Shown piece after piece: positions 1-64,000 of a DNA stretch of 64,000 nucleotides. Every line of letters starts with the position of its first letter. The first letter of the stretch is position 1. The stretch covers positions 48,201 through 112,200 of the forward strand of contig JADHUV010000004.1 in assembly GCA_016784355.1 (NCBI GenBank), in the 5' to 3' direction. This DNA is from Nitrospira sp. GTDB taxonomy: Bacteria; Nitrospirota; Thermodesulfovibrionia; UBA6902. The translations under genes and the position numbers were made by a program. A model generated the notes under the pieces. It was not told the DNA's origin, searched no databases, and saw nothing but the letters and a program-made list of their open reading frames with translations.

Positions 1-810
1 ATTCATCTCACGGATAGATCTGTATACCTTTACCTTTTCATCGCGTATGTGATTTGCCGCCATCCCCGCGGGCGGTTCCATTGCTACAAGTGCCAGCAGC
101 TGCATCATGTGATTTTGCATTATATCTCTTATTACACCTGACTGTTCATAAAACTTCCCCCGATTTTCAATGCCGATGGTCTCTGAAACCGTTATCTGGA
201 TATGATCGATATAACTTCTGTTCCAGAGCGGCTCAAAGATACTGTTGGCAAAGCGGAAGTACAGGATATTCTGAACGGTTTCCTTGCCCAGATAATGATC
301 TATCCTGTATATTTGTGATTCATCAAAGACCTCAGATATCATGGTGTTCAGGCTTGCGGCAGTGGCTTGGTCGCGCCCGAAGGGCTTTTCAATGATTATC
401 CTGGTATCGGCCTTTCCGGTCTGCTCTGTGCAGATAGAAATGTACTGCATAATATCCGGCAAAAAAGACGGGGGCACGGCCAGATAATAAATGATATTGG
501 CCTCGCTGCCGAAGCTTACCTTATTTATTTGCTCCGCAAGGTCTCTGTAACCTTTCTCATGGTCAAACCTGCCCGAGACATAATGCAGATTACGGCTGAA
601 TTTATCCCAACAGGCTGATTCAAGGGATTCATCGCCGAATTCTTCAAGCGAGGCCTTCACCAGTTCCCTGTAATCTTCTTCTGACCTCTCGGTTGATGCG
701 AAACTGATAATAGAGAACTTTTCAGGAAGATTTTGATCATGACAGAGGTGAAACAGCGTAGGCAGGAGTTTGCGCCTGCTGAGGTCTCCGGAACCGCCGA
801 ATATAACCAT
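1..810 (-). CDS. zwf: Glucose-6-phosphate dehydrogenase, N-terminal 270 codons; the gene continues past the window start
   Basis: The minus-strand reading frame is open from 810 to the window edge. It translates to MVIFGGSGDLSRRKLLPTL, then EKPFGRD, then RIDHYLGKE, which are classic G6PDH motifs. The ORF track lacks it because there is no stop inside the window. Confidence 0.85.
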   Translation of the reverse strand, partial: MVIFGGSGDLSRRKLLPTLFHLCHDQNLPEKFSIISFASTERSEEDYRELVKASLEEFGDESLESACWDKFSRNLHYVSGRFDHEKGYRDLAEQINKVSFGSEANIIYYLAVPPSFLPDIMQYISICTEQTGKADTRIIIEKPFGRDQATAASLNTMISEVFDESQIYRIDHYLGKETVQNILYFRFANSIFEPLWNRSYIDHIQITVSETIGIENRGKFYEQSGVIRDIMQNHMMQLLALVAMEPPAGMAANHIRDEKVKVYRSIREMN

Positions 811-914
811 GGTAAAGGGTTTTATGTCATACCGCTCACGCGTTATCTGACAGGCCCCTGATAAATCATCTGCCGTATTATCTTCCTGATAGTTTGCGGA
901 CATTATATCTCCGG

Positions 915-1817
915 TCAGTCGTGTTTTTTTACTGCATGCCCGCCGAACTCGTTTCTCAGGGCAGCGATCATCTTGGCGCTGAAGGATTCCTCCTGCCTCG
1001 AACGGAACCTCTGCAGCAGGGACGTGGTAATCACCGGCGCAGGGATATTCTGCTCAATAGCCTCTGCAACGGTCCATCGCCCCTCACCTGAATCTTCTAC
1101 ATAACCTCGAATAGATTCCAGTCCCGGTTCTTTTTCAAAAGCACTTTCAGCAAGTTCAAGCAGCCAGGAGCGTACGACACTCCCCTGATTCCACAGGTGT
1201 GATATTGCTTGCAGGTCCAGGTTAAATTCCTTTTTCCCGTTCATGATCTCAAAACCCTCTGCATAGGCCTGCAGCATTGCATACTCAATTCCGTTATGGA
1301 CCATTTTTACAAAATGCCCGGCTCCATTAGGCCCTACCAGTTTACAGCCGTCTTCAGGGGCCATGGTTTTTAAGATCGGGAAGACCTTCTCATATATCTC
1401 CTGCTCTCCCCCTGCCATCATACAGTAGCCGACTTTCAGTCCCCATATGCCGCCGCTTGTACCGATATCAAGAAATGCTATGCCCAGCTCTTTTAAAAAC
1501 GCCGCATGTCTTATGGAATCTTTATAAAAAGTGTTTCCGCCATCTATTAATATATCACCTTTTTCAAGCATGGCTGCAACTGCTTCCAGTGTCTCATCCG
1601 TAGCCTTTCCGGATGGGACCATTAGCCATACAATGCGTGGAGACTCCAGTCTGTTGACAAGATCCTGAAGTGAAGATGCGCCCTCAGCACCCTTAGCAAC
1701 GGCCTGCTGAACTGTCGCCGGAGTGCGTGCATATGCGACAACCTCATGCCCGCCTGAGACCAGGCGTTCAACCATGTTCATTCCCATTTTCCCTAAACCA
1801 ATCAGCCCAAGTTTCAT
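915..1817 (-). CDS. gnd: 6-phosphogluconate dehydrogenase, short decarboxylating GndA/YqeC type
   Basis: 300-aa ORF with an N-terminal Rossmann motif, LIGLGKMG. It lies immediately upstream of zwf on the same strand. Confidence 0.85.
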   Translation of the reverse strand: MKLGLIGLGKMGMNMVERLVSGGHEVVAYARTPATVQQAVAKGAEGASSLQDLVNRLESPRIVWLMVPSGKATDETLEAVAAMLEKGDILIDGGNTFYKDSIRHAAFLKELGIAFLDIGTSGGIWGLKVGYCMMAGGEQEIYEKVFPILKTMAPEDGCKLVGPNGAGHFVKMVHNGIEYAMLQAYAEGFEIMNGKKEFNLDLQAISHLWNQGSVVRSWLLELAESAFEKEPGLESIRGYVEDSGEGRWTVAEAIEQNIPAPVITTSLLQRFRSRQEESFSAKMIAALRNEFGGHAVKKHD

Positions 1818-1990
1818 AGCATGCTCCTGACAATACCTTTAATTTAGAGACATTCAATAGCCTGATAGAGATTATGACAGATAATGTATGAAATTCAAAG
1901 GAAAATAATTATGCTCTTCTGTCGAGCGGAGTCTTGCCCATAAATTAGAGCCTTATACCGATAAAAGCTGAAATAGATTTTACTTTTACG

Positions 1991-2368
1991 TTGTTTCATG
2001 TTATTGTTTCTGCAATGTATATACGCAAGTTCACAATAAGTATACTTTTTATCGCAGTCGTATTTTTCATGCTGGCCATGGCCCCGGCACCCCAGGTGGT
2101 AAAGACGGATCGGGACAGCATTATGCGGGGGAAAAAGATATTCGCCCAGAAATGCAGCAGGTGCCATGACCCCCTCAGTTATGAATACATAAAGGGCCCC
2201 GGTTTAAAGAAGGTGATGAAAAAAGCTAATCTGCCAGTAAGCGGCAGGGCTGCTACACCGGCCAACATTGCAAGACAGCTCTCCAGTGCATACAGAGATA
2301 TGCCGTCTTTCAGGGATCTTTTACCGGAAGAAGTTACGTCCATTATTGCCTACCTCAATACACTATAG
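1991..2368 (+). CDS. Small secreted monohaem c-type cytochrome; the real start is probably a later Met
   Basis: Hydrophobic N-terminus followed by a single CSRCH haem-binding motif. Confidence 0.65.
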   Translation: MFHVIVSAMYIRKFTISILFIAVVFFMLAMAPAPQVVKTDRDSIMRGKKIFAQKCSRCHDPLSYEYIKGPGLKKVMKKANLPVSGRAATPANIARQLSSAYRDMPSFRDLLPEEVTSIIAYLNTL

Positions 2369-2550
2369 TCATTAAGACTGCACCGGATATTCTCAACTTT
2401 TGATGTCTCCAAGTAGCGGACTGAAGCAGACAGGCATGGTTTGGCGTTGATTTTTCGGTCAGGTTGTGATATAAAAATAGTCTCTTTGCCCTTGCTAAAG
2501 AAGCATGGGCTATCCTTTTTCATTAGTAAAAGGACAACTCAAACGGAGGT

Positions 2551-2988
2551 ATGAGCATGAATTATTACGAGATGATCGTGATAATCGATTCCAGACTTGA
2601 TGACAGTGCAGCACAAGAGACTGTTACAAAGATGGGAGAGGTTATAACGCAGCTGGGTGGTGAAATCTTCAAGACTGAAAATTGGGGACACCGCAAACTT
2701 GCATATGAGCTTAATAAGCACCAGAAGGGTAATTACTTTCTTCTGCAATTTAAGACCCCCCCCGAGACAATAGCAAAACTCGAAAGGTTCACCAAGATAA
2801 CAGATGCCGTCATTAAAATGATGGTCGTCAGGCTGGTCAAAAAACAGCAGATAGACGCAATTTTGCCGAAGGCTCCCGAGGCGGTAGCGGAACCGACTCC
2901 GACTGATGAAGTACCGGAGACCTCACAGGAAACTGTAAGTGTGGATGCGGGTGCTGATGCTGGTGTGCCTGCTCCAGAGGAAGGGTAG
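2551..2988 (+). CDS. rpsF: 30S ribosomal protein S6
   Basis: NYYEMIVII...WGHRKLAY motif with an acidic C-terminal tail. It is first in an S6-SSB-S18 arrangement. Confidence 0.9.
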   Translation: MSMNYYEMIVIIDSRLDDSAAQETVTKMGEVITQLGGEIFKTENWGHRKLAYELNKHQKGNYFLLQFKTPPETIAKLERFTKITDAVIKMMVVRLVKKQQIDAILPKAPEAVAEPTPTDEVPETSQETVSVDAGADAGVPAPEEG

Positions 2989-2991
2989 ACA

Positions 2992-3399
2992 ATGTTTAAC
3001 AAGGTTATTCTTATGGGCAATCTTACGAGAGATCCGGAGATGAGATACTCGCCGCAGGGTACCTCTGTATGCAAATTCTCTATCGCCATAAATCGCAAGT
3101 TCAGGCAAGGTGAGGAGTTTAAGGAAGAAGTAACCTTTGTAAATATAGTCGTGTTCGGCAAGCAGGCTGACAATTCTGGTAAGTACCTGAATAAAGGAAG
3201 TAGTGTACTTATAGAAGGCAGGCTGCAGGAAAACAAGTGGGAGACCGAGGACGGTCAGAAGCGGAGCAGGATGGAGGTTGTCGCTCAGGATGTCAGGTTT
3301 ATGTCACAGAAGAATCAGAGCACGTCATCAGGTTCAGGCATTTCTGAAGGGGATATGACTATCCCGCCTCAGGAGACAACTGATATAGAGCCGTTTTAA
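2992..3399 (+). CDS. ssb: Single-stranded DNA-binding protein
   Basis: N-terminus VILMGNLTRDPEMRY and an acidic C-terminal tail DIEPF. Confidence 0.9.
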   Translation: MFNKVILMGNLTRDPEMRYSPQGTSVCKFSIAINRKFRQGEEFKEEVTFVNIVVFGKQADNSGKYLNKGSSVLIEGRLQENKWETEDGQKRSRMEVVAQDVRFMSQKNQSTSSGSGISEGDMTIPPQETTDIEPF

Positions 3400-3429
3400 C
3401 TAATTCACGAAAATATAAGGAGTATACAA

Positions 3430-3654
3430 TTGCAATATAGAAGATTTCAGAGAAAAAAATTTTGCAGGTTCTGTGCTAATAAAGTAGAGGTTATTGATTA
3501 CAAGGATATTAAAACTTTGAGGCATTATCTTACTGACAGGGGTAAAATGGTTGCCGGACGTATGACAGGTAACTGTGCCAAGCATCAGAGGGCGTTGACC
3601 AGGGCCATAAAGCGGGCTCGTAACATAGCACTGCTGCCGTTTGTAGAAAAATAA
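3430..3654 (+). CDS. rpsR: 30S ribosomal protein S18
   Basis: FCRFC...IDYKD...[10 protein letters not shown] motif typical of S18. Confidence 0.9.
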
Positions 3655-3935
3655 TGAGAATTCCTCAGACATGGCTGCCGATAATGGCAAAAGAGATTAT
3701 CAAGAGCCTTATTGCGCGCAAACTTGTTGAGTGCAACGAGTCTGAGGATCACGTTATCAGTATGCTGCAGGAGATCATGCTGCAGGAGCTTATGGTAGAG
3801 GATACGCTCAATGATGAAGTAAGAGAGATGCTTCAGCAGTATGATGCTGAGATAGAAAAGGGGCACCTTGATTACCGCAGTCTTTTTGAAATGACAAAAA
3901 AGAAGTTGATCCGGGACAGGAATATCATAGTATGA
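3654..3935 (+). CDS. DUF507-like small protein
   Basis: Charged 93-aa protein, paired with a similar downstream ORF. The DUF507 assignment is from memory. Confidence 0.5.
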   Translation: MRIPQTWLPIMAKEIIKSLIARKLVECNESEDHVISMLQEIMLQELMVEDTLNDEVREMLQQYDAEIEKGHLDYRSLFEMTKKKLIRDRNIIV

Positions 3936-4210
3936 AACTTTCTGATGATAAGATAAGTCATATGGCTCATATTTCATTGAAGGCGCTAAAAGAAAAGGAT
4001 GCTTTAAAGCTTTTGGCCGAAGACAGTGAGGTAAGACGTGAGATAAAGCGGATCATTGTTAAGGAACTAAGGCTGGCCGAGGACATTGATGAGGTGGTTC
4101 AGAAAAAGCTGCAGTCCTACTCAAAAAAGATTTATGAAGGAACAAATGAGTGGGATATAATGTATAACAAGCTGTTTGAGGAAGAATCCTCAAAAAAGGG
4201 CAGGGGATAG
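3932..4210 (+). CDS. DUF507-like small protein, second copy
   Basis: 92-aa charged protein whose start overlaps the end of the previous ORF. Confidence 0.5.
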   Translation: MKLSDDKISHMAHISLKALKEKDALKLLAEDSEVRREIKRIIVKELRLAEDIDEVVQKKLQSYSKKIYEGTNEWDIMYNKLFEEESSKKGRG

Positions 4211-4254
4211 GATTTTACAGAAATTTGCCTGCTACATGAAGTAACCTTATAACA

Positions 4255-4282
4255 GGGCCTTGCAAAAGGCCCTTTATTTTTT
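4255..4282 (+). terminator. Rho-independent terminator after the ribosomal/DUF507 operon
   Basis: Hairpin GGGCCTTGCAAAAGGCCC followed by a T-rich run, TTTATTTTTT. Confidence 0.7.
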
Positions 4283-4290
4283 ATATTGCC

Positions 4291-5361
4291 ATGAATAACA
4301 GTATAGCCTGCTTCATCTCACCCCATGGATTTGGTCATGCGGCGCGCTTAACGGCCATAATGGAGGCCCTTCGTCGGTTAGACCCTTCGATAAGATTTGA
4401 GATTTTTACCCTTGTACCATGCTGGTTTTTTGCATCGGCAGAGATCGGGGAGTTTGGCTATCATGAGACACTCACAGATATAGGCCTTGTACAGGACTCT
4501 CCCTATCATGAGGACTTATCCGCTACCGTTAAAAAACTAGAGGTTTTCATGCCGTTTGATCCTGTTGTTGTGAAGGGTCTGGCTGATAAACTGCGTTTGT
4601 CCGGGTGTCGTCTTGCGCTGTGCGATATCTCGCCTTTAGGAATTGCGGCGGCGGCAGAGGCCGGGATCCCTTCAGTATTAATTTCCAACTTTACTTGGGA
4701 CTGGATATATGAGGGGTACGAAGATGGCGGACTTCTTCCCTATGTAAAGCAAATGAAGGAGTGGTTTGACCGTGCAGATTATTATATCCTGGCTGAACCT
4801 TACTGCGAGGCGCAGCCGGCCGATATAATTGTCCCACCCGTGAGCCGCAGTTTTAAGGCCGGTGCAGGTTATATCAGGGAGCGGCTCGGCAGTCCTGCTG
4901 ATGCAAAGGCAGTTATGATAACGATGGGCGGTTTTCAGGATGACTATGGTTTTTATGATATGATCAGCGATTATCCTGATATATACTTTGTTATACCTGC
5001 TGATAAGCCTGGCTCAATGCCCCTGTCAAACTTGATTACTCTCCCTTTTCACTCTGACCTGCATCATCCTGATCTGGTTAATGCAGTGGATGCTGTAGTC
5101 TGTAAGCTCGGCTATAGCACACTTGCGGAGATATATCATGCGGGTGTGCCATACGGCTATATCACCCGCCCCGCTTTCCGTGAGTCAGCAAAATTACAGG
5201 AGTATGTGGAGAAGCAGATGAACTGTATGCAGATAGATCTGAAGGAGTTTAAAAGCGGCGGGTGGCTCAGACAGGTGCGCAATCTTGTGAAAATGCCCCG
5301 GATTCAAAGGGATGTGCGCAACGGAGCAGATCAGGCGGCAGAGTTTATCAGCCGTATCTGA
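4291..5361 (+). CDS. Glycosyltransferase, MurG/UDP-glycosyltransferase-like GT-B fold
   Basis: N-terminal HGFGHAARL motif. 356 aa. Confidence 0.55.
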   Translation: MNNSIACFISPHGFGHAARLTAIMEALRRLDPSIRFEIFTLVPCWFFASAEIGEFGYHETLTDIGLVQDSPYHEDLSATVKKLEVFMPFDPVVVKGLADKLRLSGCRLALCDISPLGIAAAAEAGIPSVLISNFTWDWIYEGYEDGGLLPYVKQMKEWFDRADYYILAEPYCEAQPADIIVPPVSRSFKAGAGYIRERLGSPADAKAVMITMGGFQDDYGFYDMISDYPDIYFVIPADKPGSMPLSNLITLPFHSDLHHPDLVNAVDAVVCKLGYSTLAEIYHAGVPYGYITRPAFRESAKLQEYVEKQMNCMQIDLKEFKSGGWLRQVRNLVKMPRIQRDVRNGADQAAEFISRI

Positions 5362-5398
5362 GGTTTCCAGACATTAAATTTTTAATCCCCGCATTTAT

Positions 5399-5678
5399 AT
5401 GATTTACAGAACCATCTATGATTATACGGCTATGGCTCTTAGTGGAATACATACTTTTGCAGAGCCTGCCTTCCGGGATGGTTTTGACATAAAACAGCTG
5501 ACTGCTTTCATGATTAATGTCATCATATATCTTCGGTTTAGTCAGCGATCCTCTCGCGACGCTTAAGTGTGCCAATGAGATGAGACGACGCGGGCTTGGT
5601 GAGGATTTAATCAAAAAGGTTTTTTATAATAACCCTGCCGGTTTCCTCGGCCAGAGTCCGAAATTTCAGGCGAGTTGA
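5399..5678 (+). pseudogene. Remnant of an amidohydrolase-family gene; only about 90 C-terminal codons remain, in two overlapping frames
   Basis: C-terminal-type motif LIKKVFYNNPAGFLG. No plausible full-length ORF exists here. Confidence 0.25.
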
Positions 5679-5706
5679 TTTTTTTCAAAGAGACGGTTAT
5701 TAATGC

Positions 5707-6069
5707 TTAAATAGTTTTAGCAAACTCCTCTATCAGACGCAGCGTCCTGCCGAAATCCTCTCTGGCCACTTCATTTATAATGACCAGTCCAAGTATGCAG
5801 CCGCCGGCGAAGACGGTAAAAAAAGCCTGTTCCTGGTGATCAAAATTCAATGACTCTATATAGCCGGTCATTAACTCTACATCCAGCTCACTAGGATCGT
5901 CGACTTCTGACATCTGTTCTCTTCCCAGTTCCATAAGCTGCATCGCAAGGTCCTGAGGGGAGAGATCATTATCGAGTTCTTCAAGATTCTTCATGATAGT
6001 ACGGAAATCAGGAAGCAGGGTTGTGCAGAAGTTATGTACTATTTCATTAGGCATGGCGTGCGAATTCAT
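5707..6069 (-). CDS. Hypothetical protein
   Basis: 120-aa ORF with no recognisable motif. Confidence 0.4.
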   Translation of the reverse strand: MNSHAMPNEIVHNFCTTLLPDFRTIMKNLEELDNDLSPQDLAMQLMELGREQMSEVDDPSELDVELMTGYIESLNFDHQEQAFFTVFAGGCILGLVIINEVAREDFGRTLRLIEEFAKTI

Positions 6070-6101
6070 TTTCTTGTTCTCCTGTAAATATGTTATGCCC
6101 T

Positions 6102-6413
6102 CTAAAACATCCCTCTACTGTGTTCATCATCATGACAATGCACACAGAGATTTTCCCAGTTAGAACCATCGGGCGGATTATTCTGATGATCTCCATCTTT
6201 GTGGTGTACAGTTAGAAGTGTCAAATTATCAGGCTCAAATTCCCTTCCGCATTTCGCGCATATAAGTCCATGGATTTTTAGGGACTTTGCACGATAGTCA
6301 CTCTTTGGAGGCCCACCCTGTGTCAATGCCTTCACAATATCCGCAACTGACCGGGAATCGCTGTTATCTGTTGACGGCTTCTTAACGACTTTGAATGGTT
6401 TATTGTTTCGCAT
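6102..6413 (-). CDS. HNH endonuclease, YajD-like
   Basis: Zinc-finger pair CAKCG...HHKDGDHQNN...CVHCHDDEH. Confidence 0.7.
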   Translation of the reverse strand: MRNNKPFKVVKKPSTDNSDSRSVADIVKALTQGGPPKSDYRAKSLKIHGLICAKCGREFEPDNLTLLTVHHKDGDHQNNPPDGSNWENLCVHCHDDEHSRGMF

Positions 6414-6499
6414 ATTGTTCTATAGCATAGGTGTCAACAGGGCATCAGGTCAAGGGGTATTATATTCAGGAGTTCCCCCAATTTTCGGTTCTTTGTCGT

Positions 6500-6523
6500 C
6501 ATTCCCGCGAAGGCGGGAATTCA
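6500..6523. repeat. Inverted copy of the 24-nt core (CGTCATTCCCGCGAAGGCGGGAAT) of the 6840-7060 repeat
   Basis: It is the exact reverse complement of ATTCCCGCCTTCGCGGGAATGACG found in the tandem units. Confidence 0.8.
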
Positions 6524-6529
6524 ATCTTC

Positions 6530-6823
6530 TTACATTGTCAAGCTATCATATAAGTCCGCCCATTCAGGGTTATGTTCCTCAATAAGCCTGAGCTTCCATA
6601 CCCGATTCCATTTTTTCATTTGTCTTTCCCTCAGTAACGCTGTCTCGGTATCTCGTGCTATCTCATAGTAAACGAGCCGGTATATCCCATATTTCTTTGT
6701 GAAACCATCGACTTGGCCGTTTTTATTTTCATAAACCCGTTTCATTAGATTCGAGGTTACACCTATATACAAAGTCCCTCTTCTTTGGCTGGCCATGATG
6801 TAAATGTAAAAGTTCTCTTTCAT
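6530..6823 (-). CDS. GIY-YIG domain nuclease, UPF0213-like small protein
   Basis: YIYIMASQRRGTLYIGVTSNLMKRVYEN matches the GIY-YIG N-terminal motif. Confidence 0.75.
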   Translation of the reverse strand: MKENFYIYIMASQRRGTLYIGVTSNLMKRVYENKNGQVDGFTKKYGIYRLVYYEIARDTETALLRERQMKKWNRVWKLRLIEEHNPEWADLYDSLTM

Positions 6824-6839
6824 ATTCCTGATGATATAG

Positions 6840-7060
6840 CAATAATGGATTCCCGCCTTCGCGGGAATGACGCAATAATTACCGTGCTGACATCAGAGAG
6901 TAAAAGTGGTTTCCCGCCTTCTCGGGAATGACGCAACAATTACCATGCCGACATCAGAGAGTAAAAATGGTTTCCCTCCTTCGCGGGAATGACGCAACAA
7001 TTACCGTGCCGACATCAGAGAGTAATAATGGATTCCCTCCTTCGCGGGAATGACGGCTTA
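6840..7060. repeat. Tandem repeat of roughly 62 bp, about 3.6 copies. Each copy carries the palindrome TTCCCGC-CTTC-GCGGGAA.
   Basis: Direct reading: the units at about 6848, 6910, 6972 and 7034 are near-identical over their full length. Confidence 0.85.
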
Positions 7061-7239
7061 TATTAGCTCTTTGCCTGCAAAAAGTTCCCCCATTTTTCTA
7101 AAAAAGACCAACGACCACTTGATAGCATCCGTTTCCCTTTATCTCTTATAGTCTTATCTTCAGACGAACACTATTTCTGGGGGAACTCCTGGTATTATAT
7201 TCGGAATGATTAGGCGGTCAAGATTTCGTAGTAGTATTT

Positions 7240-7536
7240 CTATTCATGTAAGCTGGTTCGGCAATGTCTGCATATGCGTTTATTAATATCTCTGCCAAGA
7301 TACTTTTTGCATGCGGGGCATCTCCAGTTCAAGGCGGTAAAATTAATAAAGGCAACTATTACAACCAGTTGAGCTACAGATATAGTGTGTCCTGTGTACT
7401 CTCCAAAAATATCCGGATGTTTATACACCACGGCCAGCAGTACTATAAGAAGAAGTGTTATAGCTATAGCAAATATTTGGCGCCTCTGGCGGATCAGGAA
7501 TTCATTCATAATTATGTTTTCATTCTTTGTTTTCAT
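7240..7536 (-). CDS. Small membrane protein with a C-terminal zinc-ribbon-like CxxC...CxxC
   Basis: One transmembrane stretch, then CPACKK...CRHC. Confidence 0.35.
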   Translation of the reverse strand: MKTKNENIIMNEFLIRQRRQIFAIAITLLLIVLLAVVYKHPDIFGEYTGHTISVAQLVVIVAFINFTALNWRCPACKKYLGRDINKRICRHCRTSLHE

Positions 7537-7830
7537 GCTTGCTATTATAATATCCCCGGTGAATCTTTTGTTGACAGGTATGGATTCAAGCTGAATTTAA
7601 AATAAGTTCACACTCTGTGAGGGTTTACGTTTAAAAGAAAAGTGCCTCTGGATTTAGTGTGATAGTCACTGAAAGCGTATACAATCGGCCTTCCTGTCTG
7701 GCTGTTTAAGCCGCTTCTGAATCCTTCTTTCACATCTGACCAAGACAGGATTTAAGAAAGAAACCTTAAATATGAAGTCTTTTATCTCAGAACTCTTTGT
7801 GGCCTCTGTGGTTTAATCATTTTTTTCAGA

Positions 7831-8301
7831 TTAATCCATATCTCTGATTCGTAGCCCAAGTTCCTTTTCCGCATGTTCACTGCCGTTTTCTGCGGCAACT
7901 TTCAGCCACGACAGCGCTTCCTGCTCATTAATATCAGTCCCGAGACCGAGAGAATAAATCTGATACATCATGAACTGGGCATGTGGGTGGTCTTGTTGGG
8001 CGGCCAGGCGATAAAGGTTTCGTGCTTTTTCGAAGTCTTGCGCCACATAATTGCCCATAAGATACAACTCGGCCAATAGTACATGGCCGGAGGCAATATT
8101 ATCATTGGAACTTCTTGAACACCAGTAAAATGCCTGTTCGTAATTCGGGCCCCTTGAAATATTTCCATAACTGTATTCATGACAGAAATTCTGCGTTAAA
8201 AAGCTGCTGTTCCGGATGTCCATATGTGTATTCTTCAGGCCGCATCCCGTCAGGATGAAAGCCAGCAAGGCCATACAGATAAGATATTTTTTAATATACA
8301 T
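7831..8301 (-). CDS. Sel1/TPR-repeat lipoprotein
   Basis: Lipobox LTGCG, and Sel1-like repeats of the form HAQFMMYQIY...G. Confidence 0.55.
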   Translation of the reverse strand: MYIKKYLICMALLAFILTGCGLKNTHMDIRNSSFLTQNFCHEYSYGNISRGPNYEQAFYWCSRSSNDNIASGHVLLAELYLMGNYVAQDFEKARNLYRLAAQQDHPHAQFMMYQIYSLGLGTDINEQEALSWLKVAAENGSEHAEKELGLRIRDMD

Positions 8302-8311
8302 AAATCACTCC

Positions 8312-10027
8312 TTACTTAATACATTTGCTGCTGCATTTGTATCTGTTTAATTTCCGCATCAGCGGCTTTTCCGGTTCTTTGGGAAGCATAGCACTTTGAG
8401 TACCGGGCAGTCTTACAATATGCGGCGTAATAAGCAGGACGAGTTCACTTTTCTCTTCTGATTCCTGCGTACTTGTAAATGCCGTTCCAATAACCGGAAG
8501 ATCTCCGAGAAGGGGGATTTTTCTCTCATTATTGGAGTAGGTAGTGCGGGTAAGCCCTCCCACTGCAATAGTTAAGTTATCTTTAGCAATTATAGTTCCC
8601 TGAAGCCTCGCGGTATTAATGGCATCGATTGGCAAGTTAAGAACCTTGCCTTCTGAAACCACGGGTATTATCGCTCCATTTGTTCGGACATCTGAGCTTT
8701 CCTGCTGGATATTCAGCGTAATCGTGCCATCAGCATTAATGAAGGGAATTATCTCGATAGTATTGCCTATTTCCTGTACTGACGTTTCAGGTACGATATT
8801 CTCACTATTGTCACTGATGATATTACCGTTTATGTCTACATTGGTGTTATTGCTCACACTGTTGTATCCTGTCACCAGAACGCGCTCATCTCCGACAAAA
8901 AGGCGCGCCGGACGGTTGTTCGATGCCAATATCATTGGGGACGAAAGTATGTTCACTCGGTTCTGCTGTTCCATCAGTTCCATATTGGCCCGCAGCCTGC
9001 CGTTCAGATACTCAAAGACAAAGGTGCCGGCGCCGGGCAGCGCATTATTACCGAGCAGGGCGGGAATGGTGCTTTCGGAAAAAGCCCCTCCTTCAATCTC
9101 ATAGTTAAATATTGAAGTAAAGTCATCATCTACCAGTACGTTGATGATGCGCATCTCCAGGAGTACCTGAGGAACGGGCCTGTCCAGCCCCTTTATCAGT
9201 TCTTGTATGCTTTTTAACGCAAGCTTGTCACTGGAGCGTACAATAATAAGGTTGTGCTCGAAGTTCGCGGTCAGATAAACAGGCGCTTCCTGCGCTGTAA
9301 GCGCCTGCAGCTGATCAGCTGATATCTGATTATAGCCGCCCCCGGTAGGTGTCAGCGCGGCAATCTGGTCAATGCTTAGTTCTCCCTTCACCTTCCCGGC
9401 CTGTCCGGTACTGTTTGAGTTGCTATTCGATGAATTATTCCCGGAGGAATTAAAGAAACTGTTGTTGGTTACGCTGTTAAAATCATCATTTCTTTTTTCA
9501 GCGGAAATTCCCGCGAACCCTGCACTCCCCGGACTGCCGCTGCCGCCTGACTGCCTGCGCGTCACACGGTCCCCGTAGAGGTCTTCAATTGCATTTGCAA
9601 CCAGTTCCACATTCGGGTTGCTGAGTGTGAATATTTTAGTCTCGTCGTCATGGTGTACTATCAGGTCTTTACGGTACTCTTCGGTAGTCATGATGCGATA
9701 GGTAGCGGTATCACCGTCCTGCCGGTACCAGAGATTATTAATACGGCATATAGTTTCAATGACGTGCTTAACAGAAACGTCTTTAAGGTAGATAGTCACG
9801 GTTGTTTCAGCTGCCGATGAAGTAGCAACAATATTGGCGCCGGACATTTCAGAAATAACACGTATAACGTCAATAAGACGGGCGTCTCTGTATTCCAGTT
9901 CACTGATAATCATGCCGGAGATAACATCCGGTCCAGCCGCCCCGCTCCAGGTCCCGGCAAAAGCTGAAACAGGTAGCATCGCTGCAATTAAAATAAAAAC
10001 AATATATCGCATAATATTATCTGACAA
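8312..10027 (-). CDS. gspD: Secretin (GspD/PilQ family) outer-membrane channel
   Basis: C-terminal secretin motif GGLTRTT...IPLLGDLPVIG...LLITPHIV. Signal peptide present. An internal Asn/Ser-rich low-complexity stretch is also present. Confidence 0.85.
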   Translation of the reverse strand: MSDNIMRYIVFILIAAMLPVSAFAGTWSGAAGPDVISGMIISELEYRDARLIDVIRVISEMSGANIVATSSAAETTVTIYLKDVSVKHVIETICRINNLWYRQDGDTATYRIMTTEEYRKDLIVHHDDETKIFTLSNPNVELVANAIEDLYGDRVTRRQSGGSGSPGSAGFAGISAEKRNDDFNSVTNNSFFNSSGNNSSNSNSNSTGQAGKVKGELSIDQIAALTPTGGGYNQISADQLQALTAQEAPVYLTANFEHNLIIVRSSDKLALKSIQELIKGLDRPVPQVLLEMRIINVLVDDDFTSIFNYEIEGGAFSESTIPALLGNNALPGAGTFVFEYLNGRLRANMELMEQQNRVNILSSPMILASNNRPARLFVGDERVLVTGYNSVSNNTNVDINGNIISDNSENIVPETSVQEIGNTIEIIPFINADGTITLNIQQESSDVRTNGAIIPVVSEGKVLNLPIDAINTARLQGTIIAKDNLTIAVGGLTRTTYSNNERKIPLLGDLPVIGTAFTSTQESEEKSELVLLITPHIVRLPGTQSAMLPKEPEKPLMRKLNRYKCSSKCIK

Positions 10028-10592
10028 TGATCATACCCCCCAATGTTCCAACCTCCACAACGATACTCAGTCTGTCCATTTTCTGAATTTTTATTACTTC
10101 CTCGGGGCCGGCAGGGCTGATGCTTATCTGATCTCCGGCCCGGACCATATAGACGCCGCTGCCAGCTACTTCCAACAGAGCAATCGAGTCGTCAGGCGTG
10201 TCTTTGTAGGTGATACCCCTTAGTGTAAGTTTCGGGATACGCACTGTTTCTGGAGCTGCTCTGAATAGAGGGGCACTGCCATAAGCAATAGCAGTCTCCA
10301 TTTCCGGCGTAACGGTAAAAGGGTCCCTTACCTCCCGGTTATAGGGTTTGTGAGTGTCAGTGATGGGCGCGCGGGTATCATCATTAGCGCCCTGTTTGCG
10401 CATATATTTCTCCAGTTCCCCGTAGTGGTCATTCATAGTATTCATCAGAGTAGGCAGTTTTTCCATCAATGCCCTGCCCGGGTCGCTCTCCTCGGCATAG
10501 GCATTTATATGAAACAGGGACACAATAATAATTCCTGACACTAAAAAACATGCTGCACGATATTTTCTGTAATAATTTAATCTCATTTTCAT
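10017..10592 (-). CDS. Pilus/secretion-system accessory protein, GspC/PilP-like
   Basis: Signal-anchored 191-aa protein lying between gspF and the secretin. Confidence 0.35.
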   Translation of the reverse strand: MKMRLNYYRKYRAACFLVSGIIIVSLFHINAYAEESDPGRALMEKLPTLMNTMNDHYGELEKYMRKQGANDDTRAPITDTHKPYNREVRDPFTVTPEMETAIAYGSAPLFRAAPETVRIPKLTLRGITYKDTPDDSIALLEVAGSGVYMVRAGDQISISPAGPEEVIKIQKMDRLSIVVEVGTLGGMIIVR

Positions 10593-11806
10593 CCTCCTGA
10601 AATGGCAAAAACAGCGCTAAAAAACGCGATATATACAAAACCGACCATGCCCCCTATGAGCAGGATGGCCACAGGCTCCATTAACGCCGCCAGGACTTTG
10701 CTTTTGACCTGAAGAGCATTTTCAAAATAGTTTCCGGCTTCATCCATAATCTGGTCCAGACTTCCCGAGCTTTCTCCTACAGAAGCCATTTGCTGAATCA
10801 ATGGACTAATATGGGCATGCCGGAAACTCTCTTCGAGTGTGCCGCCGCGCGATATGTTTGAGCCGGCAGAAATAATTGAATCAGAGACAACGCGGTTTCC
10901 TACAAGGTCTTTTACAATGCCGAGTGATTCTACGATTGTAAGGCCGCTTCTCAGCAGTACAGACAGTCCCCAGCAAAGTTGAGACATGCAGGAAAGGTGA
11001 ACGACATGCCCGAACACCGGTATCATAAGAATGATGCGGTCGATGGCCCGGCGCGGCCCCGGTTTTTGATAGGAATAGACAATAGCGGCACAGGTCATCA
11101 TGAAAACTATCATCAATAAAATGCCCCAGGACTGAGCAAAATCACTTACATCAATTAATGCCTGTGTCATGGGGGGTACTACATTTCCGCGCCGTTGAAT
11201 GAATTCTGCAAACTTCGGGATTACCCCGACAGCAAGAAAAATAAACAGCCCGATAGCGAACAGCAGTGTAATGGAAGGATAAAGCATGGTGACTATTGTC
11301 TGACGCTTAAGTTCAGCCTTACGTTCCATATGGCCGGCAATACGTTCGGCGATAATATCCAGTTCGCCGGATGCTTCCGCACTGCGGACCATATGACACA
11401 CAATCCCCGGAAATACAGAGGGGTGCGCGCCCAGTGCCTGCGAGAAACGGTTCCCTCTTGTGACCTGTCTAAGGATGTCTTTCACAATGCTTTTCATGCG
11501 TCCCGTCATCAGGCGTTCGATTGACCGTAAACTTTCTGCCAGTGGCATACCGGAACGCAGCAGCACGGATAACTGGCGGAAAAAGAATATTTTACGCATT
11601 ACTGTTACAGGCATGAGATCTGACAACATATTGCGCACATCATTATTCTTTTCAATTGCAGCAGGGTCATCATCTGTATTTATCGATGTTACAAAAACGT
11701 CCCTGGATTTCAGTTGTGCTCTTGCGGAGCGCATATCAGGGGCTTGAATAATACCTTTAATCTCTTCACCATTTTCTCTTAGCGCTGTGTAGCGGAAACC
11801 CGTCAT
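10589..11806 (-). CDS. gspF: Type II secretion / type IV pilus platform protein (GspF/PilC)
   Basis: 405 aa with three transmembrane segments and two repeated GspF domains. Confidence 0.85.
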   Translation of the reverse strand: MTGFRYTALRENGEEIKGIIQAPDMRSARAQLKSRDVFVTSINTDDDPAAIEKNNDVRNMLSDLMPVTVMRKIFFFRQLSVLLRSGMPLAESLRSIERLMTGRMKSIVKDILRQVTRGNRFSQALGAHPSVFPGIVCHMVRSAEASGELDIIAERIAGHMERKAELKRQTIVTMLYPSITLLFAIGLFIFLAVGVIPKFAEFIQRRGNVVPPMTQALIDVSDFAQSWGILLMIVFMMTCAAIVYSYQKPGPRRAIDRIILMIPVFGHVVHLSCMSQLCWGLSVLLRSGLTIVESLGIVKDLVGNRVVSDSIISAGSNISRGGTLEESFRHAHISPLIQQMASVGESSGSLDQIMDEAGNYFENALQVKSKVLAALMEPVAILLIGGMVGFVYIAFFSAVFAISGG

Positions 11807-13458
11807 GCAACCTCCTTGTCCGGGCTGGCGGCAGCATTACAGAGACCGAGCTTTTTCAACTCTTCCATAGAAGTAATCCCCTTTAAGACTTTATCGCGGC
11901 CGTCGTCTGCAAGCCTGAGATGGGCGGTCGCGTGTTCGGTTATCTCACTTTCACTTGCAGCTCGCTGAATCAGATGACCTGTCTTTTCATCAAGCCATAA
12001 TGTCTCATACAATGCTGTTCGTCCCTTATATCCCGTACCCATGCAATGTGCACACCCCCGCGGCCTGAAGATGATAGTTGCAGCATCCTCCTGCAGAGAC
12101 ATACCAATGTTTTCTTCTGCAGATGCTGCTATAGGCTCTTTGCACAGGGAGCAGAGACAACGTACCAGACGCTGGGCAATCACGCATAAGAGTGTAGAAC
12201 CTATGAGATAACGTTCTACTCCCAGGTCAGCTAACCGTCCTATGGCAGAAACAGCGTCATTCGTGTGAAGTGTAGAAAACACGAGGTGTCCGGTCATGGC
12301 AGACTTAACGGCAATATCCGCTGTTTCATTGTCACGTATTTCCCCGACCATGATAACGTCAGGATCATGGCGCAGGAACCCTCTGAGAGCGGATGCAAAG
12401 GATACTTTAGTGCTGATCTGCACCTGGGCTATGCCTTCCATTGCATATTCTACAGGGTCTTCTACTGTAAGAATATTAATGTCTTCACGGGCAATCTCCC
12501 TCAGTGCCGCGTAAAGGGTCGTGGACTTTCCGCTGCCTGTCGGGCCAGTAAGCAGTACCATGCCGTGGGACTTTTCTATAGCTTTCCGAAAATGGTGAAG
12601 AGTACCTTCTCCCATGCCGATATTGTCCAGTGTTAATTTTTCAGTTTCCGAACCAAGAATCCTGAGTGTGGCACGCTCTCCAAAGCGGGTAGGCATGGTT
12701 GCAGCGCGAATATCGAACTCCCTGGCGGTTTTTATGTTGAATGTAAAACTACCGTCCTGTGGATAACGCTGTTCTGAAATATCCATATGGGCCAGCACTT
12801 TCATGCGGCTGATAAGTGCCTGTCCTTCTTCTGTCCTGTATTCAAAAGGATATTGCTTCAGATGGCCGTCTATTCTCAAGCGGACCTGAAACAGGTCCTG
12901 CCGCGGCTCCAGATGGATGTCGGAAGCGCGATGCAGATATGCCTCTTTTAATATCCGATCCAGAACATCTACAGGATCAAATGCTTCACTGCCAAACTGT
13001 ATGTCTGACTGTGCAAATGGTTTACTTACGGCTTTTGACAATGCATAGCGCAGTTCCTCAGGATTGGTCAGAACAATTTCCACAGGACTGTTCAACGCGC
13101 GCTTGGCCTGTTCAATACCGGAATGGTCTTCCGGGTCAGTGATGGCAAGAAATATAACATGATCATGTTTTATCCCCTGAACAATGGGGACAATAAGCCG
13201 TTTTTGTACCAGATAGGTCGGCATTGATTTTAAAGCCTTCATGTCAATATTCAGTCCTTTCCCGGTGACATAATCCATGTTATGAAGCTCCGCATAAGCC
13301 CGGTAAATCGAAGACACCGGAACCCTGTGCATTATACTCAGTGACTCCAGAAGGTCCTGGCGCAGTCTCCTGGCCTCTTTCTTCACGATCATCATCTGCT
13401 CCGGTGTGACCAGCCCCTGCTGTATTGCCGCATTTATTAGTGATGATGTCTTGATCAT
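11803..13458 (-). CDS. gspE: Secretion/assembly ATPase of the GspE/PilB/MshE type
   Basis: N-terminal MshE/GspE-N domain, Walker A GPTGSGKST, and a tetracysteine motif CxxC...CxxC. Confidence 0.9.
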   Translation of the reverse strand: MIKTSSLINAAIQQGLVTPEQMMIVKKEARRLRQDLLESLSIMHRVPVSSIYRAYAELHNMDYVTGKGLNIDMKALKSMPTYLVQKRLIVPIVQGIKHDHVIFLAITDPEDHSGIEQAKRALNSPVEIVLTNPEELRYALSKAVSKPFAQSDIQFGSEAFDPVDVLDRILKEAYLHRASDIHLEPRQDLFQVRLRIDGHLKQYPFEYRTEEGQALISRMKVLAHMDISEQRYPQDGSFTFNIKTAREFDIRAATMPTRFGERATLRILGSETEKLTLDNIGMGEGTLHHFRKAIEKSHGMVLLTGPTGSGKSTTLYAALREIAREDINILTVEDPVEYAMEGIAQVQISTKVSFASALRGFLRHDPDVIMVGEIRDNETADIAVKSAMTGHLVFSTLHTNDAVSAIGRLADLGVERYLIGSTLLCVIAQRLVRCLCSLCKEPIAASAEENIGMSLQEDAATIIFRPRGCAHCMGTGYKGRTALYETLWLDEKTGHLIQRAASESEITEHATAHLRLADDGRDKVLKGITSMEELKKLGLCNAAASPDKEVA

Positions 13459-14573
13459 AATTGTCCCGTTCCGCTTAATCTCTGCTGCGTTTCCTGTCTC
13501 AGGCCGTAGAGAATCTCCCTAAAGTGATCAGAGTTATGCGCCAGCCTGGAGGCTGTGTCTTCTGATATCATCCTCTCTCTGACCCGTTCTGCCAGCGCAT
13601 GGTCCAGTAACTGATTGCCCCGGGCACGCCCCGACTGCATTATCGAACGTATCTGTTCAGGTTTGTGGTTGCGGATCAGATTGGCAACGGCATTGTCCAC
13701 AATTAATATCTCATTGACAGGGACACGCCCCCTGCCGTCAACGGTTTTTACAAGCATCTGCGTTACAACGGCCCGCAGCACTCTCGACAGCTGCTGGCGA
13801 ACGCCAGTCTGTTCATTACCGGGGAAGGCGCCGACAAGACGGTCTATGACACCGACAGCATCATTTGTATGCAATGTGGAGAATACCAGGTGCCCTGTTT
13901 CAGCCGCCTGCAAAGCGGCATGCATGGTAGGAACATCACGCATTTCACCAAGCAGGATAACATCCGGGTCTTCACGTAATGCCGCACGGATCGCATGTGC
14001 ATAAGATGGTACATCATTGCCGATTTCTCGCTGGTGAATCATGGCTTTTTTGTTGCAGTGCACGAATTCGACAGGGTCCTCTATCGTAATTATATGACAG
14101 TATCGTCTGTTGTTGATCTCATTGATAATGCTTGCCAATGAAGTGGATTTACCACTCCCGGTTGTCCCTGTAAACAGTATCAGCCCGTCTTTCAGTTCAG
14201 CCAGTTCATAAAGCTGTGGAGGAAGTTTAAGTGACTCTATGCTTGCCGATACATCTTCCAGTCTTCTTATGGCCAGGGCTTTTGTACCATGTTGATGATA
14301 AATATTTATACGGAACCGTATGTTCTTTACTGATGTATAACCGGTATCAATCGTACGCTGCTCTTCAAGGATCTTCTTTCTCCTGCTGTCAAGGAGCTTT
14401 TCAGTAATCCCGTTGATTACTTCATGGTCAACAGGCAGTGTTGATGTGTCAGGGCGCAATTCGCCGTTGACGCGGTATGCGGGATGGCTGCCTTCGGACA
14501 AATGGAGGTCCGATGCCCCCAGCTGGCAGCAGACCAAAAGATAATGCTCTAATATGTCAGGTCTTTCTTTCAT
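13455..14573 (-). CDS. pilT: PilT/PilU-family retraction-type ATPase
   Basis: 372 aa. ASDLHL, GTTGSGKST, TIEDPVEF and AETGHLVFSTLHTN are all present. Confidence 0.85.
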   Translation of the reverse strand: MKERPDILEHYLLVCCQLGASDLHLSEGSHPAYRVNGELRPDTSTLPVDHEVINGITEKLLDSRRKKILEEQRTIDTGYTSVKNIRFRINIYHQHGTKALAIRRLEDVSASIESLKLPPQLYELAELKDGLILFTGTTGSGKSTSLASIINEINNRRYCHIITIEDPVEFVHCNKKAMIHQREIGNDVPSYAHAIRAALREDPDVILLGEMRDVPTMHAALQAAETGHLVFSTLHTNDAVGVIDRLVGAFPGNEQTGVRQQLSRVLRAVVTQMLVKTVDGRGRVPVNEILIVDNAVANLIRNHKPEQIRSIMQSGRARGNQLLDHALAERVRERMISEDTASRLAHNSDHFREILYGLRQETQQRLSGTGQL

Positions 14574-14574
14574 G

Positions 14575-15195
14575 TTATAAACTCACTGTCAGCATTGCTT
14601 CAATGTATCTGCTGGTGCCGGACGGAGTTGCTTTAACAGCCTGTATCTGCAAACGCATAATCACGGCATTAAAGGGCAATACCGCCAGCTGTCGTATGAA
14701 TTCGTTGACACTGATAAAAGCTCCTTGCAGTTTCAGGTCAAACAGTGGACGTTCATGTACGATTTGATTCCCGGCTTTCTTTGTCCCGGTGAGACTGTCT
14801 ATACGGAGCGAAGAGCGGTTTATTTGCAGTACCTTCATATTGTTCTTTTCTGCAAGTATGGTAATTTCACCTTTAGCATTTGCAAGGGCGTCACTGCTGA
14901 GAAGGTCAATTAAACCTTTTGAAAACCCTTCAAGCAGACGGTCAGTCTCTTCAATGCCCCGGGTCAGTTCGGCAATTTCTTTTTCCATGGCCTCCATGTT
15001 CTGAGCGCCGGTGCGGATCGGTCGCAGGCTGTTGCGCTCCTTCATTGTCTCCGCCAGTATCTCATTCATGCGCTTTCCCTCCGACTGCATCGACTTGACC
15101 CTTAACGTCAGATAACCGGCAGCCAAAATAGCAATTACAAGAAACAGGAGTAATGCCCTCTCCCGGGCATTTATTTTCTTCCACCATTGTGTCAT
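14575..15195 (-). CDS. GspM/PilO-like inner-membrane assembly protein
   Basis: One N-terminal transmembrane segment and a coiled coil, in the position following the GspL-like gene. Confidence 0.5.
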   Translation of the reverse strand: MTQWWKKINARERALLLFLVIAILAAGYLTLRVKSMQSEGKRMNEILAETMKERNSLRPIRTGAQNMEAMEKEIAELTRGIEETDRLLEGFSKGLIDLLSSDALANAKGEITILAEKNNMKVLQINRSSLRIDSLTGTKKAGNQIVHERPLFDLKLQGAFISVNEFIRQLAVLPFNAVIMRLQIQAVKATPSGTSRYIEAMLTVSL

Positions 15196-16901
15196 GATTT
15201 CCGCTCCATCAGAATGAAGGAAAACTCATAACCTTCCGCATCCTTCCATCCGCGGCCTGCAGCGCTTGGACTTTCGCTTATGTACAGGTTCCACTCCGCA
15301 ATATTGCGCGACAGGGACTGGTGGAACATATCAATATGGCGCTGCTCCAATGCCCAACCCTTTATGTGAAAGAGAAACCACTCCTGCTCGTCTATACTTT
15401 CGAGCACAACACCATCCGGGATGCTTCCGGTTATTGCCTCAAGAAAACCGGTCATCACCTGCTGCCTGTGCATAAATACTCTTTCAACTGCATCTTTCCG
15501 ATGTTTCAGACTGGTATTTTTGTCTTCCATTGCATCCCGTTTAGCAACAAGTTTTTGATATTCAGCGCTTTTATTAGACATTTTTTCATTTGCGCGCGCA
15601 ATTGTCCTGACCTCACCCTGCAGCGTTTCCGTCTCTGCCATTATTTTCCCCATAGATCTACTATGAGATATTTCGTAGAAACCAATAAATACAAGCAGAC
15701 ATGCCGTTGCAATATTAAGCCAGGCCATGGGCCGCTTATGCATGGCCGGCAGAGGAGGTTCTCCTGGAAGAAAGGGCGCAAGAAGATGAGATGACATACC
15801 CAGATAATGGCGCGAGCTCCCCAACAACGCATACCATGACTCTTTTTGAGACAACAGGGTACAGTCAAATTCTCCATTCAGTGAGAGGGGAAGCACTTTT
15901 CTATTCATCCGCTGCGCAAGGGCCGTCCCTAGATATTCTTTGTTAGGGTGTGATCCGGTAATGACCATTGCCTCCATATCCGCGGTAAGAACGGGACGGC
16001 ATAGTTCTGCAAGATCCTCCTCGCTAACAGAAATATTACAGGTCCTTCTATAGGCGCTTTGTGTGATCTCACCCTGTTCAATACTGGATACAGTAATATG
16101 TCCCTGCTCTATTTCCACCAGGCATTGTGCAGCAGGGGAGAGGGGCAGAAGTGCCGCGCTGGTCAATGCTTCAGGATATATTCTTTCCAGCCGAATTTCG
16201 CTGTTTCTCAGCGCCTGAAGCCATTCCCTCCCGATAGTTTCGTGTATTGCGCAGCATAATGTAAGCCCCGGCTGACTGCCTGCGGTTGTCGTGCTGTCTG
16301 ACCAGCCGCAATTCAGAGAATCTTCCAGGAGATGGAGCCGTTCCTGAATAGCAAGGCAATCTTCCAGCTGCTCACGATCAATAAAACCTTTTTCTATTGC
16401 TATTTCTCCAAAACGGGCAGGCAGCGTACCCCCGTGTCTTCCTGCGTAGCTTTCTTGCTTATCAAGCGTATCCAGTATTTGATCACGCTGAATGGCATCT
16501 ATATGTCCACGGGCTATCATTACCCAGCCGATATTGGGAGGAAGGGCAAGATCCTGTGTAAGCTCGTCCATTTCCCACCGGACCAGTTCTTCAATCTGTC
16601 CGGGAGCAATCTTCTTCCCCTGCGGAACGGGCAGTTTCAGCAGGGCAGGAACTGCGCCGGCACATACAAGCACAGCTTCTTTCGGTAAGGAAAGCCCTGC
16701 CTGTTTAAGTTGGCTCATTACCTGTTCAAGCGCCTGCCGGGCGACTACAGACCGGGTTTCTGCTGTCCCTTCAACCCGGAGAGATTCACCTTTTTTGGTT
16801 ATTATCATTGCCTTCAGGCCGAAGCCGTTTGCTTCAAGCGCCAATAACCGTTTTTTTTTTCTTTTTGTTAGCAGAGAGACGTGTTTAAGTATATTTTTCA
16901 T
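15192..16901 (-). CDS. gspL: GspL-like protein, a PilM-type cytoplasmic domain fused to a PilN-type TM/periplasmic domain
   Basis: 569 aa with a central transmembrane segment and a coiled coil after it. Codons 14-17 contain an A10 tract. Confidence 0.6.
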   Translation of the reverse strand: MKNILKHVSLLTKRKKKRLLALEANGFGLKAMIITKKGESLRVEGTAETRSVVARQALEQVMSQLKQAGLSLPKEAVLVCAGAVPALLKLPVPQGKKIAPGQIEELVRWEMDELTQDLALPPNIGWVMIARGHIDAIQRDQILDTLDKQESYAGRHGGTLPARFGEIAIEKGFIDREQLEDCLAIQERLHLLEDSLNCGWSDSTTTAGSQPGLTLCCAIHETIGREWLQALRNSEIRLERIYPEALTSAALLPLSPAAQCLVEIEQGHITVSSIEQGEITQSAYRRTCNISVSEEDLAELCRPVLTADMEAMVITGSHPNKEYLGTALAQRMNRKVLPLSLNGEFDCTLLSQKESWYALLGSSRHYLGMSSHLLAPFLPGEPPLPAMHKRPMAWLNIATACLLVFIGFYEISHSRSMGKIMAETETLQGEVRTIARANEKMSNKSAEYQKLVAKRDAMEDKNTSLKHRKDAVERVFMHRQQVMTGFLEAITGSIPDGVVLESIDEQEWFLFHIKGWALEQRHIDMFHQSLSRNIAEWNLYISESPSAAGRGWKDAEGYEFSFILMERKS

Positions 16902-17947
16902 TAATCTATCTCCAGTACTAGTGACGGCGGCGACATTCCGGGAAATATATTGAATTTTAAATATATATTTTTTCCTGTAGCGTCATAAACAACGTTTCCA
17001 TCCGTAGGCGTAACTCCAATTACTTTATCATTGTCAATCAAAACAAGAAGATAGGTGCCAAAAGGAATACGCTCACCTGCTGGAATGGTAATCTCAGCTG
17101 AATCAGTTACCTTATGCGTCATAAGGATATTACTTTTAGGCCCCACAGCGATGGGTTTCTGGTCAGCACTGCGATAGGTAACAGGCCATTCAGATTGCCC
17201 CCCGCTCGTAGTATTTTTATATACAAAAAGTGCAATAAAGTAGCCATTAGTATTAGTGATAATGGATGAGCCTTTATTGTTAAGTGTAATATTGATCTGA
17301 TTTACACCGATACTCCAATCATCGGGATATATATCTGCCGAGCGGTCGGGAAAAGTAGGAGTTATAGTTGATGCTGGTTGCAGGGAGATCTGATATTCGA
17401 TGGCCCCTGCCGGATCAGTAACAGTAAAATATCCTCCCCATGCGTCACGCAGTTCAGGAGTTGAGTCAAGTAGCGTCACAAGAGAAAGTGGGCGGCGGAA
17501 GCCCTTAAACATTGTCAGTTCTTTACTGTTCCCGCCGGCAACAGCCACTTTAACTGATTTATAAACGGTCGCTTCTGCGTAACGATAGTAAGGCTCTTTT
17601 TCGCCGTAGGGCTGCTGTACAGTGGTGCCATCAACTGCCCTATGCAGGGGCCAAAGAGGATATGGTGAAGATATCTCAGGCAATTTCCCATTATCAGCGA
17701 CATATCCTGAAAGGAGCGGTTGTTCTCCATCATATGTTATACGTATAACTGATTTATATATTTGATAAAGTTTCTGTACCGAAGCATCATAACGCTGCTG
17801 GTTGTCATTATTTTCAACAAAAACCATGGAAATGCTCGCCAGCACACCGAGAAGGAAAAGGACCAGCACCATTTCCAGCAGAGTAAATCCCCTCATTCCA
17901 CTAATATTATTTATACCGTTTGTCATGTTAGTTCCTAGAATATACAA
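16901..17947 (-). CDS. Large pseudopilin/minor pilin with a prepilin N-terminus
   Basis: GFTLLEMVLVLFLLGVL class-III signal, and cleavage motif G/FTLLE. Confidence 0.75.
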   Translation of the reverse strand: MYILGTNMTNGINNISGMRGFTLLEMVLVLFLLGVLASISMVFVENNDNQQRYDASVQKLYQIYKSVIRITYDGEQPLLSGYVADNGKLPEISSPYPLWPLHRAVDGTTVQQPYGEKEPYYRYAEATVYKSVKVAVAGGNSKELTMFKGFRRPLSLVTLLDSTPELRDAWGGYFTVTDPAGAIEYQISLQPASTITPTFPDRSADIYPDDWSIGVNQINITLNNKGSSIITNTNGYFIALFVYKNTTSGGQSEWPVTYRSADQKPIAVGPKSNILMTHKVTDSAEITIPAGERIPFGTYLLVLIDNDKVIGVTPTDGNVVYDATGKNIYLKFNIFPGMSPPSLVLEID

Positions 17948-18666
17948 AGCACAAGATCATCATTAGTGCCGGTTACAGTATATTTATTGCTGCATGCAGT
18001 TATGACTCCACTCTGGTAAATCCCGTCTTCACCCATGCTTACGATACGCGCCAGGCTGGTGTTGTTGAGATCAAAAAACAGATAGGGTCTGCCGTAACGG
18101 CTGATTGGCTGATCAGTACTTGCCTGTCCAACGAGACGCCAGTCAAACAAGCATGCGCTATTAGCAGCCACTTCTGAACAGGGAGTATCCAGGTTTGGCC
18201 TGATTTCCCCATTATTAACGGGTGCATAGGCAAAGGGATCTGGAATTGCCCGCTGCAATGTAACGGCTGTCGTGTCAATTACATAAGGAAGTCCGCTGCC
18301 GTCAAGCTTGAGATTGTCTCCTATATCTACCCGCCCGCTGTCCCCTCCGCTTAAATATGGGCCCCGCCATCCGGTTTTATAATCAACTCTCCAACTGACA
18401 AGCGTTCCCTGCTCAAAGAGAAATGAGATATCAGCTGCCGAATTCTGAACTGGAAATATTTGATTGTCCTGACGGAAACGGAGAAGGGTTTGCCGTATCT
18501 GCTCCATCTCAAAGCGCGCCGCTTCTATTTTAGCGGTATCTCCGATTCTGGAGGCAGGCGACCAGATAATCGCCCCTGCTATTACCGCCAGTATGGCGAC
18601 TACGACAACCAGTTCGAGTAATGTAAATCCCGACTGATTAATATTTTTAGTTATAGAATGTACCAT
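17935..18666 (-). CDS. Pseudopilin/minor pilin
   Basis: N-terminal hydrophobic pilin helix with motif GFTLLELVVVVAILAV. Confidence 0.75.
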   Translation of the reverse strand: MVHSITKNINQSGFTLLELVVVVAILAVIAGAIIWSPASRIGDTAKIEAARFEMEQIRQTLLRFRQDNQIFPVQNSAADISFLFEQGTLVSWRVDYKTGWRGPYLSGGDSGRVDIGDNLKLDGSGLPYVIDTTAVTLQRAIPDPFAYAPVNNGEIRPNLDTPCSEVAANSACLFDWRLVGQASTDQPISRYGRPYLFFDLNNTSLARIVSMGEDGIYQSGVITACSNKYTVTGTNDDLVLCIF

Positions 18667-18748
18667 TTAATTATGGACCGCAGGATTCATAAGGTAAGAC
18701 ACGGGGCAGCATTAATGCTGCCCCTGTATCTTTTATCAGATAAATACC

Positions 18749-19735
18749 TTAGCTTTTCTGACCTCTGAATTCAGCGATTTCCTCATCCAGGAAGTCACCC
18801 CGGGCATCAAGTATTGCCTGGACAATACCGCCTTGTGTGATATTGATAAGCGCTACGTAGTGAGCGTACTTATCCTTGCCAACCTGTCCGTAGAAAGGTG
18901 CCTTGGAAAATGGCGAGTTGGCCTTGCCAACAAGGTCTGAAGCCTGTCCAATTCCAACTCCAACGAGTACATCATTGACAGCTGCACCGACCTTCTTGTT
19001 GTTGTAACCATCGGTTCCGGCATTCCATACCATTGCAGGAGCGCCTGCAAGAAGAGGGGCTGAGAATCCGCGACCACGATTTTCCCATGATGTAGCTGTG
19101 TCTGGGCGTGGATCTTCAAATGCGTGGTTCATGATGTCCGATTTAACAAGCAGACCGGCCCCCAGAGCTGCATTGGTACCGCCGATTACTGTAGGAGTTG
19201 CATCGACTGAGGTTGCATCATTGTCACATGCTGCAGTAACTGCATAACGTAGAGTCGTAATGCCTGAATTGCTTAAATCAGTGGCCTCTGCAGCAGTCAA
19301 TGCCCTGAGAGTGAACTTCCCTGCGAGCTTGGAACCAAGGCCGCCGCCAATACCGGATACATCTGACTGTCCGCCAAATTTATAGGCTGCTGTTACTGTG
19401 GCGCTGTCCGGCGTTGCAGTGTTATTGATTGTCAGAGATGAATATAAAATTTCATCATAGGCGGGATTATAAGGCAAACAAGCCAGAGATTCCATTTCAG
19501 ACGGAAGACGGCCCTCTGTTGCCTGATAAATCTGAAGGGCATCCTGCACCCCTGCCAGTGTCTGTGTTGCCACGCCACGGGCAGCAGTCGTATCTTGACT
19601 TCCGAATGATGATATCATCGCTCCTCCAATGATGGCCATCACCGTGACGACTACAAGCAGCTCAAGCAAGGTGAAACCGTCCTCGCCCTTTGTATGATTA
19701 AGAACTTTTTTTGATTTGTTTAGAAGGTTACTCAT
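18749..19735 (-). CDS. Long type IV pilin-like protein, probably the major pilin or a pseudopilin
   Basis: GFTLLELLVVVTVMAIIG prepilin motif. 328 aa. First gene of the cluster. Confidence 0.75.
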   Translation of the reverse strand: MSNLLNKSKKVLNHTKGEDGFTLLELLVVVTVMAIIGGAMISSFGSQDTTAARGVATQTLAGVQDALQIYQATEGRLPSEMESLACLPYNPAYDEILYSSLTINNTATPDSATVTAAYKFGGQSDVSGIGGGLGSKLAGKFTLRALTAAEATDLSNSGITTLRYAVTAACDNDATSVDATPTVIGGTNAALGAGLLVKSDIMNHAFEDPRPDTATSWENRGRGFSAPLLAGAPAMVWNAGTDGYNNKKVGAAVNDVLVGVGIGQASDLVGKANSPFSKAPFYGQVGKDKYAHYVALINITQGGIVQAILDARGDFLDEEIAEFRGQKS

Positions 19736-19886
19736 ATTATTTATTTACCTTTCTGTTTGGGTTTATTCAGCATGATCTCTTAATCTGAAAGCCTATCCTG
19801 CTGTGCTATAGTTACTTTTTCTTTTCATAAATCATGCCTTCCGGCCCTCCCAGACAGGTCTTTTATAGCGGTTTATTCCATAGGCG

Positions 19887-20102
19887 TTACCTCCTTAGCT
19901 TTTCAGGATCATAATCTACTACAAAGCGATACTGTTTTCCGCAGTGCAGGATTACCTCCTTTTGTTCACGGCGTAAAATACGCATCTCTACCTTAAGCTC
20001 ACCATATCCGTTATGTCTGAATATCTCATCATAAAGCGTAAGCAGCCGGTCCTTTACAACTTCAGTTTTCGATGTTTTTTGTAAAATCTGTTTTTTATCC
20101 AT
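19887..20102 (-). CDS. Small hypothetical protein
   Basis: 71-aa ORF just upstream of the pilin gene. Confidence 0.3.
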   Translation of the reverse strand: MDKKQILQKTSKTEVVKDRLLTLYDEIFRHNGYGELKVEMRILRREQKEVILHCGKQYRFVVDYDPEKLRR

Positions 20103-20141
20103 GACCGATTAAATTTATTTACTCCTCTTCATAGTATGATA

Positions 20142-20459
20142 TTAAAGAGTGCTTCCTGAAAAAGCTTTTGTTGGCTCCAATTCCTTCAGACAACGAAGAC
20201 AGTTGCGCAGCGTGCACAATCCACATGAGTGATGCATTATCACAGGAATCCCTGAGGCCTTTGCCATGGCGGATGCCTCATGTTTTGCATTATGCGACAC
20301 CTTGTTTGTAAATATAATTAAAGCATCCATGCTTCCCAGTTTTGCCGGTATGCCCTGTTTGTGAGAATTGAAAACCTGTAACTTGATCCCAAGCATTTCT
20401 GCCTCTTTAATGTAATGTCTTTCAAGTCTCTTCATCCCGCCGATAAGCGCTACACACAT
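20142..20459 (-). CDS. Small Cys-rich protein, possibly DUF2325-like
   Basis: C-terminal motif HHSCGLCTLRNCLRC. Confidence 0.3.
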   Translation of the reverse strand: MCVALIGGMKRLERHYIKEAEMLGIKLQVFNSHKQGIPAKLGSMDALIIFTNKVSHNAKHEASAMAKASGIPVIMHHSCGLCTLRNCLRCLKELEPTKAFSGSTL

Positions 20460-20709
20460 AAATTTATTAACCTCCCAGCCTGAGCAAGCAACAAAGGGTT
20501 GCTGGATTAGTTATGATAATGATAACCATTATCAATATACCATTTTAAAAATATACTGTCAAGAGTTTTTTTTCAGTAGTGTGTAGAACACATAAACTTT
20601 CCGATTAAAATTAGCTCAACGGGAGGGCTAATGATGGAAAGGACAGAAGTACAATTTTCCGCCGGGCAATATGTGCAGAAGTAGAAAAATAAAGAACTGA
20701 ATCAGCTTG

Positions 20710-22383
20710 TTAATCTGATGGGGGCAGTGCTGAAGCCTTTGATAAGATAGAGAGTGTGGTTATAATGTATATTGCTCTTACAAGCAACTCGATAGGAAGT
20801 TTACCATTATATTTTCCAAGATCAGGATTAATTTTATCGTGCATCCATTTATCTGTCATCATGTAAACTGTCATTTCATCAGCAGCAGCCCCCCAGTCTA
20901 TGCAGCGGTCTAATTCTGATGAAGATGTGCCGGCGAAGTTCAAATAATAAAGGTTGAAACTTTTCTGCAGCAGGATTCGAATATATTTTTGAAACAGGGC
21001 TTTGCCGTCTATCTCAGACTTGCACTTTATCCTGTAATAACTGGCTACAACTAAAACCCATGCGAAGAGTTCATTGCTGACCGCATGGTGCAGCTCGCTG
21101 ATACTCTTTACCGATAATAAATGCTCAAAGTCTGCAATCCCGGATAATCTCATGTTGGGAAATTCAGTAGCGCAGAGCCACTTATCCACCCTGCCGGGTC
21201 CGCTTGAAACTGAAATATTATATTTAGTCTTATGCCCGATATTATGGTACAGATTAATAGGCTCGCTGTGCACTATACCAACAGATGCAAGCTGCGCCAG
21301 ATCTCCGATATTCACCAATGCCGCCTGGGAAAACTCTTTTTCCTGCAGCCCATTATCATTTAGATAAATCAGATAAGACTCAGCAGGAAGGTAGCAAATC
21401 GCATAGTATGCATGACCCGGATCTATATTTACTTTACCAAGGCAGCTGAGCTGCGCGCCTTTTAAAATCATTTTGTTCATTGAACAAATATACCTGTTGT
21501 TATTAAAAACCAGAGGCTCGGGAAGATAGCTTTCAAGAGATAGGTCAGATTTAGCCAGCCCGAGATAGGCCATCCATCTTGCGTCATCTTCCAGATTTTC
21601 AACTCTCATGGATTCTGAATCCAACCCGGCTCGATCTATCAGAAATTTCATGACTAAGGTCCTGTTATCCTCCGTAGTGATTATAAGAGAGCGGCCTGCC
21701 TCTTTAAAAGTTTTTATGCCGGAAGATAATTTAAGCCGTACAAGCTCGTCTATATTCTCAAAAGTCTCTATGGTTTCATAGTTGAACTTTATATCCGCTA
21801 AACGGGACCGCGGACTTGCAAGGACTTTATTAATCTGAACTCCCTCAATCAGGGCCATGGAAATTTCCCAATAATTAAATGCCTTTTTTTGATAACTGCT
21901 CACTATTCTGTCATAAGGATTTCGCCTTATATAGGGTTCAGGATTTAAAAATAAATCAAGCATGCTAATGCCCTTAAGGGCATACGGGTATTTTCTGGTC
22001 ATATTGTATAAAGCTAAAGTTACGCCAAACCGCACTCCTCTTTCCTGATGCTTTAATGCTGTAACCAAATCAGGTATGGCCGACTTGCCTATCTCAACTA
22101 AAGTATCTGCAACAGTTTCAGTAAAGCCTCCTCCCCAAAATTGAGTACCGTTCAGGGAAGCTATCAAAGCAGAAATTATCTTTTCTCTGTCCAGTAGTTC
22201 CAATTCCTGAAAATGGCTTTTAATGAGTTGGTTTAATTCATTTAGAGCGTCAAGACGAGAGGCGGTATATAATTTATCGATTAGCGCCTCTAACTCCAGT
22301 AGCACTGAATTAATATCAATTGAGTCAACAGGATTGGCGCACTTATTAATTGCCGATACTTTTTCGTTTATATTTTTATTCAA
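20710..22383 (-). CDS. Large hypothetical protein with N-terminal HEAT-like repeats
   Basis: 557-aa ORF in AT-rich DNA with no catalytic motif recognised. Confidence 0.45.
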   Translation of the reverse strand: MNKNINEKVSAINKCANPVDSIDINSVLLELEALIDKLYTASRLDALNELNQLIKSHFQELELLDREKIISALIASLNGTQFWGGGFTETVADTLVEIGKSAIPDLVTALKHQERGVRFGVTLALYNMTRKYPYALKGISMLDLFLNPEPYIRRNPYDRIVSSYQKKAFNYWEISMALIEGVQINKVLASPRSRLADIKFNYETIETFENIDELVRLKLSSGIKTFKEAGRSLIITTEDNRTLVMKFLIDRAGLDSESMRVENLEDDARWMAYLGLAKSDLSLESYLPEPLVFNNNRYICSMNKMILKGAQLSCLGKVNIDPGHAYYAICYLPAESYLIYLNDNGLQEKEFSQAALVNIGDLAQLASVGIVHSEPINLYHNIGHKTKYNISVSSGPGRVDKWLCATEFPNMRLSGIADFEHLLSVKSISELHHAVSNELFAWVLVVASYYRIKCKSEIDGKALFQKYIRILLQKSFNLYYLNFAGTSSSELDRCIDWGAAADEMTVYMMTDKWMHDKINPDLGKYNGKLPIELLVRAIYIITTLSILSKASALPPSD

Positions 22384-22685
22384 TGGTTTAAATGTTTCAG
22401 ACAGGATCTATGGCTCTATAGAGTAACATAGGAATAACTGCGTGAAGTAAATGATTGACCGCTCTTTCCGGTACGCGTAAACAGCAGCTGGTATAGATAC
22501 CCATTGTAACATAATTTATGGAATCGCCATTTCGAAATTTAGAACTTGTCAATAGATATACTTTTTTCTTATAGCTGCTTGAAACAGCGAATAATGAATA
22601 TCGGACAAGAAATATCGAATAACGATGACAACGCCACCGATAAGTATATCTATCCTATTTACAACTGATATCTTATAATGATCTC

Positions 22686-23309
22686 ATGCCCCATTTACTT
22701 GAAATATATTCCGATTATATATGACCCTGGTGCTACTTCATTACCGGGCGTATTGAACGACTGAATAAGGAATATGAACTTGATGTCCGCTGGAGAGCAT
22801 TTCCTCTGCATACTGAAACACCTGAGGCGGGGACTCTTTTGAAAGATCTCTTCTCTAACTTCAGTAGCGATGACCTGATGAATATGAAACGCCGCATGAA
22901 AGAAGCAGCGGCTGAAGCTGGTTTGCCTTTTGGTGATCGGGATCGGACTTTTAACAGTCGCCTTGCACAGGAATTGGGCAAATGGGCTGAAAGAAATAAT
23001 AAGGGAGATGCATTTCAACACGCGATATTTAAGGCCTATTTTTCAGAGGGGATAAATATCGCCAAAATTCCCGCTCTTATAAATCTAGCTGCCTCAATTG
23101 GTCTGCCCCGTGAGGAAGCCGAGGTAGTACTTTTGCAAAGAACATTTAAAACAGATGTGGATGAGGATTGGTTGCTTTCGCAAAAGAACGGGATTACCGC
23201 TGTTCCCACATTTGTTATGAATAAAGAAAAATTAATCGGAGCGCAGCCATATGAGATGCTGGTAAATTTTATGGAAACGCAGGGCGTGCAGAAGAGAATT
23301 ATTTCATAA
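22686..23309 (+). CDS. DsbA/FrnE-family thiol-disulfide oxidoreductase, predicted selenoprotein with UGA-Sec at 22722-22724
   Basis: ATG at 22686 reads MPHLLEIYSDYI-[TGA]-PWCYFITGRIERL. This runs straight into the 22839..23309 ORF. The TGA sits where the first Cys of the DsbA CPWC motif is expected. A hairpin lies at 22737-22757, 12 nt downstream. Confidence 0.7.
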
Positions 23310-23383
23310 GATTGCACTTTCCAATAATTTGCCTTAGAAACTTAAATTAAAAGAGAGGTATCAGTATTAAAACTATAAGCATA

Positions 23384-24154
23384 TTGGGAAGCGGTTGGCT
23401 CGGGCTGCCTTTAGCCGGGCATTTAGTTTCTATGGGGCATTCTGTTAAGGCCTCGACAACGTCAGAAGGTCGTGTCTCAGAATTAACGACTATTAATGCT
23501 GCCCCTTTCCTAATTGATATTGGAAGTTTGTCCAGCAGCATCCAAGGTTTCCTTCAATCTAATATTCTCATAATCAACATACCTTCAAAGAACATAGACG
23601 GTTTTAGCGGCCTGATAAAAGAGATTGAAAAATCTGATATAGAAAAAATAATATTTATTAGTTCCACTTCCGTATATGAAGACAAAAACAAAACAATATT
23701 AGAATCAGATGGTGAAGAGTCAGGACTCAGTCCTTTGATTACAATTGAAAACCTCTTCAGAAACTGCGGTAAAGTTAAAACTACCATTGTCAGGTTTGGC
23801 GGGTTAATTGGATACAGCCGTAATCCCGGTATGTTTTTTAGCAGCGGGCGGCTTGTCAGTAATCCTGATTCTAATGTAAATCTTATTCACCGTGATGATT
23901 GTATTGGAATTATCAGTCAGATTATAGAGCAGGGAATTTGGGGTGAGGTGTTTAATTGCTGCACTGATACTCATCCTTCAAAAAGGGAATTTTATACTCG
24001 AGCGGCAGAATCTATAGGGATGCCTGCTCCAGAGTTTGTAGATGCAGATTCAAAGTCATATAAAATAATCAGCAATGAAAAAGTGAAGCAGGTTTTAAAT
24101 TATAAGTTTTTACATCCGGATTTAATGAAAATTAATTTTGAGAAAATCACATAA
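23384..24154 (+). CDS. NAD-dependent epimerase/dehydratase (SDR) family protein; the true start may be a few codons upstream at a non-ATG codon
   Basis: ILGSGWLG Rossmann start. 256 aa. Confidence 0.6.
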   Translation: MGSGWLGLPLAGHLVSMGHSVKASTTSEGRVSELTTINAAPFLIDIGSLSSSIQGFLQSNILIINIPSKNIDGFSGLIKEIEKSDIEKIIFISSTSVYEDKNKTILESDGEESGLSPLITIENLFRNCGKVKTTIVRFGGLIGYSRNPGMFFSSGRLVSNPDSNVNLIHRDDCIGIISQIIEQGIWGEVFNCCTDTHPSKREFYTRAAESIGMPAPEFVDADSKSYKIISNEKVKQVLNYKFLHPDLMKINFEKIT

Positions 24155-24593
24155 TAAAAGTAGCAGACTAAGGCTCTGAGATAAATAGTATAATTCTCAT
24201 GTTACGCAGCTTTCTCAAGACGCGCTTATAATCTTGATGGATACTTTGTTTTGGCATCGGCAATAGCTCAAAAAGCAGGATGCTGCTTTTGGTAAACAAT
24301 GATAATCGTCTTGAACAGGTTGCACAGTTTTTTGAAAACACAATGACATACTATGTAGGGGCAGGTTTCAAACCTGCCCTTATATTCATTGCACCTATAG
24401 GCCTTGCGTGCTGCGTAGACGACAATAAACAGCGAATATCGAATTTCGAATAAGGAATGTCGAATGATGAAGGGAACGGCATAGAAGATTTTATTTTTTA
24501 CTTCGACATTCTCTTTTTCTGAATTCACTTTTATCTTTTTTAAATGCACTATACTGTGTATGCTCAGGCTGCAAAGAAAACAGGAGTATATTA

Positions 24594-25124
24594 GTGGCAT
24601 TAAAACCGACAATTTATAAATTAAAGATTACCTTATCTGATATCGACCGCGAGTATTATGAGACTCTGAATTTAACAGTAGCTCAACATCCTTCCGAAAC
24701 ACTTGAGCGAATGATGGCCCGCGTTCTGGCATACTGCATTAATGCGCAGGAACAGCTGGTATTTACCCAGGGAGTTTGTGCCGTGGATGAACCTGACATA
24801 TGGGCGCGCACATTGGATAATCAATTATCACTATGGATAGAGGTGGGCGAGCCGTCTGTTGATAAGATAAGAAAAGCTACACGCCTTTCTCAAACCGTTA
24901 TCGTTTATAGCTTTAATTCAAAATCGAATACATGGTGGGAGCAGGGACGCGCAAAAATCAATGAGCTAACGGCTTCTGTTTTTCAGATTCAGTGGAACAG
25001 TATTCAGGTATTGGCTGCACTGGTGAAGCGTACCATGGGTCTTTCAATTACTATTACGGAAGGTACTGCGTATATCACTGCCGAGGACGGGGGATGTGAG
25101 GTGTCCTGGGTGCTGTTGAATTAA
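24594..25124 (+). CDS. yaeQ: YaeQ family protein
   Basis: MALKPTIYKLKITLSDIDREYYE matches the YaeQ N-terminus. Confidence 0.75.
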   Translation: MALKPTIYKLKITLSDIDREYYETLNLTVAQHPSETLERMMARVLAYCINAQEQLVFTQGVCAVDEPDIWARTLDNQLSLWIEVGEPSVDKIRKATRLSQTVIVYSFNSKSNTWWEQGRAKINELTASVFQIQWNSIQVLAALVKRTMGLSITITEGTAYITAEDGGCEVSWVLLN

Positions 25125-25234
25125 ACAGCGAATGACGAATATCGAACAAGGAATATCGAATGATGAAGTTAACAGCAAGGAAGATGTCGAAGGCTGTTTT
25201 TTAACTTCGATATTCTCTTTTAAAACTCTCTATC

Positions 25235-25561
25235 TCAGGCTGCATCACGAGTAGCTTTAACCGTAAGCACTATATGTTCATGCGCCTGCAGAGCCTTAAT
25301 TATCTCAATGATATTATCAGCTCGTGGATTACCGCTGGGGCCGAGCATGCGGTGAAGACTTTTCCCGGATTTGCTGATTTTTTTGGCAAGCCCTTCGAAG
25401 GTTATGGTAGCATTTATATAATCTCGGAGAATGGCCTTGCCTGCATAAAGGTCTCCTGCCAATAACTCATTAACCGCCTCTACTAACAGTTCTCTTCTGA
25501 AAGCTGCATCCTTTTCAGCACGCTTTAGAATCGTCTCCCTGAAATTTCTGGTTATAGCCAT
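25235..25561 (-). CDS. Addiction-module antidote, an HTH DNA-binding protein
   Basis: GLAKKISKSGKSLHRMLGPSGNPRADNIIEIIKAL resembles the antidote family that pairs with RelE/ParE-like killer proteins. Confidence 0.65.
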   Translation of the reverse strand: MAITRNFRETILKRAEKDAAFRRELLVEAVNELLAGDLYAGKAILRDYINATITFEGLAKKISKSGKSLHRMLGPSGNPRADNIIEIIKALQAHEHIVLTVKATRDAA

Positions 25562-25575
25562 AATATTACCAACCT

Positions 25576-25905
25576 CTATATTTTCTTATCTGCTTTATAA
25601 TACCGCCACGATGCATGCGCGTTCTCGATGTCTTTATTCTGCATCTTTTTACTTCCTCCACCCAGAAGGATAATCAGCTGATTACCTTCTCTGCCAAAAT
25701 ATATTCTGTAACCAGGGCCAAAATTAATCCTATGCTCCATGACTCCCTTGCCTACTTACTTAACGTTAGACAAATTGCCCAACTTCAACTTGTACAGTGC
25801 TGTTGTTACTTTTGCGGCTGCGGTTGCATCCAGAGAGTTGAACCACTCCTCGAAGAGAGATTTGCCGTCTCGTAGATATTCGATTATTGTTAATTTATTA
25901 TTCAT
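25576..25905 (-). pseudogene. RelE/ParE-like addiction-module killer gene interrupted by an in-frame TAA at 25756-25758
   Basis: The minus strand reads MNNKLTIIEYLRDGKSLFEEWFNSLD...LGNLSNVK-[TAA]-VGKGVMEHRINFGPGYRIYFGREGNQLIILLGGGSKK. The conserved GPGYRIYF...LLxGGxK core is intact on either side of the stop. Confidence 0.6.
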
Positions 25906-26631
25906 AATGGTAACACATATGTTACTTATGGTCAATGGTTATTTGATATTACAGCCTGCAATACCTGCTATTAAATCTCGATTCATTCAGGCGTAATAAA
26001 AAATAGAAGGATGAGTGTTCCGCATAATAATCTATACGCGAAAAAAATACTCCAGCAGTTTTTGAATGGAAAACTACAGTCCCTGTCCCCTTAATGACCG
26101 TTAATTATAGCATTTAACAGCGAATATCGAATATCGAACAAGGAATGTCGAATGATGAAGTAAACGGCGCGGAAGAGTATGATCTTTGTCTTTATACTTC
26201 GACATTCGAAATTCGTCAATCGATATTCGACATTCTCCTTTAATCCTTTCATTCTTTTTTTCTTCCCCTGTCGGAATTTCTTACTCGGCAGATAATTGAT
26301 AAAAAAAGCTTTTGATCAAAAGGGTTATAAATATATTCTGGGTGAAAATCCTAACGACCGTTTGATATTGTCGGTATTACTTACAATAAAATGCATAAAA
26401 AATGGCATGAATAAATGATTAATAATAAATAAGCAATAAAATCAGTGTGTTACGGATTTGATGTGCAGTGGCCCTGTATTTGCAGGTATATAATAGATTT
26501 ATATGAAAAATATAAACCCAATAAAATCAGCCACTTATCAGTTGGTTTTATCAGCATTTAAATACAGCTTTCACAAATATATTTATAAGTAACGCGTTGC
26601 CCGGTTGCCGGGCAAGCAGGGAGGGACAACT

Positions 26632-26778
26632 GACCGACTTTCCCTAATACAGAGCAGGAGGACCTTGATAGTGACGGTCAAGGAGACGTAAGACTGAATA
26701 TTAGCCATAACTGTCCTGGTGTTGTAAATCCAGGACAGGAAGATATTAATCAGGATGGGTATGGAGATGCATGTTAAC
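26632..26778 (+). pseudogene. Fragment of a thrombospondin type-3-like calcium-binding repeat (DxDxDGxGDxCD), with no start codon
   Basis: Reads DSDGQGD...NCPGVVNPGQEDINQDGYGDAC and is preceded by an in-frame stop. About 48 codons only. Confidence 0.4.
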
Positions 26779-26820
26779 ACGAGATCTTATACCGAGCAAT
26801 GATTATGACAGGGAGGAAAT

Positions 26821-28692
26821 ATGAGGAAGTTCAGCACACGAAATTTATTGATTATTAATAAGGCCCGGCAATGCCTTTTTGTTATAGGTCTGTTATTGGC
26901 CTTCACAATACCGGCATCCGCCTCAATCCCCGGCAGCATCAATTATCAGGGATATCTATCTGACGGCGCTGGTAATCCGGTCAGTGCTACTGTCAGCATT
27001 ACATTCTCTTTGTATAATGTAGACACGGCCGGAACATTTCTATGGACCGAGGCCCAATCGGTTGCAGTAATCAGCGGAGTCTTTGATGTAACGCTGGGGA
27101 ATCCTGCGAACCCATTGCCTGCAGGATTGTTTGAAGATCCTTTATGGCTTGGTATTAATGTGGCCGGTGATGGCGAGATGGTTCCGCGAAAAGCCCTGGC
27201 CAGTGTTGCATTTTCCTTCAAGGCCAATGATGCGTATACGGTCGGCGGCCGAACTGCGGCCAGCCTGGATCAGGCTGATCATGTATTGGATACAGGTAAT
27301 CCGCATCACATAACTACAGCACAGCTTCCTGCTGATATCACGCGCGACAGTGAGATTATGCCCATTGTACTGCTAAGAGATGGCCCCGGCTCTACACTTG
27401 ATGCCGATACAATTGATGGTCTTGATTCGAGCGATTTTTTTAATACAGCCAGTGATTATGGCCGGTATAAAGTTGCTAATGATCTCTACGAAGGAACCTC
27501 CACCCTGAGCTTTAAGTATGTTAATACGACCGGAGATACAATGACCGGCAATCTTAGTGTTATGGAACGTGTTGGGATTGGCATAGAAACTCCTTTGGCC
27601 AGGCTTCATGTACTGGAAAGCAATACGTCAGCTTCTGGACTGTTTGAAACCGGAGTCTCACAAAACTGGATCGGGTTTTCTACTTCCAATGGTTATCAAG
27701 GTTACGCCGGAGTCTTTTCCGGTGCTGATGATATAGAGATAGGGACCGGTCTGGGTAATACTACGGGCAGTGTAAATCTGGCCATAGGTACAATTCCAAA
27801 GCTCACGGTTAATCAGGAAGGCAATGTCGGCATTGGAACAACAAGTCCTGTTTACGGTCTGGACGTGCGCGGCAGTTCCAGCGGCTATCTTGGTTATTTT
27901 TTGAATGACAATAATTCAGTCGGGACAAGCAGTGATGCCTTTGGTATATTCGCCAGCGGTGATGCCTACGGCACAGTGACCGGCGAGGCTGTAGGTGGTG
28001 CCTTTACCGCTTACGGAGGAAGTTCGCAGGGGACTGCCTATGGAGTTCAGGTTTTCACAAATGCATATGGTTCCGCTGATGCGTATGGGGTCTATAGCGA
28101 TGCTACCGGCGGCTCAACGACCGGCAGAGAGTTCGCATTTTTTGGAAGAGGCAATAGTATATTTACCGGTAAGGTTGGAATCGGTACTGATGATCCTCAG
28201 GCAAAACTGCATGTTGATGGTCAGATAAAGATACAGGGCGGCTATTATGCAAATGGTGTGCTTTCATCCTTTGGTTACCACGTCAATGATTGTGACGGAG
28301 TAACTGAAAAGTTTGTACATATGGCTGCCCAGGGCGGCGTGGACTACGGCCTGTGCATGGAGAAAAATGAGCGTCCTGCTCAGGTATGGGGTGATGCATC
28401 TGAGACCTGTAAAATGCAGGGAAAGCGCCTGCCCGATTATGTTGAGTGGAGGAAGGCCTGTGACGGCTATACGTCTGGAGCGCCAGGCACACCGGATCCA
28501 TTTTATTCCAACATAACCGGCAACTATGAATGGGCTTCGTCTCGTCCCTCTGTACTTAACAGCGATGGAATGCGCGGACCATCTTCTGTATTAGCAGGGA
28601 TGCTAAGCTGCGAGACAACGTATGCAGACCGGGTCGATAGAGGCAATCATGTTGATAGCAGATATCAATACACCTTCCGATGCGTTCGATAA
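26821..28692 (+). CDS. Secreted protein with fibre-like VGIGT-x-P-x-AxLHV repeats and a C-terminal FGE-sulfatase / C-type-lectin-fold domain
   Basis: Signal peptide present. Repeats are VGIGIETPLARLHV, VGIGTTSPVYGLDV and VGIGTDDPQAKLHV. The C-terminus reads GKRLPDYVEWRKAC...YEWASS...FRCVR. Confidence 0.6.
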   Translation: MRKFSTRNLLIINKARQCLFVIGLLLAFTIPASASIPGSINYQGYLSDGAGNPVSATVSITFSLYNVDTAGTFLWTEAQSVAVISGVFDVTLGNPANPLPAGLFEDPLWLGINVAGDGEMVPRKALASVAFSFKANDAYTVGGRTAASLDQADHVLDTGNPHHITTAQLPADITRDSEIMPIVLLRDGPGSTLDADTIDGLDSSDFFNTASDYGRYKVANDLYEGTSTLSFKYVNTTGDTMTGNLSVMERVGIGIETPLARLHVLESNTSASGLFETGVSQNWIGFSTSNGYQGYAGVFSGADDIEIGTGLGNTTGSVNLAIGTIPKLTVNQEGNVGIGTTSPVYGLDVRGSSSGYLGYFLNDNNSVGTSSDAFGIFASGDAYGTVTGEAVGGAFTAYGGSSQGTAYGVQVFTNAYGSADAYGVYSDATGGSTTGREFAFFGRGNSIFTGKVGIGTDDPQAKLHVDGQIKIQGGYYANGVLSSFGYHVNDCDGVTEKFVHMAAQGGVDYGLCMEKNERPAQVWGDASETCKMQGKRLPDYVEWRKACDGYTSGAPGTPDPFYSNITGNYEWASSRPSVLNSDGMRGPSSVLAGMLSCETTYADRVDRGNHVDSRYQYTFRCVR

Positions 28693-28709
28693 GAGTGCAT
28701 TATTAAAAG

Positions 28710-29530
28710 CGAATAACGAATATCGAACAAGGAATGTCGAATGATGAAGTGAGCGGCGTGGAAGAATATGATGCTAATTTTTTACTTCGAGATTCGAAAT
28801 GCGTCAATCGATATTCGAAATTCTCCTTTTTTGATTCACTATTTAAAGACTGACAGAAACAGCGAATAACGAATATCGAACAAGGAATGTCGAATGATGA
28901 AGTGAGTGGCGTGGAAGAATATGATGCTAATTTTTTACTTCGACATTCGAAATTCGTCAATCGATATTCGAAATTCTCCTTTTTTTGATTCACTATTTAA
29001 AGACTGATAGAACCAGCGAATAACGAATATCGAACAAGGAATCTCGAATGATGAAGTGAGCGGCGTGGAAGAATATGATGCTAATTTTTTTACTTCGAGA
29101 TTCGAAATTCGTCAATCGATATTCGAAATTCTCCTTTTTTTGATTCCCTATTTAAAAACTGATAATAACAGCGAATAACGAATATCGAACAAGGAATGTC
29201 GAATGATGAAGTGAGCGGCGTGGAAGAATATGATGCTAATTTTTTACTTCGACATTCGAAATTCGTCAATCGATATTCGAAATTCTCCTTTTTTGATTCA
29301 CTATTTAAAGACTGATAGAACCAGCGAATAACGAATATCGAACAAGGAATGTCGAATGATGAAGTGAGCGGCGTGGAAGAATATGATGCTAATTTTTTAC
29401 TTCGAGATTCGAAATTCGTCAATCGATATTCGAAATTCTCCTTTTTTTGATTCCCTATTTAAAAACTGATAATAACAGCGAATAACGAATATCGAACAAG
29501 GAATGTCGAATGATGAAGTCAACGGCGTGG
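28710..29530. repeat. Tandem array of about six copies of a unit of roughly 152 bp, of the same family as dispersed copies elsewhere in the window
   Basis: The unit recurs at about 28710, 28860, 29010, 29165, 29320 and 29465. Each unit contains inverted arms CGAATATCGA...GAATGTCGAA / TTCGACATTC...TCGATATTCG. Confidence 0.85.
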
Positions 29531-29665
29531 CAGATGCCTGTCGACCGTTGTTTTACATTATTATTTTATATAGAAAATAAATATGCCTGATCATCGCTTT
29601 TTCTGTTACAATTACAACGATCTCAAAAGCAATCTCAATAATTACTTATCAATGCTAGAGGATAC

Positions 29666-29956
29666 ATGACAGACAAGAATAAGAAATGCATTATTATCAC
29701 TGTAATCGGCAAAGATGAAGTCGGAATCGTTGCCAAGGTTGCCACTGCGCTGGCTGAAGATAGAATCAATATTATTGATCTTAATCAAAAGATACTTGGT
29801 GACGAAATTTTCGCCATGACGCTGCTGGCCGACAGGGTAGGCTCCAATCTTTCTCTGCCGGAAATAACGGAGAAACTTAAGGCGTCCGTTAAAGGCATGT
29901 CTCTTGAGGTCACGGTTCAGGACTCGGAAGTTTTTCAATATATGCATAGGGTGTGA
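29666..29956 (+). CDS. ACT-domain protein of the UPF0237 family
   Basis: [28 protein letters not shown] fold. It is paired with the UPF0210 gene downstream. Confidence 0.7.
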
Positions 29957-29957
29957 T

Positions 29958-31322
29958 ATGAAATTTTCCAATGAAGAGATACTTGAAACGATAGGCATGA
30001 TCGCCGAGGATAAGCTTGATATCAGGACCGTGACGCTGGGCATTTCCCTGCTTGATTGTTCCGATCCTGATCCGACTGCCTGTGCTCGTAAGGTCCGTGA
30101 AAAGATTCTGGCAAAGGGTGCAGATTTAAGCAGAAAAGCTGATTTCATTTCTGATGAATATGGACTGCCTATTGTCAATAAAAGAATCAGTCTCACTCCC
30201 ATCTCTCTGGTGGTTCCGATAGCTGATCCTGCTGCGTTTATTGAGGTTGCGCATGCAGTGGACAGGGCGGCTGCTGAGATTGATGTCAACTTCGTTGGCG
30301 GCTACACCGCTATGATTCAGAAGGGTGAAACGTCTATCGACAGGGCCATGATTGAGGCGATGCCGGAAGTTCTCTCAACTACCACTCGTTTTTGTGCCTC
30401 TGTGATTTTGGCATCTACTAAAGCCGGTATAAACATGGATGGCTGTTACACAATGAGTAAGGTGATGAAAGATACTGCCGCGAGAACGGCAAAGGATGAT
30501 GGGATTGGTTGCGCGAAATTAGTACTTTTTGCCAATCCCGTTGAAGACAATCCTTTTATGGCTGGCGGATTCTATGGCACGGGAGAGTCTGAAAGTTCCA
30601 TACTCGTCGGTGTAAGCGGCCCCGGGGCGGTACGTCGTGCCCTTGAAAGACTGGGACCAGATGCTGATCTTGGCGAGGTTGCTGAGACAATCAAAAAGAC
30701 TGCCTTTAAAATTACCCGTGCCGGTGAACTGGTGGGTAAGAAGTTGGCTAAAATCCTTGGAGTTGCTTTTGGCAATCTTGATCTTTCCCTTGCACCTACA
30801 CCTGCGGAAGGTGACTCTGTCGGTCAGATTCTGGAGACCATGGGCCTTGCCATGCCCGGTGCGCCAGGCTCAACGGCGGCGCTGATGATGCTGAATGACG
30901 CGGTGAAAAAAGGAGGCCTCTTTGCCTCCTCATCGGTCGGAGGTCTATCCGGTGCATTCATACCGATAAGTGAAGATGCATCCATGATCAGGGCAGCAGA
31001 AGCAGGAGCAATAACTCTTGAAAAACTTGAAGCAATGACAAGCGTCTGCTCAGTGGGTCTGGATATGATAGCTGTTCCCGGTGATACAAGCGCTGAGACC
31101 CTGGCCGCAGTTATAGCCGATGAAATGGCTATTGGCTGTGCCAACAATAAAACGACTGCAGTGAGAATAATTCCGGCTCCCGGCAAGAAGGTAGGAGATT
31201 CTGTTTATTTTGGCGGGCTTCTTGGAAGTGCCCCGATAATGGCAGTGAGTCAGGTCTCCTCAGAAACTTTTGTAAAAAGAGGCGGTCGTATCCCTGCCCC
31301 TCTTCAATCGTTGAAGAACTGA
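29958..31322 (+). CDS. UPF0210/PFL-like family protein; start taken at MKFSNEE just after the ACT gene stop
   Basis: About 455 aa. This is the conserved partner of the ACT UPF0237 gene. Confidence 0.65.
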
Positions 31323-31564
31323 TAACCGCGAATAACGAATATCGAACAGGGAATGTCGTATGATGAAGGGGACAGCACGGAGGAGTATGGTGCTTGTTTT
31401 TATACTTCGACATTTGTAATTCGTCAATCGATATTCGATATTCGATATTCTTTTTTGATTCTTTCCCTTACACTTACATCTACAGAAGGTGAGTCTGCTG
31501 GTCAAATTCTGGGGATCATAGGCTTTGCCCCGGTGCGCCAGGCTCAACTGCAGAATCCGCTTTG

Positions 31565-33253
31565 TCAAGAAATGACTTTCTTAAATTCTTTTTCCGCCTC
31601 GGCAGTGCCAATGAGAATCAGTTCTTCATTTTCTGTCAACTTAATATTTGGATCAGGATTTACATCGAAAGCATCCCCTGTGCGGATTGCAATTACATTA
31701 CAGCCTGTTTTTCTTCTTATCTGGCTTTCAGTCAGAGTTTTTCCTACTAATGATGCGGTTACATCAGCCTTGAATATGGTTAATCCTTCGGCCAGCATCA
31801 GGCTTTCATCAGGCTTTAGAATACTTGTAATTTTATTGGCCCCCATTGAGGCGTACGACATAACAATATCAGCCCCTACGGAATAGAGTTTACTTATATT
31901 GCGGTCCAGTACGGCCCTGCTGATAATCTGTATATTGGGCCGTAATTTTCTGCAGTAAATTGTTAAATAAATATTAATATCATCATTGTGCGTAGTGATA
32001 AGCACGGATGGAGATTCTAAAGAAATTCCAGCCCGCTCCAGTGCATGAATGTCGGCTGCATCTCCAATAATATATTTGCTGTCATCCTTTATGGATTTGC
32101 TGTTTTTTTCTAAAACGCGATAATCAACGCCAAGTGAGTCTAACTCTTCAGCAGCAGCCTGTCCTACTCTGCCCCCTCCCAATATAACAACGGGAGCTTC
32201 AAAGGTTCGGGCACTGCCGATATAGTCATCGTACCTTCTGAAATGCTCTTCCGATCCTGCAAGCAGTAAAACAGAGTTAGGATGAATAATTGTCTGCGGT
32301 CGCGGTATTTCAAATTTGCCCCGTTGCCATATCCCAACCACAATTACGCCTGTTTTTTCTCGAAGTCCGCTCTGAATAAGTGTCTTCCCTTCATATGGCG
32401 TATGGGCGGCATAAGCTTCAGCGATAAAGACACCACCGAGAGAACCGACTATATTGGCCTGAGCAGATACGCCCAGCGCATGGCGCGCCATGGTAACACC
32501 CAGCATCTTTGTAAATTGAAAGACGTGCGTTGCACCCGCTAGTTCAAGGACATCAATCGAATCGTAGGCATCCGCAATAGTAATAATTGGAACATTTTCC
32601 GAGATCTCGCGTATAGTGGCAATAATGTTTGTATTAACCATATCATCGTTATTCACAAAAACCAGAGCAGCCTGCTCTACCCTCAGTCGTCGGTATGTCT
32701 CGGGCGTATCAAGTTCTCCTATAACAACCCGCACGTTCATCTCCAGCAATTCCTCTGCAGCCTGCGCATCATGCACTGCAATAGCGTACTTCAAACCATA
32801 GTGATTCAGCTTCCTGATGAGACTTATGGCTATTGGATCATAGCTCGTCATGATAATATGGTTCGCCGTACCTTCCGGAAGTTCGTGCGGGGTACGTACC
32901 TGTAACTGCGACTCCAGCCATGGGGCATAAAAAAACCGGATAAAGGTGAACGGCAGCATGATAAGCAGAAAAATAATCCCGGATAAAAGAACAAATATTG
33001 AGAAGGTACGGCCAAGATCGCTTGTGAATGTGATATCACCAAAACCCAGTGTTGACATGACAGTCAATGTCCAGTAAAAGCCCGTTATCCAGGAATGCTG
33101 CTTTCCTTCGTACTCCATAATATAATGGAAAATAATACTGTAAGTAGCTATGGCTATTGCAATAATAAGAAAGAACTTGCCTAGATTACGCAAATTTTTC
33201 TTCATTGTCTTGTTCTTGACGAAGTAGGCTAGCTGTGAAGGCATGAATTTCAT
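31565..33253 (-). CDS. Potassium channel with two RCK/TrkA domains
   Basis: Selectivity-filter-like TLGFGD, two transmembrane helices, and an NAD-binding GGGRVG motif. Confidence 0.75.
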   Translation of the reverse strand: MKFMPSQLAYFVKNKTMKKNLRNLGKFFLIIAIAIATYSIIFHYIMEYEGKQHSWITGFYWTLTVMSTLGFGDITFTSDLGRTFSIFVLLSGIIFLLIMLPFTFIRFFYAPWLESQLQVRTPHELPEGTANHIIMTSYDPIAISLIRKLNHYGLKYAIAVHDAQAAEELLEMNVRVVIGELDTPETYRRLRVEQAALVFVNNDDMVNTNIIATIREISENVPIITIADAYDSIDVLELAGATHVFQFTKMLGVTMARHALGVSAQANIVGSLGGVFIAEAYAAHTPYEGKTLIQSGLREKTGVIVVGIWQRGKFEIPRPQTIIHPNSVLLLAGSEEHFRRYDDYIGSARTFEAPVVILGGGRVGQAAAEELDSLGVDYRVLEKNSKSIKDDSKYIIGDAADIHALERAGISLESPSVLITTHNDDINIYLTIYCRKLRPNIQIISRAVLDRNISKLYSVGADIVMSYASMGANKITSILKPDESLMLAEGLTIFKADVTASLVGKTLTESQIRRKTGCNVIAIRTGDAFDVNPDPNIKLTENEELILIGTAEAEKEFKKVIS

Positions 33254-33771
33254 CTATGGGATCCTTTGCAATCATTATGATGCAATATTAAAATTTCGTC
33301 AATGAGATGAGGTAGTTCAGATTTGTATTGGCAGACATGGTAAGGAGTCACGGTTGTTCAGTGTGTGACTCCTGCATATAGAGCCAGCTGATATTGCTAT
33401 GTATTTTTATTAAAATGAATAGTGAAGGCTTATACAAGTGTCAGCATTTTTTCTCGAGAGATAATGCAATAGGATCATCATCGGCAAGTGCCTTTTCCAC
33501 CACATCCAGCGTATCACAAAACTGACTCCATCTCTCTTTTCTTTCTGATACTGATTGGATAGCATGTCTGGTTTTAGCGTAAACTCCTGAATGACCCCAT
33601 GCAGCCTTTTTCTTCCCATCTGGCAAAATTTAAATCCCTGCTGCTTATCATGATCTGATTCGTCCTTGAAAAAAGATGCCGCTTTAAGAGCAAAGCGTAG
33701 ATGGGCAATGGTCAGAGGTATTATTGATGCAAAGCAGCCGGCAAAAGGGTTGATCTGTCTCTCACCAATCT

Positions 33772-34461
33772 TTATTTAAGTATCTTAGATTCAGGAAATT
33801 TTTTCTGCCATTTCCCCCACGGAATATCTTCAGAAGAAATCTTTAAAAGCATTCGTCCGAAGTATTTTCCCTGAATACCTTTGAGCCCTTTTCTTTCAGG
33901 ATACCAGAGTGTAATGCTTTCCTTGTCGTACAGCACAAAGGTGTTATCGTACGTCCATCCTGAAGGTGCAATCGTTAAAATCTGTCCATCAATCTCGCGG
34001 CTGTACACAGCCGCCAGGTCTGCCAGTGGTCAATAACCGACGGCAATAGGTTTTGAACCTATTGCACTGTTTGCAATTTCATGACCCCGAAGTTTCTGTA
34101 CAGAATAAGCTTGCGAGCTTGCGCCTTCTTCTATTCCAATGACTCGAAGATCGTCGGGTACGCTTTTTTTGTCATCACTTAATCCTGTTGCATCAAGAGT
34201 GGAGAATGCATCTTTTCCCATGCCGTATTGAAAGCGCTCAGGCTTAAAGCCGATTGATTTAGCTTCTGTGATATCCCACTTGTACCCTGTCTGGTCAATG
34301 ATATAAGTTCTGCTGCCTTCTTGAACTACCGTAGTAGGGTATAAGTTTTCATGTGAACAGCTGATGAGACTTATGACTGCTACAATAATAAATGTTATTT
34401 TTTGTAGGGTGATCATTATTGCATCTCCTTTTACAAGTACTACTAAGATTTTACGGATCAA
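33772..34461 (-). CDS. Lipoprotein, possibly DUF3179-like, predicted selenoprotein with UGA-Sec at 34030-34032
   Basis: ORFs 34030..34461 and 33772..34008 share one frame and are separated only by a TGA: ...KPIAVGY-[TGA]-PLADLAAVYSREIDGQ. A perfect 7-bp hairpin GCGGCUG-UGUA-CAGCCGC lies 15 nt downstream, at 33997-34014. Lipobox LISCS. Confidence 0.5.
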
Positions 34462-34694
34462 TATAATCTTAGCTCATTTTACGCCGACTTTCACGCAGCA
34501 AGATGGCACGTCTAATAAAGCGGAATGTTTGTTTTACTTCGACATTCGTAATTCGTCAATCTATATTCGATATTCTCCTTTTTTCATTTATTATCTGAAA
34601 CTGTTTGAAACAGCGAATAATGAATATCGAACAAGGAATCTCGAATGTCGAAGTGTGTTTATTTCCACATTTATACTACGAAAATCGATATTCG

Positions 34695-35786
34695 TCATTT
34701 GCTATTATAAGGTTCATAATCTGTGTATCCTTTCGCTCCAGGTGTATACCACAGTGACATGTCCTCAAAAGGATTCAGAGGCCAGTTATTTTTGAATCGT
34801 TCCGGTAAATCAGGGTTCGTAATGAAAGGGCGGCCAAAGGCAATCATATCAGCATTTCCGGCTGCAATACGTTCTTCAGCATCTTTTTGAGTATGACCGC
34901 AATTGCCGATTATTATCCCTTCATACACCGCTCTGAATTCAGTCAGGGTCATTGGCTCCCCTTTCTCATGAAAACCGAAGCCAAGCCCATCCATTATATG
35001 CAGATAGGCAAGATTGTATTTATTTAATTCTTCAGCGACATAAAGATATGTTTCTCTAAAGTCCTCGCTTCCCATATCATTGAAAACTCCATTTGGAGAA
35101 ATGCGGACACCAATCTGATCGCATGGCCAGATCTCAGACACAGCCTCAATCACTTCTTTCAGAAACCGAAATCTATTCTCGATGCTTCCCCCGTATTGAT
35201 CCGTGCGAAGATTTGTTTTTGAATCAAGGAATTGATTTATCAAGTATCCGTTGGCAGCATGAACCTCTACCCCGGAGAAACCTGCTGCTCTGGCATTGAT
35301 CGCAGCCTTGCGGTAATCATTTATAGTAGCGCGGATTTCATCTTCTGATAATGCACGCGGGGTTTCGTATGGCTTCTTACCAAGAGGGGTATGGATCAAG
35401 TCACCATTGAGTTTAACTTCGGATGCAGACACCGGTAGTTTGCCCTTGTGGAAATCACTGTGCGAGGCCCTGCCGCAATGCCAAAGTTGCAGAAACATGG
35501 GAGTCCATGTCGACTTCACCATATTGGTAACTTTCTGCCAGCCCTCAATCATTTGATCGGTATAGATACCCGGCGAATCAATCCAGCCGTTACCCTGCGC
35601 TGAAATTACTGTCGCTTCGGTTATCAGCAGTCCCGCTCCGGCTCGCTGATGATAATAATTTGCCATCATGTTATTCGGTATGCGTTCTGTCCCGGCACGA
35701 CCTCTAGTCATGGGTGCCAAGGCGATTCTATTTTTTAATCGTAATTTCCCCATTGCGAGCGGTTCAAATAAGTTAGTAATTCCCAT
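34695..35786 (-). CDS. NADH:flavin oxidoreductase of the Old Yellow Enzyme family, NemA-like
   Basis: N-terminal RIALAPMTR motif and the OYE motif HAANGYLINQFL. Confidence 0.85.
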   Translation of the reverse strand: MGITNLFEPLAMGKLRLKNRIALAPMTRGRAGTERIPNNMMANYYHQRAGAGLLITEATVISAQGNGWIDSPGIYTDQMIEGWQKVTNMVKSTWTPMFLQLWHCGRASHSDFHKGKLPVSASEVKLNGDLIHTPLGKKPYETPRALSEDEIRATINDYRKAAINARAAGFSGVEVHAANGYLINQFLDSKTNLRTDQYGGSIENRFRFLKEVIEAVSEIWPCDQIGVRISPNGVFNDMGSEDFRETYLYVAEELNKYNLAYLHIMDGLGFGFHEKGEPMTLTEFRAVYEGIIIGNCGHTQKDAEERIAAGNADMIAFGRPFITNPDLPERFKNNWPLNPFEDMSLWYTPGAKGYTDYEPYNSK

Positions 35787-35934
35787 TATCTTTTCCCCCT
35801 AAAGTATTCTTTGAGACTGCCCTGCTGATTGATATAATAGTTCATTTTAGTGCAAGTGTCACGCAGAAATTGTTCCCTCAATACATAACTCTACAGCGGA
35901 AAGATGATGTGGTGAATAGTGCATGAAGCACATT

Positions 35935-37461
35935 TTATAATGAGGACACAAAAAAACCAGCATGGTTGGATGTGAATATCGGCGGATCTCTTTTTATGAT
36001 TTCCATAACAGCCTTATTACGTTTAAATTCATTATCCAGAAACTGCCGGATCTGTTTTCTATTCCACCCTTCCGGATGAACAAAATCAGTATAGAGCGAA
36101 AGATCCCCGTCATAAAAATTCTTTGTTTCTAATTTAAAAGCATCATCTCCAACTACAGGCATATTGAAGATTGCTATATTCAGAAATGTAATTTCGTCTT
36201 TGTGCCTTATGACAAAATCCAGCGTGCTGCGTGCCTCGGGGAGTGTCTCGCCGGGAGTGCCGAAAATTAAATATACATACGTAGCTATTCCTGCATTTTT
36301 CAAAGTTTTTAAGGCAAGGGAGGCGGTTTTCAGGTCAATGCCTTTATGCATTTTATTGAGTACTTGCTGATCACCCGACTCGAGTCCAAGCTTAAGCATT
36401 ACACATCCTGAATTTTTCAGAGCCCTGCAGAAGTCGGGATCAGTCAGGTCACGATTAATTCTGGCAAACCCGTACCAGGGGACATCAAACGGTTGTTCCG
36501 TAATTCTTTTAAGCAGTGCGGGACTCACAGCGTTGTCCAGTAAATGAATAAGCACAGGTTTTGTTTTTTGGACAAGCGAACGGATGTCTTCCATTACCTT
36601 ATTAAGAGGCGTTGGAATATAAGGGCTTTCCTCTGCTTTCTCCGGGCAGAAAGAACACTTGTTCCAATAGCAGCCTGTCGAGGCATTGTATGGGAGGATG
36701 AAACCAGGGGCAAGGTAATCGCTCAGGGGCAGTGAATTATAATCAGGAGCATAGTGGTTTTCTTTAATTGCAGAAACACCCATAATATCCAGCAGTTGCT
36801 GCTCTCCCGGACCAGAGATAAGTGTATAAAACAGCCCTGAGAAAGGATTATGCCAATCGGGATTACTCATCCAGGAAGTGACGAGACCCCCGCCGATTAT
36901 GACCTTTGCATGCGGTAGAAGGTTTTTAATATAACCGATCATAGCGAATGTGCATAACGCCTGGCTTAAATAATTTAATGAAAACCCGATGACAGACGGC
37001 TCTTTCTGTTGGATTAGCTGCGTAAGGCGTCTACTGAAATATTCATAAAATATACTGCATTCGGGATTGTCGGCAGCCCTGATAAGATCACGGCTTCTCA
37101 AAGGAGAAAGCTCTGAATCACGGTAGTTTGCGAGGCCTAATGTCGCGATGTTATCTGTTGATTTTTCGAGTATACGGTTAAGGTCAGCGATAGCTCGCCC
37201 GTATCGGTCAATATTTGTGTATAATCTATTTCCTCTTAGAGCTTCAAGATTGGCTGCCTGGTTCTTCAGCGCCCGTGCTGTCCATTTATCCGACGGCTCG
37301 ACGGCTATGTCCTTAGTTTTATCCAGAGTATAGAGAAGTGCCTCAATATTGGCGTCCAGCAATGTGTGTTCTATCCCGTGCGCTGTTAGTGCTCCTGAGA
37401 GTTTGGCAATACCTGCCGGGGGCTCACATGGTTTAGCGACGGGCGGATGAATGAGTAACAT
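35935..37461 (-). CDS. B12-binding-domain radical SAM enzyme (class B)
   Basis: N-terminal Rossmann-like B12-binding region, then the Cys cluster GCYWNKCSFC. Confidence 0.65.
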   Translation of the reverse strand: MLLIHPPVAKPCEPPAGIAKLSGALTAHGIEHTLLDANIEALLYTLDKTKDIAVEPSDKWTARALKNQAANLEALRGNRLYTNIDRYGRAIADLNRILEKSTDNIATLGLANYRDSELSPLRSRDLIRAADNPECSIFYEYFSRRLTQLIQQKEPSVIGFSLNYLSQALCTFAMIGYIKNLLPHAKVIIGGGLVTSWMSNPDWHNPFSGLFYTLISGPGEQQLLDIMGVSAIKENHYAPDYNSLPLSDYLAPGFILPYNASTGCYWNKCSFCPEKAEESPYIPTPLNKVMEDIRSLVQKTKPVLIHLLDNAVSPALLKRITEQPFDVPWYGFARINRDLTDPDFCRALKNSGCVMLKLGLESGDQQVLNKMHKGIDLKTASLALKTLKNAGIATYVYLIFGTPGETLPEARSTLDFVIRHKDEITFLNIAIFNMPVVGDDAFKLETKNFYDGDLSLYTDFVHPEGWNRKQIRQFLDNEFKRNKAVMEIIKRDPPIFTSNHAGFFVSSL

Positions 37462-37685
37462 ATCTAATAAGTATCCTCGACAGTAGTGAACTCTCTTGCC
37501 CTATCCGTAGGATGATCAAACGATATTAAAAGCGGATGTCCACTTCGTCTATCAGTCATTATAAACTCAGCTATGCGTGGAGGTTCAATCATGTCCATAA
37601 GTTAACATAACAAGTTGAGTAAATAAGTGAAAAGTCGGTTAAGCACTCGCCCTATACATGCTAAAATATCTGTAAAAGGAGCCTT

Positions 37686-38255
37686 ATGAATAAAAATCGA
37701 TGCCAGTGGCTGACATCTGATCCTCTGTATATTGAATATCACGACAAAGAATGGGGCGTGCCTGTTTATGATGATCATAAACTATTTGAGATGCTTATTC
37801 TTGAAGGAGCTCAGGCAGGGTTAAGCTGGCTTACTATATTAAAAAGGAGAGAAAGCTACCGCAAGGCTTATGATGGTTTTGATCCCCATAAAATATCAAA
37901 ATGGAATGTTGAGAAAATCAATACCCTGCTTCTGGACAAAGGAGTTATAAGAAATAAATTGAAGATTGAAGCGGCTAAAATTAATGCACTGGCTTATTTG
38001 AAACTTGTGGAGGAGTTCGGAGATTTTAGCAGTTTTATATGGTCATTTACGGGAGGTAAGGTAATTCAGAATTCCTGGAAATCATTACAGGATATTCCGG
38101 CTACTACGGTGGAGTCTGATAATATGAGCAGGGAGTTGAAAAAGAGGGGGTTTAAATTTACGGGTTCAACTATTTGTTATGCATTTATGGAGGCAGTAGG
38201 TATGGTAAACGATCATATAACATCATGCTTCAGGTATAAGGAGATTAAAAAATGA
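37686..38255 (+). CDS. tag: DNA-3-methyladenine glycosylase I
   Basis: RCQWLTSDPLYIEYHDKEWGVPVYDD...FKFTGSTICYAFMEAVGMVNDH. Confidence 0.85.
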   Translation: MNKNRCQWLTSDPLYIEYHDKEWGVPVYDDHKLFEMLILEGAQAGLSWLTILKRRESYRKAYDGFDPHKISKWNVEKINTLLLDKGVIRNKLKIEAAKINALAYLKLVEEFGDFSSFIWSFTGGKVIQNSWKSLQDIPATTVESDNMSRELKKRGFKFTGSTICYAFMEAVGMVNDHITSCFRYKEIKK

Positions 38256-38402
38256 GCTGAGTTAATATGCAAGTGCATATTGCCGCCATTACCTATTTTT
38301 TTAAAGTCTATCCCACTCCCTTCGAAGTGCGTAGACCTGACACTCCCGATTTTTATGATATAATGTAGAACAATCATATTATTAATACGAGGTACTTATA
38401 AC

Positions 38403-39002
38403 ATGAATTATTTTTTTAAATCTGGCGATATCCGTAACTACAGCATCATATTGTTCTTGATCCTATTGACAGCATTTGCCGGTCCGGCCGATGCCGGGGA
38501 GAAAGGTTCGGAAATGGCAGCGAATCATCCCTGGATAGGAAAAAAGGCCCCTCTTTTTGAACTGAAAACAATAGAGGGAAGGCATGTATCACTTTCTGAT
38601 TATCTTGGTAAAAAGAATGTAGTCCTGCACTTTGCGGCTACATGGTGACCTTTCTGTCGTGCGGAGGCTCCGCATCTGGAAGCACTTTTTAATGAAGGGC
38701 ATGCTGACCTTGCAGTATTTGTTGTAGACGTTAAAGAGGATAAGGATCATGTAGCAAAGTGGGGAAAGAAGATGGGCTATACACTTCCGATCCTTATGGA
38801 TACCGATGGGAAGGTAACAGCATCTTTTGCCCCGCCGGAAGTCCTGCCTGATATGCCTCGTGATGAGGTAGTGATCGCGGCAAATATTATTATTGACCGC
38901 CATGGTGTTATACAGTTCTTCGATCTGCTGGATTCCAGGAATTTTGATTCCAAACTGCTGAAGCTTCAAAGCCGGTTAAAGATGCTTCGGGCCGCAGAGT
39001 AA
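38403..39002 (+). CDS. Periplasmic TlpA/ResA-like thioredoxin-fold oxidoreductase, predicted selenoprotein with UGA-Sec at 38646-38648
   Basis: Signal peptide present. Reads ...VVLHFAATW-[TGA]-PFCRAEAPHL and runs in frame into the 38772..39002 ORF. The TGA sits where the first Cys of WCxxC is expected. A hairpin lies at 38660-38674, 11 nt downstream. Confidence 0.7.
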
Positions 39003-39010
39003 GTTTTACA

Positions 39011-39505
39011 ATGCAAATGCTCAAGATATGCCTGATTATCCTTTCGGTTATTTTCATGGCTGCATGTGAAGGTGAAACCCCGAAATCCGCTGTTGATAGT
39101 CCTAATGTTACGGTTGAGAATCCAGCACGTATAGATATTGCTCCGGGGGAGTCTGCCGAGGTTGTGGTAGCGATTACAGTTGCTTCAGAATATCATGTGC
39201 AGGCCAACCCTTCTGCTGACGAGTTTCTTATCCCTCTTACAATTGTTTTTGATGAACATGACGGACTGCATATTGGTAAACCGGTATATCCCCCGCCGGA
39301 GAGGCACCATTTCGAGTGGAGTCCGATCGAGCTTTTTACATACTCCGGCAAGGTTCTTCTGCCATTTCAGCTTAGTGTTGATGAATCAATAACAGCTGGA
39401 GATCGGTTGCTAACAGGAACACTTCGTTATCAGGCGTGCTCCTACTTTATCTGTCGACCGCCGAAGCAGGCAGATGTTCGGCTTGCGGTACGTATTGTTC
39501 AGTGA
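39011..39505 (+). CDS. DsbD N-terminal (alpha-domain)-like lipoprotein
   Basis: Lipobox FMAACEG, and the C-terminal Cys pair in RYQACSYFICRPP that is typical of DsbD-alpha. Confidence 0.55.
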   Translation: MQMLKICLIILSVIFMAACEGETPKSAVDSPNVTVENPARIDIAPGESAEVVVAITVASEYHVQANPSADEFLIPLTIVFDEHDGLHIGKPVYPPPERHHFEWSPIELFTYSGKVLLPFQLSVDESITAGDRLLTGTLRYQACSYFICRPPKQADVRLAVRIVQ

Positions 39506-39756
39506 GACAGTATTAATTCTCTAGTCATGCTTTGATCATCAATCGTCATTCTCCGCTATTGTCTTTCTGATAGAAAAGAGAGTGATCAATAGTGATGAAA
39601 GACTTCTGAAGTAGAGTTTATCAATTACTCACCAATGGGACTTTAAAAAATAGCCGCGCTGTTGGTGAGATTCAATATATATCATTGACATTGCCTGATA
39701 ATGTTATATACCATTAAATATGGTAGCAATTACAATAAATATGGTAATAACAATAT

Positions 39757-40086
39757 ATGCTTGAGGGACTTTTTGGAAACCCGGTAATAGAAAAGATATT
39801 CTTTACACTTGTTGTTTACAGTGAGTGCTATGCGCTTGGACTGGCAAAGACGTTTAATGAGCCGGTCAATAAATTTCAGCAGCAGTTAAAGAGGCTTGAA
39901 GAGGGCGGCCTTGTAGTAAGCAGGTTAGTTGGCAATACACGGCTTTATACATTTAACCCGCGCTACCCTTTTTTAAAGGAACTCTCGGCATTCCTATCAA
40001 AGGCTTTCGAATTTGTTCCTGCTCAGGAGAAAGAAAAATATTATCGTAAACGTACACGGCCGCGGCGTCAGGGTAAGCCGTTATGA
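39757..40086 (+). CDS. Winged-helix DNA-binding protein, possible antitoxin-like partner
   Basis: 109 aa, with an HTH-like segment and a basic tail. It lies directly upstream of the nucleotidyltransferase. Confidence 0.35.
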   Translation: MLEGLFGNPVIEKIFFTLVVYSECYALGLAKTFNEPVNKFQQQLKRLEEGGLVVSRLVGNTRLYTFNPRYPFLKELSAFLSKAFEFVPAQEKEKYYRKRTRPRRQGKPL

Positions 40087-40615
40087 AGATTAACTGGAAA
40101 AAGATTAATATTAAAGATCTGGCAGCACTGGTCTGTCATAAGTTGACCGAAAACGATATTGATGCCGTACTGGTAGGCGGTGCATGTGTCTCTATATATA
40201 CTAAAAACGAATATGCCTCATTTGATCTGGATTTTGTATCTCATGCACGGCTGAAAAATATTGCCCCTGTATTAAAAGAGTTAGGTTTTTACAGGGAAGG
40301 TACACGTCACTTTATCAGGGAGAGTGTCCGTACTTTATTGAGTTTGTTGCACCCCCATTGGCAATAGGACGTGAGCCTGTAAAAGAAGAGCAGATAATTA
40401 AAACCAATTTTGGAAGCGTGAGGTTACTAACCTCGACAGATAGTGTTAAAGACAGGCTTGCAGCATATTATCATTGGAATGATCCCCAGGCTCTTGAGCA
40501 GGCTATTATGGTTGCAAAGGCTCAGAAAGTGAATATTGAAGAGATAGGAAAGTGGTCCGTAAAAGAAGGGCATAAAGAGAAATATGAAATTTTTTTGAAA
40601 ATGCTGAAGCTATAG
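40083..40615 (+). pseudogene. AbiEii/DUF1814-like nucleotidyltransferase split by a frameshift near 40358
   Basis: N-terminal part carries the NTase motif VLVGGACVSIY...SFDLDF. The C-terminal part continues in the +1 frame from 40358. Confidence 0.45.
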
Positions 40616-40706
40616 ATAGATTGCTGATCTTTTGCCTATGTGCCTTTGCCCCTTATTCTCTTCCCACCCGCTGTAGATTTCTGCGTAATGCGTAGACCTG
40701 TCACCT

Positions 40707-41342
40707 CTACTCTTCCAGCATCACAAGCGCAGACATCATAGCTACCGCCCATACAATATCTGAAAGTGCAATCTGTAAATCACAGGTCGAGTCAAGAAAG
40801 AGATCTACGCGGGGCGGGTACTCTTCATCAGCAACCCATAAGAGGAGTGTCACGGGGACTCTTGGAAGCGGGTATAATTTTATTGCAGCATCACCAAGAC
40901 CTTCAACCTTCTCTGCCCCGAACTTTTGACCTTGACAGACAAACCCTTTGGGATCATTAGCAAATCTTTCGGCTAGCTTATCAAGAGGAAGTATATGAGT
41001 TCCTTTTGAAAACCTGTGACCGCCTTTTACATCTGTGGGCTTGATTAACTGGCCTGAAAGGGCTATGTCTTTGGATGTCGCAAAATAGCAGAGAACAGAG
41101 AGGCGGTAAAAATCTTTGAATTTTCCAAGAAACAATTCGCCTTCTTTGTGATGGCACTCAATCTTTCTGTCGCAGGGGAAAACCTGAAACTCAGTACCGA
41201 AACATTTGATGGCATATGCACCAGTGGATTTATCAAAGATTGAGCTGGTTCGCTTACTCACATCCGCGGAATCGAGCTCGCAGATATCATCCCAGGATTT
41301 TTCTTCGCCGTAGATGGTTTTGATGGGTACGAGTTCTTCCAT
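40707..41342 (-). CDS. Hypothetical protein, possibly DUF3786-like
   Basis: 211-aa ORF. The family assignment is from memory only. Confidence 0.3.
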   Translation of the reverse strand: MEELVPIKTIYGEEKSWDDICELDSADVSKRTSSIFDKSTGAYAIKCFGTEFQVFPCDRKIECHHKEGELFLGKFKDFYRLSVLCYFATSKDIALSGQLIKPTDVKGGHRFSKGTHILPLDKLAERFANDPKGFVCQGQKFGAEKVEGLGDAAIKLYPLPRVPVTLLLWVADEEYPPRVDLFLDSTCDLQIALSDIVWAVAMMSALVMLEE

Positions 41343-41392
41343 GATCTGCCGTATTAAGTTGATACACTAAAATACTTGTTAAACCCGGGTAT

Positions 41393-42910
41393 TTATTTTC
41401 GCATTATCCGGTAGTAAATAATCCTGCATAAAACGGCCGGATTTCTTTTGAAGGCATCCAACATTCTAAAGAGGATAACTGTAGGCCGTTTGAGAAATGT
41501 TTTCAAATAATAATTTCTGCTCAGCGATAAAACTAGAGATTGCAATTCACTTACCGTCCAGTTCCTGGATTTTAATGATGGCCTGTCATAGGTAATATTG
41601 GTGAGGTCAAATTCTCTTATAAACAGGTTTTTATCTTCAGCCTGTTTCCACAAACGGGTTCCGGGAAGAGGCGTAGCGTAATTGAAGCCCGCTATCTGAA
41701 GATTACATTTAAGCGCAAACCTGAAAGTATCTTTTACGTCTTCCAGAGTCTCATCAGGAAAGCCTATTATGAAAAATCCGGCAAGGGTGATTTTGTATTG
41801 TGAAATAAGGCGGCAAATTTCCAGTATCTTTTCCAGTTTCACCGGTTTTCCAATAACCTTCGTTATAACACGCTGGTTTCCGCTTTCAATGGCGGCAATA
41901 ACATAATGGCATCCGGATTCACTCATTGCCTTGATTCGCTCTTCATCCAGTGACCAGAGTGCTATCCCATTGGGCATCGACCAATGTAAGTTCATTCCTT
42001 TAAGCTTGTCACAAATATCCAGGGTTCTTTGTTTGTTGAATGTAAAATTATCATCCTGAACCTGAAATTCCTCTATCTTATATTCCTTTTTTAAATGCTC
42101 AAGCTCTGCAATTACATTCGCGGCAGAACGATATCTGTATTTATTGCCCCATATTTTGGTTGATGAACAAAAGGCGCATTTTGCGGTGCATCCCCTTGAG
42201 GTCATAATAGGCGTGCTTCTTGTACTCTTATAAATGCCTCCCTGAGGGGAAGAGATCTTGAAATATTTTTCCATCGGCAATAAATGACGCGCCGGAAATG
42301 CAATGTCATCTAAATTAGTGATAAACCTTTGTTTCGGTTGATGGACAATATTGTTATCGGAGTCTTTATATACAATTCCATCTATCGTCTTTAGACCATC
42401 GGTATTGTTATCATTTATAGATATTGAAAATTCTAAGATACTGTTTTCACTTTCCCCTAAAAATACAAAATCTATAGCCTTATTTGCTGCAAAGTGTTCC
42501 GGCAGGGCAGAAGGCGTTGGCCCGCCTATGATTGTATATTTTGTCCCGCATTCTTTTGCGATTTTGCATATTTCTACAGCGATATCAGAAACAGATGTAA
42601 ATAAACAGGAAACTCCGAGAACGTCGGGTTTAAAATTGTCAATTTCCTTCCTGATTTTATTTAAGCTTAAGCCATAATACTTATAATTGTTATGCTCGAA
42701 CTCGTTATCTATGCCTTCAATAACAGTATCCAATATCTTTACTTCATGGCTTTGCTTAAGCAGTACTGCCGATATATAAGCCAGTCCGAGCGGAACAACG
42801 GCCTTGTTTACTTCATTGCGAAGTTTTCGGTTGGGTGGATTAATAAATAAATATTTCATTCGGAGGTTAGCTTGTAAGATGGTATTTCTACTCGTGCTTA
42901 AGCTTAGCAT
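41393..42910 (-). CDS. B12-binding-domain radical SAM enzyme (class B); start probably at the internal MKYLFINPP
   Basis: Radical SAM CxxxCxxC motif within RGCTAKCAFCSS, with an N-terminal B12-binding-like domain. Confidence 0.7.
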   Translation of the reverse strand: MLSLSTSRNTILQANLRMKYLFINPPNRKLRNEVNKAVVPLGLAYISAVLLKQSHEVKILDTVIEGIDNEFEHNNYKYYGLSLNKIRKEIDNFKPDVLGVSCLFTSVSDIAVEICKIAKECGTKYTIIGGPTPSALPEHFAANKAIDFVFLGESENSILEFSISINDNNTDGLKTIDGIVYKDSDNNIVHQPKQRFITNLDDIAFPARHLLPMEKYFKISSPQGGIYKSTRSTPIMTSRGCTAKCAFCSSTKIWGNKYRYRSAANVIAELEHLKKEYKIEEFQVQDDNFTFNKQRTLDICDKLKGMNLHWSMPNGIALWSLDEERIKAMSESGCHYVIAAIESGNQRVITKVIGKPVKLEKILEICRLISQYKITLAGFFIIGFPDETLEDVKDTFRFALKCNLQIAGFNYATPLPGTRLWKQAEDKNLFIREFDLTNITYDRPSLKSRNWTVSELQSLVLSLSRNYYLKTFLKRPTVILFRMLDAFKRNPAVLCRIIYYRIMRK

Positions 42911-42984
42911 ATAAATAATTAAACTGATAGGTGATTCTTGTGGCTCGGTTAATACATATTTATATGAAGCGAGGGTTGTTATAT

Positions 42985-45900
42985 TTATGCAAGTTCCTCT
43001 ATAAGCTTATAGAGTTCCCCATATATCTCATCCCATTTCTTCCCCTTAATATAAAGCTCAAGTCCCCCCTCAGGCAGAAACTTGATTTTCCCGCGGCGGG
43101 TAGTATCAAGGGCAAACATTTTTTCAGGTGTGACCGGGGTCTGTTCATCAAACAGGACTTTTATGCGGCCTGAGGAACTGGTGATTTTGGTGATTAATAA
43201 TTCTCTAGCACGGACCTTCAGCTGCATGAGTTCTACCAGTCTTGCGGTCTCTTCCGGCATTGGTCCGAAGCGGTCTTTCAGTTCATCTCCAAGGGAGGTT
43301 AGGGACTCTATAGTCTTGGAATTTGCTATCTTGCGATAGATGCTCATCCTGATACCGGGGGTCTCTATATAATGTTCTGATATTTGTGCTGTGACAGGTA
43401 GACTCAGTTCCGGTTCTATGGTCAGGGCTGGTTTTTCTCCCTTGAGTTCTGAGACAGCTGCCTCCAGCATTTCCAGATATAGTTCAAAGCCGATTGATTC
43501 GATGTGTCCTGACTGCTCTGCGCCCAGGAGGTTGCCCGCTCCCCGTATCTCCAGGTCCTTCATCGCCAGTCGAAAGCCTGCACCGAGATATCCCATTTCC
43601 TGTATCGCCTGGAGTTTTTCCCGTGCTTCCGCACTAATCGCGTCTTCTCCGGGGATGAGAAAATAGGCGTAGGCACTGACATTAGATCGTCCTACTCTGC
43701 CGCGCAGCTGATACAGATCCGCCAGGCCGAAGCGGTCTGAACGGTTTATGAAAATAGTATTGGCAGTCGGGACATCAAGTCCGGAGCCAATGATAGTTGT
43801 AGAGACCAGGACATTTATCTCCTGATGAAAAAATTTGTGCATAATGGCTTCCAGCTCTTTTTCCTTCATCTGTCCATGGGCGACCGCGACCTTACTGCCC
43901 GGGACAAGTCCCATGATAAAACTCCCCATTTTATAAATATCCTCGATCCGGTTGTGAACGAAAAAGACCTGTCCGCCTCGGTCGATTTCATGGATGATGG
44001 CTTCCTGGATTAATACAGGGTTAAATGCCGCAACGGTACTTCTGACCGCAAGCCGCTCCTCCGGTGGTGTCTCTATCGTGCTCATACCGCGTATCCCGGA
44101 TACCGCCATGTGCAGGGTACGCGGGATCGGCGTCGCAGATAAAGTCAGCACATCAACGGCTGCCATGATTTCTTTAATACGTTCTTTATGCGTCACGCCG
44201 AACTTGTGTTCTTCATCTATGACCAGCAGGCCTAGATCTGCAAACTGTACGCCCTTTCCGAGCAGCTTGTGTGTACCTATAACAATGTCTATGCTGCCAT
44301 CTGCGAGTCCCATCAGGGTTTCTTTTAATTCAGCAGGTGATTTAAAGCGGCTCAGGTAATCAATCTTGACAGGGAAGGCTGAAAAACGTGAGATAAAGGT
44401 TTCGTAATGCTGTTCAGCAAGTATGGTCGTTGGAACAAGCACCGCTGCCTGTTTTGAATCGAATACCGCCTTGAAGCAGGCTCGCATCACTACCTCGGTC
44501 TTACCGTATCCTACATCGCCGCAAAGCAGACGGTCCATGGGTACGGGCTGTTCCATATCGCGTTTGATCTCCTTGATAGAGGTAAGCTGATCAGGAGTTT
44601 CTTCATATTTAAAAAAATCATCAAATTCATTATGCATAGTGGAATCTTCAGAAAAGGCAAAGCCCTCGGCCGCTGTCCGGTTGGCGTAAATCTTTATAAG
44701 CTGGTCCGCCATATCCTTGATCTTTTTTCGGACACGCTGTTTTGTCTTTTGCCAGGTCTTGCCTCCAAGTTTGTCCAGCTTTGGCCGGCCGACCCCCGGA
44801 GCATTAAAACGCTGTACATAATTGATCTTGTCCAGGGGGACAAAGAGTTTGTCGCCTCCAAGGTATTCAATGGTGACAAAGTCGTATTGCCTGCCCTCGA
44901 TTATATCTTTCTGTATTCCCAGATACGTGCCGATCCCATGGTCAGCGTGTACAACAAGGTCTCCCGTCTGAAATTCTTCCACAGAGGAAATCAGATTCTT
45001 TACATGAGATACCTGCGCTGAACGAAAGACCGGTCTCTGGCCGAAGATCTCATGTTCTGAAAGAACCAGGGTGGTGCCGCAGGCAAAGCCGCGGCTTAGG
45101 CTTCCTACTGTAATAACAAGCTGCCCGTCATGCACGATTGCTTCAGGGTTGGGCAGGATCTGCACTCCGGTATCCTTTTCATTAAAAAGATCCCTAAGTC
45201 GTTTTGCCTGCCCTTCTGAGGAGCAGACCATCAGCAGGGCATATGTGTTTCTCAGCAGTTTGGCTGTTTCGATAAATTCATAGATAGTCTTACGCTCTTC
45301 TCTTGCCAGACCGAGACCGGAGATACTTCGTATGTCCAGTTTCAGGCCATCGGACTCAAGTGGAAGCGCGGTCAGAGAGAGTGTACTGATATCCTGCAGC
45401 AGTTCAAACATATCCGGCTCATGTCTTTTGATATCGTCCGGCTCATACATAATCAACGCATAATCAGACAGGAGTGTAAACAGGTCTGAGCCGCCTTCCG
45501 GCTCAGCAGCAGGATGTATCATGACCTCATTGATTTCATGCACAGACAGCTGGGTGTCAAGATCAAAATAACGCAGGGACTCTATCTCATCACCGAAAAA
45601 TTCGATTCTTACCGGCTGCTCGCTCTCAGGAGGGAAAATGTCTAAAATGCCACCCCTTAAACTGATCTCACCGCCTGTAGAAACCATAGATGCCATATGA
45701 TATCCCTGCTTTGCCAGATGTTGAATAAGATCATCGCGATTAGTGGTGCCGCCTTTTGTGATGCAGAGCGGGGCATGCTGTGCCTCGCTCCATACCGGTG
45801 CAGTAGCGGCATCTATCGAGGCTATCACGCTGCTGTCGTCATGGCGATACAGGGCGGTGAGGCTCTTGATACGGGATAAGCTGCCAGGTGGTTCTACAAG

Positions 45901-46113
45901 CACGGCAGGACGAACTTTATGACAGGCCGCCCAGAACTGGAAATCTGCGTTCAGCTGTAAGGCTGTCTCATCAGAGGCGCAGAGCAGCAGACATTTTTCA
46001 GGCAGCAGTGAGGTCAGCAATGCAGCTGATGAGCCGTGCAGTGAGGTGACACTGGTTACGCTTTGTTGTATCGCACGTACAGTCTGATGGAAATTGGTAA
46101 AGTCCAGAGGCAT
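42985..46113 (-). CDS. mfd: Transcription-repair coupling factor
   Basis: 1042 aa. Superfamily-2 helicase motifs GDVGYGKTEV and DEEHKFG, and the TRCF domain order. Confidence 0.9.
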   Translation of the reverse strand: MPLDFTNFHQTVRAIQQSVTSVTSLHGSSAALLTSLLPEKCLLLCASDETALQLNADFQFWAACHKVRPAVLVEPPGSLSRIKSLTALYRHDDSSVIASIDAATAPVWSEAQHAPLCITKGGTTNRDDLIQHLAKQGYHMASMVSTGGEISLRGGILDIFPPESEQPVRIEFFGDEIESLRYFDLDTQLSVHEINEVMIHPAAEPEGGSDLFTLLSDYALIMYEPDDIKRHEPDMFELLQDISTLSLTALPLESDGLKLDIRSISGLGLAREERKTIYEFIETAKLLRNTYALLMVCSSEGQAKRLRDLFNEKDTGVQILPNPEAIVHDGQLVITVGSLSRGFACGTTLVLSEHEIFGQRPVFRSAQVSHVKNLISSVEEFQTGDLVVHADHGIGTYLGIQKDIIEGRQYDFVTIEYLGGDKLFVPLDKINYVQRFNAPGVGRPKLDKLGGKTWQKTKQRVRKKIKDMADQLIKIYANRTAAEGFAFSEDSTMHNEFDDFFKYEETPDQLTSIKEIKRDMEQPVPMDRLLCGDVGYGKTEVVMRACFKAVFDSKQAAVLVPTTILAEQHYETFISRFSAFPVKIDYLSRFKSPAELKETLMGLADGSIDIVIGTHKLLGKGVQFADLGLLVIDEEHKFGVTHKERIKEIMAAVDVLTLSATPIPRTLHMAVSGIRGMSTIETPPEERLAVRSTVAAFNPVLIQEAIIHEIDRGGQVFFVHNRIEDIYKMGSFIMGLVPGSKVAVAHGQMKEKELEAIMHKFFHQEINVLVSTTIIGSGLDVPTANTIFINRSDRFGLADLYQLRGRVGRSNVSAYAYFLIPGEDAISAEAREKLQAIQEMGYLGAGFRLAMKDLEIRGAGNLLGAEQSGHIESIGFELYLEMLEAAVSELKGEKPALTIEPELSLPVTAQISEHYIETPGIRMSIYRKIANSKTIESLTSLGDELKDRFGPMPEETARLVELMQLKVRARELLITKITSSSGRIKVLFDEQTPVTPEKMFALDTTRRGKIKFLPEGGLELYIKGKKWDEIYGELYKLIEELA

Positions 46114-46218
46114 TATAGAAATAGTAATCAGTGTTCAGTTTAGTACTCCAGTATATCACAATGTAAACTGGCTCGGTTATAATATAGCGATTTTGTGTTT
46201 ATTTTTCTGGAGGTTTAA

Positions 46219-47175
46219 ATGTACGCTCGTCATATGCTGTCTGCAGACCCGGATTATTCCAGAAGGATATTATGTATTGTGTTTGCAGTGGTGTTAAGTA
46301 TCACGGCCGGTTGCTCCCCTGATGAAAAACCCAAAAAGGTCAGTCTCTATGCAAAGTCTGAGGCAGGCGCACATCGCCTGCATAGTCCCAAGCCTAATAC
46401 TTTATGGTTTGGTTTTGATTTGCGTCTTGGACCCAAAGAAGAGATCAGTATTTACTCTCCTTTTTTAAAATATCTTGAGAGCAGTACGGGAAACAGGTTC
46501 CGGATAAAGTTTACAAAAGATTATGAGGATACCGTTGGCAATCTTGGAAACGGCTCCACTCACTTTGCAGCGCTCGGGACTCTCAGTTATGTGATAGGGG
46601 AGAAAAAGTACGGTATTAAATATCTTGTCAGCGGAGTAAACCGTGAAGGAGATGCGCGCTACCATGCCATGATAGTGGTGCCTCCTGACAGTGATATACA
46701 AACTATTGCGGACATAGCCGGGCGATGCTTTGCCTTCGGTTCTAATATGTCTACTCAGGGGCACCTTATTCCGAGAAAAATGCTTGAAGACGGCGGAGTT
46801 ACTTTAGACCGGCTGAAAAAATACTTTTATGCCGGTTCTCACTCTAATGCGGTAAAGGCAATCTTAAACAGGGAATGCGACGCTGCAGGGCTGCAGGATA
46901 CGCTGGCCAATCGGCTGGCAGCCGAGGGCAAGCTCAGGATCATCAAAATATCAGAACCTTATCCGAGCAGTGTCATTGCTTATAACAATTCTATAGATGC
47001 CGCAATAGTGCAGACCGTTAGAAAGGCACTTTTGGAGTTTGAACCTCAGGGGCGAAATAAAGATCAGATGTATGATTGGGACCGCACTGAGATGCCCCTT
47101 GGCTTTACCGGTATAAGTGAGCTGGAACTTCAGAAGGTCAGAGTGCTCGCCGAGAGGTATGATCTTCTGCAATGA
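46219..47175 (+). CDS. PhnD/SsuA-like periplasmic substrate-binding protein, of the phosphonate-binding family
   Basis: Signal and lipobox present. Periplasmic-binding-fold motifs. The stop overlaps the kinase start (ATGA). Confidence 0.6.
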   Translation: MYARHMLSADPDYSRRILCIVFAVVLSITAGCSPDEKPKKVSLYAKSEAGAHRLHSPKPNTLWFGFDLRLGPKEEISIYSPFLKYLESSTGNRFRIKFTKDYEDTVGNLGNGSTHFAALGTLSYVIGEKKYGIKYLVSGVNREGDARYHAMIVVPPDSDIQTIADIAGRCFAFGSNMSTQGHLIPRKMLEDGGVTLDRLKKYFYAGSHSNAVKAILNRECDAAGLQDTLANRLAAEGKLRIIKISEPYPSSVIAYNNSIDAAIVQTVRKALLEFEPQGRNKDQMYDWDRTEMPLGFTGISELELQKVRVLAERYDLLQ

Positions 47176-48575
47176 AATTAAGAACTAAAATTGCACTGCT
47201 GACTATTGCCATAGCCTTTAGTATGTGGCTTATCACGATCCTTTCGATCAGAGGGGTAGTGATCGAGGCGATGAGGGGTGAGCTTGAAAAAAAGGCGGTT
47301 TCCATTGCCCGTAACCTCTCAGACCGTGTTGCCAACAGCATAATACTGAAAGATTATTTTCAGACCTCCACGGCCCTGGATGAGGTTCTGTCAAAGGAAC
47401 AGGATCTGGAATATATATTTGTGACGGATGATGCCGGCAGGGTATTTTCTCATACATTTAAGGAGGAGGCGCCAGAGGATGTCCTGACCTGGAATCCGCT
47501 GGGCAGTGATCATGTCCGGGTTCAGTTGCTGGATACAGAGAAGGGCTATATAAGGGATGTGGGTGTGAGTGTATTTAAAGGAGCAAAATCAGAGCTGCAC
47601 CTGGGAATCCGTGAGCAAAGCCTGCAGGATACCCTGCATGAGATGAGGTATATAACCTTTCCGGTACTGATTCTGGTGCTGGTATTCGGGGTCATAGCCT
47701 CGCTTATAATCAGTCGTCTTACCACAAAACCGCTTCAGCAGTTTGTTGAGTTTACCAAGGTGCTGGGAAGGGGTGATTATGGCAAAAAAGTGGAGGTTCC
47801 CTATGGTGATGAGATCGGGTATCTTGCACGTAATTTTAATAGGCTCTCGATGGAGCTGAAAACCGCCAGTGAGAAGATGGCGGAGGCCTACACCTACACG
47901 CACCTGCTGCAGGCGGAGAAACTTTCCTCGATTGGACAGATATCTGCGGGACTGGCGCATGAATTGAAAAATCCCATGACCACTTTGAAGATGTTGTTTC
48001 AGTCATTTAAGGAGCAGCCTGATATGACCAAAGAAGATGCAGAGGTCATAAATAATGAGATCAATAGAATAGATACTATCCTGACGAACTTTATCGGATT
48101 TGTAAGGCAGAAAGAGTTTCAGTATACAGATACCGACCTTGCTGAACTGGTAGATCGTGTCCTGTCGGTTGCGACTTATGATATAGAAAATCGCGGGGTA
48201 ACCGTTATCAGGGATATGATAGATAATCTCCCGCACGTAAATGCAGACCGGGCCCTTTTAGAGCAGGTATTTTTAAATTTAATATTAAATGCCGTGCAGG
48301 CCATGCCAGGCGGCGGCGAGATCAGGATATCAGGCAAGACAGATGAACACTTTGTGGAGATCATAATCTGGGACAAGGGAAGCGGCATCGCCACTAAGCT
48401 GAAAAGCAAGATTTTTGACCCATTTTTTACTACAAAGGAACAGGGTACCGGCCTGGGCCTTTCGATCGCATATAATATAGTGAAGTCACATGGCGGCAAG
48501 CTGTTTTTTGACAGCGAGGCCGGCAAGGGCACAGTCTTTACCGTGAGGCTGCCAAAAGGAGAACAGGATGGATAA
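47172..48575 (+). CDS. Sensor histidine kinase with HAMP, HisKA and HATPase domains
   Basis: H-box SAGLAHELKNP, and N/G boxes LNLILNAVQA and GTGLGLS. Confidence 0.85.
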   Translation: MKLRTKIALLTIAIAFSMWLITILSIRGVVIEAMRGELEKKAVSIARNLSDRVANSIILKDYFQTSTALDEVLSKEQDLEYIFVTDDAGRVFSHTFKEEAPEDVLTWNPLGSDHVRVQLLDTEKGYIRDVGVSVFKGAKSELHLGIREQSLQDTLHEMRYITFPVLILVLVFGVIASLIISRLTTKPLQQFVEFTKVLGRGDYGKKVEVPYGDEIGYLARNFNRLSMELKTASEKMAEAYTYTHLLQAEKLSSIGQISAGLAHELKNPMTTLKMLFQSFKEQPDMTKEDAEVINNEINRIDTILTNFIGFVRQKEFQYTDTDLAELVDRVLSVATYDIENRGVTVIRDMIDNLPHVNADRALLEQVFLNLILNAVQAMPGGGEIRISGKTDEHFVEIIIWDKGSGIATKLKSKIFDPFFTTKEQGTGLGLSIAYNIVKSHGGKLFFDSEAGKGTVFTVRLPKGEQDG

Positions 48576-58251: not shown

Positions 58252-58860
58252 TTAACCCCACCAGTAACGCACCTCTCCAACATCCACATGTATAAATCTG
58301 GACTTTGAGTAATAGCCGACGCCCCCCATCTTCTGCTTCATTAATACCTTCCGCAGCTTTTTAAGACTGTATCCCGGCAGTCTTATGTCCGCTGCCTGGC
58401 CATACATGTGAAAACTTTTCTTTGCGACACCGTTCATGGTCTTTCTTAATAATGCATTAGAGCGGGGTGTCCGATAGCCTGATATAATATGAAAGGGTGT
58501 TGATGTTTTGGTATCTGCCTGCACTTTTGAGAGCAGGTCTATCAGATTTTCGTCAATGGGTTTTATCTTGCCTGTGCGGTGATCGCGGAATATATGATTG
58601 ATCTGTTCCATGCAGTCGGGGTGATATGTTCCCTTTCTGTAATATACAAGGCTCAGGCTTTCCTTAGTGGTAGGGTTATAAAGAGATATGAGGCGTTCAT
58701 CATCTTGCACTGTATCAAGGGAGGCAAGTGCCTTGACAGGATTGATAAATGCGGCAGCCGCCACAAGTCCCATTGTCAGAAAACTTCTGCGGTTTATCGG
58801 GGTCTGGTTAGTTGGATCAGTTTTTTTATTAAAATAAATCAAAAGGTTATCTCTCTGCAA
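58252..58860 (-). CDS. DUF882 / YcbK-like Tat-exported peptidase M15-fold protein
   Basis: Tat motif NRRSFL, and ISGYRTPRSN...HMYGQAADI. Confidence 0.65.
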   Translation of the reverse strand: MQRDNLLIYFNKKTDPTNQTPINRRSFLTMGLVAAAAFINPVKALASLDTVQDDERLISLYNPTTKESLSLVYYRKGTYHPDCMEQINHIFRDHRTGKIKPIDENLIDLLSKVQADTKTSTPFHIISGYRTPRSNALLRKTMNGVAKKSFHMYGQAADIRLPGYSLKKLRKVLMKQKMGGVGYYSKSRFIHVDVGEVRYWWG

Positions 58861-59056
58861 GTCAAATAATCTCGCTATTTTAGCATTTAGCCCTCTAAAT
58901 TCTCAATTTTCACGGCTTCTCTTCCGCAGTGGTTTTGCAGTAACTTGTGCGGCCAGTTGAAAAGGGATGATATTATTGAATTATTGAGTGAATATGATTA
59001 GTATTGAAGGTGTAATTAAACGGACTATTTAATCGATACGTTGAAGGGTTTCGGGA

Positions 59057-60247
59057 ATGGGTATGCAGAAAGTAAAAAAAATTGTTGATGATGAACTATT
59101 TGAGTGGATAAGAGATGTCCGCAGGACTCTTCATCAGTGGCCGGAACTTGCCTTTAAAGAAGAAAAGACATCTGCCTATATTGCAGAGTGCCTAAAAAAA
59201 ATAGGCATAAGTTATAAAAGCGGCGTGGCGCAGACCGGGGTGGTGGGACATTTGATCGTGGATAAAAATGCGCCGACTGTAGCCTTGCGTGCAGATATGG
59301 ATGCCCTGCCTATTACAGAAGAGACGGGGCTTGCATATGCCTCGCAGAATTCCGGCGTCATGCATGCGTGCGGTCATGACGGGCATGTGGCAATTATATT
59401 GGGTGCTGCCGCATTATTGAAAAAAGATCCGCCTCCGGGCAATGTAGTTTTTTTGTTTCAGCCTGCCGAGGAAGGCGACGGCGGTGCAAAGCCCATGATT
59501 GAAGAGGGTGTGCTGGATAATGTGGATATGATCTTCGGCGGACATATTGAGGGGAGTCAGAAGGTTGGGGAGATCGGTATTAAGACAGGAGTGCATACCG
59601 CTTATACAGATGCCTTTGATATCCGCATTACGGGCAAGGGCGGTCATGCAGCACGGCCGCATGAGACCGTGGACGCAGTTCTGATTGCCAGTCAGATAGT
59701 CATAAATATTCAGACTATCATCTCGCGCAATATTGATCCGGTGCAGCCAGCAGTTATCACGATTGGTTCTATGCGCTCAGGAACGGTCTTTAATGCTATT
59801 GCTGAAAAGGCCTGGCTTCGCGGTACCGTCCGCACTACCAGTGAACAGGTGCGTAATCAGATCGTAGAGAGAATAAAAAAACTGACCTCATCTTTTGCGC
59901 TGCTTTATGACGCGGAAATAATCTATACCATTAAACCCGGATATCCTCCGATTATCAATGAAGACAGCACCTGTGAGTATGCCAGAGTGGTTGCGGAGAA
60001 ACTTCTTGGCAAGGGAAAGGCTATACAGATTGCCAATCCAAGTTTAGGGGGGGAGGATTTTGCATATTTCCTCCAGAAGATACCCGGATGTTTTATACGG
60101 TACGGCGCTGCCAAGGACGGGCATGACAATATTGCGGCTCATAGTTCCAAGTTTGATTTTGATGAAGATGTGCTTCGCGTAGGCGCTGCCTATATGGCAG
60201 AACTGACCAGGCATGCGCTGCAAAAACTCAGTAAAAATAGTCCGTAA
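59057..60247 (+). CDS. M20D-family amidohydrolase, of the N-acyl-amino-acid amidohydrolase / hippuricase type
   Basis: VALRADMDALPI, ACGHDGH, and GGAKPMIEEG. Confidence 0.8.
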   Translation: MGMQKVKKIVDDELFEWIRDVRRTLHQWPELAFKEEKTSAYIAECLKKIGISYKSGVAQTGVVGHLIVDKNAPTVALRADMDALPITEETGLAYASQNSGVMHACGHDGHVAIILGAAALLKKDPPPGNVVFLFQPAEEGDGGAKPMIEEGVLDNVDMIFGGHIEGSQKVGEIGIKTGVHTAYTDAFDIRITGKGGHAARPHETVDAVLIASQIVINIQTIISRNIDPVQPAVITIGSMRSGTVFNAIAEKAWLRGTVRTTSEQVRNQIVERIKKLTSSFALLYDAEIIYTIKPGYPPIINEDSTCEYARVVAEKLLGKGKAIQIANPSLGGEDFAYFLQKIPGCFIRYGAAKDGHDNIAAHSSKFDFDEDVLRVGAAYMAELTRHALQKLSKNSP

Positions 60248-60253
60248 TAATTA

Positions 60254-61357
60254 ATGGAAAAATTGATATTTAATAAATCCCCTGCGCCTACGATAGGTGT
60301 AGAACTTGAGATTCAGCTGCTCAGCAGGGAGACCATGGCGCTTGCGCCTTTTGCGCCTGCTGTCCTTGATATGGTCCCTGATAATATGATCGAGCGGATC
60401 AAGCCTGAGTTTATCAAGTCTATGGTGGAGATTAATACCGGCATCTGCTCCTCGGTAGCTGAGGTCGAGCGGGATCTCAGGGCTTCCTATTCCTGGCTCA
60501 ATGATGTTGTCGAAGGTATGGACGGCATGCTTTATCCGGTCAGCCTGCACCCTTTTTCAAGGGGGGCTGATCAGGAGGTTGCCGATAAGGAACGGTACAG
60601 GCAAATTATGGATGAACTGCAGCTGGTGGGCAGGCGTTTTATCACTCAGGGTCTGCACGTGCATATAGGTGTCGATGATGAAGAAAAGGTCATTCGCATA
60701 AATAATAACCTCCGCATTTACTTGCCAATACTGCTTGCAATCTCAACCTCTTCACCTTTTTATGAAGGAGAGGATACAGGGCTTATGTCTTATCGGTCAA
60801 AGCTGTTTGAGGCCCTGCCTCTGGCTGGAATGCCTGATTCCCTGGATAACTGGGCAGAGTTTGAGAAACTTATAAAGCTCTTCAGCAGCAGCGGTATCAT
60901 AGAATCAGTCAAGGACATATGGTGGGACGTAAGGCCTCATCCTGATTTTGGGACGGTTGAGATTAGAATCTGCGATCTTCCATACTGTCTTAATGATATT
61001 CTGGCGCTGACTGCTTTGATACAGGCGCTTGTAATAACTCTTGCTGATGTTGATGTACCCGAACCCCACATACAGATTCTGCGTTCTGATAAATGGCAGG
61101 CGGCCCGCTATGGATTAGACGGGACATATGCGGATCCATTTTATGGAAAGCAGTGTTCAATGAAGGAGGCCGCGCATAATCTGTATAAATTTGTCCGGCC
61201 CGCAGCGGAGATACTGAAGTCCACGAATTATCTTGATGAAATCCCTCAGATCCTTGAAAAACGGCTTACAGGTGCACATATACAGAAAAGGCTGTACAGG
61301 GAAGGCGGAGATTTCAATAAAATGATTCACAGTATGGCCGGCATGTTTCTGCAATGA
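60254..61357 (+). CDS. ybdK: Carboxylate-amine ligase of the YbdK / GCS2 family
   Basis: TIGVELEIQLL start, and the conserved HVHIGV. Confidence 0.8.
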   Translation: MEKLIFNKSPAPTIGVELEIQLLSRETMALAPFAPAVLDMVPDNMIERIKPEFIKSMVEINTGICSSVAEVERDLRASYSWLNDVVEGMDGMLYPVSLHPFSRGADQEVADKERYRQIMDELQLVGRRFITQGLHVHIGVDDEEKVIRINNNLRIYLPILLAISTSSPFYEGEDTGLMSYRSKLFEALPLAGMPDSLDNWAEFEKLIKLFSSSGIIESVKDIWWDVRPHPDFGTVEIRICDLPYCLNDILALTALIQALVITLADVDVPEPHIQILRSDKWQAARYGLDGTYADPFYGKQCSMKEAAHNLYKFVRPAAEILKSTNYLDEIPQILEKRLTGAHIQKRLYREGGDFNKMIHSMAGMFLQ

Positions 61358-62880
61358 AGGGGGCTGCTGCATCCGGTCACCCGCTTACCACAAAGGCTGC
61401 AACGGACATACTATCGATTGGCGGCAATGCATTTGATGCTGCGGTTGCTGCCGGCTTTGCCTCAACTGTAACAGAACCCACACTCACCAGCCTGGGCGGC
61501 GGTGGTTTTCTTCTGGCTCATGAAAAAAAGCAGCAGCGGGATATTCTGTTTGATTTTTTTGTGAATACGCCCGGTCTCGGCACACGGGAACCCCAACCGT
61601 CAGAAATGATCCCTGTAAGCATACAGTTCCCTGCCTGTGAACAGGTGTTTCATGTAGGCCATGCCTCTTTTGCTGTGCCCGGCACTTTAAAGGGACTGCT
61701 TCACGTTCACAGAAAGCTCGGTCGTCTCTCCCTGGCAGAGGTCATTGCTCCTGCACTTCAGTATCTGGATGCAGGAATTGAGACAAGCGCATTGCAGGGG
61801 AATTTTCTCGGCATGCTTAAGCCGATTTTTACTTTGACGCCAGGCTGCAGGGATATATACATTTGTGATGGTAAGTATGCCAGGGCCGGAGACAGGCTTT
61901 ATAATGCCGACCTGAAAAAGTTTTTCGAGGGAATAGTGACCGGGGAAAGTGATCTGTACAGCGGCAGTACGGCAGAGAGACTCATTGAAGAAGTAGAGCA
62001 GCATAACGGGCTTCTTACCATGCGGGATCTTCAGTCATATGAGGTTATTGAGAGGGAACCCTTGCGAGCATCATATCGTGGAAGGGAGATTCTGACAAAT
62101 CCCTCACCATCTTTCGGGGGTTCATTGCTTGAGCTGTGCCTTAAATATTTAGAGCGTCTGGATATTGCTCCTGAGGACCGGGACTCTGAAAAACTTCTGA
62201 CTGTCCTTGTAGAGCTTATAAGGGGAACTTCCAGTCTCAAGCCTGACAGGCAGAGTGATCTGCTGGGGCAGATATTTTCAGATAAGGATATTGGCTTTTT
62301 TTTAAATAATATGGATCAGATTATAAATGGCAAATCAGCAGTATCTACGCAGGGTACGACTCACATAAGCGTTATTGACTCTGAGGGTAATGCCGCGTCT
62401 CTGACTACATCAAACGGTACCGGTTCCGGATGCCTGATTCCGGGTACCGGCATAATGATAAATAATATGATGGGTGAAGATGATCTTCATCCAGGGGGGT
62501 TTTTCTCCTCAACACCCGGCCGCCGGGTTTCATCGATGATGATGCCTGCAATAGTGAAATTGGGGGGGCAGGTCGATGCGGTACTCGGCAGCGGAGGCAG
62601 CAAGAGGATACGTTCGGCTATGCTGCAGGTGATTGTTAATCTGATTGATTTCAGGCTTGATCTTAAGGAAGCAGTCGAGTCGCCGCGCATTCATTTTGAG
62701 GACGGTATTGTACAGGCAGAGCCTGGTAAGTCGATAGCAGTTATTGAAAAAATCGCCCGTAATTATAAGCTGAACTCCTGGGACGGGAAAAATATGTATT
62801 TCGGCGGGGTGCACTGCGTCAGCGGTAAGCTGGATGGTTGGGGAGACAGCAGGCGGGGGGGGACGTTTGCAGCGATTTAG
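61354..62880 (+). CDS. ggt: Gamma-glutamyltranspeptidase
   Basis: Catalytic Thr segment GTTHISVIDSEGNAASLTTS, and the GG motif GSGGSKRI. Confidence 0.85.
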   Translation: MKGAAASGHPLTTKAATDILSIGGNAFDAAVAAGFASTVTEPTLTSLGGGGFLLAHEKKQQRDILFDFFVNTPGLGTREPQPSEMIPVSIQFPACEQVFHVGHASFAVPGTLKGLLHVHRKLGRLSLAEVIAPALQYLDAGIETSALQGNFLGMLKPIFTLTPGCRDIYICDGKYARAGDRLYNADLKKFFEGIVTGESDLYSGSTAERLIEEVEQHNGLLTMRDLQSYEVIEREPLRASYRGREILTNPSPSFGGSLLELCLKYLERLDIAPEDRDSEKLLTVLVELIRGTSSLKPDRQSDLLGQIFSDKDIGFFLNNMDQIINGKSAVSTQGTTHISVIDSEGNAASLTTSNGTGSGCLIPGTGIMINNMMGEDDLHPGGFFSSTPGRRVSSMMMPAIVKLGGQVDAVLGSGGSKRIRSAMLQVIVNLIDFRLDLKEAVESPRIHFEDGIVQAEPGKSIAVIEKIARNYKLNSWDGKNMYFGGVHCVSGKLDGWGDSRRGGTFAAI

Positions 62881-62982
62881 TTGAAGTTGAAGGCTATCAT
62901 GGTAAACGCAGGTGTATCACGTTACTAATATATATAATATCTCTGGTATAATATCGCATTGTAATTATATGCAGTTAACTAA

Positions 62983-64000
<1,018 letters not shown>

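Follow-up and report, generated by a model that had tools for sequence, protein, structure and literature searches.

The question raised by this locus is whether a TGA that interrupts a redoxin-like reading frame ends a protein or encodes selenocysteine (Sec), and what the gene and its downstream neighbour would then do together. In the window (the whole stretch of 64,000 nucleotides of Nitrospira sp. DNA that was analysed), two forward-strand ORFs at positions 38403..38648 and 38772..39002 lie in the same frame, offset by 369 nt, and the first-pass annotation had proposed that only a TGA separates them, in the context HFAATW-U-PFC. Translation bears this out: the TGA at 38646-38648, between HFAATW and PFCRAEAP, is the single internal stop of 38403-39002, and reading through it gives a TlpA-like protein of 199 residues ending at a TAA codon (gene 1 hereafter; 38403..39002, forward strand). 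Upstream of the gene are a GAGG ribosome-binding site (38389-38392, forward strand) and, about 40 nt 5' of the start codon, a candidate sigma-70-like promoter (38337..38364, forward strand; CTGACA, 16 nt, TATAAT, with an extended -10 TG) that scores 11 of 12 in a consensus scan, a consensus match only. The N-terminus, read by eye from the translation, has K6 and R11, a hydrophobic stretch from residue 14 to 27, and A-D-A ahead of G32; residues 1-31 (38403..38495, forward strand) probably form a Sec-type signal peptide, and the aligned homologues have N-termini that are likewise hydrophobic. The active site reads W81-U82-P83-F84-C85, with C85 encoded at 38655-38657.

The joined protein matches the Pfam domain AhpC-TSA (PF00578) with an E-value of 4e-23 over residues 45-172 (82 bits, cut-off 26). 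Redoxin and Thioredoxin domains match as well, and the Pfam matches run across the TGA. The NCBIfam and PDB matches also span the UGA, the best being ResA, StoA, DsbE and TlpA. There are 91 homologues of the gene 1 protein at 45-55% identity. Public records present the gene as an 81-aa "redoxin domain-containing protein" (the NCBI name) and a fragment, and the same split, with the first ORF closing at the TGA after 81 aa, is found in four other fetched copies of this genome's locus, from four samples.

In all 23 aligned full-length homologues, the column of U82 holds a Cys, the first of WCPFC and at least 90% conserved, so that Cys stands in relatives where the first-pass annotation had advised looking for it; no genuine proteins stop at the preceding W. 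The in-frame UGA (38646..38648, forward strand) lies at the N-terminal position of a UxxC motif, aligned with Cys. The seven further orthologues with UGA at this position (L007, L008, L011, L018, L024, L025 and L026) come from Nitrospirota, Acidobacteriota, a Multivoradales MAG and unclassified metagenome contigs. Another locus (L005) was discarded as a chance pattern match in a GC-rich frame that has no redoxin similarity. In a neighbour-joining tree, built without bootstrap, the Sec forms mostly cluster, with L007 and L011 outside. The stop codon is more than a chance event, as the first-pass annotation had argued: the UGA occupies an almost invariant Cys position, and the UGA and its hairpin recur in seven other lineages. 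We conclude that the UGA of gene 1 very probably inserts Sec.

The hairpin that was noticed at first sight (UGCGG-AGGCU-CCGCA, from 11 nt 3' of the UGA, with GG in the loop) is present, and ViennaRNA extends it to a hairpin that begins 10 nt 3' of the UGA, with a 7-bp stem, a GGC loop and a centroid energy of -9.2 kcal/mol (GUGCGGA-GGC-UCCGCAU; 38659..38675, forward strand). The spacing from the UGA to the apical loop is 17 nt, or 16 nt if the loop is taken as A-GGC-U (N1-G-G-N-N2). The published bSECIS model calls for a loop of 3-9 nt, a stem of 4-16 bp, a G in the first two loop positions, a UGA-to-loop distance of 16-37 nt and a minimum free energy of -7.5 kcal/mol or lower (PMC13188914), and on every one of these points the gene 1 hairpin lies within the limits. 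A scan of the entire window at the Rfam gathering thresholds returned no matches, the hairpin included. Folded as a whole, the 71-nt region has no greater stability than shuffled versions (z = 0.32); this fold was dropped as a test, and a comparative codon analysis was used in its place.

One 7-bp hairpin (NUGCGGA-GGC-UCCGCAN), 10 nt 3' of the UGA, is shared by all eight Sec forms, with complete stem pairing in each. The outermost pair varies (AU in five, and CG, GC and GU in one each) and the other six of the seven are invariant; support from covariation thus comes from a single pair, and the observed score is reached in 18 of 500 shuffles. The stem and loop lie within the codons for R-A-E-A-P-H, and among the 22 invariant degenerate residues of the eight Sec forms a single codon is used only at the UGA column and at A-E-A-P (GCG GAG GCU CCG), the remaining 17 using two to five codons each. 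In five Cys forms, A-E/A-A-P is spelled by different codons, and no hairpin forms there. The hairpin is therefore shown to be under selection at the RNA level.

Gene 2 (39011..39505, forward strand) starts 8 nt past the TAA of gene 1 and encodes a protein of 164 aa, probably a lipoprotein, with a lipobox-like M-A-A-C19 (C19 at 39065-39067). It matches Pfam DsbD_N (PF11412) over residues 39-156 with an E-value of 4e-9 (36.9 bits, cut-off 25). Its C-terminal Cys pair, C143 (39437-39439) and C148 (39452-39454), lies in YQAC...ICRPP, within RYQACSYFICRPP, and both residues are invariant in an alignment of 21 sequences, as are the motifs YHVQANP, PVYPP and YQxC....CxxP. A phmmer search of the protein against PDB sequences gave no matches, and the fold was for that reason approached by structure prediction and Foldseek. 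The AlphaFold2 model (pLDDT 86.2) finds as its top PDB matches 6dps, 1l6p, 1vrs, 1jzd, 3pfu and 1jpe, with ScsB (6c29) lower; the E-values are about 1e-5, the target TM-scores 0.55-0.63, and the identity to the solved structures about 16-20%. The best structural matches are the N-terminal domain of DsbD (nDsbD), alone and in complexes with DsbD-gamma, DsbC and CcmG (among them 1z5y). The identification of gene 2 from its letters as a DsbD-alpha-like lipoprotein with a C-terminal Cys pair agrees with the domain match, the model and the invariant cysteines.

The two genes are found adjacent or fused in most relatives. They are adjacent and split in eight loci (L011, L018, L021, L022, L023, L025, L026 and L027) and fused in P0074, P0079, P0080 and the Sec-containing L024, the DsbD_N part being C-terminal in some relatives; several of the pair loci were found by way of the DsbD_N protein, and the adjacency count is biased accordingly. 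For the Sec forms L007 and L008, no DsbD_N gene came up in the fetched 8 kb by regex or HMM search. No CcdA/DsbD-type membrane gene stands beside the pair in any locus examined, and no match to a DsbD/CcdA membrane domain was obtained among the window ORFs scanned or the neighbours at related loci. The adjacency, and the fusions in relatives, lend genomic support to the initial idea that the two genes act together; the electron flow and the substrates we infer.

Our preferred reading, which we hold to be likely, is that the two genes form an operon encoding an extracytoplasmic thiol/selenol redox pair, with the UGA of gene 1 recoded to Sec. Gene 1 would then be a secreted thioredoxin-fold protein of the TlpA/ResA superfamily, its codon 82 recoded by SelB and Sec-tRNA under the direction of the 7-bp, GGC-loop hairpin 10 nt past the UGA. 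Sec would serve as the exposed nucleophilic N-terminal residue of UxxC, and C85 as the resolving residue. Gene 2 would be a membrane-tethered homologue of the immunoglobulin-fold alpha domain of DsbD, with C143/C148 as its redox pair. Electrons may pass between the two by way of a short-lived mixed Se-S bond that joins U82 to C148, by analogy with DsbD-alpha, which makes mixed disulfides with its thioredoxin-fold partners at their first Cys. That the two proteins transfer electrons directly is a fairly good expectation. A CcdA/DsbD/ScsB-type membrane transporter with its gene elsewhere might supply the reducing power, and oxidised envelope proteins or small oxidants would be the final acceptors.

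A wider view of the same pair is offered tentatively, as a conjecture that we think has the smaller chance of being right. A TlpA-like protein (with Cys or Sec) and a stand-alone DsbD-alpha-like protein might make up an undescribed, self-contained extracytoplasmic redox module, a gamma-like and an alpha part without the membrane beta domain, that several phyla have in split or fused form. A single clade would have switched to Sec and kept an identical hairpin across Nitrospirota, Acidobacteriota and the Multivoradales MAG, and the module might handle reactive sulfur, selenium or metalloids in the envelope rather than carry out general protein-disulfide reduction. This last role is suggested by the surroundings of the Cys-form copies, which repeatedly adjoin SAM methyltransferases (one with a MerC-like part), ArsR-rhodanese regulators, OsmC and persulfide-dioxygenase-like genes.

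Among the competing explanations, the one that survives best makes gene 1 a peroxide-scavenging envelope selenoperoxidase of the Prx/GPx type that gene 2 merely recycles, and not a protein-disulfide reductase. An exposed selenolate reacts fast with peroxides, the top Pfam match is AhpC-TSA, and databases name homologues "peroxiredoxin". In two Chloroflexi UxxC relatives (L009 and L010), the frame is continuous with that of a preceding Tpx-like peroxidase domain. There is also a precedent in Caulobacter, where ScsB feeds an envelope pathway from TlpA to a peroxiredoxin (PMC3322552). The motif of gene 1, however, is the thioredoxin-type W-U-x-x-C and not the T-x-x-C/U of peroxiredoxins, and it is by exactly this difference, UxxC versus TxxC/U, that the "Prx-like" family has been set apart from Prx (PMC1088965). 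The best NCBIfam and PDB matches, moreover, are disulfide reductases (ResA, StoA, DsbE and TlpA). We therefore regard a selenoperoxidase as improbable.

The second alternative takes the TGA at face value, as a true stop that leaves either a pseudogene or two small ORFs of 81 and 76 aa, as in the public annotation. It has on its side the gene callers, which split gene 1, the NCBI name given to the 81-aa product, and the absence of Sec machinery nearby: neither selA, selB, selD nor a tRNA-Sec gene occurs in the window or within 10 kb past either end, and ARAGORN scans of the window and of 27 loci gave no tRNA-Sec. With the sel genes absent from this interval, Sec decoding by the organism is something that we infer; the trait of Sec decoding has been reported for Nitrospirae in a 2026 review. 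Two further window genes show a UGA at a Cys position, a DsbA-like gene (22686-23309) and a DUF3179 gene on the reverse strand (34416-33772), both of known selenoprotein families and both, like gene 1, truncated at the UGA in the annotation; the two lend indirect support to Sec decoding in this genome. The first-pass annotation had counted gene 1 as the second such coincidence in the window; the coincidence stands and the count does not, there being three.

Selection on the protein speaks against a true stop. The 41 codons from the TGA to the next ATG are conserved at the protein level, and in a comparison of the window with the Sec form L025 pS is about 0.8 (saturated) and pN 0.18-0.19, alike on both sides of the UGA. 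Since purifying selection 3' of the UGA equals that 5' of it, the downstream region must be translated. A stop at this point would leave an 81-aa product one residue short of the catalytic motif, the Pfam domain crosses the TGA, and eight lineages retain the UGA with its hairpin. Termination at this codon is accordingly very hard to credit. As first proposed, gene 1 reads as a TlpA-like thioredoxin in which Sec takes the first position of the CxxC motif, in line with the Pfam, NCBIfam and PDB matches that span the UGA, the WCPFC of the homologues, a hairpin of the SECIS model in the UGA forms only, and the purifying selection 3' of the UGA.

A few DUF3179-family database homologues have W at the UGA position, a hint that TGA is rendered as Trp by some pipelines. 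Genome-wide reassignment of UGA was rejected, as TGA terminates 13 of the 36 other window genes. Readthrough of the UGA without selenium, by a near-cognate Trp or Cys or through a local change of the code, with the hairpin a by-product of the conserved A-E-A-P-H, could appeal to those W residues and to the position of the hairpin within codons of conserved residues, but it is scarcely conceivable given the normal use of TGA as a stop, the Cys forms that encode the same peptide in other codons and lack the hairpin, the confinement of frozen synonymous sites to the hairpin, and the loss of redox activity that Trp in the place of the nucleophile would entail.

If gene 1 is set beside known proteins, TlpA, ResA, CcmG (DsbE) and StoA share with it a secreted or anchored thioredoxin fold with W-C-x-x-C. 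Their motifs are EPC, PTC or VPC; that of gene 1 is xPFC, with Sec and not Cys as the nucleophile, and unlike theirs its context is neither that of cytochrome c maturation nor that of Sco. Its PDB sequence matches are ResA (1st9, 3c71), CcmG (3k8n) and DsbE (2b1k). Its NCBIfam scores (ResA 60.8 bits against a cut-off of 170, StoA 55.2 against 210, DsbE 45.8 against 123, TlpA 34.3 against 230) are all below the cut-offs and denote similarity at the superfamily level. No NCBIfam model reached its cut-off for any of the three proteins queried, and hence no function was transferred from a characterised orthologue. Three families curated by NCBI, the WAxxUGC ResA-like family NF041054, the TUGYCR redoxin family NF053656 and the UGC-containing TlpA family, resemble gene 1 in being TlpA-like selenoproteins with a thioredoxin fold; they differ from it in motif and in Sec position, and gene 1 scores 23.3 against 300 with NF041054 and 19.1 against 100 with NF053656, far below the cut-offs.

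Gene 2 has the immunoglobulin-like fold of the DsbD/ScsB alpha domain and its Cys pair (YQxC...C-x-PP). The cysteines are spaced C-x4-C in gene 2 and C-x5-C in the alpha domain of E. coli DsbD. Unlike full-length DsbD or ScsB, gene 2 is a stand-alone lipoprotein of 164 aa without a beta (membrane) or gamma domain. The alpha domain of DsbD/ScsB passes electrons to thioredoxin-fold partners (PMC3322552).

The closest known group is that of the "Prx-like thiol:disulfide oxidoreductase" selenoproteins (PF00578, UxxC), reported from Geobacter, Syntrophus, Desulfotalea and the Sargasso Sea and GOS metagenomes (PMC1088965, PMC1794560, PMC13188914). Gene 1, with PF00578 and W-U-P-F-C, belongs here by domain and motif definition. 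It shares with this family the AhpC-TSA/Redoxin domain, UxxC rather than TxxU, Sec at the Cys of its homologues, and a small G-loop SECIS hairpin just 3' of the UGA. Its own clade differs in having WU/CPFCxAEAPHL and an LPDLxRDEV insertion, in its occurrence in Nitrospirota, Acidobacteriota and a Multivoradales MAG, and in its linkage to a DsbD-alpha-like gene, a link of which no mention was found in the literature searched.

Gene 1 is thus a well-supported and fairly ordinary new selenoprotein, of a UxxC class known since about 2005, and the findings on the two genes do not overturn current understanding. Beyond this locus, the comparison of synonymous codons between Sec and Cys forms separates a true SECIS element from a hairpin that merely follows amino-acid conservation, and it can be applied to other candidates. 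The linkage and fusion with a DsbD-alpha-like protein name a specific candidate redox partner for a selenoprotein family that reviews list as of unknown function. Evidently, as gene 1 and two more genes of the window are truncated at UGA in public records, the selenoproteome of this Nitrospirota lineage is under-annotated.

The TlpA-like gene occupies 38403-39002 on the forward strand as one frame of 199 codons closed by TAA, whose sole interruption is the TGA at 38646-38648 (codon 82, hereafter U82) in the context VLHFAATW-TGA-PFCRAEAPHL; this continuous frame bears out the earlier placing of the ORFs 38403-38648 and 38772-39002 in one frame. A GAGG lies 10 nt upstream of the ATG, and a near-consensus promoter candidate (CTGACA-16-TG-TATAAT, 38337-38364) about 40 nt upstream of the gene, in a window of 44% G+C. 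Read from the sequence, the N-terminus appears to be a cleavable signal peptide ending A-D-A before G32. Only 8 nt separate the TAA from the start of the partner gene (39011-39505, +). Public annotation splits the selenoprotein gene (38403-38648 plus 38772-39002 in the window; 51-296 plus 324-650 at the fetched locus L004), and in NCBI records its first 81 aa stand as 'redoxin domain-containing protein' (MBL7048340.1, MBC8412974.1), while the second piece is called as 108 aa in one assembly. A sequencing error is argued against by the fact that the locus and its split ORF calls recur in the four other fetched places where this genome's locus is represented, which come from four samples. The redox pair lies between the genes of two large B12-binding radical SAM proteins (35935-37461 and 41393-42910, both on the reverse strand), the latter adjoined by a DUF3786 gene (40707-41342); neither these nor the DUF3786 gene have an evident link to the pair.

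With U82 replaced by C before the search, the 199-aa product matched Pfam AhpC-TSA (E 4e-23, residues 45-172) straight through codon 82, as well as Redoxin (3.5e-17) and Thioredoxin (9.5e-9). In NCBIfam and the PDB it comes closest to the extracytoplasmic disulfide reductases ResA, StoA, DsbE/CcmG and TlpA, a kinship at the superfamily level only, since none of these matches reached a curated NCBIfam cut-off. Among 5.8 billion proteins searched there were 91 homologues, mostly of about 183 aa and 45-55% identical, labelled 'peroxiredoxin' or 'TlpA family protein disulfide reductase'. An alignment of 23 homologues puts the TGA at the first Cys of W-C-P-F-C, the position in the thioredoxin motif that the first-pass annotation had assigned to it.

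A DNA pattern for [A/T]-T-W-UGA-P-F-C-x-A-E was searched in one genome per species and in a metagenome collection; for homologues of the DsbD_N neighbour protein, the genes lying upstream were inspected for further UGA-containing orthologues. Together these searches gave seven independent ones: L007 (Thermoanaerobaculia), L008 (Ca. Multivoradales), L011 (groundwater Nitrospirae), L018 (a metagenome contig), and L024, L025 and L026 (metagenomes), the closest being L025 at 72% identity. A separate TlpA-like family that also contains UGA, recognisable by WATW-U-PFCxAERSFLQ, was seen in three Chloroflexi genomes (L006, L009, L010) and in unclassified metagenome contigs (L013, L015, L016, L017; a variant in L014). 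It conserves a different hairpin of its own, GCAGAAA-GGUCC-UUUCUGC, and its frame in L009 and L010 stays open upstream into a Tpx-like thiol-peroxidase domain, so that it may encode a peroxidase-reductase fusion selenoprotein.

The hairpin N-UGCGGA-GGC-UCCGCA-N is common to all eight Sec forms, that is, the window gene and its seven orthologues. The window copy, GUGCGGA-GGC-UCCGCAU (38659-38675), has a 7-bp stem, a GGC loop (or A-GGC-U), a UGA-loop spacing of 17 nt (or 16) and a predicted energy of -9.2 kcal/mol, and satisfies every constraint of the published bacterial SECIS (bSECIS) model as quoted in PMC13188914, in keeping with the hairpin first noted here. The hairpin also codes for a conserved peptide, (R/N/T/H)-A-E-A-P-(H/Q), but its origin as a by-product of amino-acid conservation alone is ruled out by the codon contrast between Sec and Cys forms. 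Across the eight Sec forms 22 residues are both invariant and degenerate, and a single codon is used in 8/8 only at the UGA column and at A, E, A and P (GCG GAG GCU CCG); the other 17 use two to five codons each. In five Cys forms (L019, L021, L022, L023, L027) the A-E-A-P stretch (A-A-A-P in L027) is coded differently, and no hairpin occurs at the corresponding place. The outermost stem pair is A-U in five Sec forms and C-G, G-C and G·U in the others, all 56 cells being paired; because only this one pair covaries, the codon contrast outweighs covariation as evidence. A comparison of the window gene with L025 shows saturation at synonymous sites (pS about 0.8), with non-synonymous differences of 0.19 before and 0.18 after the UGA; judged by this comparison, translation continues in frame beyond the UGA. 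The three tests (hairpin fit, selection at the RNA level, and translation beyond the UGA) support recoding of the UGA.

The genetic code is not reassigned, since 13 of 36 well-supported window genes, 39011-39505 included, end normally at TGA. Searches of the window, of 10 kb on either side of it and of every fetched locus found neither a tRNA-Sec nor a sel gene. By its NCBI names the genome belongs to the Nitrospirota, a phylum for which a 2026 review reports the Sec trait; the review also catalogues DsbA-like and DUF3179 selenoproteins (PMC13188914). Two further UGA/Cys coincidences in the window fall in these listed families and lend good indirect support to Sec use by the organism; the recurrence noted at first is real, although the coincidences number three rather than two. 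One is a DsbA-like (FrnE-type) gene (22686-23309, +; TGA 22722-22724 in SDYI-U-PWCY), whose joined 207-aa product aligns with Pfam DSBA (2.6e-30) from profile position 2 to 189 of 191; taken by itself, the ORF downstream of the TGA covers only 57-189. The hairpin predicted after its UGA misfits the standard bSECIS model, having no G in the first loop positions. The other is a DUF3179 gene (34416-33772, -; TGA 34032-34030 in GY-U-PLA), in which a hairpin, GCGGCUG-UGUA-CAGCCGC, follows the UGA after 15 nt. Its motif is UxxA, whereas the listed DUF3179 selenoprotein family usually has UxxC/T. Most of the 120 homologues listed are 117-146 aa long and align only with the portion preceding the UGA, and the six short ones aligned all stop at the same G-Y; at the UGA position full-length relatives carry Cys (one) or Trp (three), the latter perhaps reflecting gene calling in which TGA is translated as Trp.

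Elsewhere in the window, a long type II secretion/type IV pilus-like cluster (7831-19735, -) encodes a secretin, T2SS-F, two T2SS-E ATPases, a T2SS-M-like protein, two prepilin-type N-methylation proteins and several large ORFs without a Pfam match, and is followed by a Sel1-repeat protein. In the stretch 51172-53581 a radical SAM protein whose C-terminus is a DUF3641 domain, an arsenosugar-synthase (ArsS)-like architecture, is followed by an ORF of 341 aa that matches no Pfam family and by a small 4Fe-4S ferredoxin. At 54432-56377 (+) an AAA_21 (AbiEii-like ATPase) gene precedes an RloB-like gene, a pairing commonly viewed as defence-related or toxin-antitoxin-like.

The product of the partner gene, 39011-39505, is 164 aa long, carries a lipobox-like M-A-A-C19 and matches Pfam DsbD_N with 36.9 bits (cut-off 25). 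In 21 homologues YHVQANP, PVYPP and YQxC(143)....C(148)xxP are invariant. The AlphaFold2 model (pLDDT 86.2) best matches the N-terminal domains of E. coli and Neisseria DsbD in the PDB, including DsbD complexes with DsbD-gamma (1vrs), DsbC (1jzd) and CcmG (1z5y), with ScsB (6c29) lower in the list; the initial reading as a DsbD N-terminal-domain-like lipoprotein is thereby upheld. The product is a stand-alone alpha domain rather than a DsbD protein, and no membrane beta domain is encoded nearby.

A DsbD_N gene lies directly downstream in all three Cys-form homologues picked regardless of context (L021, L022, L023), often overlapping the upstream stop codon, and likewise in the Sec forms L011 and L018; in the loci reached through the DsbD_N protein (L025, L026, L027) a redoxin gene lies upstream. 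The two domains are fused in P0074, P0079 and P0080 (323-338 aa) and in L024, a Sec-containing fusion of 338 codons, while L007 and L008 have no partner gene within 8 kb; these counts rest on the fetched loci, a partly biased sample. Adjacency and fusion together are strong genomic evidence that the two genes are functionally coupled. Recurrent neighbours of the module's relatives (L019/L020, L021, L022, L024, L025) are SAM-dependent methyltransferases (one of them weakly similar to MerC), ArsR-rhodanese fusions, OsmC and metallo-beta-lactamase-rhodanese (persulfide-dioxygenase-like) proteins, none of which adjoins the window copy; there are hints here that the module may be tied to reactive sulfur or metalloid handling.

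The role of the alpha domain in established DsbD chemistry is described in PMC3322552. In the solved complexes DsbD alpha forms a mixed disulfide with the first, exposed CxxC Cys of its thioredoxin-fold partners, and by analogy U82 and C148 would form a transient Se-S bond. The pair would shuttle electrons in the envelope, with reducing power drawn from a separate CcdA/DsbD/ScsB-type transporter and the TlpA-like protein acting as donor (gamma-like) or acceptor (CcmG-like). The main functional rival to such a thiol-disulfide relay is that the TlpA-like selenoprotein scavenges peroxide. Catalogues of UxxC 'Prx-like thiol:disulfide oxidoreductase' selenoproteins (PF00578) go back to the Sargasso Sea and comparative-genomics studies (PMC1088965, PMC1794560), and the 2026 review (PMC13188914) includes them, so the TlpA-like gene is a new addition to a known class, one that annotation had missed. 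No description of a conserved pairing or fusion with a DsbD-alpha-like domain was found in the literature searched, and it is this coupling that forms the modestly new part.
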